Origin: a plasmid
Direction: 5' to 3' (one strand)
Length of the DNA stretch: 64,000 nt
Sequence record: NZ_CP029448.1
Shown: one piece after another, positions 1 to 64,000 of the stretch
Layout: every line of letters begins with the position of its first letter
How positions within the stretch are numbered: position 1 is the stretch's first letter
Made by a program: the position numbers and the translations under genes
Notes under the pieces: model-generated
Database searches by the model: none
The model's input: only the letters and a program-made list of their open reading frames with translations
Told to the model about the DNA's origin: nothing

Positions 1-157
1 AGGAGAAAACGGTGCTGCCAGATGACCCGCAGACCCGGCGTCAGGAAGCGGCCGTTCAGCAGGTGGCCACAGAGAGCCTGCAGCGCGACCGTCTGCAGCA
101 GATGGAACGGGATATGGTTCGTGATCTCAGTCGTGAAAAAACGCTCGGGGGCGACTG
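1..157 (+). CDS. traI: Relaxase/helicase TraI, C-terminal end (partial, runs off the window start). The translation ends ...QQMERDMVRDLSREKTLGGD*, matching the F-plasmid TraI C-terminus.
   Basis: In-frame translation from position 3 to the TGA at 155-157. Strong similarity to the known F TraI tail (established knowledge of IncF tra operons). Confidence 0.6.
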
Positions 158-177
158 ACTCGCCTGCGGCTTGTCTG

Positions 178-218
178 CCCCGGCAGGGTGCCCGATTAAA
201 ATCGGGCACCCTGCCGGG
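178..218 (+). terminator. Perfect 18-bp stem (cccggcagggtgcccgat / atcgggcaccctgccggg) with an AAA loop between traI and traX. It is either a terminator-like hairpin or a protein-binding palindrome; no clear U-tract follows.
   Basis: Seen directly in the sequence. Confidence 0.4.
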
Positions 219-241
219 GCGCTGATAAAAGGAAAAGGAAG

Positions 242-961
242 ATGACAACATATGAAACCCGCCTCAACGCTGTCGATCGCTGGCTGCTGGGGCTGCTGAC
301 CTGGACGCCAGGACAGACGGATATCATCAAGACCGTCGCGCTGGTTCTGATGGTCATCGACCATACCGGTCTGTTGCTGGCCGGGAATAATGAGGTGATG
401 CGTCTGCTGGGGAGGGGCTGTTTTCCGCTGTTCGGGCTGGTCTGGGGGATGAATCTGGCCCGACATACTGAAATCCGCCAGTCTCAGCTGAACCAGCTCT
501 GGTGCTGGGCGTTGATCGCCCAGGGCTCCTTTATTCTCATCGGATACCCGTGGTACATGGGGAATATCCTGTTTAGCTTTGCGGTCACCGGTCAGGCGCT
601 GCGCTGGTTCAGTCTGCAGACCCGCAATGATATTCTGCTGGCGATCGCCATTGTCGTGGCCTGGCTCCCTCTGTCTGCCGACAGCTACGGTCTGGCCGGG
701 GTTTTTATGCTGATCAACAGCTGGCGACTGTGTCGGGCGAAAGAACCCGCAGAACGTATCGGGTATGGCGTGCTGTGGGCCGTCATGGTGTTGCTGATGA
801 ATGCCCATGATATTACCCAGGCCATCGCCGGCCTGATGGTCGCCTTGCTGGCCCTGGCGGTCTGTTCTGACATCGGTCGTTCTGTTCGGCGCTTCTGGCC
901 GCGGCATTTCTTCGTGATGTTCTATGCCGTACATCTGGCGGTGCTGGGGATTGTTGTCTAA
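242..961 (+). CDS. traX: F-pilin acetylase TraX (polytopic membrane protein).
   Basis: 239-aa hydrophobic ORF. The N-terminus and the VALVLMVIDH motif resemble F TraX. The gene order traI-traX-finO is canonical for IncF. Confidence 0.75.
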   Translation: MTTYETRLNAVDRWLLGLLTWTPGQTDIIKTVALVLMVIDHTGLLLAGNNEVMRLLGRGCFPLFGLVWGMNLARHTEIRQSQLNQLWCWALIAQGSFILIGYPWYMGNILFSFAVTGQALRWFSLQTRNDILLAIAIVVAWLPLSADSYGLAGVFMLINSWRLCRAKEPAERIGYGVLWAVMVLLMNAHDITQAIAGLMVALLALAVCSDIGRSVRRFWPRHFFVMFYAVHLAVLGIVV

Positions 962-1121
962 ATGTAAAAAAAACCGGACAGAGGTCCAAGGAGCAGAAAT
1001 AGTGCCCGCAACTGTGACAAAGGGAACATCATCGCCGTGTCCACAGTTTCCTGAGATGAAACGATGATGCCGTTAGCGTATCGTATACGTCAGACCTGAT
1101 GCTTTATTGATATGGCCCCTT

Positions 1122-1715
1122 ATGAGTGAAGAAAAACGTCCTGTACTGAGCCTGAAACGAAAACCCGCGGCAGACAGTGCTGCCCCCACCAGTGATACGG
1201 CCACTCCTGGTGTGGTACGCCGAAAAAAGGTCGTGGTGGTGTCGGCGCCGCCCGCCTGGAAGGTCAAGAAAGAAAAGCTTGAACGTGCGAAACAGGCCGC
1301 GGAAGCCGCCGCGCGTCAGGCTGAGCCCGTACCGGTCAAGGCAACAAAGGCTCCCCCTCCGGTGCGCTATCTTCGGCTGTTGCCGCCAGAGCAGGCGATC
1401 ATGACCCTGAAGGTGTTCTGGCCACAGCTGTTCGATGGCAACTCGCCACGTCTGCTGGCCACGGGAATGCGTGAACAGCTGCTTGCCGATATTGCGAGTC
1501 GTGATCTGCCGCTGTCGCATAAACAGGTGATTAAGTGCCTGAAAAGCCTGACCCGGTCTGCAGGTTATCTGTCCCGAATGCGGGAAGGTGCCTCCCGCTA
1601 TGACCTGCAGGGGAATGTGGTGGCTACGGTCACTGCTGATGAAGCGCACTACGCCAGTGAGCGCATGATGAAAGAGCTGTTACGCGCTGAACGAAAGATG
1701 AGTCAGACCGTTTAA
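1122..1715 (+). CDS. finO: Fertility inhibition protein FinO (RNA chaperone).
   Basis: MSEEKRPVLSLKRKP... with WKVKKEKLE, LKVFWPQLFDGNSPRLLA and IPLSHKQV are all near-identical to IncF FinO. ATG at 1122; the ORF track extends to a TTG at 1107. Confidence 0.85.
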   Translation: MSEEKRPVLSLKRKPAADSAAPTSDTATPGVVRRKKVVVVSAPPAWKVKKEKLERAKQAAEAAARQAEPVPVKATKAPPPVRYLRLLPPEQAIMTLKVFWPQLFDGNSPRLLATGMREQLLADIASRDLPLSHKQVIKCLKSLTRSAGYLSRMREGASRYDLQGNVVATVTADEAHYASERMMKELLRAERKMSQTV

Positions 1716-1827
1716 TTCATTTCCTGCCACAACAGTATTCATCGTTCTACAACCTCTCCGCTAAAGACTTAACGGCTTTAGCGGACGAACTTATTTTATC
1801 CATGCTTAACCTGTTAAAGGAATAAAA

Positions 1828-2619
1828 ATGAAATTCAGATTCGGATTGTATTTTCTGCTCCCATTTATTTCAGTTGTCGTTTTGAATACCAGTTTTGCTC
1901 AGGATAATGCACCTGATAAAACGTTTTCCGTTACCCAGGAGAAAAGAATTGGAGAAATCGCAGCGGATTATCTGCGTGCTCATCCCGAGATACTTATTCA
2001 GATGAGCGAGACACTTCAGCAGGAGCAGGAGGCGAAACAGACTCGCGGTTTTAAATCCGCAGCACTGGAACAACAGGGAAACATTCTGGGTAATAAAAAT
2101 ATCCCCTCCTGGGGGCCCGGGGACGGAAAGGTGATGGTGGTTGAATTCTTTGACTACCAGTGCATCTGGTGCAGCCGCTTCGCGCCGGAACTGGAGAAGG
2201 TCATCAGGAGTAACCAGGATGTGCGCTATTTCTTTATGGAGTGGCCGGTCTTCGGGAGCCGATGGCCGGTTTCATTACTGGCAGCCAAAACCGGTCTGCT
2301 GGTCTGGAAGGAAAAGGGGCCGGAGGCATATCTGGCATACCATAACGGTATTTATGCGACCGGATTAATTGAAGGCAGGCTGACCAAAGAGACAGTCACG
2401 AAAACATCAGGTGATATTCAGTTCAGACAGGATACCATTGATGAAGTTAATACCACGCTGAAAAATATTAAAGACATCGCCACGGCAACGGGATTAACCG
2501 GTACGCCGGGTATTATTGTGATGCCGGTGAAGGGCGCGACGGAAGAAAATACCACGGTATTTTCCGGAATGACGGAGTCGGAAAGTCTTCAGGCGGCAAT
2601 AAATAAATCCCGTCACTAA
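1828..2619 (+). CDS. Periplasmic thiol:disulfide interchange protein with a thioredoxin fold, of the DsbA/DsbG-like family.
   Basis: Signal-peptide-like N-terminus. The CxxC active site lies in the FDYQCIWCSRFAPELEKV motif. Confidence 0.7.
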   Translation: MKFRFGLYFLLPFISVVVLNTSFAQDNAPDKTFSVTQEKRIGEIAADYLRAHPEILIQMSETLQQEQEAKQTRGFKSAALEQQGNILGNKNIPSWGPGDGKVMVVEFFDYQCIWCSRFAPELEKVIRSNQDVRYFFMEWPVFGSRWPVSLLAAKTGLLVWKEKGPEAYLAYHNGIYATGLIEGRLTKETVTKTSGDIQFRQDTIDEVNTTLKNIKDIATATGLTGTPGIIVMPVKGATEENTTVFSGMTESESLQAAINKSRH

Positions 2620-2658
2620 CACCTCCTTTTAAATCCGTCTTATTAAAGGACTGAATTT

Positions 2659-2964
2659 ATGTTCAGCTATTTTATTTTACGCATTGAGAAGCAATTATTC
2701 TGTTATTTGTATGGGGGCATGCTGGCGCTGTTTCTGATACTCCTGTCTCCGTTTTTTTTCACAGGAGGGGGACTGCTCCTGGTGATGCTGTCAGTTGCGT
2801 TGTTCTGGGGCGGGCTGGCCCTGTATACGCGGCATACTGACCGGATGAGAAAGCCTGACGTTTCTCCACTCGTCAGTGTCCGGGATGGTATCCAGGTGGT
2901 GCCCGAGCCGCCAGATGATGATGGGGTCAGTTTGGATATCGAAAATTATTGTACGTTAAGGTGA
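2659..2964 (+). CDS. Small hypothetical membrane protein. Its last ~13 codons are encoded by the Tn3-family inverted repeat (...[13 protein letters not shown]), so the native C-terminus was probably replaced by the transposon insertion.
   Basis: Two hydrophobic segments. The reading frame runs into the 39-bp inverted repeat at 2923..2961. Confidence 0.3.
   Translation: MFSYFILRIEKQLFCYLYGGMLALFLILLSPFFFTGGGLLLVMLSVALFWGGLALYTRHTDRMRKPDVSPLVSVRDGIQVVPEPPDDDGVSLDIENYCTLR
2923..2961 (+). repeat. Terminal inverted repeat of an unnamed Tn3-family element (GGGGTCAGTTTGGATATCGAAAATTATTGTACGTTAAGG).
   Basis: It is the reverse complement of 9030..9068 and is near-identical to 18024..18060 and to 21135..21173 (reverse complement). 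It has the GGGG...TAAG architecture typical of the Tn3 family. Confidence 0.7.
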
Positions 2965-3251
2965 TTTTTTGTACCTCTGAGCTGTGGTAGAGCTTGACCA
3001 CTTTGACAGGCAGCTTTGAGCGAGATATAGTCATTCGTACCCTGAGAATTACACTTTGAAGTGATTCAGGGTATGCGCTTACTGGTTACGAATATTGAGC
3101 GAGAATCATGTGATGATCGCCGCTTTTCTTTCGAGCCAGTAGGTGCTCCACGTTCGCTAACGAATACTCAGGGCATGCAGATAAACTGCTGGCTATATTT
3201 CTTTCGAAGAGCGTGGAATGCATACCAATCCCCGATAAAAAGGAGTTGGTG

Positions 3252-4490
3252 ATGACTGTGACTAATCAATTTGCTGCGCACGTTGGTCTGGACTGGGCTG
3301 ATAAAAAACACGATGTCTGTGTTCAGTTTAAAAACTGTGAACGCGTATTCGATGTGATTGAACATACAGCAGAAGCGCTTGATGCCTGGCTTACTGAGTT
3401 ACACCAGAAAGTAAAAGGTAGAATCGCAATAGCTCTCGAACTGAAGAAGGGCCCCGTGGTATATGCTCTTCAAAAATACCCCTTTATCACCGTTTTCCCC
3501 GTCCACGCATTGTCCCTGGCTCGTTATCGGCAAGCCTTCTCGCCCAGCGGCGCTAAAGATGATCCGCAGGATGCCGAGCTGGCATTAGAGTTAATGCTGC
3601 GTTACCCCCAGAAGATAAAAGCTATTGAACCCGACAATGCGGATATTCGCTTACTTCAGCAACTGGTTGAGCAACGTCGTCAGTTGGTTGAAGATAAACG
3701 ACGCTTTGTGAACCGGATAATCAACACGCTTAAACAGTATTATCCTCAGCCACTGGAGTGGTTCTCACATCGGGGTAGCTTACTGTTGTGTGAGCTGATT
3801 ATCCGGTGGCCCAGTCTGCAACAACTGAAACGAGCCAGACGCGACACGATCCGCAACTTTCTGAATGCCAAAGGTGGTCGCGCTATGGCCCTTACCGAGC
3901 AACGTGTTGCGAGTATTGATAATGCGATCCCATTGACTACAGACCCGAGTGTTATAGAGGCTAATGCTTTGATGGCAGCAGCACTGGCGACACAAATTAA
4001 AGTCGTGAGTGAAATCATCAAAACCTATGACGAACGAATCGAAACGCTGTTTGACACATTGCCAGATGCGGGGCTGTTCAAATCACTTCCGGGCATGGGA
4101 CCGTGCATGGGCCCACGGATGCTTGCTGCACTTGGTGATAACCGTGACCGGTTTAACAGCGCTGAAGAAATTCAAAACTACGCAGGTATAGCACCGGTGA
4201 CCGAACGAAGCGGCCAAAAATCCTGGGTTCACTGGCGATGGCAATGTGCCAAGTTCGTCAGGCAGACCTTTGTTGAATGGGCTGCCAAGACGGTTAATTC
4301 ATCATACTGGGCCAAACTGTATTATCAGGGCCTCAGAGAAAAGGGCAAATCTCATCAGTCTGCGATCCGGGCACTGGCGTTCAAATGGATAAGGATCATT
4401 TACCGCTGCTGGAAGGCCAGAACCTGTTATGACGAAGCGAAATATTTGCTGGCTCTCGAAGCGAGACACTCGCCCTTACTGAAGCCATAA
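3252..4490 (+). CDS. IS110-family transposase (412 aa from the ATG at 3252, with an AAGGAG ribosome-binding site 7 nt upstream).
   Basis: N-terminal DEDD-type segment (HVGLDWADKKHDVCV) and an IS110-family C-terminal domain. The element's right end is near 4537, as delimited by homology to the remnant at 10871..11340. Its left end is unresolved. Confidence 0.8.
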   Translation: MTVTNQFAAHVGLDWADKKHDVCVQFKNCERVFDVIEHTAEALDAWLTELHQKVKGRIAIALELKKGPVVYALQKYPFITVFPVHALSLARYRQAFSPSGAKDDPQDAELALELMLRYPQKIKAIEPDNADIRLLQQLVEQRRQLVEDKRRFVNRIINTLKQYYPQPLEWFSHRGSLLLCELIIRWPSLQQLKRARRDTIRNFLNAKGGRAMALTEQRVASIDNAIPLTTDPSVIEANALMAAALATQIKVVSEIIKTYDERIETLFDTLPDAGLFKSLPGMGPCMGPRMLAALGDNRDRFNSAEEIQNYAGIAPVTERSGQKSWVHWRWQCAKFVRQTFVEWAAKTVNSSYWAKLYYQGLREKGKSHQSAIRALAFKWIRIIYRCWKARTCYDEAKYLLALEARHSPLLKP

Positions 4491-4926
4491 AAAGCTTGTC
4501 GAATGTCTCAGGGCGTGAAGCGGACATTGCAGACTGCCCAGTAGAAAAAGTGCTATCAGAATTATCTAAAGGAAGATCGTATTTACCATGTCTCATTCTA
4601 ACTGTTTAATAAATTACAAAAATTAAAATTTCCATTTAATATCATCGCGTTAAGCAAGAGAATTAAACCTCTCATTTAATTTATGATTCTTATTTAATTC
4701 ATGAGTTGGTGTAAAAATAGGTTGCCGCACTATAGAAAGACACATATTTAAACCCAGCAGGAAATCATATTTGAAAGTAATGTGTTTAAGGGGCTGCGTA
4801 ACAAGAACAGCAAGTAAACACATAGTAATAACAGTTACCATTCCCATTTCGCAAGTGGCCATATCAGAGGTGAACTAATGCCTGCTGCAATTTTAAGAAT
4901 TAAGGTTATCCTAATAATTCTTTTGT

Positions 4927-5538
4927 ATGATTAAGATCATCGATAAATTTACTAAGGACTCATTAATGAAATTGCGACTCTGGAATCTATTACCCCATGA
5001 TTACGCTCCTTTTTTTCGTATTCTTCACATCATTGTGGCATTTCTAATATTATCACAAATTATTAACTCTAATCTGACAGAGACCGAAGCAATTGGTGAA
5101 CATAGTCTTGAAGGAGTTATAACCTGGATGCACATTATTTCAGGGTTAGGACTGATTATTTGTGGTTTTATTATGTTAAGTTGGATGCTTACTCAAAGAG
5201 GTTTTACTTATTATTTTTCATGGGTAGGGCTTGACTTTAGTGGTATTAAGCAAGATATAAAAACGTTGACTAGTTTCCGACTGCCCGATGCACATTCGGG
5301 AGGTATTGCCAGTACAATCCAAGGATTTGGAGTTCTAGCATTGCTAATTGTAGCACTTTCAGGTGGCCTATGGTTCTTGTTGAATACCATGCAGTCAAAT
5401 CTGGCTGAAACAGTAATCCACTGGCATAAGTTCTTTACTACTTTCATTGAGGTCTATTTTTATGCACATGGTGCAATGGGAGTTTTGCATATTTTAATTG
5501 AAAAATATAAAAGCCGCTCAGTTAACCTAAGTGACTAA
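4927..5538 (+). CDS. Hypothetical polytopic membrane protein, possibly of the cytochrome b561 family (conserved His residues in transmembrane helices). AT-rich gene.
   Basis: 4-5 predicted transmembrane helices with His in HIIVAF, WMHIISG and HWHKFF...YAHGAMGVLHI. This is only weak family recognition. Confidence 0.35.
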   Translation: MIKIIDKFTKDSLMKLRLWNLLPHDYAPFFRILHIIVAFLILSQIINSNLTETEAIGEHSLEGVITWMHIISGLGLIICGFIMLSWMLTQRGFTYYFSWVGLDFSGIKQDIKTLTSFRLPDAHSGGIASTIQGFGVLALLIVALSGGLWFLLNTMQSNLAETVIHWHKFFTTFIEVYFYAHGAMGVLHILIEKYKSRSVNLSD

Positions 5539-5737
5539 TCTGTTGTGAGATAATATTACTTCAAGTTGAAGAAAACCCTAAAAATAAAATTTAGTTTACT
5601 AGAAGATGAAACAGCACTTGCAGAGACTTTTTAATTAAATTTAATAAAAACGAAAAAATATTCATGGCGAAATGATTGTTTAATTATCTATCATGGATAG
5701 AAATGTGAGTTAGTCGTCCTATTTTAGGAAGTTAATA

Positions 5738-6661
5738 ATGACTAAAACAAAAGGGTTACCTCGTCCGCTGACGCACTACGCTTGGCTTTCCATTGCCACG
5801 GCTATTGCCACTATCGGACTCAAAGGTGTGGCGTGGAAAATGACCGGTTCGGTCGGTCTGCTATCTGATGCCATCGAATCCGTAGTTAACCTCGCAGGAG
5901 CCCTAATGGCGCTCTGGATGCTGACCTTGGCTGCGCTTCCGGCCGATGAGAACCATGCATATGGGCACGGCAAAGCCGAATATTTCTCGAGTGCTTTCGA
6001 AGGATTTCTGATCCTATTGGCGGCAGCCAGTATCGCCTATACCGCAGTTGAGCGGATGTTAACTCCACAGCCGCTTGAGGAGATTGGTCTCGGATTACTG
6101 GTTTCAACAGTCGCATCAATCCTTAATTTTGTGACGGCTCGCATTTTGTTAAGGGCTGGCAGGCAGCACAACTCTATCACTCTTGAGGCAGATGCTCATC
6201 ACCTGCTGACCGATGTCTGGACGTCGGTCGGTGTCATTTTTGGTGTCGGACTGGTTTATCTGACCGGCTGGTTTTGGGTCGATCCGATCGTTGCATTGCT
6301 GGTCGCAGCCAACATCGTTTGGACTGGTTATCAGCTTATGAGTCGTTCAGCTGCAGGTCTGATGGACGTATCGCTACCCACGGAAGAACTCAAAAAAATC
6401 GAGTCACTGCTGGCAGGATATCGTGAACAGGGGCTTGATTTCCATGCACTACGTACACGCCAGGCTGGCGGGCGGGCGTTTATGACAATGCACATCCTAG
6501 TTCCTGGGCGATGGACTGTTCAATATGGGCACGACTGGGCCGAGCGTATAGAGAATGATATCCGCACCGCACTGCCTTTTATCCATATCACCACTCATGT
6601 GGAACCGTTGGAAGATCCCGCGTCAATGAACGACCAAACGCTCGACATTTCTGATCACTAA
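5738..6661 (+). CDS. Cation diffusion facilitator (CDF) family divalent-metal efflux transporter (CzcD/FieF-like).
   Basis: Six-transmembrane N-domain ([41 protein letters not shown]) plus a cytoplasmic C-terminal domain. Confidence 0.85.
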
Positions 6662-6931
6662 ACTAACCACATGTCGCTGGTCGGGCAGGGTAACAAACCT
6701 CGCTCTACAAAAATTTCAGGTATTCTCTATAATTCTGAGGGTACTTGATGTGACCTGCGCCCAATTGTTGGGCACGCAATATTTTTAAAAAGTCCGCTTC
6801 TGGCACACAGCGGACTTTCCTTACATAGATGATGCGTCAGGCTGCTAATCACAAAAGTTGTTACAGGGCGCTAACTATTAGGCCATGACTGCAAATAAAC
6901 ACCGTTATTCCAGCCTTTCAGGCAGTTTCAT

Positions 6932-7362
6932 TGTAAGCGCCCTTAAATCAGCATCTTTTAACTCGAGCTATCCAGTTTCACACTAATACCTATCTTTTTG
7001 AAAGGGGGTATTGGTTATGACTTCACAAGATCGCCAGCAATTCTGGCAGCAACATATTGATGCCTGGCAAGCATCGGATGCATCCGGTGCGGCTTTTTGT
7101 AAGCAGCGTGATTTGAATTACGCGCAGTTTAATTATTGGCGTAAAAAGTTTCGGGCAGAGGCTGTTGAAAAGCCTGCTGGTTTTGCTCAAGTGACACAAC
7201 TAGCAGCCCCGCTCAATGATTCTAATAATGAACTAGGCCTTCATTTGCCGAGTGGCATCAGTTTTTCGGGGATCAATCATAGCAATTTGGATGTCGTCTT
7301 AGCGCTGCTGAGGCAGTTGTAGTGAAAGTGCGCTATTTACGGCCAGCCAAGCAGATGCCGGT
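6932..7362 (+). mobile_element. IS66-family element fragment. It consists of the left terminus (GTAAGCGCCC...) and the first accessory ORF (7011..7322, 103 aa). It is truncated where the Tn3-family tnpA fragment begins.
   Basis: A GTAAGCGCCC terminus at 6932 is typical of IS66 inverted repeats. The ORF motif QQHIDAWQASDASGAAFCKQRDLNYAQFNYWRKKF resembles IS66-family orf1. There is no tnpB or tnpC downstream. Confidence 0.45.
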
Positions 7363-9045
7363 GAGTTTGTCCCTGAAAGCTGGCGCAAAGTGGTGATTAC
7401 ACCTGCGGGTATTGACCGGCAGTACTATGAATTTTGTGCGCTCAGCGAGCTTAAGGGTGCATTGCGCTCCGGGGACATCTGGGTTAAAGGCTCACGCCGC
7501 TACAAAAACTTTGATGATTACCTCATTCCCGAAAAGGACTTTGACAAACTCACACCGGCGCTGCCCCTGCCCGTATCTGCTGATTATCATGAGTACATTA
7601 CCAGCCGTAAGACTCTGCTTCAGTCCAGACTTGAAGAGGTCAATGCCATGGCTGCCCTTGGTGAGCTGCCCGATGTCGAAATATCTGACAGGGGAGTAAA
7701 AGTCTCTCCGCTGGATAACTGCGTCCCGGTACAGGTTTCACCGCTGGCAGAACTGGTTTACAGCATGCTACCGCGCCCTAAAATCACGGAAATTCTCGAT
7801 GAGGTAAACAGCTGGACGGCGTTTACCCGACATTTTTCGCATATAAAAAATGACATTACCCGTCCCGATACCCGCCAGCTCCTCACCACCATCCTTGCGG
7901 ATGGCATCAATCTTGGCCTGACCAAAATGGCGGAAGCCTGCCCCGGAAGCACCAAATCATCACTGGAAGATATCCAGGCATGGTACATCCGCGACGAAAC
8001 CTATTCAGCCGCCCTCGCAGAGCTGGTAAACGCGCAGGGGAAAAGACCACTGGCGGCATTCTGGGGAGACGGGACAACGTCATCATCAGATGGACAGAAT
8101 TTCAGAACAGGCAGCTCAGGCCGCTACGCAGGGCAGGTTAACCCGAAATATGGGCAAGAGCCTGGACGTCAGTTTTATACCCATATTTCGGATCAATACA
8201 GCCCGTTTTACACCTGCATAATCAGCCGGGTCAGGGATTCAACCCATGTGCTCGATGGCTTGCTGTACCACGAAAGCGACCTGGAAATCAGGGAGCATTA
8301 CACCGATACCGCTGGTTTCACCGATCATGTCTTTGCCCTGATGCATCTGCTGGGATTTGCGTTCTGTCCGCGGATCAGGGATCTCCACGACAAAAAGCTG
8401 TTTATCAAAGGGAAAGCAGACCAATACCCGGCGCTTCAGTCACTGATATCAACGACCAGCCTGAATCTGAAAGAGATCGAAATTCACTGGCGTGAAGTAC
8501 TTCGTCTGGCCACTTCAATAAAGCAGGGAACCGTGACGGCATCCCTGATGTTGAAAAAGCTTGCCAGCTACCCCAAACAAAACGGACTTGCCAAAGCACT
8601 GAGGGAAATTGGTCGTATTGAACGAACTCTGTTTATGCTCGACTGGTTCCGCGATCCGGCACTTCGTCGGCGGGTACAGGCGGGACTGAATAAAGGAGAA
8701 GCCCGTAACGCGCTGGCGCGTGCGGTATTCCTACACCGGCTGGGTGAAATCAGGGACAGAAAACCGGAAAATCAGAGCTATCGCGCCAGTGGACTGACGC
8801 TGCTGACGGCTGCCATATCCCTGTGGAATACCGTCTATATGGAAAGAGCGGTCGATGCCCTGAAGCGCAAAGGGGTGAAGATCAACGAGCAACTGCTGTC
8901 GCATTTGTCCCCGTTAGGCTGGGAACACATCAATCTGACAGGCGATTATATCTGGAAAAGCAACCGGATACCGGCTTCCGGTAAGTTTCGTCGGCTGAGA
9001 CCAGCTAAAGTCGAAAGGTCAAAAAATAGCCTTAACGTACAATAA
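7363..9045 (+). pseudogene. tnpA: Tn3-family transposase gene, 3' portion only. It corresponds to roughly residues 445-996 of the full copy at 18163..21150 (~97% nucleotide identity).
   Basis: Direct alignment to 19468..21150 within this window. There is no N-terminal half, and the homology starts abruptly at 7363. Confidence 0.85.
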
Positions 9046-9068
9046 TTTTCGATATCCAAACTGACCCC
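9030..9068 (-). repeat. Right terminal inverted repeat of the defective Tn3-family unit, overlapping the tnpA stop.
   Basis: Reverse complement of the inverted repeat at 2923..2961. Confidence 0.7.
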
Positions 9069-9355
9069 ATTTTGGCTGACAAACCAGCTCGTATCTCCTC
9101 GCGCTCAGACAGTGTCAGGTGAGCTACAGCCCGCTTACGCTCATGGGGTTTTATGCCGCCAGTATCCCTTAACATAGTGAAGATCGTTCCGGGTTTTGAA
9201 CCCAGGATATTCGCTATTTCACTGAAGCCTGTTCCGTTCTTCCATAGTTCAAAAACAGAGGCTTTTTCCTCTGCTGTAAATGTTCGTCTCATTCAAAAAA
9301 CCTCCGCAACCCCATGTTTTCACATAACTGTTGCGTTGACCAATTGAATCTACAA
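9069..9355 (-). mobile_element. IS30 left-end fragment. It holds the IS30 left inverted repeat (9311..9355) and the first ~75 codons of the IS30 transposase (9069..9292), cut off by the Tn3-family inverted repeat.
   Basis: MRRTFTAEEKASVFELWKNGTGFSEIANILGSKPGTIFTMLRDTGGIKPHERKRAVAHLTLSEREEIRAGLSAKM is identical to the IS30 transposase N-terminus. The inverted repeat TGTAGATTCAATTGGTCAACGCAACAGTTATGTGAAAACATGGGG is present. Confidence 0.75.
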
Positions 9356-9371
9356 TCATGTTTTTTATGGT

Positions 9372-9626
9372 GTGAGATTAAGTGAGATTCTTTTTCCTAC
9401 CAGTGAATATGGCACAGATGCTTTCTTTAAAGAATTTGAATTAATTAACAGTGTAATACTTCCATTAGTAATATTTGATTTTATAGACCGAAAGCCGATC
9501 ATGGTTATCGGCTTTGAGGAAGTGCCTGGGATTGATTCACTTATTGACTCTGGTATGGAAGTTGTTTTGTTAGATGGTTTAAGCGATCTGCTACTGGTTG
9601 AAAAACTGATGCCATTGTTTGATTAA
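9372..9626 (+). CDS. Small acidic hypothetical protein (84 aa) in an AT-rich stretch.
   Basis: ORF only; no recognisable family. Confidence 0.2.
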   Translation: MRLSEILFPTSEYGTDAFFKEFELINSVILPLVIFDFIDRKPIMVIGFEEVPGIDSLIDSGMEVVLLDGLSDLLLVEKLMPLFD

Positions 9627-10178
9627 ATCCCTGGAAATACATGTTACCCATTCGTATTAATGCATTTTACACGAACGATGTTTATTCCATTTACCTGTTT
9701 TCATAACTTCTCCCCTACGGAGAACTAACCAAACTGATCTGCATCTATGATCTTAATTATATAAAATTTGGGGGGCGTGATTCTAATGTCCTCATTGTAT
9801 TGGTAACAATCTTTTTTTCATCGTTTTTATTTTGATATTTAATATTGCTCTCAATTGATTTTTACCATTTCTTCATTCAATGATATGAGCGTCAAATTGA
9901 TTAGATAATGGTGATTTTTACCCTCTATCATCAAAGCTTGTGAAGCTATTAATATACAAAAAATTTTCAGTCGTTTTTCTATTGTCTCACATATTTTTAA
10001 GAGAGAATCTGTATGCTGTTCGCCATTCACTTATGTAGGCCACTTCGTACTAATCGCTTCAATCTAAAGAACTTCACTTTTCCTTAGCGTTTGTTATCGC
10101 AGAAATTCCCACGGAACCCCTAAGACGGTAAAAGGGGTGCCGGCGTACAATCCCTAAAAGATATTAAACGAAATTTTG

Positions 10179-10870
10179 GGTAATGACTCCAACTTACTGA
10201 TAGTGTTTTATGTTCAGATAATGCCCGATGACCTTGTCATGCAGCTCCACCGATTTTGAGAACGACAGTGACTTCCGTCCCAGCCTTGCCAGATGTTGTC
10301 TCAGATTCAGATTATGTCGCTCAATGCGCTGAGTGTAACGCTTGCTGATAACGTGCAGCTTTCCCTTCAGGCGTGATTCATACAGCGGCCAGCCATCCGT
10401 CATCCATACCACGACCTCAAAGGCCGACAGCAGGCTCAGAAGACGCTCCAGTGTGGCCAGAGTGCGTTCACCGAAGACGTGCGCAACAACCGTCCTCCGT
10501 ATCCTGTCATACGCGTAAAACAGCCAGCGCTGACGTGATTTAGCACCGACGTAGCCCCACTGTTCGTCCATTTCAGCGCAGACAATCACATCACTGTCCG
10601 GTTGTATGCGCGAGGTTACCGACTGCGGCCTGAGTTTTTTAAGTGACGTAAAACCGTGTTGAGGCCAACGCCCATAATGCGTGCACTGGCGCGACATCCG
10701 ACGCCATTCATGGCCATATCAATGATTTTCTGGTGCGTACCGGGCTGAGAGGCGGTGTAAGTGAACTGTAGTTGCCATGTTTTACGGCAATGAGAGCAGA
10801 GATAGCGCTGATGTCCGGCAGTGCTTTTGCCGTTACGCACCACGCCTTCAGTAGCGGAGCAGGATGAATC
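10179..10870 (-). mobile_element. IS1 copy that is 5'-truncated. It retains the right inverted repeat, insB and most of insA, but has lost its left inverted repeat; the first ~12 codons of insA are replaced.
   Basis: GGTAATGACTCCAACTTA inverted repeat at 10179. InsB (10194..10697) and InsA' (10616..10885) translations match IS1. The IS1 homology ends near 10870, where an IS110-family remnant begins. Confidence 0.85.
10194..10697 (-). CDS. insB: IS1 InsB.
   Basis: 167-aa translation identical in pattern to IS1 InsB (…[70 protein letters not shown]). Confidence 0.9.
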
Positions 10871-10885
10871 GCCAGAAGTACCCAT
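10616..10885 (-). CDS. insA: IS1 InsA with an altered N-terminus ([14 protein letters not shown]... instead of [16 protein letters not shown]...).
   Basis: Zn-finger/HTH InsA sequence. The 5' end is replaced at the truncation point. Confidence 0.7.
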
Positions 10886-11340
10886 TTATCACTGTTTTCC
10901 CTGTGCATGCCTTGTCACTGGCTCGCGATGGATCCGTGCATGCTTGCCTCATTGGGTGATAACCGCGACCAGTTTAACAGCGTTGAAAAACTCAAAACTA
11001 TACAGGCATTGAACCAGTAACCGAGCGAAGCGGCCAAAATCCAGGGGACACTGGCGTTGGCAGTATGCGAAGTTCGTCTGACAGACATTTGTGGAATGGA
11101 CTGCGAAGACGTGTAACTCATCATACTGGGCCAGACTTTATTACTCGAGCCAGCGTGAGCGTGAAAAAGGGAAATCGCATCAATCAGCTATCCGGGCTCT
11201 GGCGTTTAAATGGATAAGGATCCTTTACCGCTGCAGGAAGACCAAACCCGGTACGACGAAGTGAAATATTTGCTGGCACTGAAACTCTTACTGAAACCAT
11301 AAAATGCTTGTCGAATGTCTCAGGCCGTGATCGGACATTG
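10871..11340 (+). mobile_element. Remnant, with an internal deletion, of the same IS110-family element seen at ~3250..4537. It represents the 3' portion only.
   Basis: Nucleotide homology runs from 10880 onward to 3485..3520 and then to 4090..4537 of the intact copy. The coding frame is broken. Confidence 0.6.
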
Positions 11341-11411
11341 ATGATAGAATGTTTGCACCAGTTGGCGCTATCTCCAATAAAGGTGACGCCGTTGGGCTGG
11401 TGGATTTGCCC

Positions 11412-12317
11412 CTATATTTCCAGACACCTGTTATCACTTAACCCATTACTGGCCCGCTGCCGCAGATATTCCCGTGGCGAGCGATAACCCAGCGCACTAT
11501 GCGGATGCCATTCGTTATAATGCTCGAACGCCTCTGCAAGGTTCTTTGCTGCCGTTAACCCGTCTGGTTTGGGCATGATACTTATGTAGTCACGCTTTAT
11601 CGTTTTCACGAAGCTCTCTGCTATTCCGTTACTCTCCGGACTCCGCACTGCCGTGTTCTTCGGTTCAAGTCCCAACATCCTGGCGAACTGACGTGTTTCA
11701 TTCGCCCGGTAGCATGAACCATTATCCGTCAGCCACTCCACTGGAGACGCCGGAAGCTCGCTGCCAAAGCGGCGTTCCACTGCTCCCAGCATGACGTCCT
11801 GTACTGTTTCACTGTCGAAGCCACCCGTTGTGACCGCCCAGTGCAGTGCCTCACGGTCACAGCAGTCCAGCGCGAACGTGACCCGCAGTTTTTCTCCGTT
11901 ATCACAGCGGAACTCAAACCCGTCAGAGCACCATCGCTGATTACTTTCTTTCACAGCCACTCTGCCGGTATGTGCCCGTTTCGATGGCGGTACAGCGGGT
12001 TTTCGCTCAAGCAACAGCGCATTCTGGCGCATGATCCGGTAAACACGTTTGGCATTGATCGCAGGCATACCATCAAGTTCTGTTTGTCTGCGAAGCAGCG
12101 CCCATACCCGACGATAACCATATGTGGGCAGCTCTCCGATAACATGGTGTATACGGCGAAGCACATCCGTATCATCCGTGTGACGGCTGCGGCGGCCGTC
12201 CTTCCAGTCATCGGTTCGTCTGAGAATGACGTGCAACTGCGCACGCGACACCCGGAGACAACGGCTGACGAAGCTTACTCCCCATCCCCGGGCAATAAGG
12301 GCGCGTGCGCTATCCAC
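11412..12317 (-). CDS. insD: IS2 InsD (orfB transposase catalytic part).
   Basis: 301-aa DDE domain matching IS2 OrfB. Confidence 0.9.
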
Positions 12318-12685
12318 TTTTTTGCTCGCCCATATTCAACGGCTTCTTTAAGGAGTTCATTTTCCATCGTTTTTTTGCCGAGCAGGCGCTGGAGTTCTTT
12401 AATCTGCTTCATGGCGGCAGCAAGTTCAGAGGCAGGAACGACCTGTTCTCCGGCAGCCACAGCAGTAAGACTTCCCTCCTGGTATTGCTTACGCCAGAGA
12501 AATAGCTGGCTGGCTGCCACACCATGTTGCCGGGCAACAAGGGAGACCGTCATTCCCGGTTCAAAGCTCTGCTGAACGATAGCGATCTTTTCCTGTGTAG
12601 TACGCCGTCTGCGTTTCTCCGGCCCTAAGACATCAATCATCTGTTCTCCAATGACTAGTCTAAAAACTAGTATTAAGAATATCAC
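12275..12685 (-). CDS. insC: IS2 InsC (orfA).
   Basis: [56 protein letters not shown]... is identical to IS2 InsC. Confidence 0.9.
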
Positions 12686-12948
12686 TTATTTAAGTGATAT
12701 TGGTTGTCTGGAGATTCAGGGGGCCAGTCTAGCTGGTCATTGACCATGATTTTAGTCGTTTCGTTGCAGTGACGTAGGGCAAAGCTGAGGCCCTCGGTTC
12801 AGACCAGAATCCCGCTCCCTGTTTATCAATATATTATGGTTGTCTAGCCGAAGCTAACCGTCACAACGATGCTCCTGAAACGTTCAGTATCGTTCAACGG
12901 TTAGCACGGTGAGCTGCGTTTTCGCACAGCCTTAGCGTCGCGGTTCAG

Positions 12949-12975
12949 AGATGCCGTAAAGGCATCTCTGAAGGG
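12949..12975 (-). terminator. Perfect hairpin (tcagagatgccgtaaaggcatctctga) immediately downstream of the stop of the minus-strand gene 12984..13586.
   Basis: Seen directly; 11-bp stem. Confidence 0.45.
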
Positions 12976-12983
12976 CATGATGA

Positions 12984-13586
12984 TTAGTGCTGATGCTCCG
13001 TATCGGGCGCTCTACCCTCCGCCATTTTGTTTATTTCCTCGACAAAATGTATGTAGTGAATGTAGTCTTTTACATATTCGCGTCCCTGCTTAACCGATTG
13101 ATTCGCCTGCTGCTTACTGAGTTCGGCTTTGGTAAATTTTTCCCGGATAGCATGCTCAATGTTAGCGGTCACCTTTGCCACCAGGCTATCAACACTGTTG
13201 GTGCGAAGTGCGGCATCAGCCTCTTGTACAATAACAGGAATATGACCTGCCGATTTTACACCGGTAAACGATGCACCTTCCGCTTCACGGTGAATACGTA
13301 CCAGGGTGGTAAAAAGCTTTTGCTGGGCCTTTTCCTGAGAGGTTTGACTGCTGCCTTGTTTACTCATTGTTTCGTCAAACGCCTTTCTGACGTCATCTTC
13401 ACGGTTTTCTGGTACCCATTTTAATAATGGGGTAACATCACGCGCCTGAAGGGCGCTTTTAGCCTCGGTGATCACAGGCCCATCCATGCTGTCGCAGTGG
13501 GCAAACGCCGTTGTGCTTACGGTCATTCCCGCAAGGAACATAATGCTTGCGCACAGGGATGTTCTGGTCTTTTTCTGCTTTTTCAT
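12984..13586 (-). CDS. Secreted or periplasmic hypothetical protein (200 aa). It is transcribed divergently from the AraC-type regulator.
   Basis: N-terminal signal peptide MKKQKKTRTSLCASIMFLAGMTVSTTAFAHC. Hydrophilic mature part with an HCDSMDGP motif. No family assignment. Confidence 0.5.
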   Translation of the reverse strand: MKKQKKTRTSLCASIMFLAGMTVSTTAFAHCDSMDGPVITEAKSALQARDVTPLLKWVPENREDDVRKAFDETMSKQGSSQTSQEKAQQKLFTTLVRIHREAEGASFTGVKSAGHIPVIVQEADAALRTNSVDSLVAKVTANIEHAIREKFTKAELSKQQANQSVKQGREYVKDYIHYIHFVEEINKMAEGRAPDTEHQH

Positions 13587-13763
13587 ATTAATACTCCGGG
13601 GTCTCTTTCGACCTGTTCATCTGCTTTTTTGTGTTTAAAGGAGGCAGAATTTCAGTCCTCTGCCGATTTGGTTGCAGAGTACTGGCGAGTAACCCGGGAG
13701 TCGTTCGAATTGATAAATTCGAACGTATGAAACGTAAAGTCGAACGTTCTGCTGACACGAAGC

Positions 13764-14954
13764 GTGTGTGGCGTCCGTTTCTCATATCTCGTTTTAAATT
13801 GTTGGTGCTCGTGCATGCTGAATGATCTATCTGTTTTTCTTCTGGCAGCAGGAATGATGCAGGCTGCATTGCTCTCTGTTTTTCTTCTTTTGCCGTCTAA
13901 CATCATACAAGTCAGCAACCGGCTATTGGTGATCGTTCTGCTGACCCTTGCCGCCGGTTTTGGTGAACTTTTCCTCTATGGTAGCGGCGTGAGTTTTTTA
14001 CACCCGAACTACGCCTATATCGGTACGCTTATCTCTCTGCTTCAGCCACCGGCCATCTATCTGTATACCCGTTCGCTGATGTATCGCCATTTTCGAATAC
14101 GGCCAGCTCATGCTGTACACTTAATCCCGTTTGCTACTGGCCTTATTGTGTTTTTCACGCTGTACGTTCCGTTATCTGACTCAGCAAAAATAACGCTCTT
14201 ACAGCAGCAGGATTTACCGGGCATGCCAGTATCACTGCCCCTTGCATTGGCCTATCACGGGGTATTTCTCGGCTGGCTTGGCTATTCCCTCAGACGTTTG
14301 CGGTCATTTAATTCGGATATTCAGCATCTTTATTCCGATATTGCCCGCCAGCAAATGCTCTGGCTCCGCTTCCTGCTGTCAGGTTATTTGGGACTTTGGA
14401 TAGTCAGTATTATTTGCTGCCTGTTTTTCTATCTGTTCAGGCTAACCGATAAAACGAGTTGGGTACTGCCCGTTGTCAGCATAGCGGGGTTTGCATTTAT
14501 TAATACGTTATTAGTTTGTGCGCTGCGGCAACCCGCTGCGTTTATGGGGCTAACGCAGGCAGATGAAATCCTGCTGGAGAATATTCAGCCGGTTAAAGCA
14601 CCGCAGTTACGGGGGGCTGAACAGGTGGATAAGGTGGCAGAATTTATGCACCGGAATCAGCCGTTTCTGGATTCCACCCTGTCCTTAAGCCAGCTTGCGC
14701 ATCAGTTAAAACTCTCGCCGCACGATCTGTCAGCCATTATCAACAACGGGTTTCAGCAGAATTTTTTTACGTTTATCAGCGAGTACCGAATAGAGCACGC
14801 TAAAAAACTCCTGGCAATGCCGGAAGATAAGCGGACCATTCTTGATATTATGTATTCCTCAGGCTTTAACTCTAAATCGGTCTTTAATACCGCGTTTAAG
14901 AAGCAAACGGGTTTAACGCCTTCAGAATATCGGCGGCGGCACTGTTGCAAATAG
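13764..14954 (+). CDS. AraC/XylS-family transcriptional regulator with an N-terminal multi-transmembrane sensor-like domain. Its C-terminus runs into the IS26 left inverted repeat (...RRRHCCK*), so the gene is 3'-altered by the IS26 insertion. The true start may be at 13815.
   Basis: C-terminal HTH_AraC signature (ILDIMYSSGFNSKSVFNTAFKKQTGLTPSEYRRR). About 6 transmembrane segments N-terminal. The stop codon lies inside the IS26 inverted repeat. Confidence 0.7.
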   Translation: MCGVRFSYLVLNCWCSCMLNDLSVFLLAAGMMQAALLSVFLLLPSNIIQVSNRLLVIVLLTLAAGFGELFLYGSGVSFLHPNYAYIGTLISLLQPPAIYLYTRSLMYRHFRIRPAHAVHLIPFATGLIVFFTLYVPLSDSAKITLLQQQDLPGMPVSLPLALAYHGVFLGWLGYSLRRLRSFNSDIQHLYSDIARQQMLWLRFLLSGYLGLWIVSIICCLFFYLFRLTDKTSWVLPVVSIAGFAFINTLLVCALRQPAAFMGLTQADEILLENIQPVKAPQLRGAEQVDKVAEFMHRNQPFLDSTLSLSQLAHQLKLSPHDLSAIINNGFQQNFFTFISEYRIEHAKKLLAMPEDKRTILDIMYSSGFNSKSVFNTAFKKQTGLTPSEYRRRHCCK

Positions 14955-15757
14955 TCGGTGGTGATAAACTTATCATCCCCTTTTGCTGATGGAGCTGCAC
15001 ATGAACCCATTCAAAGGCCGGCATTTTCAGCGTGACATCATTCTGTGGGCCGTACGCTGGTACTGCAAATACGGCATCAGTTACCGTGAGCTGCAGGAGA
15101 TGCTGGCTGAACGCGGAGTGAATGTCGATCACTCCACGATTTACCGCTGGGTTCAGCGTTATGCGCCTGAAATGGAAAAACGGCTGCGCTGGTACTGGCG
15201 TAACCCTTCCGATCTTTGCCCGTGGCACATGGATGAAACCTACGTGAAGGTCAATGGCCGCTGGGCGTATCTGTACCGGGCCGTCGACAGCCGGGGCCGC
15301 ACTGTCGATTTTTATCTCTCCTCCCGTCGTAACAGCAAAGCTGCATACCGGTTTCTGGGTAAAATCCTCAACAACGTGAAGAAGTGGCAGATCCCACGAT
15401 TCATCAACACGGATAAAGCGCCCGCCTATGGTCGCGCGCTTGCTCTGCTCAAACGCGAAGGCCGGTGCCCGTCTGACGTTGAACACCGACAGATTAAGTA
15501 CCGGAACAACGTGATTGAATGCGATCATGGCAAACTGAAACGGATAATCAACGCCACGCTGGGATTTAAATCCATGAAGACGGCTTACGCCACCATCAAA
15601 GGTATTGAGGTGATGCGTGCACTACGCAAAGGCCAGGCCTCAGCATTTTATTATGGTGATCCCCTGGGCGAAATGCGCCTGGTAAGCAGAGTTTTTGAAA
15701 TGTAAGGCCTTTGAATAAGACAAAAGGCTGCCTCATCGCTAACTTTGCAACAGTGCC
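14938..15757 (+). mobile_element. IS26 (820 bp) with 14-bp inverted repeats GGCACTGTTGCAAA, and no 8-bp target-site duplication.
   Basis: Inverted repeats at 14938..14951 and 15744..15757. Tnp26 is identical in pattern to IS26. The flanking octamers differ (tcggcggc / atttatac). Confidence 0.9.
15001..15705 (+). CDS. tnpA: IS26 transposase Tnp26 (234 aa).
   Basis: MNPFKGRHFQRDIILWAVRWYCKYGISYRELQEMLAERGVNVDHSTIYRWVQRYAPEMEKRLRWYW... matches IS26. Confidence 0.95.
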   Translation: MNPFKGRHFQRDIILWAVRWYCKYGISYRELQEMLAERGVNVDHSTIYRWVQRYAPEMEKRLRWYWRNPSDLCPWHMDETYVKVNGRWAYLYRAVDSRGRTVDFYLSSRRNSKAAYRFLGKILNNVKKWQIPRFINTDKAPAYGRALALLKREGRCPSDVEHRQIKYRNNVIECDHGKLKRIINATLGFKSMKTAYATIKGIEVMRALRKGQASAFYYGDPLGEMRLVSRVFEM

Positions 15758-16112
15758 ATTTATACTGCCGCAGCCTTGGACAGTTCGTGGTTTACGTAAC
15801 CGGTATTGTTCCCACGTTTCGAGCTTTCCAGAACGACCTTCAACCCTCACCATCGGCCCTGCCAATGACAAGTTTGCCCACAAGGCAGTCTCGGAGATTC
15901 TTTTCGACCCATCAGCAACTTATGCCTAAGTCACCGGCGGCTTGCCTGCCACACATTGAACATTACAGACCAATTAGCACTTTGTCACCGGGGAAAGATG
16001 TAAAGATTATGTATAAATAGATTGGCTTAGAAGTGACATTTCAACTTTGGAGAAACAGGTGACATTTTAAACTTGCTTTAACAAAATTTTGGGACTGACC
16101 GAAACAAAAAGG

Positions 16113-16134
16113 CCAGCCCCGGAGGGCTGGCTAT
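16113..16134 (-). terminator. Rho-independent terminator hairpin (gccagccc cgga gggctggc) preceded by an A-run, just after the antitoxin stop.
   Basis: Seen directly. Confidence 0.5.
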
Positions 16135-16416
16135 TCAGTACAGGGCAATGACAGGTTTCTTGATGCCGCAGGCGTGAGCGTAGCGGGTCAGTGTGTCGAT
16201 GCTGGCTTTGGTGATGTTGTTTTCCAGGCGAGAAATAACCGGAGGTGTAACCCCCATGCGTTCAGCAACCTGCGCTTTTGTCAGGTTGTCATGCTTGCGC
16301 CATTCAGCAAGCAGCTCCCTGAGCTTTTCCTTACGTTCTTCTTCCTGCCATGCAGCGCGATATTCATCGTCCTGCATCCACTCGTTATGCAGTTCTTTAT
16401 GGCTTACCAGTTTCAT
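16135..16416 (-). CDS. XRE-family HTH antitoxin (HigA-like), the second gene of a toxin-antitoxin operon.
   Basis: HTH in LTKAQVAERMGVTPPVISRLENN. It overlaps the upstream toxin gene by 20 nt. Confidence 0.7.
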   Translation of the reverse strand: MKLVSHKELHNEWMQDDEYRAAWQEEERKEKLRELLAEWRKHDNLTKAQVAERMGVTPPVISRLENNITKASIDTLTRYAHACGIKKPVIALY

Positions 16417-16726
16417 TAAGTACCTCCGCTAACCGCTTTTTGGCGAGATCGATTTCTTTCGCTGGCGTTTTCTGTGACTTCTTGATGAAAACACGGAGCA
16501 TGATGATGGTATTGCCTTTGTGGTATACCCAGATTCCCCTGGCTATGTCCGTCCCCATCGTGCGGATCTCAAAAAGTCCATCGCCCAGGGGCTTCGTGTC
16601 CGGCTCCCGCAGTAATCGGGCGTCATACTCCAGTTTGCCGATGAGACGGTCAAACTTCACCCTGATTTTTACGGGTAATGCTGTGGCTTCTTCCCTGGCT
16701 TCCGGGTGATAAACAACGCTAAACAT
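16397..16726 (-). CDS. RelE/ParE-superfamily toxin (HigB-like), with the toxin gene first.
   Basis: 109 aa from the ATG at 16726. Basic small protein, with the toxin-upstream and HTH-antitoxin-downstream organisation typical of higBA. Confidence 0.65.
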   Translation of the reverse strand: MFSVVYHPEAREEATALPVKIRVKFDRLIGKLEYDARLLREPDTKPLGDGLFEIRTMGTDIARGIWVYHKGNTIIMLRVFIKKSQKTPAKEIDLAKKRLAEVLNETGKP

Positions 16727-16756
16727 GTGACCTCCCATTTCTATTAATATTAACCT

Positions 16757-16803
16757 ATAGGCTAATTTCAGACAAGGTAGAATTAACCTATAAGCTAATT
16801 TTG
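16757..16803. promoter_or_regulatory. Two direct repeats of TTAACCTATA(G/A)GCTAATTT within 30 nt of the toxin start codon. They are a putative operator for toxin-antitoxin autoregulation.
   Basis: Repeats at 16757..16775 and 16785..16803, seen directly. Confidence 0.4.
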
Positions 16804-16804
16804 T

Positions 16805-17300
16805 TGGCAGTTATCGTGGCTACCCGGTCACTACCCTGTTAGCGTGAGTTTTCGTTCCACTGAGGAACGGGGATTTATGCGCGTTAGCGCATGTAAGGCG
16901 GCAGGATGAAATGACAGGTAGCACCGAGGGTTAGCCGCCGATACCAGTGAGGGATCGAAAGGGATCGCCTATCCATCCCTTCACCCTGCAAAGCCATATT
17001 CCGCTAAAAGCGGCTCAGAGGCTTTTGTGCGCGGTCGGAGTGGTCACAACAAGGCGAAGCCGCAGTTGGGGCGTATCTCCGCGTTAGCGGGTCGTAAGAG
17101 CCGCTTACGAGCGTGTAAGCTAATTCTTCAGCGATATTTGCTGACGTATCCGGCGTGGCCGGATTTGTCCAATCCCTCGATGGCTAACAGCTCGCCTGTT
17201 AGCCATCGAGGGATTCCGTTCTGAATGCCCCGCGCTTTAGCGTGGGGAGCTACTTTTGAGGCGCTCGCGCCGATGCTGTTCGGTTATCCACTTTTTAAAG
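16805..17300 (+). repeat. Copy A of an unexplained conserved non-coding element. Its core at 17020..17110 begins GTGCGCGGTCGGAGTGGTC... A diverged reverse-orientation copy lies at ~36550..37000.
   Basis: About 85% identity over the 95-bp core to the reverse complement of 36593..36690, with weaker similarity extending ~200 bp upstream. Several internal hairpins. Only non-credible ORFs overlap it. Confidence 0.3.
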
Positions 17301-17480
17301 GGGATAACAGTAATGTCTTTTATTTTTTGGTTTATCTTTTAATACGTAAGTAATTAAAAGATAAACCAAAAGAGTATTTGCGCCATCTCGTTTGCACTTC
17401 ATTATCACTTACCCACAAGCTATACAGCAGTTGTGGTGGGTCTACGCCGGAACCGCCGAAAAATCCGTCATTCCTGTAGG

Positions 17481-17520
17481 CGGGATGGGTTGGATTTCGA
17501 AAATTATTGTACGTTAAGGC
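17481..17520 (+). repeat. Degenerate third copy of the Tn3-family inverted repeat (GGGATGGGTTGGATTTCGAAAATTATTGTACGTTAAGG), in the same orientation as the inverted repeat at 18024.
   Basis: 25 of the last 27 nt match the other inverted-repeat copies. The outer 12 nt are diverged. Confidence 0.4.
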
Positions 17521-17589
17521 TGTTTTTTGTACTGAGGTTTATTGCAGACGTGCAGAATCCCCGCCAGCTAAGGCGGTAGTAGGCGGGGA

Positions 17590-17988
17590 TCAGGCAAAGG
17601 TTAGGGAGTAGTATTCCTGTTTGCGCTGGCGAGCCACTTCACGCTTCGCTTTCATCCTGGCTAACCCGGCAGCGGCCTTACGCGTCCAGTTCTCAACCTT
17701 GATAGCGATTAACCGGACATCCCCGGAGGATATGATTTCTTCCGGGTTGGCCTTAAGCAGCCTGGCGCGTTCCCGGTAAACCTGTTTTAGCGGGATGCCG
17801 AGAATGGCGAAGAAATCCTCTGTAACCTCAATGTGCTTGCAGGCGCAACGGGCGTCATAAGGGTTGAAAGGGGCTTTTTCCGAGATGATGGCATTAAGCC
17901 AGGAGAGGCGATCACATCCCCGGCTGGCACGAGAAATCGACTTGTGACCCGCATCACTGCGCGTCGCCAGCCCGGCGCGTTCGGCCAA
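17590..17988 (-). CDS. Hypothetical protein (132 aa) lying between the degenerate inverted repeat (17481) and the intact inverted repeat (18024).
   Basis: ORF only; no recognisable domains. Its coding status is uncertain. Confidence 0.2.
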   Translation of the reverse strand: MAERAGLATRSDAGHKSISRASRGCDRLSWLNAIISEKAPFNPYDARCACKHIEVTEDFFAILGIPLKQVYRERARLLKANPEEIISSGDVRLIAIKVENWTRKAAAGLARMKAKREVARQRKQEYYSLTFA

Positions 17989-18023
17989 CGTTTCAAGGTT
18001 ATGTATGGTTTGCCAGTCTCTTA

Positions 18024-21000
18024 GGGGTCAGTTTGGATATAGAGAATTATTGTACGGCAAGCCTGTTTTTTGAACAGGCTTGCCTATAGCAATAGGGTGT
18101 ACCCTTATGCGATACCATTTTTGTTAAAAATTCCGCATCAAATAATTTATGAGGGAAACTATATGGCAAGGAGGCAGATTCTTTCTCTGTCGGAAAGAGA
18201 ATCATTACTGGCATTGCCAGATGATGAGTTAACGCTGACCCGAATGGCCTATTTCAGTGAGCATGATCTGGCACTTATCAGTGCTCACCGTAAACCTGCC
18301 AGCCGTTTTGGTTTTGCCGTCCTTCTTTGCTACCTGAAAAATGTCGGCTTTGCTCCGGATAAAAAAATCCCACCCTCTGATGCGCTGCTGAAGCATATCG
18401 CCAGCAGGCTAAAGCTTACCGGGGATCTCTGGCCTGCTTACCTTTCCGGCAGGGATACGACCCGGCGTGAGCATTTAACCGAACTGTACCGCTATCTTGG
18501 CGTAAAGGCGTTCACCGGCAAAATACAGCAGGACGGTATTACGCACCTGTTGTCGATGGCGACGCGCACCGATAAAGGTATTCTCCTGGCCGAAGAGTTA
18601 CTGGTCTGGCTCCGGCAGAACAACGTGATAATTCCCGCGATTGATGTCGTGGAGCGGACCTGTGCGGAGGCCATGGCTGGCGGAGATAAAATCGTATTTC
18701 AGACCCTGAATGCCCCGTTAACTCCGGCGCACCGGGATGCCCTGGATCGTTTACTTGAGTCATCAGATAATCAGCCTTCCAGGCTGACATGGCTTCTGCA
18801 ACCGCCGGGTAAAATCAATGGTAAGAACGTACTGCAACATCTTGATCGGCTCAGCAGCATTGAATCGCTGGCATTACCTGAAGGTATAGATCGTACCATT
18901 CACCAGAACCGGTTGCTGAAACTGGCGCGGGAAGGCCGAAAGATGAGTAGCCGGGATTTGACCCGATTTTCAGCAGCCCGCCGTCATGCGATCCTGGTCT
19001 GCGTGCTGGAAGAAGCCAGAGCCACACTGACAGACGAAGTGATTGAGCTGCATGAACGAATGCTGAACAGCCTTTTCAACAAAGCCAAAAGAACACAGGC
19101 TGAGCGCCTTCAGCAGACCGGAAAGCTGATCCAGTCCAAACTGAGGCAGTACATCGATGTTGGTCAGGCGCTGTCTGATGCCCGCGACTCCGGTGGCGAT
19201 CCATGGCTCGCAATAGAAAACATACTCCCGTGGCCTGAATTTGTCGCCAGTCTGGAGGAAACACGCCATCTCGCCAGAAAAAATAATTTTGACCCGCTGC
19301 ATATTATTACTGAGAAATACAGCACATTACGGAAATATGCCCCGCGCATGTTGTCCGCTTTACAGTTAGTCGCAACCCCGGCAGCACAACCTCTGGCTGA
19401 TGCGCTGGTTGTGATCAAGGATATGTACCGGAAGCAGTCACGTAAAGTTCCGGCGACTGCGCCGCTTGAGTTTGTCCCTGAAAGCTGGCGCAAGGTGGTG
19501 ATTACACCTGCGGGTATTGACCGGCAGTATTATGAATTTTGTGCGCTCAGCGAGCTTAAGGGAGCGTTGCGCTCCGGGGACATCTGGGTTAAAGGCTCAC
19601 GCCGCTACAAAAATTTTGATGATTACCTCATTCCCGAAAAGGACTTTGACAAACTCACACCGGCGCTGCCACTGCCCGTATCTGCTGATTATCATGAGTA
19701 CATTGCCAGCCGTATGACTCTGCTTCAGTCCAGACTTGAAGAGGTCAATGCCATGGCTGCCCTTGGTGAACTGCCCGATGTGGAAATATCCGACAAGGGC
19801 GTAAAAGTCTCTCCGCTGGATAACTGCGTTCCGGCACAGGTTTCACCGCTGGCAGAACTGGTTTACAGCATGCTACCGCGACCTAAAATCACGGAAATTC
19901 TCGACGAGGTAAACTGCTGGACGACGTTTACCCGTCATTTTTCGCATATAAAAAATGACATTACCCGTCCCGATACCCGCCAGCTCCTCACCACCATTCT
20001 TGCGGATGGCATCAATCTTGGCCTGACCAAAATGGCAGAAGCCTGCCCCGGGAGCACCAAATCATCACTCGAAGATATTCAGGCATGGTATACCCGCGAC
20101 GAAACCTATTCAGCCGCGCTTGCTGAGCTGGTAAATGCGCAGGGAAAAAGACCACTGGCGGCATTCTGGGGAGACGGAACAACGTCATCATCAGATGGAC
20201 AGAATTTCAGAACAGGCAGCTCAGGCCGCTACGCAGGGCAGGTTAACCCGAAATATGGGCAAGAACCTGGACGTCAGTTTTATACCCATATTTCGGATCA
20301 ATACAGCCCGTTTTACACCTGCATAATAAGTCGGGTCAGGGATTCAACCCATGTTCTCGATGGTTTGCTGTATCACGAAAGCGACCTGGAAATCAGGGAG
20401 CATTACACCGATACAGCTGGTTTCACCGATCATGTCTTTGCCCTGATGCATCTGCTAGGCTTTGCGTTCTGTCCACGAATCAGGGATCTCCACGACAAAA
20501 AGCTGTTTATCAAAGGGAAAGCAGACCAATACCCGGCGCTTCAGTCACTGATATCAACAACCAGCCTGAATCTGAAAGAGATCGAAATTCACTGGCGTGA
20601 AGTGCTGCGCCTGGCAACCTCGATAAAGCAGGGAACCGTGACGGCATCCCTGATGCTTAAAAAGCTTGCCAGCTACCCCAAGCAAAACGGACTTGCCAAA
20701 GCACTGAGGGAAATTGGCCGTATTGAACGAACGCTGTTTATGCTCGACTGGTTCCGCGATCCGGCACTTCGTCGGCGGGTACAGGCGGGACTGAATAAAG
20801 GAGAAGCCCGTAACGCGCTGGCGCGCGCGGTATTCCTGCACCGTCTGGGTGAAATCAGGGATCGTAAACCGGAAAATCAGAGCTACCGCGCCAGCGGACT
20901 GACGCTGCTGACGGCAGCTATCTCGCTGTGGAATACCATCTATATGGAAAGAGCGGTCGATACCCTGAAGCGTAAAGGGATGAAGATCAACGAGCGACTG

Positions 21001-21173
21001 CTGTCGCATTTGTCCCCGCTAGGCTGGGAACACATCAATCTTACAGGCGATTATATCTGGAAAAGCAACCGGATACCGGCTTCCGGTAAGTTTCGTCGGC
21101 TGCGGCCAGCTAAAGTAGGAAGGTCAAAAAACGACCTTAACGTACAATAATTTTCGATATCCAAATTGACCCC
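18024..21173 (+). mobile_element. Unnamed Tn3-family IS-like element (3150 bp) made of a 38/39-bp inverted repeat, tnpA and a second inverted repeat, with no resolvase or passenger genes. It is inserted inside an F-type trbB gene. The flanking 5-mers do not match.
   Basis: Inverted repeats at 18024..18060 and 21135..21173. A single 996-aa Tn3-family transposase. The downstream flank encodes the trbB 3' part. Confidence 0.8.
18163..21150 (+). CDS. tnpA: Tn3-family (DDE) transposase, 996 aa from the ATG at 18163 with a GAGGGA ribosome-binding site. The ORF track starts earlier, at 18070.
   Basis: N-terminus [25 protein letters not shown] is typical of the Tn3 family. Full-length similarity to the Tn21-type TnpA at 51269..54235. 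The stop codon lies inside the right inverted repeat. Confidence 0.9.
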   Translation: MARRQILSLSERESLLALPDDELTLTRMAYFSEHDLALISAHRKPASRFGFAVLLCYLKNVGFAPDKKIPPSDALLKHIASRLKLTGDLWPAYLSGRDTTRREHLTELYRYLGVKAFTGKIQQDGITHLLSMATRTDKGILLAEELLVWLRQNNVIIPAIDVVERTCAEAMAGGDKIVFQTLNAPLTPAHRDALDRLLESSDNQPSRLTWLLQPPGKINGKNVLQHLDRLSSIESLALPEGIDRTIHQNRLLKLAREGRKMSSRDLTRFSAARRHAILVCVLEEARATLTDEVIELHERMLNSLFNKAKRTQAERLQQTGKLIQSKLRQYIDVGQALSDARDSGGDPWLAIENILPWPEFVASLEETRHLARKNNFDPLHIITEKYSTLRKYAPRMLSALQLVATPAAQPLADALVVIKDMYRKQSRKVPATAPLEFVPESWRKVVITPAGIDRQYYEFCALSELKGALRSGDIWVKGSRRYKNFDDYLIPEKDFDKLTPALPLPVSADYHEYIASRMTLLQSRLEEVNAMAALGELPDVEISDKGVKVSPLDNCVPAQVSPLAELVYSMLPRPKITEILDEVNCWTTFTRHFSHIKNDITRPDTRQLLTTILADGINLGLTKMAEACPGSTKSSLEDIQAWYTRDETYSAALAELVNAQGKRPLAAFWGDGTTSSSDGQNFRTGSSGRYAGQVNPKYGQEPGRQFYTHISDQYSPFYTCIISRVRDSTHVLDGLLYHESDLEIREHYTDTAGFTDHVFALMHLLGFAFCPRIRDLHDKKLFIKGKADQYPALQSLISTTSLNLKEIEIHWREVLRLATSIKQGTVTASLMLKKLASYPKQNGLAKALREIGRIERTLFMLDWFRDPALRRRVQAGLNKGEARNALARAVFLHRLGEIRDRKPENQSYRASGLTLLTAAISLWNTIYMERAVDTLKRKGMKINERLLSHLSPLGWEHINLTGDYIWKSNRIPASGKFRRLRPAKVGRSKNDLNVQ

Positions 21174-21473
21174 ATGCAGGGACACTGTCCCTACTGTCAT
21201 AAATTTGACCCGGTGCTGAAGCAGCTGGCCGGACAGTATGGCTTCTCCGTGTTCTCTTACACCATTGACGGACAGGGTGATGACGCGTTTCCGGAAGCGC
21301 TGCCGGCGCCTCCTGACGTGATGCAGACCTTTTTCCCCAATATCCCGGTGGCCACACCGACTACGTTTCTGGTGAACGTAAACACGCTGGCAGCGTACCC
21401 GATCCTGCAGGGCGCCACGGATGCACAGGGCTTTATGGCCAGAGTGGATACGGTATTTCAGATGATGCACTGA
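21174..21473 (+). pseudogene. trbB: 3' portion of F-type trbB (a periplasmic thioredoxin-like CPYC disulfide isomerase), severed by the Tn3-family element.
   Basis: MQGHCPYCHKFDPVLKQLAGQYGFSVFSYTIDGQGDDAFPEALPAPPDVMQTFFPNIPVATPTTFLVNVNTL matches the F TrbB central and C-terminal region. The N-terminal half is absent. Confidence 0.7.
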
Positions 21474-21584
21474 GTCTCTGTTATATCCGGTCTTAGCAAG
21501 TGATTAAGGAAAATAGCCATGAACAAATAGGTAATGCTGCCAACTTGCTGATTTAGTGTATAATGGTGTTTTTGAGGTGCTCCA

Positions 21585-21860
21585 GTGGCTTCTGTTTCTA
21601 TCAGCTGTCCCTCCTGTTCAGCTACTGACGGGGTGGTGCGTAACGGCAAAAGCACTGCCGGACATCAGCGCTATCTCTGCTCTCACTGCCGTAAAACATG
21701 GCAACTGCAGTTCACTTACACCGCTTCTCAACCCGGTACGCACCAGAAAATCATTGATATGGCCATGAATGGTGTTGGATGCCGGGCAACCGCCCGCATT
21801 ATGGGCGTTGGCCTCAACACGATTTTACGTCACTTAAAAAACTCAGGCCGCAGTCGGTAA
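21585..21860 (+). CDS. insA: IS1 InsA.
   Basis: [43 protein letters not shown]... is canonical InsA. Confidence 0.9.
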
Positions 21861-22282
21861 CCTCGCGCATACAGCCGGGCAGTGATGTGATTGTCTGCGC
21901 TGAAATGGACGAACAGTGGGGCTACGTCGGTGCTAAATCACGTCAGCGCTGGCTGTTTTACGCGTATGACAGGATACGCAGGGTGGTGGTAGCCCACGTC
22001 TTCGGTGAACGCACTCTGGCCACACTGGAGCGTCTTCTGAGCCTGCTGTCGGCCTTTGAGGTCGTGGTATGGATGACGGATGGCTGACCGCTGTATGAAT
22101 CCCGCCTGAAGGGAAAGCTGCACGTTATCAGCAAGCGTTACACTCAGCGCATTGAGCGACATAACCTGAATCTGAGACAACATCTGGCAAGGCTGGGACG
22201 GAAGTCCCTGTCGTTCTCCAAATCGGTGGAGCTGCATGACAAAGTCATCGGGCACTATCTGAACATAAAACACTATCAGTAA
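21779..22282 (+). pseudogene. insB: IS1 insB interrupted by an in-frame TGA at 22085..22087 (WMTDG* where IS1 has [10 protein letters not shown]). The downstream part remains in frame to 22282.
   Basis: Compared with the intact insB at 10194..10697: GATGGCTGGCCGCTG there versus GATGGCTGACCGCTG here. Confidence 0.8.
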
Positions 22283-22585
22283 ATTGGAGTCATTACCGAT
22301 CATGTCAGCTTCACACACCAGAACGGGTGATATATGGATCATCATTACCCCAACGGCAGTTTTACACCATGGCTAATATGGATGCTGTCTTACTAAGATA
22401 ATTGGTTTTTAGCGAGTGACGAGCCAGGTTGTGTCAGTCTGTCTCATGTCGATATTACGGGGATGATGCAAACCTGAATGCTGCGATATTGGCGTGTCAG
22501 GGGAGGCATCTTACGGTATCATTTACCGCAATTTTTAAGATGCAATGCCCTTCATCGCAGGCTTTTCTTCAGACCAGGATGATTC

Positions 22586-24109
22586 ATGAACGACAAAATC
22601 AGTCAGGACACGATCAACAAAGCCCTGTGGGCCGCGTGTGATACGTTCCGTGGCACCATCAGTGCTGATACCTATAAAGACTTTATCCTTACCATGCTGT
22701 TCCTTAAGTACATTTCGGATGTCTGGCAGGATCATTACGATGAATATAAAAAACAGTATGGTGATGCACCAGAACTCATTGAAGCCATGATGGCCAACGA
22801 GCGTTTTGTACTGCCAAAAAGTGCCAGCTTTTATGCGCTGTACGAACGCCGCCATGAGCCGGGTAACGGTGAGCGTATCGATCAGGCTCTGCATGCGATT
22901 GAAGAAGCTAATGGCACCAAACTGAAAGACGCCGGGAAAAGCGTGTTCCAGGATATTTCGTTTAACACCGATCGCCTAGGTGAAGAAAAACAGAAGAACA
23001 CCATCCTGCGTCAGCTGCTGGAAGACTTTGCCGGTCAAGATCTTAACCTGAAGCCGAGCCGTGTCGGTACGCTGGACGTTATCGGTAATGCCTACGAATA
23101 TCTGATCAAAAACTTTGCTGCCAGCGGTGGGCAGAAAGCCGGGGAGTTCTATACCCCGCCGGAAGTTTCGGACCTGATTGCAGAACTGCTCGATCCGCAA
23201 CCGGGTGATACCATCTGCGATCCAGCCTGTGGTTCCGGTTCATTATTGATGAAGTGTGGGCGTAAAATTGTCTCCGGGCATGATAGTCGTAACTATGCAT
23301 TGTTCGGTCAGGAAGCGATCGGTTCTACGTGGTCGCTGGCGAAAATGAATATGTTCCTGCACGGGGAAGACAACCATAAAATCGAGTGGGGCGATACCAT
23401 TCGCAACCCGAAGCTGCTCGATAAAAATGGCGACCTGATGCTGTTTGATATCGTGACCGCTAACCCACCGTTCAGCCTCGATAAGTGGGGCCATGACGAG
23501 GCCGAGAACGATAAGTTTGGCCGTTTTCGTCGCGGTGTACCGCCGAAGACTAAAGGAGATTACGCTTTTATCTCGCATATGATCGAAACCCTGAAACCGG
23601 GAACTGGCCGTATGGGCGTAGTTGTGCCACACGGTGTGCTTTTCCGTGGCTCCAGCGAAGGTAAAATTCGCCAGAAACTGATCGACGAAAATTTGCTGGA
23701 TGCGGTAATTGGTCTGCCGGAAAAACTGTTCTACGGTACGGGGATTCCGGCTGCGATTCTGATTTTCAAAAAGCAGAAAGTTGATGACAAGGTGCTGTTT
23801 ATCGATGCCAGCCGTGAATTCAAGGCAGGTAAAAACCAGAACCAGCTTAGCGAAGAAAACATTAAGAAAATCGTCAAGACCTACCGTGATGGCGATAACG
23901 TCGAGAAATATGCCTACCTTGCCAGCCTGAAAGAGATTCAGGACAACGACTATAACCTCAATATCCCGCGCTATGTCGATACCTTTGAAGAAGAGGAAGA
24001 GATCGATTTGCTGGCGGTACGTGCTGAGCGTGAGCAACTGAAAGCGGAATTGGCGAAGCTGGAAACGGAGATGGCTGGATATTTGAAGGAGTTGGGTTAT
24101 GATTCCTAA
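22586..24109 (+). CDS. hsdM: Type I restriction-modification system methyltransferase subunit (N6-adenine).
   Basis: AdoMet-binding segment (ICDPACGSGSLL) and the NPPF catalytic motif (TANPPFSL). 507 aa. Confidence 0.9.
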   Translation: MNDKISQDTINKALWAACDTFRGTISADTYKDFILTMLFLKYISDVWQDHYDEYKKQYGDAPELIEAMMANERFVLPKSASFYALYERRHEPGNGERIDQALHAIEEANGTKLKDAGKSVFQDISFNTDRLGEEKQKNTILRQLLEDFAGQDLNLKPSRVGTLDVIGNAYEYLIKNFAASGGQKAGEFYTPPEVSDLIAELLDPQPGDTICDPACGSGSLLMKCGRKIVSGHDSRNYALFGQEAIGSTWSLAKMNMFLHGEDNHKIEWGDTIRNPKLLDKNGDLMLFDIVTANPPFSLDKWGHDEAENDKFGRFRRGVPPKTKGDYAFISHMIETLKPGTGRMGVVVPHGVLFRGSSEGKIRQKLIDENLLDAVIGLPEKLFYGTGIPAAILIFKKQKVDDKVLFIDASREFKAGKNQNQLSEENIKKIVKTYRDGDNVEKYAYLASLKEIQDNDYNLNIPRYVDTFEEEEEIDLLAVRAEREQLKAELAKLETEMAGYLKELGYDS

Positions 24110-25325
24110 GGGGTGGTCATCTCAGAAACTCTCATCGGTTGCGTCGATAATCGATTGCAAACACAGGACTCCTGAGTACGTTAAATCGGGAATACCACTT
24201 GTCTCACCGGGGACGATAAAATGGGGAGCCTTAGATCTGATTTCACCTGTAAAAAGAGTTACAGAAGAAGAATATCGCTCTCTGATGGATCACTGTGTTG
24301 TTGAACAAGGTGATTTGGTTATGAGTCGTAACCAGTCTGTCGGTGTTGTTAGCTATGTGGATTCCAAAAAGCCATTTGTATTAGGGCAAGACACTGTCTT
24401 AATTAAAGCAATCCATGCAGATTGGCGGTTTATTTACTACACATTACAATCAGATTTAGTCCAGCGACAGATAGCAAAAAGTGCAGGTGGTTCTACCTTT
24501 TCTAGAATTAACCTTTCTGATATTAGAGCGTTAAACATAAAAACTCCTGCTATTTGTGAACAAGATAAAATATCTCAAATTCTGACCGCCTGGGATAAGG
24601 CAATTTCGGTGACGGAAAGCCTTCTCGCCAACAGTCAACAGCAGAAAAAAGCCCTGATGCAGCAATTGCTTACCGGGAATAAACGGTTGCTGGATGAGAA
24701 TGGGGTGAGGTTTAGTGGGGAGTGGAAAATTACTAAACTAATACAAATGGGCAAAGTTGTATCCGGTGGAACACCTGATACAAACATGGCCATGTATTGG
24801 GAAGGCGATATTCTATGGCTTACCCCAACTGATGTTACTGCATTAACGGGTAGGTTCGTTAGCAATACTAGTAGAAAAATTACTCCTGCGGGATTACTAA
24901 ATAGCTCAGCTGTTCTTTTGCCAAAAGGTAGTTTGATGGTATGTACAAGAGCTACCATTGGTGCTTTAGCAATTTCGACATCGGAAATTTGTACCAATCA
25001 AGGTTTTAAAAACATCATTCCGAATGAAGGGTTTAATATCGAATTTATTTATTATTTGTTGCAAATGAACACAAATGAGATGATCAAAAAATCATCTGGC
25101 TCAACATTTTTAGAACTTTCCAAGAAAGATTTTGAAACTTTAAGCTTTTCTTGCCCATTTATTAAAGAGCAACAAAAAATCGCCGCCGTGCTGTCCGCTG
25201 CTGACACCGAAATCTCCACACTTGAGAAAAAACTCGCCTGCCTGAAAGACGAGAAGAAAGCCTTGATGCAGCAACTGCTGACCGGGAAACGTCGGGTGAA
25301 AGTGGATGAGGCGGTTGCCGTATGA
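24099..25325 (+). CDS. hsdS: Type I restriction-modification system specificity subunit, with two target-recognition domains and conserved repeats.
   Basis: Duplicated conserved region KKALMQQLLTGNKRL / KKALMQQLLTGKRRV. It overlaps hsdM by 11 nt. Confidence 0.9.
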   Translation: MIPKGWSSQKLSSVASIIDCKHRTPEYVKSGIPLVSPGTIKWGALDLISPVKRVTEEEYRSLMDHCVVEQGDLVMSRNQSVGVVSYVDSKKPFVLGQDTVLIKAIHADWRFIYYTLQSDLVQRQIAKSAGGSTFSRINLSDIRALNIKTPAICEQDKISQILTAWDKAISVTESLLANSQQQKKALMQQLLTGNKRLLDENGVRFSGEWKITKLIQMGKVVSGGTPDTNMAMYWEGDILWLTPTDVTALTGRFVSNTSRKITPAGLLNSSAVLLPKGSLMVCTRATIGALAISTSEICTNQGFKNIIPNEGFNIEFIYYLLQMNTNEMIKKSSGSTFLELSKKDFETLSFSCPFIKEQQKIAAVLSAADTEISTLEKKLACLKDEKKALMQQLLTGKRRVKVDEAVAV

Positions 25326-26005
25326 AACTGACGAAAAGCGGTCCACTGACTGACCGGGAAATCGACTGGCTGGAAGAAATATTAATGAAGTATGGAATGG
25401 ATGATTCTGTACTCTGTTTCTCTGAGCTGGATGGATTGCTGACGGCGATTGTCTCTGGCCCGAATACGATTTCCCCTAATACCTGGCTCAGTGCTATCTG
25501 GGGGCGAGGTGATTACCACCCTCGCTGGACCACTGAAAAAGAGATGACGCGTTTTGTGGGGCTGTGTTTTCAGCATATGAACGATATCGCTGGCTGCCTG
25601 TATGAGGCCCCTGAACAGTTTGAACCGATTTTCAATGGACGTGAGGTGAAGGGGAAGACATATACCATCGTCGAAGAGTGGTGTTTCGGGTATATGAAAG
25701 GCCGGTCTCTGGATGACTGGTCAGCCTTGCCAGAGTCCTTACGTCCCTCGCTGGAGGCGATAGCCCTTCATGGTATTGAAAAGAACTTCCCAGTGGTTGA
25801 GAAAATGTCACCTGTTCAATTTGAACAGAGTATTACTCTCATTCAGCCTGCGGCACTGGCGCTTTACCAGCACTGGTTGTCGGTGAGAATGTCAGAGGCA
25901 TCATCCCGGCCTGTTCCCGTGAAGGGGGCAGAAAAACTGCCCGGTCGTAATGACCCGTGTCAGTGTGGCAGTGGTAAAAAATTTAAAAAGTGCTGCCTGC
26001 ACTGA
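25322..26005 (+). CDS. YecA-like (UPF0149) protein with a C-terminal SEC-C zinc-binding motif, embedded in the restriction-modification operon.
   Basis: Collinear similarity to E. coli YecA (GPLTDREIDWLEEIL..., TRFVGLCFQHM, EPIFNGREV, TIVEEWCFGYM, ALHGIEKNF) and PGRNDPCQCGSGKKFKKCCLH at the C-terminus. Its start overlaps the hsdS stop (ATGA). Confidence 0.8.
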   Translation: MKLTKSGPLTDREIDWLEEILMKYGMDDSVLCFSELDGLLTAIVSGPNTISPNTWLSAIWGRGDYHPRWTTEKEMTRFVGLCFQHMNDIAGCLYEAPEQFEPIFNGREVKGKTYTIVEEWCFGYMKGRSLDDWSALPESLRPSLEAIALHGIEKNFPVVEKMSPVQFEQSITLIQPAALALYQHWLSVRMSEASSRPVPVKGAEKLPGRNDPCQCGSGKKFKKCCLH

Positions 26006-26027
26006 CAAAGCGGAAGGGGGCTTGCTC

Positions 26028-27812
26028 ATGGCAGTGAACAATCTGGATCGTTCCCGGTGGTACATGGGAAATGTTCTCTGGTTCGGAGGCTACAACAGCA
26101 AAACGGATCGGGAGAATAACTTTGGCTTTCTCTTATCAGAGAATGGTAATGAGCTGTTTTTTCATAAGAATGAGATAAGCCGGAACTATACACCCGCTGA
26201 CAATGCACCGGTGCTGTTCAGGGAAGGTACAGGTAAAAATGGTAAGCCTACGGCTTTTAATGTTCACATTCTTGATAAAACAGATGAGGAGACGGCTGAG
26301 CTCCTTATTGAATATCTCCGGGCTATTATTGAGGAGGGCGTTGATTTCGCTCGTTGGCGTTATCGTGACTGCGTTATTAATTTCCTCACTCAGTCCTTTG
26401 GCGAAAGGGCTATAATTCGGTTAGTTACCAGTGATATAGCTGCTACAAAAGTCTTACCGCTATTTTTAAAATCACGTAACTACGATAACCAGTTTGCACT
26501 TTTCGCATCTGATAAGAATTTTGATGATTTGACCGCACAACAAATATCTCCTGCGGTCATGCCTTCGTCATTTATCGATAATAACATTGATCAATTCGCT
26601 GTTTGGGTGAAAAGATGTTCTGCGGCTACGGATTGCCAGGGGGCTTCAACATCGGACATCATCAATGAATTACTCAGCCATATATCTATAAGTGCTATTC
26701 TCTACCTGGCTTTTTACGATTGTATAAGTAGCGAGCGGATTCTTGAGCATCGGCATGATGATATAGAGAATTTTGTTCGACATAGTTTCACGAAAAATAA
26801 AATGGATATACAACCATTTGTCCGTGATGCCTATCAGCAGAAATTCTCATCGAGAGAGCAATTTTATAAACATTCCGTGATTAGTCCTTTTATCAATACG
26901 TATTTGATTAAACAGAAGATGTTCAGAAAAGATTTCAGTTTTGTTAATGATATCGAGTCGAATACTGAAATTGCTTCTGATCCTGAATACTTCATTCTGA
27001 GTAAATTGTTACCGTTGCTTGGGCGCAACGATGAACAGTCCGTTCTGAGTATTATTCTGCATGAGATATGGCACGGAGTCTTGTCGGGTAAAATTCCGGT
27101 AAATCATCCTTCTGTTTTCAAATTGTTCCCACAATGTAGTTCATTACAAATTCGTTTCCCAAGTTTAGAATTATCCTGTGAGGCGTTTCACTGGAATGCA
27201 AAACAACCTGACGGAACGATAGAGAAAAAATTCCTTTGTCGTTCGAAAATCTGCCATGATCCGCAGGTATTACCCGACCTCAGTCGGGATTACATCGACT
27301 TCACTATTTATGACTGGCTTGCCCACTATGGCATGACCTATCTGATTGCAGGCGAACCTTCTAAGCGGGATTTCCCAATTAAACTGGCTGGGTATTTCAA
27401 TCGTATCAGAGAATTACATTCCCGCTTGCATTGCCGAAGTTGTGGGGTGCTGATGGTTCCAGATATGAAATATGCTCGTGTGGAAGTCAGCGTCTGGGAT
27501 ACAAAGTCGAAAGGATTTGTGAAAAAACCTTTCCAGGCCGCGTATCGCCTGACCGTCTTTAAATGTGCCAGTCATTCGTGCGAACAGTTTGGTATCGGGC
27601 ATTACATTAATCACTGTATTGGTTACAAATGCAGCGAAATAATTGACGCCAGGGATTTGCATGAAAAATGTTCAGAAGGACGATTTATTTGTGCATCCTG
27701 TGGTTCCTGCTGTACGACGCATCAGGAGAAATTTGGTAATGTAAACAAGGGCGAAACAGAACAGGTCAAGTACAATCGCCTTTATCGGGACTCGCCGTTC
27801 TTTTCATCATAA
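26028..27812 (+). CDS. Protein of 594 aa with an N-terminal cold-shock domain (CSD) and a Cys/His-rich C-terminal region (putative zinc ribbons). Function unknown; it is embedded between hsdS and hsdR.
   Basis: The CSD signature YMGNVLWFGGYN...NFGFLLSENGNELFFHKNEI...GKPTAFNV. The C-terminal cluster HCRSCG, CASHSCEQ, HCIGYKC and CASCGSCC. ATG at 26028, 23 nt after the preceding stop. Confidence 0.6.
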   Translation: MAVNNLDRSRWYMGNVLWFGGYNSKTDRENNFGFLLSENGNELFFHKNEISRNYTPADNAPVLFREGTGKNGKPTAFNVHILDKTDEETAELLIEYLRAIIEEGVDFARWRYRDCVINFLTQSFGERAIIRLVTSDIAATKVLPLFLKSRNYDNQFALFASDKNFDDLTAQQISPAVMPSSFIDNNIDQFAVWVKRCSAATDCQGASTSDIINELLSHISISAILYLAFYDCISSERILEHRHDDIENFVRHSFTKNKMDIQPFVRDAYQQKFSSREQFYKHSVISPFINTYLIKQKMFRKDFSFVNDIESNTEIASDPEYFILSKLLPLLGRNDEQSVLSIILHEIWHGVLSGKIPVNHPSVFKLFPQCSSLQIRFPSLELSCEAFHWNAKQPDGTIEKKFLCRSKICHDPQVLPDLSRDYIDFTIYDWLAHYGMTYLIAGEPSKRDFPIKLAGYFNRIRELHSRLHCRSCGVLMVPDMKYARVEVSVWDTKSKGFVKKPFQAAYRLTVFKCASHSCEQFGIGHYINHCIGYKCSEIIDARDLHEKCSEGRFICASCGSCCTTHQEKFGNVNKGETEQVKYNRLYRDSPFFSS

Positions 27813-27881
27813 GTCTTCGTTCATTTTGAGTATGTCCGTAAGGACATACAGTTTCACCTCTTAGCCAAGAAGGATTACCGG

Positions 27882-30800
27882 GTGGATAAGCACTACCAAC
27901 CTAAATTCCAGGAAGAATACAGCGCCAAAATTCCGGCACTGACGTTACTGACCAGCCTCGGCTGGACGTTTTTATCTCCGAAACAGATTATGGATTACCG
28001 GGGCTATAAACAGGATGAGGTGGTGCTGCGTCCGGTTCTGCGTGAAGAGCTGTCGAAGCGTTCCTTTATGGCGGGTGGCAAAACCTGCCAGTTATCGGAA
28101 AAAGCACTGGCTAACCTGATATCACAGGTCTGTTCTCCGGCGCTGAATGAAGGGCTGCTCAAAGCCAATGAACGGATGTATAACCATCTGCTCTACGGTA
28201 TCGCCGTCACGGAGTTTGTCGATGGCAAGAAGGTCAACCCCACCATTGCGCTGATCGACTGGGAACATCCGGAAAATAACCAGTTCCATTTTACTGAAGA
28301 ATTTACGGTATTGCGGTCAGGTGGTGTTGAAACCCGGAGGCCAGATATTGTCTGCTTTGTTAATGGTATCCCGCTGGCTGTTATTGAAGCGAAAAGCCCG
28401 GCTGGTCATGGCAAGAAAGGGCCAACCATTGACGAGGGGATATCCCAGAGTATCCGCAACCAGTTCAACGATGAAATCCCGCAGCTGTTTGTCTACAGCC
28501 AGTTATTACTTTCGATTAACGGTCATGACGGGCGCTACGGTACCTGCCATACGCCAATGAAATTCTGGGCGGCATGGCGCGAAGAAGATATTACCGATCC
28601 GCAGATGTATGCGCTGCGCAACCATCCTTTATCGACTGAACAAATTCATGCGTTGTTTGATCATCGTCCTTCAGTCGATCTCAAATGGTATCAACAGTTA
28701 ATCGATGGGGGGGAACTGGCAGTCAGCGGGCAGGATAAGCTGCTCATCAGTCTGCTTTCACCGGAACGTCTGCTGGAGATGACCCGCTTCTTCACCCTGT
28801 TTGATAAAAAAACCGGAAAAATTGTTGCCCGCTATCAGCAGGTGTTCGGGATAAAAAGACTGCTGGAACGCATCAGTACCCGCAGACCAGACGGGGGCAG
28901 GGAAGGTGGGGTGATCTGGCATACCACGGGGTCAGGTAAATCTTACACCATGGTATTCCTCAGCAAGGCGCTGATTCTTCATGACAGCCTGAAGCAGTGT
29001 CGTATTGTGGTGGTGACGGACCGCGTGGACCTTGAAGGGCAGCTCAGCGGCACTTTTGTTTCTGGTGGCGAACTGGCAGGGAAGGATGATAAGGCCAAAG
29101 CGATGGCGACCTCAGGTCAGAAGCTGGCACAGCAGATTGGCTCTGGTAAAGAACGTATAATCTTTACCCTTATCCAGAAATTTAACTCAGCGACAAAATT
29201 GCCTGAATGCGTCAACACCAGCCCCGACATCATCGTTCTGATTGATGAAGGACACCGTAGCCAGGGTGGTGAGAACCATGTGCGAATGAAACTGGCACTG
29301 CCGAACGCCGCCTTTGTAGCATTTACTGGTACGCCATTGCTAAAAGAAGATAAGACCACCAATAAATTCGGACCGATTGTCCACGCTTATACCATGCAGC
29401 GAGCGGTAGAAGATAAAGCCGTTACACCTTTGCTGTATGAAGAACGTATTCCCGACCTTGAGGTTAACGATCGGGCAATAGATGCCTGGTTTGATCGTAT
29501 TACCGATGGGTTAAGCGAAGCGCAAAAAGCCGACCTTAAGCGTAAATATGCCCGTAAAGGTGAGGTTTATAGTGCAGATGATCGCATCCGTCTGATCGCA
29601 CTCGATATCGCCACGCACTTCTCGAAGAATATTGATGAGGGACTGAAAGGCCAGCTTGCCTGCGACAGCAAGATTTCCGCCATCAAATATAAAAAGTATC
29701 TTGATGAAGCCGGGTTGTTTGAGTCAGCTGTAGTTATCAGCCCGCCGGATACCCGGGAAGGGAATACTGAGGTGGATGAAAGCAAACTGCCGGAAGTGAC
29801 GAAATGGTGGAAAGATAACGTCGGCACGCAGGATGAGTCTGTGTATACCCGCAATATCATCAGTCGTTTCGATACCGATGAGAAGCTCAAATTGCTGATA
29901 GTCGTTGATAAACTGCTCACCGGGTTTGATGAGCCGAAGAATACCGTGCTGTATATCGACAAGCCGCTTAAGTCCCACAACCTTATCCAGGCGATTGCGC
30001 GGGTGAACCGACTGCATCCACTAAAAAAGTTCGGTCTGCTGATTGATTATCGCGGTATTCTGGCTGAGCTGGACACGACTATCGGCAAATATCAGGACCT
30101 CGCCTCCCGAACTCAGGGCGGATACGATATCAAAGATATTGACGGGCTGTACAGCGCCATGAGCTCTGAATACAAGCGTCTACCGCATCTGTATAACCAG
30201 CTGTGGGCCATATTTGCCGGTGTTAAAAACAAAAATGATACTGAGCAGTTACGTGCGGTACTGGTGCCTAAAATGGAAGAACGTGACGGAGAGATGGTCG
30301 ATATCCATCAGAAAACCCGTGATGATTTCTTCGAGGCGTTAACGGCCTTTGCCGGATGCCTGAAAGTGGCACTGCAGTCCGCCACCTTCTTCACCGACAA
30401 GAGCTTTACGGAACAAGACCGAAACCTCTATAAAGAAACCGTAAAACAGATGTCCAGCCTGCGCCAGTGGGCGATGCAGGTAAGTGGAGAGCAGGTCAAT
30501 TATGACGACTACGCTGAGCAGGTGAAAAAATTGCTGGATAAGCATGTCACCGGCGTTGAGGTTCGTGAACCGGATGGCGTGTATGAAGTCGGTAAAATGG
30601 GCAAGAGCGAAAAACCCGAAGAGTGGGATAACAATAAAACCCGCAATGAAACCGACATCATTAAAACCCGCGTGACGAAGATGATTGAGCAGGAATTGCG
30701 TGATGACCCGTATGCTCAGGAGGCATTTTCAAAACTCCTGCGTATGGCTATCGAAGAGGCTGAAAAACTGTTTGACCATCCGCTGAAACAGTACCTTTTG

Positions 30801-31166
30801 TTCCGTGAATTTGAAGAACAGGTTGAAGCCCGTAAGCTCAGCGATATCCCGGATGCACTGGCGGTAAACAAGCATGCTCAGGCGTATTACGGTGTATTTA
30901 AAAAAGAGCTACCTGAGGTTTTTGCGGTAAACGACGTTCAGGTGCAGGATAAGTGGACGAAGCTGGCTTTTGAAGTGGACAACATTATCGTCAAAGCGGT
31001 GGCAGAAAACTCCCTGAACCCCCAGGACATTGAGAAAGTCGTTAAGACAAGTCTGCTACCACTGCTGTTTACGGCCTGCCGGGAAATTGGTGCCGGAATG
31101 AATCAGGTTAACCGTATTGTTGAAACCATCATCCAGATACTGCGCGTTGGTTTGATGAAATCATGA
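27882..31166 (+). CDS. hsdR: Type I restriction-modification system restriction (endonuclease/helicase) subunit.
   Basis: HsdR N-terminal nuclease domain (RRPDIVCFVNGIPLAVIEAKSP). SF2 helicase motifs (HTTGSGKSYTM Walker A, DEGHRSQ DEAH box). 1094 aa. Confidence 0.9.
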   Translation: MDKHYQPKFQEEYSAKIPALTLLTSLGWTFLSPKQIMDYRGYKQDEVVLRPVLREELSKRSFMAGGKTCQLSEKALANLISQVCSPALNEGLLKANERMYNHLLYGIAVTEFVDGKKVNPTIALIDWEHPENNQFHFTEEFTVLRSGGVETRRPDIVCFVNGIPLAVIEAKSPAGHGKKGPTIDEGISQSIRNQFNDEIPQLFVYSQLLLSINGHDGRYGTCHTPMKFWAAWREEDITDPQMYALRNHPLSTEQIHALFDHRPSVDLKWYQQLIDGGELAVSGQDKLLISLLSPERLLEMTRFFTLFDKKTGKIVARYQQVFGIKRLLERISTRRPDGGREGGVIWHTTGSGKSYTMVFLSKALILHDSLKQCRIVVVTDRVDLEGQLSGTFVSGGELAGKDDKAKAMATSGQKLAQQIGSGKERIIFTLIQKFNSATKLPECVNTSPDIIVLIDEGHRSQGGENHVRMKLALPNAAFVAFTGTPLLKEDKTTNKFGPIVHAYTMQRAVEDKAVTPLLYEERIPDLEVNDRAIDAWFDRITDGLSEAQKADLKRKYARKGEVYSADDRIRLIALDIATHFSKNIDEGLKGQLACDSKISAIKYKKYLDEAGLFESAVVISPPDTREGNTEVDESKLPEVTKWWKDNVGTQDESVYTRNIISRFDTDEKLKLLIVVDKLLTGFDEPKNTVLYIDKPLKSHNLIQAIARVNRLHPLKKFGLLIDYRGILAELDTTIGKYQDLASRTQGGYDIKDIDGLYSAMSSEYKRLPHLYNQLWAIFAGVKNKNDTEQLRAVLVPKMEERDGEMVDIHQKTRDDFFEALTAFAGCLKVALQSATFFTDKSFTEQDRNLYKETVKQMSSLRQWAMQVSGEQVNYDDYAEQVKKLLDKHVTGVEVREPDGVYEVGKMGKSEKPEEWDNNKTRNETDIIKTRVTKMIEQELRDDPYAQEAFSKLLRMAIEEAEKLFDHPLKQYLLFREFEEQVEARKLSDIPDALAVNKHAQAYYGVFKKELPEVFAVNDVQVQDKWTKLAFEVDNIIVKAVAENSLNPQDIEKVVKTSLLPLLFTACREIGAGMNQVNRIVETIIQILRVGLMKS

Positions 31167-31918
31167 GTGAAAAAGAATCGCCATCAATGAAAGCGTTACG
31201 CATTGTCTATGGTGATGAGGTCATCGTCGTACAGTGTGTTCCGCGTCAGGTCGTAAAGGGCAGGGTGCTCATCAAGGTGCATCCGGACTGCCGGGTTATT
31301 GTCTCTGTACCTCCAGAAACACCGGAGCACGAGCTGTTGTCTGCGCTGAAAAAAAGAGGGCGCTGGATATACCAGCAACTGCGTGATTTCAGGGAGCAAC
31401 AGACACACATTGTTCCGCGTCAGTATGTCAGCGGAGAAAGCCATTATTATCTCGGTAAGCAATATCAGTTGAAAGTGACAGAAGACGCTACTGTGCCGCA
31501 ACGAGTGAAAATGTTGCGTGGGCGTCTGGAAGTGACTGTCAGACACAAATCGGCAGAAAAGATTAAAGCCTTGCTGGCTGAATGGTATCGGGAACGTGCC
31601 AGAGATGTTTTTCAGCGCAGGCTTGATTTACTGATTCCGCAGACCCTTTGGGTCAGTGAGCGTCCTCCGATACGTCTGCGGGCGATGCAAACTCAATGGG
31701 GCAACTGTTCAGCAAAAGGCTGTCTGACCCTGAATCCATGGCTGGTTAAGGCATCCTCAGAATGTATCGATTATGTTTTGCTACATGAGTTATGCCATGT
31801 GGCTGAGCACAACCACAGCGAGAAGTTTTACCGTCTGATGGGGCAGGTTATGCCGGGCTGGGAAAAGGTTAAGAAGCGACTGGATGGTATGGCTGGGATG
31901 TTGTTGGCAGATATGTAG
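31163..31918 (+). CDS. DUF45/YgjP-like zinc metallopeptidase (HExxH), translationally coupled to hsdR.
   Basis: LLHELCHVAEHNHS contains an HELCH motif. 251 aa. The start overlaps the hsdR stop by 4 nt. Confidence 0.7.
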   Translation: MSEKESPSMKALRIVYGDEVIVVQCVPRQVVKGRVLIKVHPDCRVIVSVPPETPEHELLSALKKRGRWIYQQLRDFREQQTHIVPRQYVSGESHYYLGKQYQLKVTEDATVPQRVKMLRGRLEVTVRHKSAEKIKALLAEWYRERARDVFQRRLDLLIPQTLWVSERPPIRLRAMQTQWGNCSAKGCLTLNPWLVKASSECIDYVLLHELCHVAEHNHSEKFYRLMGQVMPGWEKVKKRLDGMAGMLLADM

Positions 31919-31950
31919 TTTCTAACTTATTCCAATGGGCTCATTTGTCG

Positions 31951-32198
31951 GTGATGCTGCCAACTTACTGATTTAGTGTATGATGGTGTTTTTGAGGTGC
32001 TCCAGTGGCTTCTGTTTCTATCAGCTGTCCCTCCCGTTCAGCTACTGACGGGGTTGTGCGTAACGGCAAAAGCACTGCCGGACATCAGCGCTATCTCTGC
32101 TCTCACTGCCGTAAAACATGGCAACTGCAGTTCACTTACACCGCTTCTCAACCCGGTACGCACCAGAAAATCATTGATATGGCCATGAACGAACCGTT
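31951..32198 (+). mobile_element. IS1 left-end fragment (inverted repeat plus a truncated ins[10 protein letters not shown]).
   Basis: GGTGATGCTGCCAACTTACTGATTTAGTGTATGATGGTG... is identical to the IS1 left end. The homology ends near 32198. Confidence 0.85.
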
Positions 32199-32410
32199 AC
32201 CGACTTAATCGTGGTGGAGATCGTGCTGCAAATAGTGCACTTCACATCATCGCCATCGGACGCTTACGAACTGACGCAAAAACAAAGGAATATGTCGCCA
32301 GGCGTGTAGCCGAAGGACATACAAAAATGGACGCGATACGCTGTCTAAAGCGATATATCTCCCGCGAAGTTTACACGTTACTGCGCAATCAAAACAGGCG
32401 GATCAACAGT
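32199..32410 (+). pseudogene. C-terminal remnant of an IS110-family transposase.
   Basis: The translation ...ALHIIAIGRLRTDAKTKEYVARRVAEGHTKMDAIRCLKRYISREVYTLLRNQ matches the conserved IS110-family C-terminus. Confidence 0.5.
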
Positions 32411-32435
32411 ATCCCGATAACAGCTTGACTCTTAG

Positions 32436-32760
<325 letters not shown>

Positions 32761-32777
32761 ATACCGCAGGAGGCATG

Positions 32778-33950
32778 ATGGAGAGCATTAATAATCAAGT
32801 GCAGTCGGTACGCCAGTTGCTGGCCATTCCCCAACTGGCCATCCCAAGCTATCAGCGACCTTACCGCTGGGGCTCCAAGAATATCTCGGATCTCTTTACC
32901 GATTTGGCAACCCATCAGGACAAGAGCGCCTACCGGCTGGGCTCGGTGGTGTTTCATCAGCACACCGATAGTGAGCAGGGCGAGATGCTTGATATCGTCG
33001 ATGGTCAGCAACGCACCCTGACCCTGATGTTGACCGTCAAGGCGCTGATCGAGGTGCTGGATAACGAAAATCGCAGTGGCAAAGAGAAGAGTATCCGGTT
33101 TCAACGTCAGGATCTGCGTGAGCAATTGCAGGTCTTGCGTGGACCTATCGATGCGTTTATGCAGCGCCAGCGCTTCCCCAGCCGGGATTCGGAGTTCAAC
33201 CTCAGACGCAACTATCTGGAGTTGCGTCGGCTGGTGGCCCGCCCTGAGTTTGACGAGCAGCAAATTGACTTTCTGCTCAACCGCTGTCAGGTGGTCTGCT
33301 TTGTGCTGCAGGATATCTCGGAGGCGTTCCAGTTCTTCGATTCGCAAAATGCCCGGGGGCGCGATCTGGCTCCTCACGATCTGCTCAAGGCATTTCACCT
33401 GCGCGAGTTTGCCGGTCATGAGGCCAATCTCAAGGCCGAGGCGGTCGCCCATTGGGAGCGCCTGCCAAGCGACGAGCTGGCCAATCTGTTCGCCCTCTAT
33501 CTCTATCGGGTACGCCAGTGGGCCGAGGGCAAGTCGGCCCGCTACTTTGGCAAGGGGGAGGTGGATCTCTTCAAGGGGGTCAACCTAGATCGGGTAGGGC
33601 ATTATCCTTACGTGGAGTCGCTGCGCATCGCCCACCACTTTGTCGATGAGTACAACAGCCAGTACCAGCGCAAGATTGACGGCCAGTACATGACGTTTCC
33701 CTTTCATCTCGACCAGATGATCATCAATGGTCGGCGCTTTTTCGAGATGGCCGAGTACTACCAGACGCGGGTGGCCGCCATCGTGGCCGAGGAGTCTGAT
33801 TCCGGCAAGGCGCAATCTGCCACCCTGCTCGGCGAAACGCTGACACCGATGGCCAGCAAGGTGCTATCGACCCTGGGCAGTTACGAGCGACGCCACCGCA
33901 CCGGGGATCGTTATGTGCGGGCCATGTTCGACTGCGCCCTGATCTTCTAG
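32778..33950 (+). CDS. DUF262 (ParB/Srx-like nucleotidase superfamily) protein of 390 aa, with a QRxYxW motif near the N-terminus and a DGQQR motif. It is a solitary gene in a ~60% GC segment.
   Basis: IPSYQRPYRWG and DIVDGQQRTLTL motifs. There is no DUF1524/HNH partner domain. The stop codon abuts the Tn3-type inverted repeat at 33951. Confidence 0.6.
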   Translation: MESINNQVQSVRQLLAIPQLAIPSYQRPYRWGSKNISDLFTDLATHQDKSAYRLGSVVFHQHTDSEQGEMLDIVDGQQRTLTLMLTVKALIEVLDNENRSGKEKSIRFQRQDLREQLQVLRGPIDAFMQRQRFPSRDSEFNLRRNYLELRRLVARPEFDEQQIDFLLNRCQVVCFVLQDISEAFQFFDSQNARGRDLAPHDLLKAFHLREFAGHEANLKAEAVAHWERLPSDELANLFALYLYRVRQWAEGKSARYFGKGEVDLFKGVNLDRVGHYPYVESLRIAHHFVDEYNSQYQRKIDGQYMTFPFHLDQMIINGRRFFEMAEYYQTRVAAIVAEESDSGKAQSATLLGETLTPMASKVLSTLGSYERRHRTGDRYVRAMFDCALIF

Positions 33951-34040
33951 GGGTCCGCTTGGAAAACGGAAATTTTCCTACGTTAAGCGTTTTGAGCTTA
34001 ACGAGTGATTTCGTTCCATTGAGCGCGAACCCCTGACCGT
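33951..34040. mobile_element. 90-bp miniature element made of two different Tn3-family-type terminal inverted repeats placed inner-end to inner-end. It is either a TIME-like element or a deletion relic.
   Basis: GGGGTCCGCTTGGAAAACGGAAATTTTCCTACGTTAAGCG (33951..33990). CTTAACGAGTGATTTCGTTCCATTGAGCGCGAACCCC (34004..34040), the reverse complement of a Tn3-like inverted repeat. Confidence 0.5.
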
Positions 34041-34518
34041 AAGGGATGTACGGAACGATCTGACTGTCCGTTAACAGTTTTGCTTACTTTCGTACATGTT
34101 ATTGGCATGGTGTACGCAATCGTTCGGTTTCGGACACAGAAACGCTGTAGCCCCGCGAACCGAGTGATATCCAATAGCCGATTGGTTAAAAAGTAGTCTT
34201 AGCGTAGGTTATTTTCCCTTTTCCAAGCGGACCCCACTTACGTCCATGCTAAAGCGCCTGAACCACCCGTCGCTCGTATCTTACCTCTTAAGTCTTGCCC
34301 CTGAAGGTACTCACTTTTAGTTCAGGATGGGCTACTCTCCATCTCTCTTACAAGAGGACATGGGCATCTCATTTAGTTGAAATTTGTACGCCAATACAAA
34401 TGACAATCTTAGAAAGGATCTCTTGCAAATTGAAAGTAAGTTATTGATTTGCAGGATCTGAGAGTTCTGTAGTATCCTCCGTTCCGAAGACATTTCTGAG
34501 GTGTCAGGAGAGCGATAA

Positions 34519-34797
34519 ATGTCACGTCCAGCAGATAAAACAACTTCCTCTGCGAATGCAAAACGTGCATACCGGAAAGGTAAGCCAATGTCTGCCAGTG
34601 AGAGACAGCTTGCCGCGATTGCGCGGAAACGCGAAACGCATAAAGAAGTTAAGGTTTTTGTTAAAAACCCACTAAAGGACGTGATGATAGCGGTTTGTGA
34701 AGAAGAAGGTCTGACACAAGCCCAGTTTATCGAGAGGCTCCTTGAGCGAGAGCTTACAGAACGCGGTCTTTTAGATGTAAAGACTTCACATTCTTGA
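34519..34797 (+). CDS. repA2: IncFII RepA2 (CopB) transcriptional repressor of repA1.
   Basis: MSRPADKTTSSANAKRAYRKGKPMSASERQLAAIARKRETHKEVKVFVKNPLKD... matches R100-type CopB. Confidence 0.85.
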   Translation: MSRPADKTTSSANAKRAYRKGKPMSASERQLAAIARKRETHKEVKVFVKNPLKDVMIAVCEEEGLTQAQFIERLLERELTERGLLDVKTSHS

Positions 34798-34809
34798 TCA
34801 TGTTTATAT

Positions 34810-34930
34810 TGAGTGCTAGATTGTTGATGGTCTGAATAATTTTGGGTGTGCCACGCCGTAAGGTGGCAGGGAACTGGTTCTGATGAGGTATCTACCCGGG
34901 ACCAGAAAGCAAAAACCCCGATAATCTTCT
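34810..34930 (-). ncRNA. copA: Putative CopA antisense RNA region of the IncFII replicon.
   Basis: Located between repA2 and the tap leader, as in R100, with stem-loop potential. It was not aligned to a reference, so the coordinates are approximate. Confidence 0.3.
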
Positions 34931-35012
34931 TCAATCTTGGCGGAAGGAAAAGATTAACGGGGCCTTCATAAACTGCATAGAACGTGTTGCTCTATGCAGG
35001 GAGTATATGTAC

Positions 35013-35090
35013 ATGCTCAGAAAACTTCAAGCTCAGTTTCTGTGTCATTCGCTCCTTCTGTGCAACATAAGCGCAGGAAGCGGTGACTGA
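35013..35090 (+). CDS. tap: RepA1 leader peptide Tap/RepA6 ([25 protein letters not shown]), translationally coupled to repA1.
   Basis: The 25-aa ORF ends with a TGA that overlaps the repA1 GTG start. Confidence 0.6.
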
Positions 35091-35940
35091 TCTCCTTCAA
35101 AATCACTATTCACAGGTTAAAAACCCGAATCCGGTATTCACGCCGCGTGAAGGGAAAAAGACCCTGCCGTTCTGCCGTAAGCTGATGGCGAAAGCCGAAG
35201 GCTTCACGTCCCGTTTTGATTTTTCCATCCATGTGGCGTTTTTGCGTTCGCTGGGTAAGCGTCACCGGATGCCACCACTGTTGCGCCGGCGTGCAATTGA
35301 CGCTCTTCTGCAGGCAATGTGTTTCCACTACGATCCGCTGGCCAATCGCGTGCAGCGCTCGATTACCAATATGGCCATCGAATGTGGACTGGCCACCGAG
35401 TCCAGGAGCGGCAACCTGTCGATCACCCGAGCCACCCGGGCGCTGAAGTTCCTGGCCGAGCTGGGGCTGATCACCTATCAGACGGAATATGACCCACAGA
35501 TCGGCTGTAATATCCCGACCGATATCACCTTCACCCCGGCTCTGTTTTCCGCGCTTGACGTTTCAGAAATGGCTGTGGTGGCCGCGCGCCGCAGCCGTGT
35601 GGAATGGGAAAACCTGCAGCGCAAAAAACAGCAACTGAAACCGCTGGAGATGGACGAACTGATCGCAAAAGCGTGGCGGTTTGTGCGTGAGCGTTTTCGC
35701 AGCTACCAGGCTGAACGAAAATCTCACGGCCGGAAGCGGGATACTGCACGGCGGGATGCATCACGGCAGCGTCATGACATCGAGACGCGCGTGCGTCAGC
35801 AACTGACCCGCGAATACGCCACCGGCCGCTTCAGGGGCGATAAAGAAGCGCTGAAGCGTGAGGTTGAGCGCCGTGTGCAGGAGCGCATGCTGCTGTCGCG
35901 CGGAAACAACTACACGCGGCTGGCCACTGCCCCCCTATAA
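35083..35940 (+). CDS. repA1: IncFII replication initiator RepA1 (GTG start).
   Basis: [24 protein letters not shown]..., [28 protein letters not shown] and [11 protein letters not shown] are collinear with R100 RepA1. Confidence 0.9.
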
Positions 35941-36250
35941 CATTCCTTCTTTAAAAAATCCGGCCGGCGCCGGAGGCTTTCGCACGCCTGTTGGCCGGCT
36001 ACTACGTATTATCTTATCTTCAGGCCTGCATTCCTCACCATAATTCCGGTCTTCCTGGCGTCAACGTGGCCTTAAATGTTATCGCCGGCGTCACTTCTGA
36101 CGGCCGATTTCTGTTATCCACATATAACTGCAAGGGAGTATTTCATTAGGCTACAACCGTGATACGCACAAAGCACATGCCGTCGGACTTTCAAGGCGCG
36201 TGGTTCCTTTTAAACACCAGCTCTGTACCTCTTTTAAAGATCCTTTAATA
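35941..36250 (+). other. Putative oriR (the origin downstream of repA1 in IncFII replicons).
   Basis: Position only, by analogy with R100. It was not verified by sequence. Confidence 0.3.
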
Positions 36251-36549
36251 AATCCTGTAAACACATAACCTGTTCATCGCCTGCCCTGTGGACAGGCTGC
36301 GGAGAATGCCCGCCCTTGCAGCGACCTGACGGTCGCGCCGGTTCGGCAACACCAGAGAGAGCTCCCATCGCTTCGCGACGGGCCCCGACCGGAGAACCAA
36401 ATTAGTTACAGCATTCATAAGGAAGTTCATCATAAAACCGGCGCCGGTTTGCCAGCCAGGAGCCCCTCCCCACCACTGAAAAGCGCCGCCGCCCCCGGCC
36501 GAAGGCCGGGGAACACCATCGCTTTTAATGATGGGTGTTGTAACTACTC

Positions 36550-37000
36550 TTCTTCATCGCTGTAGGTGGAGCTGTGGTCAGTTGTTTAGTACACGCTCGT
36601 AAGCGGTCCTGCGGCCCGCTAACGCGGAGATACGCCCCGACTGCGGCTGTCGCCTTGTCGGGACCACTCCGACCGCGTACAGAGGCGTCTGTGATGTTTT
36701 AAGCGGGTATGGCTTATCAGGGCGGGGGAAGGGATTGGCAGAACCTGTCAAAACAGCAGCCGGCTGCGCCGGGTAACGGCGCCATTTACCCGCGGTACTC
36801 CATTCAACTTCAGCTGGCGCCTCCATGCCGCTGACGCGGCATCCGGAAGTTTCCCATGCTGTAGACTTTAACGTCTGCTTTGTGACAGGAGCGGACACAA
36901 CATGGCTGCGTTCCTTGCATCCCGTCCGCAAACCTACGACGCCTACAGTGGAGTAAGGTGCCATCCCGTTTCCCACACTTGCACCTTACGTCAAGGTCCC
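36550..37000 (-). repeat. Copy B (inverted, diverged) of the unexplained conserved non-coding element. The core at 36593..36690 is ~85% identical to the reverse complement of 17020..17110.
   Basis: Direct comparison within the window. The overlapping ORF 36578..36976 is not credible. Confidence 0.3.
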
Positions 37001-37102
37001 GCCCCGGGGTATTTCCCCTACAATACAATCCCCTCTATTTTAATCCCTCTTCGTAATTTGAATATCTCTCTATAAATTCAATTTTTTCATAATGCTATGA
37101 TG

Positions 37103-37157
37103 GTGATATCAAATTGATATCTTCACCCACTTGAAGTGTTGATATCAAATTGATATA
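37103..37157. promoter_or_regulatory. Two copies of the palindrome GATATCAAATTGATAT(C), 39 nt apart, upstream of the toxin-antitoxin pair. They are a putative operator.
   Basis: Copies at 37103..37118 and 37142..37157. Confidence 0.4.
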
Positions 37158-37307
37158 TTAACCCTGCTTCATTTCGAAGAACGTTGAGAAACGACATAAA
37201 CAAACCGGAGAAAATCTATGGAAAACAATCTAATTGCCAAATCAGGGCACATATAAGCCCGTCTTCACTAAGAGAGGTAAATCACTGCAACAACCGAGGT
37301 AAAAAAT

Positions 37308-37592
37308 ATGACAGTCCACGTCGTTAAAAAAACCGGCGATTTCGTTCTTCGCTTACGCGAGAAAGATACGCCGAACGCCATCAGCGGAATCACGCTGGAC
37401 GCGCTGATGACGGTAACAGGGATGACTAAAACTGAGTTGGCCCACTTGGCTCTTCGTAAGCTGGCTGATGCCTATCTGCCGCATTACGAAAAAGATGATG
37501 GTCCACTCACCACTGCTCAAATCCAGGCTATTCGTGAAGCCTCAACGGCAAGCGGTAAATCGGAGGAGCGATTTAATAAAACTCTTTTATAA
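37308..37592 (+). CDS. Putative antitoxin (94 aa), possibly with an AbrB/MazE-like swapped-hairpin N-terminus.
   Basis: VHVVKKTGDFVLRLRE. The gene sits directly upstream of the toxin with a 9-nt gap. Confidence 0.4.
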   Translation: MTVHVVKKTGDFVLRLREKDTPNAISGITLDALMTVTGMTKTELAHLALRKLADAYLPHYEKDDGPLTTAQIQAIREASTASGKSEERFNKTLL

Positions 37593-37601
37593 GGAGAGAA
37601 G

Positions 37602-38030
37602 ATGGCAACTACCACTAAACCTTTTCCACAACTGCCTGAGCCAGGTGATTTTGTATGGTGTCGCTTTCCACGCCTGCCAGGATTCCCTGATACACCAGGG
37701 CCAAAGCTCCGTCCGGCATTAGTCATCGCGGTGTCGGATGCAGACCACGAAGTGATGGTTGTCTATGGGACGAGCCAGAAGACCGATAAAATCTATCCGA
37801 CTGAGTTTTTACTCAAAAAGACAGATGCCGGTTTCGCTGTATCTGGACTGGCTCATGATACGAAGTTCGATATGGCAGTTCGCATTGAGCTTCCCTACGA
37901 TAGTGACTGGTTTGATCTTGCTCCTATTAAAAATGGGGTGGCTACGATGTCGCCGGTAATGGGTACACTGCACACAACTTACATGGCTGCTGTGAAGCAG
38001 GCCAATGCAAAAGTGAGTCAAGCTGCATAG
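37602..38030 (+). CDS. Putative MazF/PemK-like toxin (142 aa).
   Basis: PEPGDFVWCRFP...GPKLRPALVIAVSD...VMVVYGTSQ resembles the PemK/MazF N-terminal pattern. A terminator hairpin follows. Confidence 0.45.
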   Translation: MATTTKPFPQLPEPGDFVWCRFPRLPGFPDTPGPKLRPALVIAVSDADHEVMVVYGTSQKTDKIYPTEFLLKKTDAGFAVSGLAHDTKFDMAVRIELPYDSDWFDLAPIKNGVATMSPVMGTLHTTYMAAVKQANAKVSQAA

Positions 38031-38056
38031 TTGCACTCAGCAACCTGTTAAAAAAA

Positions 38057-38083
38057 TCCCCGCTGCTGGCGGGTTTTTTGCCT
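38057..38083 (+). terminator. Rho-independent terminator (cccgctgctggcggg followed by tttttt) after the toxin gene.
   Basis: Seen directly. Confidence 0.55.
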
Positions 38084-38303
38084 TCTATCGGATTACATTC
38101 GGATACTGAAGTCACTATTCCAGGAGTGCCTGAAGATCAGTTTGTGTCTCAGGCTCTCTGCTCTGCCTTACCTGTCGCGTATAACTCATCTCCCCGGGAA
38201 GACTGGGCTCCTTTTGCATCGCTGGTTCTGGAAGCCAGTTACGAAGCAACGTTGCTGGCAGGTGTTCTGAACTACCGGCGTACAGGCAATCCGAGAGTAT
38301 ATG

Positions 38304-38465
38304 GGGGTCGTCTCAGAATTCGGAAAATAAAGCACGCTAAGGCGTAGTCACCCCGTGACTCCCCCGCGCCGATGCAGCGAGCTTCGTTCCGTCTTGCAGT
38401 GACGCAATCAGCGGGCAGGAAACGTTCCCTTTCCGCGCATGGCAGGCGCACACCAGTTCAGACAG
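38304..38465 (+). repeat. Second copy of the mercury-transposon terminus: IRmer (38304..38341) plus ~125 bp of merR-distal sequence. It is identical to 46288..46449 and abuts the Tn5403-like left inverted repeat.
   Basis: Perfect match to the start of the mer transposon. The similarity ends exactly where the Tn5403-like inverted repeat begins. Confidence 0.8.
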
Positions 38466-38497
38466 GGGTCGGTTCCGGCTGAGGGCGAAATGACACC

Positions 38498-39103
38498 CTA
38501 AGCGTTAGCTCTGTGTCGTTGCACGATGTCAGCGACGGTATTCTTGCTGATACCGAGCTCGCGTGCGATCCAGCGATAGCTGCGTCCCTCGGCCCTCATC
38601 GCAACCACCTTAGGCAAAAGTCGGTCTGATTTTGGTCGCACTCCGGCCTGACGACCAAGCCTCTTACCACGTGCCTTCGCAACAGCAAGGCCTGACTTGA
38701 CCCGCTCGCTGATGAGATCCCGCTCAAACTCCGCAATGCCGGAAAGAAACGTCGCCAGCATTCGTCCATACGGCGACGAAAGATCGAACGCCATTCCATT
38801 CATGGCTATCACGGAAACCTTCCAGTTCTCCAGTTCACGTAGCGTATTGAGCAGATCGAGCGTCGAGCGCCCCCACCGGGAAAGCTCAGTGACCAGGATT
38901 GCATCAATTTGTCTGGACTGGGCAAGCGCCAGGACTTTCTTTCGCTCGGCCCGGTCGAGTTTAGTTCCTGAACCTGTTTCCTTAAATATTCCCACCACGT
39001 CGTAGCCGGCACGGCCGGCGAAGGCTCGCAGATCAAATTCCTGGCGTTCACAAGACTGATCCGCTGTTGAAACCCGGCAGTAAATGGCGGCACGATGTCC
39101 CAA
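38498..39103 (-). CDS. tnpR: Serine recombinase (resolvase) TnpR of the Tn5403-like element.
   Basis: [21 protein letters not shown] carries the catalytic Ser. There is a C-terminal HTH. Confidence 0.85.
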
Positions 39104-39197
39104 TTGAACCCTCCTGGATTTTTGTATCGGAACGCCCTGATTTATATGGGCTGGCTGTTGTCCAAAACAGACTATACTTCAAAAGGGACGAATTTGT
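39104..39197. promoter_or_regulatory. Putative res site and divergent promoters between tnpR and tnpA.
   Basis: Position only. Confidence 0.35.
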
Positions 39198-42095
39198 ATG
39201 TCACGACGCCATATTTTCACCGAACGGCAGCGAGCAGCGCTGTTCGATCTGCCCACGGACGAACTGTCGCTACTGAAGTTCTACACGCTGGGCGATGATG
39301 ACCTGGAAAACATTAGGCAGCGCCGCAGACCGGAAAACAGGATTGGCTTTGCCCTGCAACTTTGTGCCTTACGATATCCGGGCCGTGCACTGGCTCCTGG
39401 TGAGATGATCCCGCGTGAAATCCTTTCCTTCGTCGGTGCTCAGCTTGGAGTTCCGGCTGATGCGCTTCTCACTTATGCCACACGGCGCCAAACCCGTCAG
39501 CAGCACATGGACACGCTGCGCGAAATTTACGGCTACAAGACCTTCACGGGCCGTGGTGCCCGTGATCTGCGGGAGTGGACTTTCGGCCAGGCCGAAGATG
39601 CCAGATCAAACGAGGATCTTGCTCATCGTTTTATTGTGCGGTGTCGGGAAACTTCCACCATTCTGCCCGCAGTATCGACAATCGAGCGCTTGTGCGCGGA
39701 TGCTCTGGTCGCCGCTGAGCGGCGGATTGAAACGCGGATTGTGGAAAATTTAACAGCGGATGTTCGCGATCACCTGGACAAACTTCTGAGTGAAATGCTC
39801 GCCGGCAATATCAGTCGTTTCATCTGGCTTCGCAACTTCGAGGTTGGTAACAACTCGGCTGCTGCTAACCGTTTGCTCGACAGGCTCGAATTTCTGCGTA
39901 CCCTGAATATCAATCATAGTGCTTTGGCCAGCATACCTGCCCATCGCATTGCCCGGCTGCGTCGGCAGGGTGAACGCTACTTCACCGACGGTTTGCGTGA
40001 CATCACTTCGGACCGCCGCTGGGCGATCCTTGCCGTCTGTGTTGTGGAGTGGGAAGCGGCGATTGCTGATGCCATAGTCGAAACCCATGACAGGATCGTA
40101 GGAAAAACCTGGCGGGAAGCGAAGCGCCAGCATGACGAAACAATTTCCGGCTCTAAAGCCACACTCGCGGATACGATCCGTACCTTCACCGCGCTGGGAG
40201 CTTCGTTGCTTGAGGCCCGCAGTGACGGAACCCCGCTGGAGATGGCTGTCGCCAGTTCGGTTGCATGGGACCGGCTCGCTCAACTGGTAGCGACAGGGAC
40301 TCAACTCAGCAACACGCTAGCCGATGAGCCTCTTGCATATGTCGGGCAGGGATACCATCGCTTTCGTCGTTATGCGCCCCGCATGTTGCGCTGTCTGAAG
40401 CTCGAAGCCGCGCCGGTCGCCGGACCATTGGTAGCAGCAGCTTTGTCGATCGGAGAGATGAAAGGTGTTGCATCGCCAGAAAGGCGTTTCCTGCGGCCCA
40501 GCTCCAAATGGAACCGTCATTTACGAGCTCAGGAAAAAGGAGATACCCGTCTTTGGGAAGTGGCGGTACTCTTTCACCTCCGGGATGCTTTTCGTTCCGG
40601 AGATGTCTGGCTCGCTCATTCGCGCCGCTATGGTGACCTCAAGCAGGTACTGGTGCCGATGATCGCGGCGCAGGAAAATGCAAAACTGGCCGTGCCTTCC
40701 AACCCACAGGATTGGCTGGCAGACAGAAAGGCGCGACTCACGATCGCTCTTAAGCGGCTGGCCCGGGCTGCCCGTAACGGCACTATTCCGCACGGTAGCA
40801 TAGAAGATGGAACGTTGCGGATCGACAGGTTGACAGCAGACGTGCCGGATGGTGCCGAGGCACTCATACTGGATCTGTATCGCCGAATGCCGTCCGTTCG
40901 GATTACCGACATGCTGCTTGAAGTTGATGCAGCCCTTGGTTTCACAGATGCGTTTACCCATCTGAGAACCGGGGCTCCATGTCGCGACCGGATCGGTCTG
41001 CTCAACGTCCTGCTCGCTGAAGGGCTCAATCTGGGCCTGCGTAAGATGGCGGAAGCTACAAACACGCATGATTACTGGCAGCTCTCACGCCTTGCCCGCT
41101 GGCATGTTGAAAGCGAAGCCATGAACCAGGCATTGGCAATTGTGGTGGCCGCGCAGGGTAAACTGCCGATGTCACGCGTCTGGGGGATGGGCACGTCAGC
41201 ATCGAGCGATGGTCAGTTTTTCCCGACAGCGCGGCATGGCGAAGCCATGAACATGGTCAATGCCAAATATGGTTCTGTTCCCGGCCTCAAAGCGTATACT
41301 CACGTAAGCGACCAGTTCGCGCCATTCGCTTGTCAGTCGATCCCGGCGACCGTGAGCGAGGCACCGTATATTCTCGATGGACTACTGATGAACGAGGTCG
41401 GTCGCCATGTTCGCGAACAGTATGCCGATACAGCAGGATTCACCGACCATTTGTTCGGAGCCAGTAGCCTGCTCGGCTACAATCTCGTTCTGCGAATCAG
41501 GGATCTGCCATCGAAGCGGTTGTACGTATTTAATCCCGATACGACCCCCAGGGAGTTACGCAAGTTGGTAGGTGGAAAAGCCCGGGAGGATCTTATCGTT
41601 GCGAACTGGCCTGATATTTTCCGTTGTGCCGCGACGATGACCGCTGGCAAAATCAGGCCCAGCCAACTCCTGCGCAAGCTCGCTTCTTACCCACGACAAA
41701 ACAACCTTGCAGTTGCGCTTCGTGAAGTTGGTCGTATTGAACGGACCCTTTTCATTATTGAGTGGATCCTGGATACGGACATGCAGCGGCGTGCTCAGAT
41801 CGGTCTTAACAAGGGAGAGGCCCACCATGCGCTCAAAAATGCGCTCCGTATCGGGAGGCAGGGGGAAATTCGCGATCGCACGACAGAGGGGCAGCACTAC
41901 CGAATCGCTGGGCTCAATTTATTGACTGCGGTGATCATTTACTGGAATACCGTCCATCTTGGTCATGCCGTCACGGAGCGGCGGAACGAAGGGTTGGATG
42001 TTCCCCCTGAATTTCTTCCCCACATATCCCCATTGGGCTGGGCGCACATTCTACTGACTGGCGAATATCTTTGGCCCAAGGAACCGAAAGCTTAG
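39198..42095 (+). CDS. tnpA: Tn3-family transposase (965 aa) of the Tn5403-like element.
   Basis: N-terminus MSRRHIFTERQRAALFDLPTDELSL. A DDE core. The stop lies in the right inverted repeat. Confidence 0.9.
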   Translation: MSRRHIFTERQRAALFDLPTDELSLLKFYTLGDDDLENIRQRRRPENRIGFALQLCALRYPGRALAPGEMIPREILSFVGAQLGVPADALLTYATRRQTRQQHMDTLREIYGYKTFTGRGARDLREWTFGQAEDARSNEDLAHRFIVRCRETSTILPAVSTIERLCADALVAAERRIETRIVENLTADVRDHLDKLLSEMLAGNISRFIWLRNFEVGNNSAAANRLLDRLEFLRTLNINHSALASIPAHRIARLRRQGERYFTDGLRDITSDRRWAILAVCVVEWEAAIADAIVETHDRIVGKTWREAKRQHDETISGSKATLADTIRTFTALGASLLEARSDGTPLEMAVASSVAWDRLAQLVATGTQLSNTLADEPLAYVGQGYHRFRRYAPRMLRCLKLEAAPVAGPLVAAALSIGEMKGVASPERRFLRPSSKWNRHLRAQEKGDTRLWEVAVLFHLRDAFRSGDVWLAHSRRYGDLKQVLVPMIAAQENAKLAVPSNPQDWLADRKARLTIALKRLARAARNGTIPHGSIEDGTLRIDRLTADVPDGAEALILDLYRRMPSVRITDMLLEVDAALGFTDAFTHLRTGAPCRDRIGLLNVLLAEGLNLGLRKMAEATNTHDYWQLSRLARWHVESEAMNQALAIVVAAQGKLPMSRVWGMGTSASSDGQFFPTARHGEAMNMVNAKYGSVPGLKAYTHVSDQFAPFACQSIPATVSEAPYILDGLLMNEVGRHVREQYADTAGFTDHLFGASSLLGYNLVLRIRDLPSKRLYVFNPDTTPRELRKLVGGKAREDLIVANWPDIFRCAATMTAGKIRPSQLLRKLASYPRQNNLAVALREVGRIERTLFIIEWILDTDMQRRAQIGLNKGEAHHALKNALRIGRQGEIRDRTTEGQHYRIAGLNLLTAVIIYWNTVHLGHAVTERRNEGLDVPPEFLPHISPLGWAHILLTGEYLWPKEPKA

Positions 42096-42202
42096 GGTGT
42101 CATTTCGCCCTCAGCCGGAACCGACCCCAACAACACCGGGTGTCGCCAGGGCCGTAGCCTGGGTGGTGACGCCTGGTGTGAAAAAATGGTAAGGGGAGAG
42201 CG

Positions 42203-42964
42203 GTGATTCCAATAGAACGACATCAGCGTATTTTAGCCCTGGTGGAGCAGCGTGGGGCGGTAAGCATTAACGAGCTGACGGAGATCCTCGGCGTGTCCCA
42301 TATGACCATCCGTCGGGACGTCAGTAAACTGGAGGAGCAGGGGCTGCTGGTCAGCGTCTCGGGCGGCGTACGCGCCGTCAGCCGGCTGGCCGCGGAACCC
42401 AGTCATCTGGTGAAAAGCACGCTGCAGAGTGAGGAGAAACAGGCGATCGGCGCGCTGGCGGCGAGTCATATCGCTAAAAACAGTTGCATCTATCTGGATG
42501 CCGGGACTACCACCCTGGCGCTGGCGCGGGCGATCCTCGACCGGAACGATCTCCAGGTGGTCACCAATGATTTTGAGATAACCCAGCTGCTGATCGATGC
42601 CAGTCAGTGCGGCGTGATCCACACCGGCGGCACTCTGTGCCGGGAGAACCGCTCCTGCGTGGGCGAATCGGCGGCGCGTACGTTACGCCACCTGGCTATC
42701 GATACGGCCTTTATCTCCGCCAGCGGCTGGGACAGTCGCGGGATATTCACCCCTGATGAGAACAAGGTTACCGTCAAGGAGACCGTCAGCCAGGTCAGCG
42801 CGAGAAGCATCCTGCTGTGCGACAGTTCGAAATACAATCAGGTGGCCACGTTTATGGCGTTACCTTTGACCCGGTTCACCACCATCATTACCGACCGGCA
42901 TCTCTCCGATGCCGCCGCCAGTCATATCGCCCGGCACGCCTGCGAGGTGCTACGAGCCGGATAA
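42203..42964 (+). CDS. ygbI: DeoR-family transcriptional regulator (the ygbI-like gene that neighbours blaSHV in the K. pneumoniae chromosome).
   Basis: N-terminal HTH (RHQRILALVEQRGAVSINELTEILGVSHMTIRRDV) and a DeoR C-terminal sugar-binding-like domain. Confidence 0.75.
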   Translation: MIPIERHQRILALVEQRGAVSINELTEILGVSHMTIRRDVSKLEEQGLLVSVSGGVRAVSRLAAEPSHLVKSTLQSEEKQAIGALAASHIAKNSCIYLDAGTTTLALARAILDRNDLQVVTNDFEITQLLIDASQCGVIHTGGTLCRENRSCVGESAARTLRHLAIDTAFISASGWDSRGIFTPDENKVTVKETVSQVSARSILLCDSSKYNQVATFMALPLTRFTTIITDRHLSDAAASHIARHACEVLRAG

Positions 42965-42984
42965 CGCGCGCGGCCACCGCCGGG

Positions 42985-43845
42985 TTAGCGTTGCCAGTGC
43001 TCGATCAGCGCCGCGCCGATCCCGGCGATTTGCTGATTTCGCTCGGCCATGCTCGCCGGCGTATCCCGCAGATAAATCACCACAATCCGCTCTGCTTTGT
43101 TATTCGGGCCAAGCAGGGCGACAATCCCGCGCGCACCCCGTTCGCTAGCTCCGGTCTTATCGGCGATAAACCAGCCCGCCGGCAGCACGGAGCGGATCAA
43201 CGGTCCGGCGACCCGATCGTCCACCATCCACTGCAGCAGCTGCCGTTGCGAACGGGCGCTCAGACGCTGGCTGGTCAGCAGCTTGCGCAGGGTCGCGGCC
43301 ATGCTGGCCGGGGTAGTGGTGTCGCGGGCGTCGCCGGGAAGCGCCTCATTCAGTTCCGTTTCCCAGCGGTCAAGGCGGGTGACGTTGTCGCCGATCTGGC
43401 GCAAAAAGGCAGTCAATCCTGCGGGGCCGCCGACGGTGGCCAGCAGCAGATTGGCGGCGCTGTTATCGCTCATGGTAATGGCGGCGGCACAGAGTTCGCC
43501 GACCGTCATGCCGTCGGCAAGGTGTTTTTCGCTGACCGGCGAGTAGTCCACCAGATCCTGCTGGCGATAGTGGATCTTTCGCTCCAGCTGTTCGTCACCG
43601 GCATCCACCCGCGCCAGCACTGCGCCGCAGAGCACTACTTTAAAGGTGCTCATCATGGGAAAGCGTTCATCGGCGCGCCAGGCGGTCAGCGTGCGGCCGC
43701 TGGCCAGATCCATTTCTATCATGCCTACGCTGCCCGACAGCTGGCTTTCGCTTAGTTTAATTTGCTCAAGCGGCTGCGGGCTGGCGTGTACCGCCAGCGG
43801 CAGGGTGGCTAACAGGGAGATAATACACAGGCGAAAATAACGCAT
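42985..43845 (-). CDS. blaSHV: SHV class A beta-lactamase (286 aa) carrying G238S (KTGASERG) plus I8F and R43S relative to SHV-1. This is an ESBL-type variant of the SHV-2/SHV-30 kind. The ORF track's longer upstream start (43899) is not used.
   Basis: Near-identity to SHV-1 across the full length. The S at Ambler 238 is seen directly. Confidence 0.95.
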
Positions 43846-43933
43846 AACCACAATACATCCTTGAGTGAGGGCCGATAAAGGCGAGTAAAGAAGCGACAAA
43901 TAAGAATAACCCGGCGTTTTGCTGATTCACAAT

Positions 43934-44990
43934 GGCTTTGTTGAATAAATCGAACTTTTGCTGAGTTGAAGGATCAGATCACACATCTTCCCGACAACGC
44001 AGACCGTTCCGTGGCAAAGCAAAAGTTCAAAATCACCAACTGGCCCACCTACAATAAAGCCCTCATCAACCGTGGCTCCATAACTTTCTGGCTGGATGAT
44101 GAAGCTATTCAGGCCTGGTATGAGTCGGCAACGCCTTCATCACGAGGCAGACCTCAGCGCTATTCTGACCTTGCCATCACGACTGTGCTGGTCATTAAAC
44201 GCGTATTCAGGCTGACCCTGCGGGCTGCACAGGGTTTTATTGATTCCATTTTTACACTGATGAATGTTCCGTTGCGCTGCCCGGATTACACCAGTGTCAG
44301 CAAGCGCGCAAAGTCGGTTAATGTCAGTTTCAAAACGTTCACCCGGGGTGAAATCGCGCATCTGGTGATTGATTCCACCGGGCTGAAGGTCTTCGGTGAA
44401 GGCGAGTGGAAAGTCAAAAAGCATGGCCAGGAACGCCGCCGTATCTGGCGTAAGCTGCATCTGGCAGTTGACAGCAACACACATGAAATCATCTGTGCAG
44501 ACCTGTCGCTGAACAATGTGACGGACTCAGAAGCCTTCCCGGGTCTTATCCGGCAGACTCACAGAAAAATCAGGGCAGCATCGGCAGACGGCGCTTACGA
44601 CACCCGGCTCTGTCACGATGAACTGCGGCGTAAGAAAATCAGCGCGCTTATCCCTCCCCGAAAAGGTGCGGGTTACTGGCCCGGTGAATATGCAGACCGT
44701 AACCGTGCAGTGGCTAATCAGCGAATGACCGGGAGTAATGCGCGGTGGAAATGGACAACAGATTACAACCGTCGCTCGATAGCGGAAACGGCGATGTACC
44801 GGGTAAAACAGCTGTTCGGGGGTTCACTGACGCTGCGTGACTACGATGGTCAGGTTGCGGAGGCTATGGCCCTGGTACGAGCGCTGAACAAAATGACGAA
44901 AGCAGGTATGCCTGAAAGCGTGCGTATTGCCTGAAAACACAACCCGCTACGGGGGAGACTTACCCGAAATCTGATTTATTCAACAAAGCC
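43934..44990 (+). mobile_element. IS903 (1057 bp) with 18-bp inverted repeats GGCTTTGTTGAATAAATC. No 9-bp target-site duplication.
   Basis: Inverted repeats at both ends. The transposase is identical in pattern to IS903. The flanks differ (attcacaat / gtcttcgtc). Confidence 0.9.
44011..44934 (+). CDS. tnpA: IS903 transposase (307 aa from the GTG start; the ORF track begins at an upstream TTG).
   Basis: VAKQKFKITNWPTYNKALINRGS... Confidence 0.9.
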   Translation: MAKQKFKITNWPTYNKALINRGSITFWLDDEAIQAWYESATPSSRGRPQRYSDLAITTVLVIKRVFRLTLRAAQGFIDSIFTLMNVPLRCPDYTSVSKRAKSVNVSFKTFTRGEIAHLVIDSTGLKVFGEGEWKVKKHGQERRRIWRKLHLAVDSNTHEIICADLSLNNVTDSEAFPGLIRQTHRKIRAASADGAYDTRLCHDELRRKKISALIPPRKGAGYWPGEYADRNRAVANQRMTGSNARWKWTTDYNRRSIAETAMYRVKQLFGGSLTLRDYDGQVAEAMALVRALNKMTKAGMPESVRIA

Positions 44991-45030
44991 GTCTTCGTCA
45001 TTAAAAACGGTTCCGGTCTTCAGGACGCCA

Positions 45031-46213
45031 TAGACTGGCCCTATGAATCTCCAGACAGTTGGTATCACTTAAATTAGTGATAGTCTTAATACTAGTTTTA
45101 GACTAGTCGTTGGAGTCCGAATGATTGATGTTCTAGGTCCAGAGAAGCGCAGACGGCGCAGCGTTCAGGAAAAAATCGCCATTGTTCAGCAGAGCTTTGA
45201 GCCCGGAATGACCGTGTCGCTGGTCGCCCGTCAGCATGGCGTTGCTGCCAGTCAGCTGTTCCTGTGGCGTAAGCAATATCAGGAAGGCAGTCTCACTGCG
45301 GTTGCCGCGGGTGAACAGGTTGTACCCGCGTCGGAGCTGGCATCTGCAATGAAGCAAATTAAAGAGTTACAGCGCCTGCTGGGCAAAAAAACCATGGAAA
45401 ACGAGCTGCTGAAAGAAGCCGTTGAATATGGCCGACAAAAAAAGTGGATAGCGCACGTGCCCTTGTTGCCGGAGGATGGCGAATAAGCCTTGTCAGTCGT
45501 TGCCTCCGGGTCTCACGTGCGCAACTGCATGCCATGGCCCGTCGGTCGAAGGGCTGGCAGGATCGTCGGTGCAAGCGCAAGCCTGATGATACTGAAGCGC
45601 TGGCTCGTATCCATACCGTTATCGACGATCTGCCCACCTATGGTTATCGTCGTGTATGGGCACTGCTGCGCAGACAATCAGAAACTGACGACATGGCGGT
45701 GATCAATGCCAAACGCGTATACCGCATCATGCGTCAGAATGCGCTGCTGCTTGAGCGTAAACCGGCAATACCGCCCTCGAAGCGGGCGCATAGAGGGAAA
45801 GTGGCCGTTGGAGAAAGTAACCAGCGGTGGTGCTCCGACGGCTTCGAGTTCAGCTGTGATAACGGTGAAAAACTGCGGGTCACGTTCGCGCTGGACTGTT
45901 GCGATCGCGAGGCACTTCACTGGGCGGCAAGTACCGGTGGATATGACAGTGAAACCGTGCAGGACGTCATGCTGGGTGCCGTGGAGCGTCGCTTCGGTAA
46001 CAGCCTGCCGACATCCCCAGTTGAGTGGCTGACAGACAACGGTTCAGCCTACCGTTCTTATCAGACGCGTCAGTTCGCCAGAATGGTAGGACTGGAGCCT
46101 AAACATACGGCGGTACGTAGCCCGGAAAGCAACGGAATGGCGGAGAGCTTCGTGAAAACGATGAAGCGCGACTACATCAGCATCATGCCAAAACCTGACG
46201 GGTTAACAGCGGC
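45031..46213 (+). mobile_element. IS2-like element, a diverged variant with ~90% protein identity. It has an intact left end and orfA (45121..45486). The orfB part (45444..46235) is truncated, and the right end is replaced by a 75-bp IS1 fragment.
   Basis: TAGACTGGCCC terminus at 45031. InsC-like and InsD-like products. The orfB reading frame ends within the IS1 sequence (…MLPTY*). Confidence 0.8.
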
Positions 46214-46288
46214 GGTGATGCTGCCAACTTACTGATTTAGTGTATGATGGTGTTTTTGAGGTGCTCCAGTGGCTTCTGTTTCTATCAG
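46214..46288 (+). mobile_element. 75-bp IS1 left-end fragment wedged between the IS2-like element and IRmer.
   Basis: GGTGATGCTGCCAACTTACTGATTTAGTGTATGATGGTGTTTTTGAGGTGCTCCAGTGGCTTCTGTTTCTATCAG. Confidence 0.85.
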
Positions 46289-46320
46289 GGGTCGTCTCAG
46301 AATTCGGAAAATAAAGCACG

Positions 46321-46776
46321 CTAAGGCGTAGTCACCCCGTGACTCCCCCGCGCCGATGCAGCGAGCTTCGTTCCGTCTTGCAGTGACGCAATCAGCGGGC
46401 AGGAAACGTTCCCTTTCCGCGCATGGCAGGCGCACACCAGTTCAGACAGCACGGCCTCCATGCGTGCCAAGTCGGCCATCTTCTCGCGCACATCCTTGAG
46501 CTTGTGCTCGGCCAGGCCGCTGGCTTCCTCGCAATGGGTGCCATCCTCCAGCCGCAGTAGCTCGGCGATTTCGTCCAGGCTAAAGCCCAGCCGCTGGGCC
46601 GATTTCACGAACCGCACTCGTGTTACATCCGCCTCGCCATAGCGGCGAATGCTGCCATAGGGCTTGTCTGGCTCCGGCAGCAGGCCCTTGCGCTGGTAGA
46701 ACCGGATGGTCTCCACATTGACCCCGGCCGCCTTGGCAAAAACGCCAATGGTCAGATTCTCAAAATTAATTTGCAT
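46321..46776 (-). CDS. merR: MerR Hg(II)-responsive regulator. The C-terminus is slightly extended, with the stop codon inside IRmer.
   Basis: [30 protein letters not shown] and the metal-binding Cys in [13 protein letters not shown]. Confidence 0.9.
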
Positions 46777-46847
46777 ATCGCTTGACTCCGTACATAACTA
46801 CGGAAGTAAGCTTAAGCTATCCAAACCAAATTTGAAAGGACAAGCGT

Positions 46848-47213
46848 ATGTCTGAACCACAAAAGTCTGAACCACAAAACGGGCGCGGCGCGCTCTTCGC
46901 CGGTGGGCTGGCCGCCATTCTTGCGTCGGCCTGCTGCCTGGGGCCGCTGGTTTTGATCGCCTTGGGGTTCAGCGGGGCATGGATCGGCAACCTGACGGTG
47001 CTGGAACCCTATCGCCCGATCTTCATCGGCGCAGCGCTGGTCGCGCTGTTTTTCGCCTGGCGGCGCATCTACCGCCCGGCGCAAGCCTGCAAACCGGGTG
47101 AGGTCTGCGCGATTCCCCAAGTGCGAGCTACTTACAAGCTCATTTTCTGGATCGTGGCCGCGCTGGTCCTGGTCTCGCTCGGATTTCCCTACGTCATGCC
47201 ATTTTTCTATTAA
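46848..47213 (+). CDS. merT: MerT mercuric ion transport protein.
   Basis: GGLAAILASACCLGPLVLIALGFSGAWIG. Confidence 0.9.
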   Translation: MSEPQKSEPQNGRGALFAGGLAAILASACCLGPLVLIALGFSGAWIGNLTVLEPYRPIFIGAALVALFFAWRRIYRPAQACKPGEVCAIPQVRATYKLIFWIVAALVLVSLGFPYVMPFFY

Positions 47214-47228
47214 TCACAGGAGTTCATC

Positions 47229-47504
47229 ATGAAAAAACTGTTTGCCGCCCTCGCCCTCGCTGCCGTTGTTGCCCCCGTGTGGGCCGCCACCCAGACCGTC
47301 ACGCTGTCCGTGCCTGGCATGACCTGCGCCTCTTGCCCGATCACTGTCAAGCACGCGCTTTCCAAGGTTGAGGGCGTGAGCAAGACCGACGTAAGTTTCG
47401 ACAAGCGCCAGGCCGTCGTCACCTTCGACGATGCCAAGACCAACGTCCAGAAGTTGACCAAGGCGACCGAGGACGCGGGCTATCCGTCCAGCCTCAAACG
47501 CTGA
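47229..47504 (+). CDS. merP: MerP periplasmic mercury-binding protein.
   Basis: Signal peptide plus the GMTCASC heavy-metal-associated (HMA) motif. Confidence 0.9.
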   Translation: MKKLFAALALAAVVAPVWAATQTVTLSVPGMTCASCPITVKHALSKVEGVSKTDVSFDKRQAVVTFDDAKTNVQKLTKATEDAGYPSSLKR

Positions 47505-47531
47505 TCCGTTAACCGAACTCGGGAGCGACAC

Positions 47532-49681
<2,150 letters not shown>

Positions 49682-49698
49682 GGAAAAGGAGGTGTTCA

Positions 49699-50064
49699 AT
49701 GAGCGCCTACACAGTGTCCCGGCTGGCCCTTGATGCCGGGGTGAGCGTGCATATCGTGCGCGACTACCTGCTGCGCGGATTGCTACGGCCGGTCGCGTAC
49801 ACCACGGGCGGCTACGGCTTGTTCGATGACACCGCGTTGCAACGGCTGCGCTTTGTACGGGCTGCCTTCGAAGCGGGTATCGGCCTGGACGCACTGGCGC
49901 GGCTGTGCCGGGCGCTGGATGCTGCGGACGGTGACGGTGCGTCTGCGCAGCTTGCCGTGTTGCGGCAACTCGTCGAGCGTCGGCGCGAGGCCCTGGCCAG
50001 CCTCGAAATGCAACTGGCCGCCATGCCAACCGAACCGGCACAGCACGCGGAGAGTCTGCCATGA
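49699..50064 (+). CDS. merD: MerD co-regulator. The ATG at 49699 is taken; the ORF track starts at 49666.
   Basis: [31 protein letters not shown] MerR-like HTH. Confidence 0.85.
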
Positions 50065-50297
50065 ACAGCCCAGAGCACTTGCCGTCTGAGACGCACAAAC
50101 CGATCACCGGCTACTTGTGGGGCGCGCTGGCCGTGCTCACCTGTCCCTGCCATTTGCCGATTCTCGCCATTGTGCTAGCCGGCACGACGGCCGGCGCGTT
50201 CATCGGGGAGCACTGGGGTATTGCAGCCCTCACGCTGACCGGCTTGTTTGTCCTGTCTGTGACGCGGCTGCTGCGGGCCTTCAAGGGAAGATCATGA
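50061..50297 (+). CDS. merE: MerE.
   Basis: 78-aa membrane protein after merD. Confidence 0.8.
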
Positions 50298-50362
50298 CCG
50301 CTTCCCAGCCAGCCGAGAGTGGGCAGCTTTGAGCTTCGCTACCAATCTGGAGGAGTACCACC

Positions 50363-50575
50363 ATGAACGCAAACGCCCCGAACACTGCCAGTTGCACCAC
50401 CTGCTGCGTATGCTGCAAAGAAATTCCGCTCGATGCCGCCTTCACCCCGGAAGGCGCGGAATACGTCGAACATTTCTGCGGGCTGGATTGCTATGAACGC
50501 TTCCAGGCACGCGCCAAGGCCGCGACAGAATCTGACATTGCGCCTGTCCCTGGCGGTTCGCAGCCGTCAGATTGA
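50363..50575 (+). CDS. Small Cys-rich ORF (70 aa) in the urf2 position of the mer transposon.
   Basis: [10 protein letters not shown] motif. The assignment is positional. Confidence 0.4.
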
Positions 50576-50579
50576 GGCA

Positions 50580-50705
50580 TACCCTAACTTGGCGTCAGAC
50601 CATCCGGCGCTAAATCGTCAGAATAGAGTTGCCTTCCGAATTGATTGACATACGCCGTCAAGGGTCATAGATTTCTTCCTGACACATTTCCCTCAGGAGG
50701 ATACC
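50580..50705. promoter_or_regulatory. Putative res site of the mer transposon upstream of tnpR.
   Basis: Position only. Confidence 0.35.
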
Positions 50706-51266
50706 TTGCACGGTCAGCGCATCGGTTACGTCCGCGTCAGCAGCTTCGACCAGAACCCAGAACGGCAGCTCGAACAGATCCAGGTGGATAAAGTGTTCAC
50801 CGACAAGGCGTCGGGCAAGGACACACGGCGGCCCGAACTGGAACGGCTGCTCGCCTTCGTGCGCGAAGGCGACACGGTCGTGGTGCACAGCATGGATCGT
50901 CTGGCGCGCAACCTCGACGACCTGCGCCGCCTGGTGCAGGGCCTCACCCAGCGCGGCGTACGCATCGAGTTCCTTAAGGAGCATTTGACCTTCACCGGCG
51001 AGGACTCGCCGATGGCGAACCTGATGCTGTCGGTAATGGGCGCGTTCGCCGAGTTCGAACGCGCCTTGATCCGCGAGCGGCAGCGCGAGGGCATCGCGCT
51101 CGCCAAGCAGCGCGGGGCCTACCGTGGCAGGAAGAAATCCCTGTCGTCTGAGCGTATTGCCGAACTGCGCCAACGTGTCGAGGCTGGCGAGCAAAAGACC
51201 AAGCTGGCTCGTGAATTCGGAATCAGTCGCGAAACCCTGTATCAATACTTGAGAACGGATCAGTAA
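50706..51266 (+). CDS. tnpR: Resolvase TnpR (186 aa) of the Tn21-subfamily transposon.
   Basis: [21 protein letters not shown] catalytic N-terminus and a C-terminal HTH. Confidence 0.9.
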
Positions 51267-51268
51267 AT

Positions 51269-54235
51269 ATGCCACGTCGTTCAATCCTGTCCGCCGCCGA
51301 GCGCGAAAGCCTGCTGGCGTTGCCGGACACCAAGGATGAGTTGATCCGTCACTACACGTTCAGCGAAACCGACCTCTCCATCATCCGGCAGCGGCGCGGC
51401 CCGGCCAACCGGCTGGGCTTCGCCGTGCAGCTCTGTTACCTGCGCTTTCCTGGTGTCATCCTGGGCGTCGATGAGCCGCCGTTTCCGCCCTTGTTGAAAC
51501 TGGTCGCCGACCAGCTCAAGGTCAGCGTCGAAAGCTGGGACGAATACGGGCAGCGGGAGCAGACCCGGCGCGAGCACCTGGTCGAACTGCAAACGGTGTT
51601 CGGCTTCCAGCCCTTTACCATGGGCCACTACCGGCAGGCCGTCCAGTTGCTGACCGAGATGGCCTTGCAGACCGACAAGGGCATCGTGCTGGCCAGCACC
51701 TTGATCGAGCACCTGCGGCAGCAGTCGGTCATTCTGCCTGCCCTCAACGCCGTCGAGCGGGCGAGCGCCGAAGCAATCACCCGCGCCAACCGGCGCATCT
51801 ACGATGCCTTGGCCGAACCGCTGTCGGACGCGCATCGCCGCCGCCTCGACGATCTGCTCAAGCGTCGGGACAACGGCAAAACGACCTGGCTGGCCTGGCT
51901 GCGCCAATCGCCCGTCAAACCGAATTCGCGGCACATGCTGGAACACATCGAACGCCTCAAAGCGTGGCAGGCGCTCGACCTGCCTTCTGGCATCGAGCGG
52001 TCGGTGCACCAGAACCGCCTGCTCAAGATCGCCCGTGAGGGTGGCCAGATGACGCCCGCCGACCTGGCCAAGTTCGAGGCGCAGCGACGCTATGCCACCC
52101 TGGTGGCGCTTGCCATCGAGGGCATGGCCACCGTCACCGACGAAATCATCGACCTGCACGACCGCCTCCTGGGCAAGCTGTTCAACGCCGCCAAGAACAA
52201 GCATCAGCAGCAATTCCAGGCGTCCGGCAAGGCGATCAACGCCAAGGTGCGGCTGTTCGGCCGCATCGGCCAGGCGCTGATCGAGGCCAAGCAGGCGGGC
52301 CGCGATCCGTTCGCCGCCATCGAGGCCGTCATGTCCTGGGATGCCTTCGCCGAGAGCGTCACCGAAGCGCAGAAGCTTGCGCAGCCCGAGGACTTCGATT
52401 TCCTGCACCGCATCGGCGAAAGCTACGCCACGCTGCGCCGCTACGCGCCGGAATTCCTTGCCGTGCTCAAGCTGCGGGCCGCTCCCGCCGCGAAGGACGT
52501 GCTCGACGCCATCGAGGTGCTGCGCGGCATGAACAGCGACAACGCCCGCAAGGTGCCCGCCGACGCGCCGACCGAGTTCATCAAGCCGCGCTGGCAGAAG
52601 CTGGTCATGACCGACACCGGCATCGACCGGCGCTACTACGAACTGTGCGCGCTGTCGGAGATGAAGAACGCGTTGCGTTCCGGCGACATCTGGGTGCAGG
52701 GGTCGCGCCAGTTCAAGGACTTCGAGGACTACCTGGTGCCGCCCGCGAAATTCGCCAGCCTCAAGCAGGCCAGCGAATTGCCGCTGGCCGTGGCCACCGA
52801 CTGCAACCGGTACCTGAACGACCGGCTGACGCTGCTGGAAACACAGCTTGCCACCGTCAACCGTATGGCGACGGCCAACGAGCTGCCGGACGCCATCATC
52901 ACCGAGTCAGGCTTGAAGATCACGCCGCTCGACGCGGCGGTACCCGACACCGCCCAAGCGCTGATCGACCAGACGGCAATGATCCTGCCGCACGTCAAGA
53001 TCACCGAACTGCTGCTGGAGGTGGACGAATGGACGGGCTTCACTCGGCATTTCGCGCATCTGAAATCGGGCGACCCGGCCAAAGACAAGAACCTGTTGCT
53101 GACCACGATCCTCGCCGACGCGATCAACCTGGGCCTGACCAAGATGGCGGAGTCTTGCCCCGGCACGACCTACGCCAAGCTGGCTTGGCTGCAAGCCTGG
53201 CACATCCGCGACGAAACCTACGGGGCGGCGCTGGCCGATCTGGTCAACGCACAGTTCCGCCATCCCTTCGCCGAGCACTGGGGCGACGGCACCACCTCAT
53301 CGTCGGACGGCCAGAACTTCCGCACCGGCAGCAAGGCCGAGAGCACCGGCCACATCAACCCGAAATACGGGAGCAGCCCAGGGCGGACGTTCTACACCCA
53401 CATTTCTGACCAGTACGCGCCATTTCACACCAAGGTCGTGAACGTCGGCGTGCGCGATTCGACCTACGTGCTCGACGGCCTGCTGTACCACGAGTCCGAC
53501 TTGCGGATCGAGGAGCATTACACCGACACGGCGGGCTTCACCGATCACGTCTTCGCCCTGATGCACCTCCTGGGCTTCCGCTTCGCGCCGCGCATCCGCG
53601 ACCTGGGCGACACCAAGCTCTACATCCCGAAGGGCGACGCCGCCTATGACGCGCTGAAACCCATGATCGGCGGCACGCTCAACATCAAGCACGTCCGCGC
53701 CCATTGGGACGAAATCCTGCGGCTGGCCACCTCGATCAAGCAGGGCACGGTGACGGCCTCCCTGATGCTCCGAAAGCTCGGCAGCTACCCACGCCAGAAC
53801 GGCCTGGCCGTGGCGCTCCGCGAGCTGGGCCGCATCGAGCGCACGCTGTTCATCCTGGACTGGCTGCAAAGCGTGGAACTGCGCCGCCGCGTGCATGCCG
53901 GCCTGAACAAGGGCGAGGCGCGCAATGCGCTGGCCAGGGCAGTGTTTTTCAACCGCCTGGGTGAAATCCGCGACCGCAGTTTCGAGCAGCAGCGCTACCG
54001 GGCTAGCGGCCTCAATCTGGTAACGGCTGCCGTCGTGTTGTGGAACACGGTCTATCTGGAACGGGCTGCGCACGCGCTGCGTGGCAACGGCCATGCCGTT
54101 GATGACGCGCTGTTGCAGTACCTGTCGCCGCTCGGTTGGGAGCACATCAACCTCACCGGCGATTACCTCTGGCGCAGCAGCGCCAAGATCGGCGCGGGCA
54201 AGTTCAGGCCGCTACGACCGCTGCAACCGGCTTAG
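51269..54235 (+). CDS. tnpA: Tn21-type transposase TnpA (988 aa).
   Basis: [62 protein letters not shown]. Confidence 0.95.
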
Positions 54236-54247
54236 CGTGCTTTATTT

Positions 54248-55564
54248 AATGAGATGGTCACTCCCTCCTTCCCGGTACTATGCTGAGGACAGGCTTTCAT
54301 TCGGAGAACTATCATGGAAAACATTGCGCTCATTGGTATCGATCTGGGTAAAAACTCTTTCCATATTCATTGCCAGGATCGTCGCGGGAAGGCTGTTTAC
54401 CGTAAAAAATTTACCCGGCCAAAGTTGATCGAATTTTTGGCGACATGCCCCGCTACAACCATCGCAATGGAAGCCTGTGGCGGTTCTCACTTTATGGCAC
54501 GCAAGTTGGAAGAGTTGGGGCATTCCCCAAAGCTGATATCACCACAATTTGTCCGCCCGTTCGTTAAAAGCAATAAAAACGACTTTGTCGACGCCGAAGC
54601 TATTTGTGAAGCTGCATCGCGTCCGTCTATGCGTTTTGTGCAGCCCAGAACGGAATCTCAGCAGGCAATGCGGGCTCTGCATCGTGTCCGTGAATCCCTG
54701 GTTCAGGATAAGGTAAAAACAACCAATCAAATGCATGCTTTTCTGCTGGAATTTGGCATTAGCGTTCCCCGAGGAGCTGCCGTTATTAGCCGACTGAGTA
54801 CCATTCTTGAGGATAATAGTTTGCCTCTTTACCTCAGCCAGTTATTGCTGAAATTACAACAGCATTATCACTATCTTGTTGAGCAGATTAAAGATTTGGA
54901 ATCCCAGTTGAAACGAAAGTTGGACGAAGATGAGGTTGGACAGCGCTTGCTGAGCATTCCCTGCGTCGGAACACTGACAGCGAGTACTATTTCAACTGAG
55001 ATTGGCGACGGGAAGCAGTACGCCAGCAGCCGTGACTTTGCGGCGGCAACAGGGCTTGTACCTCGGCAGTACAGCACGGGAGGTAGGACGACATTGCTGG
55101 GAATTAGTAAGCGAGGTAATAAAAAGATCCGAACTTTGTTGGTTCAATGTGCCAGGGTATTCATACAAAAACTGGAACACCAGTCTGGCAAATTGGCCGA
55201 TTGGGTCAGGGATTTACTGTGCCGGAAAAGCAACTTTGTCGTCACTTGTGCTCTGGCAAACAAGCTGGCCAGAATAGCCTGGGCCCTAACGGCACGACAG
55301 CAAACTTATGTAGCATAACGGCAGAAATACACCGGTTTAAAGAATTACTGATCTGGTTTTGCGAATACTGATATTGATGATACTAACGGCCCACCGGCCT
55401 GTTGAGGAACCTGTAAAACGGAAAGGCTCATTGAAGCCGTATATTTTCTGGAGGTTCATCAGGCGCGGAACTCATCAAGGCGCGGGAATAAAATCCCATT
55501 CAGACGCCGGATAGATTCAAGCAAGCCAACTTGTCGTCAAAATCGGTGTTGCAAAAACGGGAGT
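54248..55564 (+). mobile_element. IS4321/IS5075-type IS110-family element inserted at a fixed position inside the 38-bp IRtnp.
   Basis: The 334-aa transposase MENIALIGIDLGKNSFHIHCQDRRGKAVY... (54314..55318). The 38-bp inverted repeat is split into 17 nt (54231..54247) and 21 nt (55565..55585). The IS length here (~1317 bp) is close to the reported ~1.3 kb. Confidence 0.8.
54314..55318 (+). CDS. IS110-family (IS1111 subgroup) transposase, 334 aa.
   Basis: As above. Confidence 0.85.
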   Translation: MENIALIGIDLGKNSFHIHCQDRRGKAVYRKKFTRPKLIEFLATCPATTIAMEACGGSHFMARKLEELGHSPKLISPQFVRPFVKSNKNDFVDAEAICEAASRPSMRFVQPRTESQQAMRALHRVRESLVQDKVKTTNQMHAFLLEFGISVPRGAAVISRLSTILEDNSLPLYLSQLLLKLQQHYHYLVEQIKDLESQLKRKLDEDEVGQRLLSIPCVGTLTASTISTEIGDGKQYASSRDFAAATGLVPRQYSTGGRTTLLGISKRGNKKIRTLLVQCARVFIQKLEHQSGKLADWVRDLLCRKSNFVVTCALANKLARIAWALTARQQTYVA

Positions 55565-55978
55565 GACCATAGATTCCGTTTTCTGAGACGACCCCTTAAT
55601 GTCTGCTTTGTGCCATGAGCGGACGTTGCTAAACGTAGTTGGGTAATCGAGTCTCTTCCCGGCACGCATTCTTTATCAGGGCAAGCTTGCTCCCTTTAAG
55701 TATCTGCGCGTGCAGCTCCCGCTCCCAGAAACTGGCATCAACGGTGATGTTAAAATTAGGGCTGTATATTGCTTTTTCCGCCCCTGTCAGGCTCTGACTA
55801 TAGCTGGACCAATTGAACCGGTTTCTTTATTATCTACTCAAACATGAATGCAGTTGAAACATTCGGGTAAGCTTTATCAGGTATGATTTACATGGATAAA
55901 TTTGTCGCATATTTCTCCTTAAAGATGAGACAAATATGTAAGTTCGATAAAAAAGTACTATCTATATAACAGGATTTA

Positions 55979-56561
55979 ATGATGTCAATTGCTACCATCG
56001 GGCCTGCAAAATACGATTTTCAGGATTTTGTTTGTATAAAGTTTGCGCTGGATTTTTATAAATTTGAGAATGCAACTCTCATTGTTGAAGGCGAAGGGGG
56101 TGAGGATGCGGAAATTTCTGCAGACATTGACGGCACGAAGATTGTGTATGAGATTCAGGTGAAAGGTTCTGAAGAGCATTTCGGCCTCCCTCTTTTGGCA
56201 GAATGCCTCAGCCATTTTCCAGCACATGAGCCCACTCACTTTTTCCTAGAACGCCTAGTTAACGATCCAAATCGTTTTGCCGTCATGGTGATGTCGGGGC
56301 GCGCGAATGATTCTCTTCAGAAGTTTATACCAAGAGGGAACTGGCGTGGCAAAGAACATAGCACCATTTATTTCACACTTCAGGAAGCCGAACTGCTGAT
56401 TGATGCAATGCGGAGTCATGCTGAATCGTTGAAAGGATCTGATCTTAAGGCTGAAAGAAAAAAATATCTGAATGACTACTTAACGGGTATTGACAGAAAA
56501 TCCCTCACCGCAGCATTTAAACGACTCATTATCATTGATGGCATCAAAGATACAGACCTAA
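55979..56561 (+). pseudogene. 5' part (194 codons) of a ~405-aa hypothetical gene split by IS5. It has a possible PD-(D/E)xK-like segment (DIDGTKIVYEIQVKG). AT-rich.
   Basis: The frame continues precisely across the IS5 insertion into ORF 57758..58393 once the IS and one 4-bp repeat are removed. Confidence 0.55.
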
Positions 56562-57757
<1,196 letters not shown>

Positions 57758-58393
57758 TTAAGTCCTTATGCACCTATGGCGTTTGATTATGTTCTGAGGT
57801 TTTTTGAGGATAAGGAGGAATTGCTTTGTGAGGTTATCAACGTATCGGATGAATCGCGATTGCAGAAAATTTTTGACTACCTATTTTACTTTTATCAGGA
57901 TTCCAATCCCGAAAATCTTCCTCTCGTATGGGAAACGTTGTTCAGTCGAGCTACTGAAGATGTAATCTGCGATAACTGGCTGCCGTTGTTCGGTAGATAT
58001 GCCAATCGTATCTTTAAAGATTTTCTCGTTGAAGAAATGGAAAAATTCATCCCGCAACGCTATATTCATATATTTTTAAAGAAAATTCCCGATACGTTTT
58101 ATTACATGTACTCCCATAATTTTCTGAAAAGTGAATTTTGTGAACATAAAGGTAATGAAATTATAGTAAGTGAAGAGATGATGTCTGTGTTTTATAAAAA
58201 CATCAATGACCGAATGGTCAAATCACCTCCAGTACACCATAACACCTATGATCACATTATAAACACATTAAGGAAGATGCATGGTTCGGAGGAAATCATT
58301 CAGGCTTGGAATGATGCAAGGAGCAGCTTGTTTGAGTATACATCCCATGAGTCTCCTTTCCTCCCTCCTGCTTTAAATGACTGGCAGAACTAG
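57758..58393 (+). pseudogene. 3' part (~211 codons) of the IS5-split hypothetical gene.
   Basis: Same frame as 55979..56561 after excision of the IS. Confidence 0.55.
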
Positions 58394-58571
58394 CAGCCTC
58401 ATAATGTCGCAGTACTCACTGCGGCATTATTCATCGAATCCGTTTCTGCTAAAATCTATCGTACTTGAAGAGGATCGGAAATAATTCACGGTCAAGCAGC
58501 TGACCTGCTCCCCGTTGATTAATACACCACGATGTTAGTAATGTCTTCATAAGCCACATGAGGACATCCCC

Positions 58572-58835
58572 ATGAAGAAGCGTTTTTCCGACGAACAGAT
58601 CATCAGTATCCTCCGCGAGGCTGAAGCCGGGGTTTCTGCCCGTGAGCTCTGCCGTAAGCACGCCATTTCCGACGCCACCTTTTACACCTGGCGTAAGAAG
58701 TATGGCGGTATGGAGGTGCCCGAGGTTAAGCGCCTGAAGTCGCTTGAGGAAGAGAACGCCAGGCTCAAGAAGCTGCTTGCCGAAGCCATGCTGGATAAGG
58801 AGGCGCTTCAGGTGGCTCTGGGGCGAAAGTACTGA
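58572..58835 (+). CDS. IS3-family orfA (HTH).
   Basis: As above. Confidence 0.8.
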
Positions 58836-58858
58836 CGACAGACCAGAAGCGGGAAGCC

Positions 58859-59692
58859 GTGATGTTGATGTGTGATGCGACCGGTCTGTCGCAACGTCGT
58901 GCCTGCAGGCTTACAGGTTTGTCCCTGTCGACCTGCCGTTATGATGCTCAGCGTCCGGCTGCTGATGCACATTTATCAGGGCGTATTACTGAGCTGGCGC
59001 TTGAACGCAGACGTTTTGGTTATCGGCGTATCTGGCAGTTGCTGCGTAGGGAGGGCCTTCACGTCAATCACAAGCGGGTATACCGTATTTACCACCTTAA
59101 TGGACTGAGCGTAAAACGCAGACGACGCCGTAAAGGGCTGGCGACCGAACGGTTTCCGCTTCTTCGCCCGGATGCGCCGAACCTTACATGGTCGATGGAT
59201 TTCGTTATGGACGCACTGGCCAACGGTCGCAGGATCAAGTGCCTGACCTGTGTGGATGATTTCACGAAGGAGTGTCTGACGATCACCGCTGCTTTCGGTA
59301 TTTCAGGCGTTCAGGTCACGCGTATTCTGGACAGCATCGCGTTGTTTCGGGGCTATCCGGCGACAATAAGAACCGATCAGGGCCCGGAATTTACCTGCCG
59401 CGCGCTCGATCAATGGGCCTTTGAGCATGGTGTGGAACTACGGCTTATCCAGCCAGGTAAGCCAACGCAGAACGGATTTATTGAGAGTTTTAACGGACGC
59501 TTTCGCGATGAGTGTCTGAACGAACACTGGTTCAGCGATATCGTTCACGCCAGGAAAACCATTAACGACTGGAGGCAGGATTATAACGAGTGTCGTCCAC
59601 ATTCGGCACTGAATTATCTGACGCCATCAGAGTTTGCAGCACGGTGGCGAAATGGAAAATGTGAAGGTAAACAAACCGACATTACTAACTGA
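58859..59692 (+). CDS. IS3-family orfB (DDE catalytic domain). In vivo it is probably expressed as an OrfAB fusion through a -1 frameshift.
   Basis: As above. Confidence 0.8.
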
Positions 59693-60653
59693 CGGTTGTA
59701 TCTAATCCTGGGGGCAGGTCAAAAGTGATCTGGCAGTATCACCGAACAGAGGCTGGATGACACATAATAGAATTATGTATGTCTTTGTTTCCAAGATGCA
59801 TTCTAATTTGTAAATGTAGTGATTTGCATCAAAGATGTTTTCTTTTTTATTGACCCAGAACAAGGTAAAAAGGTGGGAGCACAGACGGCAGGCCATGGCA
59901 CGAAATGTAAATTTAGCTGTCTGTTTTTTTGTACTCAACCAGCTGGGTATGTAATGAACGCTCACCAGTAGCATGTAGCCAACTTTTTTATATGTGGCGG
60001 GTCTTATTTCGCTGAAAAAGCCGGAAGGGATTACATGGCCTAGTTGGCCTGTTACAGAAATGAACACAGGGTAGTCCCAATGCGCACAGCACGTCTCGCT
60101 GCGGAAAACGTCTGAATTGCTGAGCAGAATTGTTCCCACCATCGCCTAAGATCCTGACCCGGGTTTGACGCTACTAACCGTAAGTTGCTGTGCAATGTGT
60201 TGTTCGACAGAACAGGCAGTCAGTAGGTGATAGTGGAAGTTTTTGGTGCAAAAGGCGGCAACATCGCAGCACAGACAGCAACCCGGGGCCGTGGAAAATA
60301 ATGCAACCAGATACCGTGATGCCTTGGAGAAACCTCGCCCTTCAGGCCGGGGAGGAAAAGAGGCGGTTTTCCGGCAAACATGGTTTTCCGAGTAGGCTGA
60401 CGTACCAGCACTGATTATGGTTGTGCTAAAGACCTGGAGAACTCTAATCCAAGGCTCTGTCCGGACCGAAATCATCCGGCACGATGCGTGTAAACGATAC
60501 CGCAGAAGTCTACTTTTCAAACGTACATTGTAGTAAGTTGAAAAAGAATATAAAAAAAATAAAAAATAGGATAACATCAGACGTGACATAGCTCAGATAT
60601 CACTCCTTGATACCAGAATTTTTTTCGTTAGAGTTTTCTAGAGGGAATAATTT

Positions 60654-62527
60654 ATGGGTAAAACATCTATTTCGGAAATCTTATCTACTTATCATCATTT
60701 GCAATTAGAAAACGCAAATGAAGCCGCTACAAGACTAAAAGTGATAGATCGGGTCTTAAAGGAAGTCTTGATGTGGACTGATAGTGATATCAAACCAGAA
60801 GAACATGTCACTGAGGATGGTTTGACAACCTATGCTGATTATATACTAAAAACAGCCAATATTGCGCTTGTTGTGGAAGCTAAAAAGGCAGGACCTAGCT
60901 TCACTGTCACGCCAGGAAAAAGGAAGGTAAAGCTTAGTAATAGTTTTTTACAGTGTGATCTTGGTGAAGCAATAATACAAGCCAGAGACTACGCAAGAAA
61001 ATTTGGTATAGATTATGCCGTCGCTACGAATGGAAATGTCTGGGCATGCTTTCCTGCCCAGAGGCATGATAATGTGAAATTTAATGATTCAATAGCGCTT
61101 GTGTTCTGGTCACTTGAAGATTGTCTACATGAGAATTATCAAGAATTCTATGATTTGCTTAGTCGTGAAAATGTTATATCAGGAAGTCTGGAAACAGCTC
61201 TCTTGGGTCGCGTCGAAAATCAAATCGAGTTTAGAAAGTTAAAGAATTTTTATTCTCAGCAAAATAGAACTCAGACTAATAACCCGATATATCATTTAAT
61301 TGCAGATGAGTTAAGATTGGCATTTTCTGATTCCATACTTTATTTAGATGAAGATTCCTTTGAAAAATGTTATGTTTCAACGCCAGAAACTATGCGATTC
61401 GACAGTAAAATTAGGATGAATATTGGTAGGCGTTCAAATGTTCTGAATGGTGAGGTATTAAAAGGGTTAAATGATAAAGATACACAAAGAATAATCGATA
61501 AGTTCCAAGTGAAAGGAAAGAAAAAGATACACATCAAGGACAGCAAACCTCTAGCAATCTTGCTACTCGGGACTGTGGGGGCAGGTAAAACAACCTTTCT
61601 TCATTACATGAGAAAGGTTAGAATAAAAGAGATTTTTTCAAATAAAGAAGATAAATTGACGCCACATTGGCTTCATATAGATTTCCTTGATAATCCATCA
61701 GAAAGCTCAATAGTAGATTTTATCTACAAATCAATCCTCGAATACATCAATAGGCATCCAATCTTAAGTAATCAGACGTTTGTATTTGATGCATTTAGAG
61801 AAGATATTGAAGCAATTAAGTCGGGGCCTCTTTTTCTATTGAGCGAGGAGCAAAAAAACTCTCGCATCTCCGATTTTTTATATGAGCAATATAAAAACAT
61901 CAGACCTTATGTTGATAAAATAATCAGTCACATTACAAAAACAACATCTTTTTTCCTTGTTATAGATAACGTTGATCAAATTGAGCTTGATGATATTCAG
62001 TCCCGGATATTTACAGAATCATTTTCAATATCGCGGGCACTTTCATTAAACCTTGTGCTCTCATTGAGGCAGTCTACTTTTATCAAACATAAAAATTCTC
62101 CGGCTATAGATGCTTTTGATTTTGAAATTATACAAATAGATCCACCAAGAATTAGCAGTGTAATAGCAAAAAGATTTGCTCTAGTAAAATATATGACCAG
62201 TAATAAAAGTGGTAATTTCATCGCAGAAAATGGTGCTAAAGTTGCCTTAGATGATATATCACAATTAGTCGATATTATCAGTGGGTCTGTACTGGGAAGT
62301 GAGATTGGGACACGTATTGAGGTACTTGCGACGGATGATGTGCGGTTAGCATTACGAATGACTCGTGAGTTCCTAGAAAGGGGTTATACGAGCCCAGGTA
62401 AGGCAGTACAAATCTTTAGAGAACAAGGAAGATATCTTCTTCCCCGACATGAGGCATTCAGAGCCATTTTATTGGGTACTGAATTGACATATAGCGAGTC
62501 AACATCGACTATTGCTAACCCATTTGA
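60654..62527 (+). pseudogene. 5' part (624 codons) of a large defence-like gene. It has an N-terminal HsdR-N/Mrr-type PD-(D/E)xK nuclease domain and a P-loop NTPase (Walker A GTVGAGKTT, Walker B-like FFLVIDNVD). IS903 interrupts it. AT-rich.
   Basis: NEAATRLKVIDRVLKEVLMW...YADYILKTANIALVVEAKKAG matches the HSDR_N pattern (compare hsdR 27882). The IS903 insertion carries a perfect 9-bp target-site duplication CCCATTTGA. Confidence 0.6.
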
Positions 62528-63584
62528 GGCTTTGTTGAATAAATCAGATTTCGGGTAAGTCTCCCCCGTAGCGGGTTGTGTTTTCAGGCAATACGCACGC
62601 TTTCAGGCATACCTGCTTTCGTCATTTTGTTCAGCGCTCGTACCAGGGCCATAGCCTCCGCAACCTGACCATCGTAGTCACGCAGCGTCAGTGAACCCCC
62701 GAACAGCTGTTTTACCCGGTACATCGCCGTTTCCGCTATCGAGCGACGGTTGTAATCTGTTGTCCATTTCCACCGCGCATTACTCCCGGTCATTCGCTGA
62801 TTAGCCACTGCACGGTTACGGTCTGCATATTCACCGGGCCAGTAACCCGCACCTTTTCGGGGAGGGATAAGCGCGCTGATTTTCTTACGCCGCAGTTCAT
62901 CGTGACAGAGCCGGGTGTCGTAAGCGCCGTCTGCCGATGCTGCCCTGATTTTTCTGTGAGTCTGCCGGATAAGACCCGGGAAGGCTTCTGAGTCCGTCAC
63001 ATTGTTCAGCGACAGGTCTGCACAGATGATTTCATGTGTGTTGCTGTCAACTGCCAGATGCAGCTTACGCCAGATACGGCGGCGTTCCTGGCCATGCTTT
63101 TTGACTTTCCACTCGCCTTCACCGAAGACCTTCAGCCCGGTGGAATCAATCACCAGATGCGCGATTTCACCCCGGGTGAACGTTTTGAAACTGACATTAA
63201 CCGACTTTGCGCGCTTGCTGACACTGGTGTAATCCGGGCAGCGCAACGGAACATTCATCAGTGTAAAAATGGAATCAATAAAACCCTGTGCAGCCCGCAG
63301 GGTCAGCCTGAATACGCGTTTAATGACCAGCACAGTCGTGATGGCAAGGTCAGAATAGCGCTGAGGTCTGCCTCGTGATGAAGGCGTTGCCGACTCATAC
63401 CAGGCCTGAATAGCTTCATCATCCAGCCAGAAAGTTATGGAGCCACGGTTGATGAGGGCTTTATTGTAGGTGGGCCAGTTGGTGATTTTGAACTTTTGCT
63501 TTGCCACGGAACGGTCTGCGTTGTCGGGAAGATGTGTGATCTGATCCTTCAACTCAGCAAAAGTTCGATTTATTCAACAAAGCC
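62528..63584 (-). mobile_element. IS903 (1057 bp) inserted as a simple transposition, with the 9-bp target-site duplication CCCATTTGA at 62519..62527 and 63585..63593.
   Basis: 18-bp inverted repeats at both ends. The transposase (62584..63507) is identical to the copy at 44011..44934. Confidence 0.95.
62584..63507 (-). CDS. tnpA: IS903 transposase.
   Basis: Identical protein to the first copy. Confidence 0.9.
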   Translation of the reverse strand: MAKQKFKITNWPTYNKALINRGSITFWLDDEAIQAWYESATPSSRGRPQRYSDLAITTVLVIKRVFRLTLRAAQGFIDSIFTLMNVPLRCPDYTSVSKRAKSVNVSFKTFTRGEIAHLVIDSTGLKVFGEGEWKVKKHGQERRRIWRKLHLAVDSNTHEIICADLSLNNVTDSEAFPGLIRQTHRKIRAASADGAYDTRLCHDELRRKKISALIPPRKGAGYWPGEYADRNRAVANQRMTGSNARWKWTTDYNRRSIAETAMYRVKQLFGGSLTLRDYDGQVAEAMALVRALNKMTKAGMPESVRIA

Positions 63585-64000
63585 CCCATTTGATTCGAAT
63601 TTAGCAGTGACTCAAATGCAATTATTAAGACTGTACGTTCTTAATGTTATAGTTTCGTACGCTAGCGATCCTGCATTCCGACAAATTGATGGTTCGGTAA
63701 TAACTGAAAAATTAAGAACGATTGGTGTAGGCGACTCTTTTACACATCGCGTACTTGTTGATTTATGCAATAAAAGATTTTTATTTACTGTAAATCACGG
63801 TGAGCCTACAGCTTCATCAAGTTTCATACCATCTCGGTTGGGTGGTTATATTGCAAAAGAACTTATTAGTAATTTCACATTCATAGAATGTATGCTTTAT
63901 GATACATATATAGCTGATGCTAAGACATGGGGGAAATTGAGAGATCTGAGCGGGAAAATTGAGTCTGAAAGAGATGTAATAAAAAGGATCACGATGCGTG
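63585..64000 (+). pseudogene. Continuation of the IS903-interrupted nuclease-NTPase gene. It is an open frame of at least 135 further codons with no stop before the window end.
   Basis: After conceptual removal of the IS plus one repeat copy, the frame reads …IANPFDSNLAVTQMQLLRLYVLNV… without a stop to position 64000. Confidence 0.6.

Follow-up and report, generated by a model that had tools for sequence, protein, structure and literature searches.

Two inverted copies of a conserved structured element on a plasmid probably represent the G site of IncFII-type replicons

INTRODUCTION

Why does a plasmid carry the same short, hairpin-rich and apparently noncoding element twice, in opposite orientations? 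A sequence-only reading of a 64-kb stretch of plasmid DNA (the window; positions are counted from its first letter) had flagged such an element as unexplained, and proposed a small mobile element, a retroelement relic or a regulatory RNA as candidate identities. In our analysis, the element is a constant component of the IncFII replicon. It lies in what was historically called the repA4 region, where R1/R100 carry the G site, so that "unexplained" does not hold. We put the probability at roughly 0.85 that both copies are the primase-dependent priming signal, or "G site," of an IncFII-type theta replicon, located in the repA4 region. The element is thus an already known one, a long-characterised cis site of IncFII replication.

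In plasmid R1, leading-strand synthesis starts at the G site, where DnaG primase alone primes on SSB-coated DNA. The G site is a G4-type single-strand initiation signal, priming as at the complementary-strand origin of phage G4, and the element of R1/R100 that is homologous to the one described here acts as single-stranded DNA. Plasmid G sites have three blocks in common but resemble the phage sites only around the primer start. Escherichia coli primase prefers the triplet CTG. The repA4 region of NR1/R100 contains the leading-strand start together with inverted ter sequences. In R1/R100 the G site lies ~400 bp downstream of oriR, and its active strand is the one opposite repA. The IncFII sources behind this background are Masai & Arai 1989; Bernander, Krabbe & Nordström 1992; Tanaka et al. 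1994; Nomura et al. 1991; and Jiang et al. 1993.

RESULTS

Extent of the repeat

A profile search of the window finds exactly two copies of the core of the element. Copy A is 91 nt long (17027-17117, plus strand), and its partner, copy B, occupies 36590-36680 and is read on the minus strand. Global alignment of the two cores gives 83 identical columns out of 93 (89%), and BLASTN of positions 16780-17320 against the window returns a single inverted match, pairing 16967-17117 with 36739-36590 (82% over 152 bp, E 6e-36). The inverted repeat of about 85% identity claimed by the sequence-only reading is therefore real and far above chance; the repeat itself was correctly recognized, and only its core, placed at 17020-17110, had been set ~7 nt too far to the left. 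Weaker similarity had also been proposed to continue for another 200 bp. On the 5' side this is borne out over ~60 to 130 nt, with ~60 nt of detectable similarity beyond the core and patchy similarity down to ~16880 in the MAFFT alignment, but on the 3' side neither pairwise nor MAFFT alignment finds any similarity between copies A and B.

Two replicons in one window

Each copy belongs to its own IncFII-family replicon (Table 1). Copy B lies behind an intact one, in the order repA, DnaA box, AT-rich stretch, two inverted Ter-like sites and core, with the 3' end of the core 476 bp past the DnaA box. Farther downstream, a putative toxin-antitoxin pair is found at 37308-38030 (plus strand), composed of a 94-aa open reading frame (ORF) without a Pfam match and a PemK/MazF-like toxin; its location past copy B parallels that of pemIK past the R100 replicon and that of the HigBA-like pair beside copy A.

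Table 1. Positions of the main features of the two replicons within the 64-kb window
Feature	Position	Strand	Remarks
Putative G-site core, copy A	17027..17117	+	Three near-invariant blocks CGGTCGGAGTGGTC; GGGGCGTATCTCCGCGTTAGCGGG; CCGCTTACGAGCGTGTA; plus is the predicted active single strand
Distal part of relic, 5' of core on the predicted active strand	16863..17026	+	Conserved hairpins, e.g., GGCGGC...GCCGCC
Spacer between core and oriR, copy A	17118..17282	.	Palindrome where other replicons carry Ter
Perfect 20+20 palindrome with 5-nt loop	17171-17215	.	In the spacer of copy A; also conserved in L044
Inverted pair of DnaA-box-like sequences, relic oriR	17283..17308	.	GTTATCCAC / GGGGATAAC
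AT-rich perfect 19-nt inverted repeat (19+19), relic oriR	17325..17371	.	Conserved in L044
Truncated repA of the second IncFII-family replicon, 132 aa	17590..17988	-	Pfam IncFII_repA profile positions 98-201 of 275
Tn3-family transposon end GGGGTCAGTTTGG...	18024..18061	+	End coordinate approximate; typical ~38-bp inverted repeat assumed
Putative G-site core, copy B	36590..36680	-	Minus is the predicted active strand and predicted leading-strand template for forks leaving oriR
Distal conserved hairpin region, copy B	36681..36830	-	GGCGCC...GGCGCC and CCGGCGCAGCCGG; covaries among homologues
Ter-like site GTGTTGTAACTA	36535..36546	+	44 bp off the core's 3' end; IncFII loci keep it at +590 to +605 past repA
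Second, inverted Ter-like site ATGCTGTAACTA	36403..36414	-	Kept at +460 to +470 in IncFII loci
DnaA box TTATCCACA of oriR	36114..36122	+	AT-rich stretch farther downstream, about 36200-36262
Intact IncFII repA, 285 aa	35083..35940	+	Pfam
CopA antisense RNA	34907..34995	-	Rfam RF00042
CopB/RepA2 repressor gene	34519-34797	+	Pfam
PemK/MazF-like toxin, 142 aa	37602-38030	+	Pfam

Copy A sits in what is left of a second replicon, a 1.16-kb relic that has lost the first ~89 codons of repA along with the whole control region. Both losses are due to a Tn3-family insertion: the truncated gene meets the transposon end at 18023/18024, and tnpA (about 1000 aa, 18070-21150) reads inward from that end. Intact relatives of the truncated RepA are 233 aa long, and a sequence identical to the protein of 17590-17988 is labelled "RepA family replication protein" in RefSeq. 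One intact relative, L044 (typed IncFII), matches the window DNA without a break between 18023 and 16863, at 93.6%. The AT-rich inverted repeat of the relic oriR is its probable unwinding region. No Ter-like site was found in the spacer of copy A or in L044, its closest intact relative, and the core of copy A lies only ~170 to 190 bp from the DnaA-like boxes, against the usual ~400 to 480 bp; its placement agrees with that in L044.

The surroundings described by the sequence-only reading were accurate as far as they went. Copy B does lie just downstream of an IncFII oriR, and the HigBA-like pair beside copy A is real by Pfam, with a Gp49/HigB-like protein at 16397-16738 and a helix-turn-helix (HTH) protein at 16135-16416; the truncated repA and the oriR next to copy A had been missed. 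A further observation concerns the order of the region. Positions 3627-3881 of L044, which follow its replicon, are 100% identical to window positions 33950-34204, just upstream of the replicon of copy B. This identity suggests that the segment 16863-33949 is inverted relative to an ancestral order with both replicons in tandem.

In both replicons the core is on the strand opposite to repA, and its position relative to repA likewise matches; the two copies are mutually inverted for this reason. Two copies are present in the window because it holds one live replicon and one transposon-truncated relic. Neither copy is an internal part of a known insertion sequence or transposon, a possibility that had been raised; they are internal parts of two replicons. 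The RepA proteins of these replicons are only 25% identical to each other, and BLAST detects no mutual similarity in the oriR DNA flanking copies A and B. An identity of ~89% between the cores, despite 25% RepA identity and unlike oriRs, fits a site that is constrained by a host protein.

The core is a constant part of IncFII replicons

How general is this arrangement? One genome per species was scanned for relatives of the copy B RepA, yielding 39 loci. In 32 of the IncFII loci, the sequence continues for at least 800 bp past repA, and the core was counted over these. It is present in 31 of the 32, which come from different species, always on the opposite strand and at +610 to +750 past the repA stop codon. 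Ahead of the core, the DnaA box falls at +176 to +183, and one Ter-like site is found at +460 to +470 (minus strand) and another at +590 to +605 (plus strand); about 30 of the 32 loci have the Ter-like pair at these offsets. Over all 36 loci compared, the position and orientation of the core relative to repA are constant.

The one exception is L014 (a Salmonella enterica subsp. arizonae contig), where the core alone is cleanly deleted, at ~+620, with Ter and the distal flank kept. Since this deletion is natural and clean, the core is dispensable in at least this one replicon. In L041 and L042, whose RepA is only 60% identical, neither Ter nor core was found. The core is also present, at +443 to +625, in L044 and L045, the intact relatives of the replicon of copy A.

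In R100, the core lies at 90266-90357 of the record, opposite repA and 419 bp past the DnaA box. A profile made from both window copies plus R100 matches R100 at L003 40253-40365 with E 3e-35, next to E values of 7.5e-37 and 5.7e-36 for the window copies, and pairwise core identity between the window copies and R100 is 78 to 81%. The same relative arrangement is found in an IncI2 plasmid, where the core is annotated as "replication protein RepA4." A BLAST search of a plasmid database, which the sequence-only reading had proposed as a check, places the core in more than 5000 PLSDB records at 80% identity or higher; in nearly all of the PLSDB matches listed, the annotation at the core is "None."

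Conserved blocks and a strand-specific fold

Alignment of 36 distinct copies reveals three invariant or near-invariant blocks, TCGGAGTGGTC, GGGGCGTATCTCCGCGTTAGCGGG and CCGCTTACG(A/G)GCGTG, and the first two are separated by a hairpin that varies and covaries. In Tanaka et al. (1994), the conserved blocks of G sites are reportedly A, B and C, set apart by a variable domain.

The consensus fold is an outer stem around two hairpin domains, with 28 pairs and 98.9% of the cells paired. Compensatory changes occur in 7 of the 28 predicted pairs, a count reached in none of 500 shuffles and compared with 0 to 4 in slid controls; at columns 31 and 51, for example, 30 sequences have G-C and 6 have A-T. 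The earlier remark that some substitutions pair up is upheld, and the proposed covariation check comes out clearly, beyond all 500 shuffles. Folding differs between the strands. Folded as single-stranded DNA, the GTGCGCGG... strand is more stable than its shuffles, with z scores of -2.2 for copy A, -2.4 for copy B and -3.0 for R100. Its complement is no better than shuffles (z -0.55 for A, -0.9 for B and -0.6 for R100). This difference is due to conserved G-T wobble pairs on the GTGCGCGG... strand. Together, strand-asymmetric folding and covariation point to a single-strand function and not to a duplex protein-binding site.

Does the element encode a protein? The local ORFs, 17027-17224 (plus strand, 65 aa) and 36578-36976 (minus strand, 132 aa), have no Pfam match. 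Indels of 1 nt within the core argue against a protein-coding role, including that of the historical repA4 ORF, since among homologues they break any frame. The earlier judgment that neither copy has a believable ORF is upheld, as is the general description of the element as conserved, structured and noncoding.

The preferred primase triplet is not a fixed neighbor of the element. CTG occurs within 12 nt 3' of the core in only 6 of the 36 sequences and is not conserved. R100 has a CTG that begins 3 nt past the GCGTG of block 3, as part of a TACTG immediately 3' of the last block. In copy B, CTA stands at the position of this CTG (36589-36587) and a CTG is found 11 nt past the GCGTG of block 3 (36581-36579); the nearest CTG in copy A is 26 nt away, and CAG and CTG triplets lie there at 17129-17143. 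A CAG some 14 to 16 nt downstream is far commoner among the copies.

A second conserved stretch beyond the core

Another conserved stretch is located ~60 to 200 nt past the core in the direction of replication, at 16880-17010 (plus strand) and 36700-36830 (minus strand). By eye, its hairpins covary among homologues (GGCGCC/GGCGCC, GGTGCC/GGCACC, GGCGGC/GCCGCC; CCGGC/GCCGG versus CCCGC/GCGGG). RNAalifold returned no consensus structure for the 5'-distal flank, where the alignment is heterogeneous. This stretch may belong to the complete priming signal or act as a single-strand site of its own.

A more speculative version, which we consider rather unlikely, is that the distal stretch is a second, undescribed single-strand signal, such as a back-up primosome site, and that orphan G sites are kept for priming after conjugative entry. 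In R100, the active G-site strand is the transferred strand, as judged by gene orientation. If orphan G sites such as copy A were kept for complementary-strand priming, two inverted copies would give one site per strand.

DISCUSSION

Weighing the alternatives

We would identify both copies as G sites from their positional and sequence homology, combined with the position and the "blocks A, B, C" of the R1/R100 G site. What is observed is homology to R100 at the matching position, a fixed placement and orientation with respect to repA, folding that favors one strand, and covariation. Could a conserved cis element of the repA4 region with these properties have a main role other than priming, either in a termination or stability module with Ter or as the binding site of another host or plasmid protein? 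Several observations would suit such a role: the core is 44 bp from a conserved Ter-like site, the CTG beside it is not conserved, and a natural deletion of the core exists in L014. The last two points also weigh against the G-site reading, as do the short oriR spacing of copy A and the lack of resemblance to phage origins. In a TraDIS screen of an R100-like RepFII replicon, stable maintenance needed the repA4 region, which contains ter sites, and repA4 has been described as a stability and ter region (PMC4398462); this screen counts in favor of the G-site reading as well. Yet copy A and L044, its closest intact relative, keep the core without Ter; because they retain it after Ter loss, the core is conserved independently of Ter. 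The variant in which a protein binds the duplex is disfavored by the strand-asymmetric folding and the covariation, which favor a single-strand function. We regard the termination or stability role as improbable.

Compensatory changes would also be expected of a transcribed structured RNA, whether a small RNA or a cis-regulatory RNA located where the repA transcript ends, since the predicted fold would form as RNA too, and transcription of repA could read through the element on the opposite strand. The strand that folds well is, however, antisense to such read-through, and in copy A the element is intact though the upstream gene is dead. Copy A has no promoter-like site in its vicinity, and copy B has none in a suitable place; in scans for promoters and terminators, nothing that would speak for a transcription unit exceeded the level expected from shuffles. 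No Rfam family matched the element, so the search proposed for a known RNA family yields nothing relevant, at gathering scores over the whole window or at E<=1 over 16700-17450. At gathering scores, the only Rfam matches in the whole window are CopA and an IS1222-type ribosomal frameshift element (58802-58919, plus strand, RF00383, 157 bits), the latter marking an IS3-family insertion sequence; at E<=1, positions 16700-17450 give only spurious miRNA-type hairpin matches on palindromes. The regulatory RNA considered earlier is thus very improbable, with no promoter-like site flanking copy A and a homologue in R1/R100 that acts as single-stranded DNA.

If the element works as a single strand, RNA polymerase might be what reads it, in the manner of the Frpo single-stranded DNA promoters of conjugative leading regions. 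Structured Frpo/ssi elements of this kind do exist on R100 and F (PMC7690428, PMC11541004). The site in question adjoins oriR and not the leading region, and no correctly oriented gene lies downstream of it; no -35/-10-like hexamers were found, and the core profile has no match in F 50001-99159, the 49-kb half that holds the leading region and the Frpo sites. The chance that the element is such a promoter seems extremely small. Smallest of all is the chance of a small nonautonomous mobile element, a retroelement relic or a group II intron fragment inserted twice. In its favor are the two inverted copies in one window and the GTGCG at the start of the core; for a group II intron 5' end, this GTGCG is the only feature present, with no Rfam group II match and no reverse-transcriptase ORF. 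There is no Rfam intron or retron match even at E<=1 over 16700-17450, and neither terminal inverted repeats nor target duplications mark the limits of the similarity. In 36 of 36 loci the core keeps its place and orientation with respect to repA, and both window copies lie within diverged replicons of their own, with none at an unrelated site in the window. The intron, retroelement and mobile-element suggestions of the sequence-only reading are accordingly set aside.

Proposed role in the two replicons

How would a G site act in this setting? RepA together with DnaA would open oriR, and DnaB would be loaded. Unwinding away from repA would expose the strand complementary to the repA sense strand, which is predicted to fold into two hairpin domains inside an outer stem, accessible on SSB-coated DNA. 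DnaG primase would bind this fold directly and lay the leading-strand primer, with synthesis proceeding away from oriR. With the GTGCGCGG... strand as template, the primer would begin on the side facing oriR, at the element's 3' end, and would be extended away from oriR. Primase binding, primer start and the leading-strand role are all inferred here from the R1/R100 literature. The Ter-like site 44 bp before the core may face forks that arrive from the repA side, if its polarity is read correctly, and might stop the round-the-circle fork just short of the 5' end of the leading strand. Copy B would serve the live replicon. Copy A would be the surviving cis site of a dead one, exposed only passively, by passing forks or by conjugative transfer.

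The discovery value of this result is small, since the element is real and conserved but ordinary. Its use lies elsewhere. The G site is almost never annotated, and now and then it carries the wrong label of a "RepA4" protein. Since it acts as DNA, Rfam does not include it, and it therefore keeps being flagged as an unexplained conserved structure. With ~89% core identity at 25% initiator identity, the core is a handy marker for live and dead IncFII-family origins in mosaic resistance plasmids.

Comparison with known systems

Structured priming signals are found in several plasmid and phage systems. The Frpo/ssiE elements of F-like leading regions are likewise structured single-stranded DNA initiation signals of the same plasmid class, but it is RNA polymerase that recognises them, their stem presents -35/-10 hexamers, and their place is the leading region; no homology between them and the core was found. 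PriA-dependent sites, such as the phiX174-type n' sites and the ssi of ColE1, are also single-strand hairpin priming signals near plasmid origins. Such primosome sites need PriA, PriB, DnaT and DnaB-DnaC before primase acts.

The complementary-strand origin (oric) of phage G4 follows the same logic as that proposed here, with hairpins on SSB-coated single-stranded DNA, direct use of DnaG and a primer just 3' of the hairpins. It has CTACTG at the annotated primer start, and R100 shares TACTG there. The structures differ: G4 oric has three separate stem-loops (z -5.6), whereas in the element described here an outer stem surrounds two hairpin domains (z -2 to -3). A search of the core against 50,697 phage records (BLAST, distant mode, E<=1) gave no match. 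The term "G4-type" describes function only, since the sequence does not resemble phage G4-type origins.

Plasmid F (L046) has a degenerate, incomplete copy of the core at 40686-40765 (minus strand), near RepFIB. It shares the GTCCCGAC stem, the GGCCGTCAGGGCCGCTTACGAGC hairpin and the last block, but is without the central invariant block GGGGCGTATCTCCGCGTTAGCGGG and is not beside an IncFII repA.

The closest known counterpart is the IncFII G site of R1/R100. Copy A departs from R100 in belonging to another RepA subfamily (25% amino acid identity), in having no Ter and in its shorter oriR spacing, and the CTG that directly follows the core in R100 is missing from both window copies. The core is ~80% identical to positions 90266-90357 of the R100 record, the invariant blocks are alike, and R100 has the same order of repA, DnaA box, AT-rich stretch, Ter and core, with the core on the same strand relative to repA.

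Follow-up and report, generated by a model that had tools for sequence, protein, structure and literature searches.

Two non-R-M genes were found between hsdS and hsdR of a type I restriction-modification (R-M) operon in the window, a 64,000-nucleotide stretch of a Klebsiella IncF-type plasmid (NZ_CP029448.1). On balance, we favour reading the locus as a mobile type I R-M cassette with two separable cargos, the second of which, a cold-shock-domain (CSD)/Zn-rich protein, is a candidate immune protein. The hsdM, hsdS and hsdR genes and a YgjP/DUF45 peptidase gene form the fixed backbone of this cassette, with the hsdS-hsdR junction as the known landing slot; the two cargo genes are separable, and would have been acquired independently and be transcribed together with the hsd genes. 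Each cargo gene is best read as an autonomous candidate defence gene co-expressed with the R-M system.

All six open reading frames (ORFs) of the locus lie on the + strand, co-oriented and tightly packed, at the coordinates given in a preliminary description of this DNA, and its placement of two non-R-M genes in the hsdS-hsdR slot was borne out. Its headline count of seven genes was wrong, since six were listed and six are present; an ORF check of the region upstream of hsdM revealed no RptR-like or other seventh ORF. The overlaps are as described there (11 nt for hsdM/hsdS, 4 nt each for hsdS/yecA-like and hsdR/DUF45), but the gaps, given as 23 and 70 nt, are 22 nt between the yecA-like and CSD genes and 69 nt between the CSD gene and hsdR. 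Consensus scans for internal promoters that would split off the cargo genes nowhere exceeded the shuffled background, and those for terminators found no convincing one on the + strand.

By gene content and predicted activity, the locus is an ordinary type I R-M operon. The product of the backbone gene hsdM (22586..24109, + strand), the methyltransferase subunit, carries HsdM_N and an N6-adenine methyltransferase domain (Pfam N6_Mtase, PF02384, E=3e-107), scores 285 bits against the NCBIfam hsdM equivalog and exceeds the cut-off of TIGR00497. Two target-recognition domains (Pfam Methylase_S x2, PF01420) were found in the specificity subunit encoded by hsdS (24099..25325, + strand), and PADLOC Specificity_I spans this protein end to end. 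The GC content of hsdS is 41%, and it is the most variable gene, with 31-69% identity between cassettes that are otherwise 96-99% identical. The restriction/translocase subunit, encoded by the backbone gene hsdR (27882..31166, + strand), combines a nuclease domain at its N-terminus with an SF2 translocase (Pfam HSDR_N, SWI2_SNF2, ResIII and T1R_D3-like; PADLOC REase_I, 1372 bits; TIGR00348, 460 bits). The sole match in the type I subfamily search was a distant one, of the motor domain to the type IC EcoR124I HsdR.

The last gene (31163..31918, + strand) encodes a YgjP-like/DUF45 Zn peptidase, annotated as M48 or SprT-family (Pfam YgjP-like, PF01863, E=4e-59), whose HExxH motif is HELCH at residues 208-212 (31784-31798). 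This gene is translationally coupled to hsdR. It had been proposed as the cognate processing enzyme of the cargo pair, but it follows hsdR in every version of the cassette, whether the slot is empty or holds the YecA-like gene, the CSD gene or both, and hence is not a dedicated partner of the embedded genes. A peptidase of this kind also ends the DarTG2-carrying RRDM island (PMC12255303), which likewise argues against a cargo-dedicated enzyme; the DUF45/M48 enzyme is part of the R-M backbone.

The cassette recurs on 130 plasmids (99% identity) and in ~190 E. coli chromosomes (~96% identity); E. coli ATCC 8739 is one of its carriers. Four versions of the slot were observed. In the first, the same backbone has an empty hsdS-hsdR slot of 21 nt. 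The YecA-like gene stands alone in the second (~220 E. coli genomes and one metagenome contig), both cargo genes are present in the third (~190-200 E. coli genomes and the 130 plasmids), and the CSD gene stands alone in the fourth, in Aeromonas (44% identity) and V. vulnificus (38% identity). Since each gene was found in the slot without the other, the embedded genes are not an obligate pair, contrary to the functional pairing suggested earlier.

By sequence, the first cargo gene (25322..26005, + strand; Pfam UPF0149, PF03695, and SEC-C, PF02810) encodes a full-length YecA/AscA paralogue, in which a chaperone-like UPF0149 domain precedes a SEC-C motif of the CxC...C(C/H) form. It scores 352 bits against the NCBIfam YecA equivalog NF007704 (cut-off 149) and is 59% identical to E. 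coli YecA over 223 aa, end to end, and the SecA-type metal-binding SEC-C motif at its C-terminus, CQCGSGKKFKKCCLH, is intact. The embedded paralogues form a separate clade with at least 69% identity within it, compared with at most 59% to the chromosomal orthologues, and this clade was located only in the R-M slot. The protein is already listed as the PADLOC candidate PDC-S12, which it matches end to end (E=2e-97). We regard this label as weak evidence for a defence role, because the model scores chromosomal YecA above the embedded protein (367 vs 323 bits), so that it cannot tell the paralogue from housekeeping YecA, and because chromosomal E. coli yecA directly adjoins the integration site of the cassette-bearing defence island.

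The CSD gene lies in an insertion relative to YecA-only cassettes (26006..27899, + strand). As judged from junction sequences, the insertion starts directly past the yecA-like stop and ends within the first six hsdR codons, where the HsdR N-termini read MDKHYQ vs MNQTYT. The GC3 of the CSD gene is 41.5%, 13 points lower than in the neighbouring genes (53-56%; 53.5% for the yecA-like gene). The lower GC3 and the defined boundaries identify the CSD gene as a discrete, separately acquired insertion. The preliminary description had counted an insertion of differing composition as a sign of unrelated genes; both the differing GC3 and the discrete insertion were found, but they mark separately acquired cargo without making the gene unrelated.

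In the Enterobacteriaceae cassettes with a CSD gene, the YecA-like gene always lies 22 nt ahead of it, and dS between cassettes is lower for both cargo genes than for the flanking hsd genes. The lower dS indicates, at the sequence level, exchange of the cargo module between backbones, and it argues that the two genes travel together. Both observations would suit a two-component module in which a ribosome-associated YecA-like protein serves as chaperone or sensor and the CSD protein is the effector that targets RNA. E. coli YecA/AscA acts as a holdase and binds both SecB and ribosomes (bioRxiv 10.1101/2020.07.21.215244), properties established for that protein only, and a CSD would suit RNA binding. 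Such a module is nevertheless quite improbable, since the YecA-like gene occurs alone in the E. coli genomes and the metagenome contig mentioned above, the CSD gene has no YecA-like companion in Aeromonas, in Vibrio or in any BREX context, a Citrobacter braakii cassette has a frameshift in the YecA-like gene beside an intact CSD gene, and the two genes differ in GC3.

The CSD/Zn-rich protein encoded by the second cargo gene (26028..27812, + strand; 594 aa) has 83 full-length homologues, and its AF2 model has a pLDDT of 87. An alternative start at 25950 (620 aa) is annotated by NCBI; the start at 26028 is preceded 8 nt upstream by the ribosome-binding site GAAGGGGG and agrees with the N-termini of the homologues. 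The N-terminal fold (residues ~10-82; 26055..26273, + strand) is a true CSD, with a five-stranded OB barrel, a 9-residue insert after strand 1 and RNP1/RNP2-type aromatic residues (WF...FGF...FFH). According to the secondary structure of the model and the homologue alignment, an all-helical middle region follows (residues ~84-345; 26277..27062, + strand). Its length differs between homologues, in which inserts reach 300 aa, and it had no sequence match in the PDB. A trigger-factor-like chaperone domain in this region was considered and rejected: the full-length family profile gave E=0.005, and a clean middle-domain profile had no match at E<=10.

The C-terminal Zn-rich domain (residues ~340-594, ~230 aa; 27045..27809, + strand) contains 15 invariant Cys, 2 invariant His and the invariant motifs SCEA, DFPIKLAGYxNR and IIDxRD. 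No solved structure with a similar fold was found for it, and structure comparison left ~500 of the 594 residues of the protein without a structural analogue. The protein had no PADLOC, NCBIfam or PHROG match and no recognisable catalytic domain, and the ABC-type ATPase and anticodon-nuclease domains of the PrrC/RloC type were missing from both cargo proteins in Pfam, PADLOC and NCBIfam searches. At least 827 cluster representatives carry the Zn-rich domain; when 55 distant carriers were searched with Pfam for enzymatic partner domains, only CSD (10) and HARP (4) were found. A phage origin of the CSD protein was also rejected, as tblastn gave 0 matches in 50,697 phage records, none was found in IMG/VR and no PHROG matched.

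We propose that the second cargo would be a self-contained second-line immune protein. Its CSD would bind single-stranded nucleic acid arising in infection, such as phage RNA or ssDNA intermediates, and its conserved Zn-rich domain would execute the response or set it off. Since the protein has no recognisable catalytic domain, no PADLOC, NCBIfam or PHROG match and no structural analogue for most of its length, its effector activity is purely something that we infer. Nesting in methylation-based systems would provide co-regulation and cover against phages that escape those systems.

The genomic contexts of the CSD family are consistent with an anti-phage role. In a neighbourhood census by tblastn with a small query set, in which many contigs were short, type I R-M genes surrounded 5 and type 1 BREX genes 14 of the 37 informative divergent metagenome loci, and about half of the informative loci adjoined neither. 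Three further genome loci were linked to BREX. CSD homologues were strongly enriched inside type I R-M and BREX loci, a question that the preliminary description had raised. In both systems, the gene is placed on the same strand between core genes, always with the methyltransferase/specificity genes ahead of it and the effector genes behind it, and this placement recurs in divergent homologues across ~30-99% identity. At one locus (L104), the CSD-family protein adjoins a BrxU-like GmrSD between pglX and pglZ; at another (L069), genes for an AAA_15/21 ATPase and a KAP NTPase share the slot with it. Other contexts were an SXT-ICE hotspot, islands with McrBC/WYL, nSTAND and Mrr/NERD genes, and, in Erwinia, Pseudoalteromonas and a Burkholderiaceae genome, housekeeping neighbours. 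The nesting of relatives inside BREX makes the CSD/Zn-rich protein a good candidate anti-phage gene. A more specific version, which we put forward only tentatively, is that the family is an unrecognised immune protein with a new Zn fold, a guard or backup nested specifically in type I R-M and type 1 BREX that senses single-stranded phage nucleic acid or anti-restriction inhibition.

One or both embedded genes could instead be neutral or selfish passengers without a defence role. The YecA copy, for example, might be a captured housekeeping gene: it passes the NCBI YecA equivalog model, and the integration of the E. coli cassette island beside chromosomal yecA suggests a capture route. The CSD protein might be a nucleic-acid-binding factor for the mobile element's own replication or transfer, as its family is present on plasmids, ICEs and integrase islands and no effector domain was found in it with Pfam. 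However, both genes are under purifying selection (omega 0.11-0.23), the operon embedding recurs in two defence systems over a wide range of identity, and the YecA paralogue clade stands well apart from the chromosomal orthologues. A survey further showed that genes embedded in such systems are mostly defence-related or unknown, not housekeeping (bioRxiv 10.1101/2024.01.29.577857). We therefore consider passengers unlikely.

Two RNA hairpins were predicted in the spacer between the CSD gene and hsdR (27830..27886, + strand; MFE -22.7 kcal/mol, z=-2.85, 0/200 shuffles as stable), the second of which spans the hsdR ribosome-binding site and GTG start. The insertion replaced the hsdR start and brought a structured leader, which would fit a CSD protein that assists or regulates methylation-based restriction instead of being an autonomous defence. 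It would delay or tune the expression or activity of HsdR (or PglZ/BrxL) on entry of the cassette into an unmethylated host, either by melting the hsdR leader as an RNA chaperone or as a guard firing when anti-restriction proteins such as Ocr inhibit the methyltransferase complex. Ocr blocks both type I R-M and BREX. The constant position of the gene past the methyltransferase/specificity genes and ahead of the effectors in two unrelated methylation-based systems, and the mobile nature of the carriers, which include a conjugative plasmid, a pipolin and an ICE, are in line with such a role, and PrrC is a precedent for a guard (PMC12707154). We still find it doubtful, since homologues exist without an adjacent R-M or BREX system and the leader is missing from the Vibrio and Aeromonas versions, in which the CSD gene and hsdR adjoin or overlap. 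The R-M backbone is also common without the CSD gene, so that the gene is not needed for establishment, and a protein of 594 aa with a conserved Zn-rich domain would be rather complex for an RNA chaperone.

The nesting of defence genes in the hsdS-hsdR and pglX-pglZ slots is already an established phenomenon. BrxU, in the BREX system of pEFER, is reportedly a validated defence gene nested between pglX and pglZ. The TgvAB genes of V. cholerae VPI-2, likewise validated, lie inside type I R-M on the hsdS-hsdR side (PMC11411939). The CSD family occupies the identical two slots, but TgvAB and BrxU are GmrSD-type modification-dependent nucleases with known domains, whereas the CSD family has no nuclease signature; BrxU and the guilt-by-embedding rationale were presented with the survey cited above (bioRxiv 10.1101/2024.01.29.577857). 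The closely similar RRDM island of enteropathogenic E. coli (RptR-HsdM-HsdS-DarT-DarG-HsdR-M48), whose hsdS-hsdR site was called a likely recombination hotspot for defence systems (PMC12255303), has the same gene order, M-S-[cargo]-R, and also ends in a gene for an M48/YgjP-type metallopeptidase. Its cargo is the DarTG2 toxin-antitoxin with a known ADP-ribosylating effector instead of a YecA paralogue and a CSD/Zn-rich protein, and an RptR repressor gene precedes hsdM, unlike in this cassette.

The likeness to PrrC-type embedded genes drawn earlier was apt. The anticodon nuclease PrrC, the classic nested second line of defence, is a single gene embedded in and co-expressed with the EcoprrI type I R-M operon (PMC12707154). 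PrrC has ABC-ATPase and nuclease domains and is held latent by EcoprrI. It has no domain in common with the CSD protein, whose family is present in BREX loci and on its own as well, so that dependence on an R-M complex is not indicated. In CnuB/CnuC of CoCoNuT, defence machinery is similarly linked to an OB fold of the cold-shock type, with predicted RNA sensing (PMC11090510), but there the CSD is joined to an McrB GTPase or McrC nuclease and here to a helical region and a Zn-rich domain without a known enzymatic fold. Within the literature and databases searched, no description of the CSD protein as an R-M accessory was found, in line with the earlier claim, and no experimental report of phage or plasmid protection by either cargo gene.

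What is new here is a well-defined, widespread and apparently unstudied family, with a confident model that is mostly without a solved relative and with strong embedding statistics. The CSD/Zn-rich family is hence a concrete target in the search for new defence mechanisms. Since clinical Klebsiella IncF plasmids and E. coli commonly carry the cassette, its function bears on phage therapy and on plasmid spread.

The interval 22586-31918 of the window contains six open reading frames, all co-oriented on the plus strand, and not seven genes as the preliminary description had counted. With Pfam, NCBIfam and PADLOC they were annotated as hsdM (22586-24109), hsdS (24099-25325), a YecA-like protein with UPF0149 and SEC-C domains (25322-26005), a protein of 594 aa that weakly matches the cold-shock domain (CSD; 26028-27812), hsdR (27882-31166) and a YgjP-like/DUF45 HExxH peptidase (31163-31918). 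The overlaps of 11, 4 and 4 nt described before were found again on re-measuring; the two described gaps also exist, but their sizes are 22 and 69 nt rather than 23 and 70 nt. The start of the CSD gene at 26028 is preceded by a ribosome-binding site (GAAGGGGG), and the NCBI pipeline annotation has the start at 25950. A search for an RptR-like gene upstream of hsdM found none.

The backbone of hsdM, hsdR and the M48-annotated peptidase gene was found in four states of the slot between hsdS and hsdR: empty, with the YecA-like gene only, with both genes, and with a CSD-family gene only. In the empty state, seen in an E. coli genome that also has the six-gene version, 21 nt separate hsdS from hsdR. 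A CSD-family gene has the slot to itself in Aeromonas, where it shows 44% identity and overlaps hsdR, and in Vibrio vulnificus, where identity is 38%. In a ranked sample out of 664 matching E. coli records, about 190 had the six-gene cassette, about 220 the YecA-like gene only and about 45 an empty slot, and the remainder were IS-truncated. The peptidase gene follows hsdR in all four states, with a 4-nt overlap at the hsdR stop in all enterobacterial versions of the backbone, and in Vibrio and Aeromonas a homologue lies within a few nt 3' of hsdR. An M48 peptidase likewise follows hsdR in the RRDM island, with the order RptR-HsdM-HsdS-DarT-DarG-HsdR-M48 (PMC12255303). The YgjP/DUF45 peptidase is therefore a member of the restriction-modification (R-M) backbone and not, as had been suggested, the cognate enzyme of the embedded genes, since it is present even when the slot is empty. 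With the peptidase constant and the slot variable, the two embedded genes are thus separable. They had also been proposed to work as a pair; each was found in the slot without the other, and an obligate YecA-CSD pair is very unlikely.

A sharply different GC content had been named beforehand as a sign that the embedded genes are an unrelated insertion. The CSD gene does differ in this way (GC 41.6%, GC3 41.5% versus 53-56%), which marks it as separately acquired cargo but does not make it unrelated; the YecA-like gene does not differ and, like hsdM, hsdR and the peptidase gene, has a GC of 49-50% and a GC3 of 53-56%. When the CSD cassette was compared with YecA-only cassettes, homology was lost right after the yecA-like stop codon and returned after codon six of hsdR (MDKHYQ versus MNQTYT). 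These comparisons mark out the CSD gene as a discrete insertion. The 69-nt CSD-hsdR spacer brought by the insertion holds two predicted RNA hairpins (27830-27886). The first has an 8-bp stem with no mismatch and a GUAA loop, and the second, in the predicted fold, encloses both the GTG start of hsdR and its ribosome-binding site (z=-2.85). Between cassettes, omega was 0.11-0.23 for both cargo genes. Their dS of 0.05-0.27 was usually below that of hsdM and hsdR (0.14-0.65), suggesting that the cargo module has been swapped between diverged backbones.

Three regions are common to 83 full-length homologues of the CSD protein: a CSD at the N-terminus, a helical region that varies between them, and a C-terminal domain under strong conservation. 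In the CSD the aromatic positions are W18/F19, F32/F34 and F44/H46. Invariant in the C-terminal domain are C370, C384, C404, C409, C469, C472, C513, C518, H529, C530, C535, C548, C555, C558, C561, C562 and H565, together with the motifs SCEA, DFPIKLAGYxNR and IIDxRD; E385, D448, R459, D540 and R542 are invariant as well. A profile search with this Zn-rich domain returned at least 827 cluster representatives, many of them 800-1280 aa long with the domain at the C-terminus. Among 55 carriers Pfam recognised only CSD (10/55) and HARP (4/55), both nucleic-acid-binding domains, and no Pfam enzyme domain was found in these 55. The CSD protein had no match in PADLOC, NCBIfam or PHROG, and a search for viral homologues found none.

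Divergent homologues were located in several kinds of island. One V. cholerae copy shares an integrase island with a fragment of hsdR, a V. metschnikovii copy adjoins a Fic gene in the variable region of an SXT-type ICE, and further copies are near Mrr/NERD-helicase, McrBC-like/WYL and nSTAND genes. Three genome loci of type 1 BREX carry a CSD-family gene, before pglZ or just after brxL. A metagenome census gave 56 divergent loci, 37 of them informative: 5 had type I R-M genes, 14 had BREX genes, and the other 18 had a mixture of neighbours of the kind found in islands, namely HipA, integrases, helicases, a Cas-associated protein and KilA-N. In one metagenome locus (L069 3507-12048) the same backbone, in which hsdM is 79% and hsdR 73% identical, has a slot of five genes. 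They encode one weakly HEAT-like and one unknown protein, an AAA_15/21 ATPase, a CSD-family protein and a KAP NTPase. Some copies, from Erwinia, Pseudoalteromonas and one Burkholderiaceae genome, have ordinary neighbours.

In several BREX-embedded loci a roughly 541-aa protein that Pfam does not match adjoins the CSD-family gene, on one side or the other (comparison loci L013 2333-3958 and L104 6577-8202; also L109, L114, L117 and L120). The gene order of L104 is BrxC-PglX-GmrSD-541aa-CSD-PglZ-BrxL. This protein may be a partner of the CSD-family protein or separate cargo.

The YecA-like protein shares 59% identity with E. coli YecA along its full length, retains the metal-binding motif and scores above the threshold of the NCBI YecA equivalog model. 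For relatives that reside in the slot, identity to it is at least 69%, and chromosomal orthologues reach about 58-59% at most among the matches listed. YecA/AscA is active as a holdase and binds SecB and the ribosome through the metal-binding motif (bioRxiv 10.1101/2020.07.21.215244), and YgfB, another UPF0149 protein, works by binding the antiterminator AlpA (PMC9998450). PADLOC labelled the protein PDC-S12, one of the candidates taken from genes that lie inside BREX, DISARM and type I R-M systems (bioRxiv 10.1101/2024.01.29.577857). This label is weak evidence, because the model scored housekeeping E. coli YecA at 366.6 bits and the R-M-embedded paralogue at 323-331 bits (window 25322-26005; comparison locus L042 8075-8740), and because E. 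coli yecA adjoins the tRNA-Leu island site (PMC11551731). Given the higher housekeeping score, most PDC-S12 calls in genome surveys are probably chromosomal yecA. The E. coli cassette directly adjoins chromosomal yecA, within an island of the pipolin or tRNA-Leu kind (L042 5295-8740; locus L001). Paralogue and original can be less than 3 kb apart, a hint at the route by which a copy of yecA was first taken up. The YecA-like gene of Citrobacter braakii ATCC 51113 (L009 9294-9975) is broken into three frames, and the downstream CSD gene is intact.

At 99.3% identity the region matches Klebsiella pneumoniae IncFIB/IncFII conjugative plasmids, on which the cassette has traX-finO on one side and the replication region on the other. 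The CSD gene was found at ≥99% identity in 130 plasmids, 129 of them from Klebsiella, and the whole cassette at about 96% identity in about 190 E. coli chromosomes, for example within a pipolin-type island. All six genes of it are present in the common laboratory strain E. coli ATCC 8739 (H37/H73, NZ_CP043852.1 1578254-1587573), and the cassette also occurs in Buttiauxella, Franconibacter, Citrobacter, Enterobacter and others. Its neighbours in the window are IncFII RepA and, on both sides, mobile-element debris (14983-15705, 18070-21150, 21174-21473, 21779-22087 and 39198-42095) comprising three transposases, one of IS6/IS26 type and two of the Tn3 family, and fragments of TraF and IS1, the IS1 fragment ending 500 nt before hsdM; related plasmids have traX-finO-PIN upstream instead. 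Downstream, a 391-aa GmrSD_N/DUF7834 reading frame (32775-33950) looks truncated or rearranged, since related plasmids and E. coli islands keep an intact DUF262 gene pair of 1452 and 2043 nt there (L033 15249-18735, L040 9505-12991).

The slots of the CSD family are exactly those of the nested defences PrrC (PMC12707154), DarTG2 (PMC12255303), TgvAB (PMC11411939) and BrxU, which are validated. Most economically, each of the two embedded genes is read as independent cargo at a hotspot already recognised, and the CSD family as a candidate defence, probably autonomous, in which the CSD would sense single-stranded nucleic acid. A role as regulator or guard tied to methylation-based restriction is a possible though unlikely alternative, and a non-defence passenger role is quite doubtful. 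The nesting of defence genes is an established phenomenon, and the YecA-like gene has been listed as a candidate before. In the searchable literature and libraries, the CSD/Zn-rich family appears undescribed. The main value of the finding is a well-supported target for experiment.
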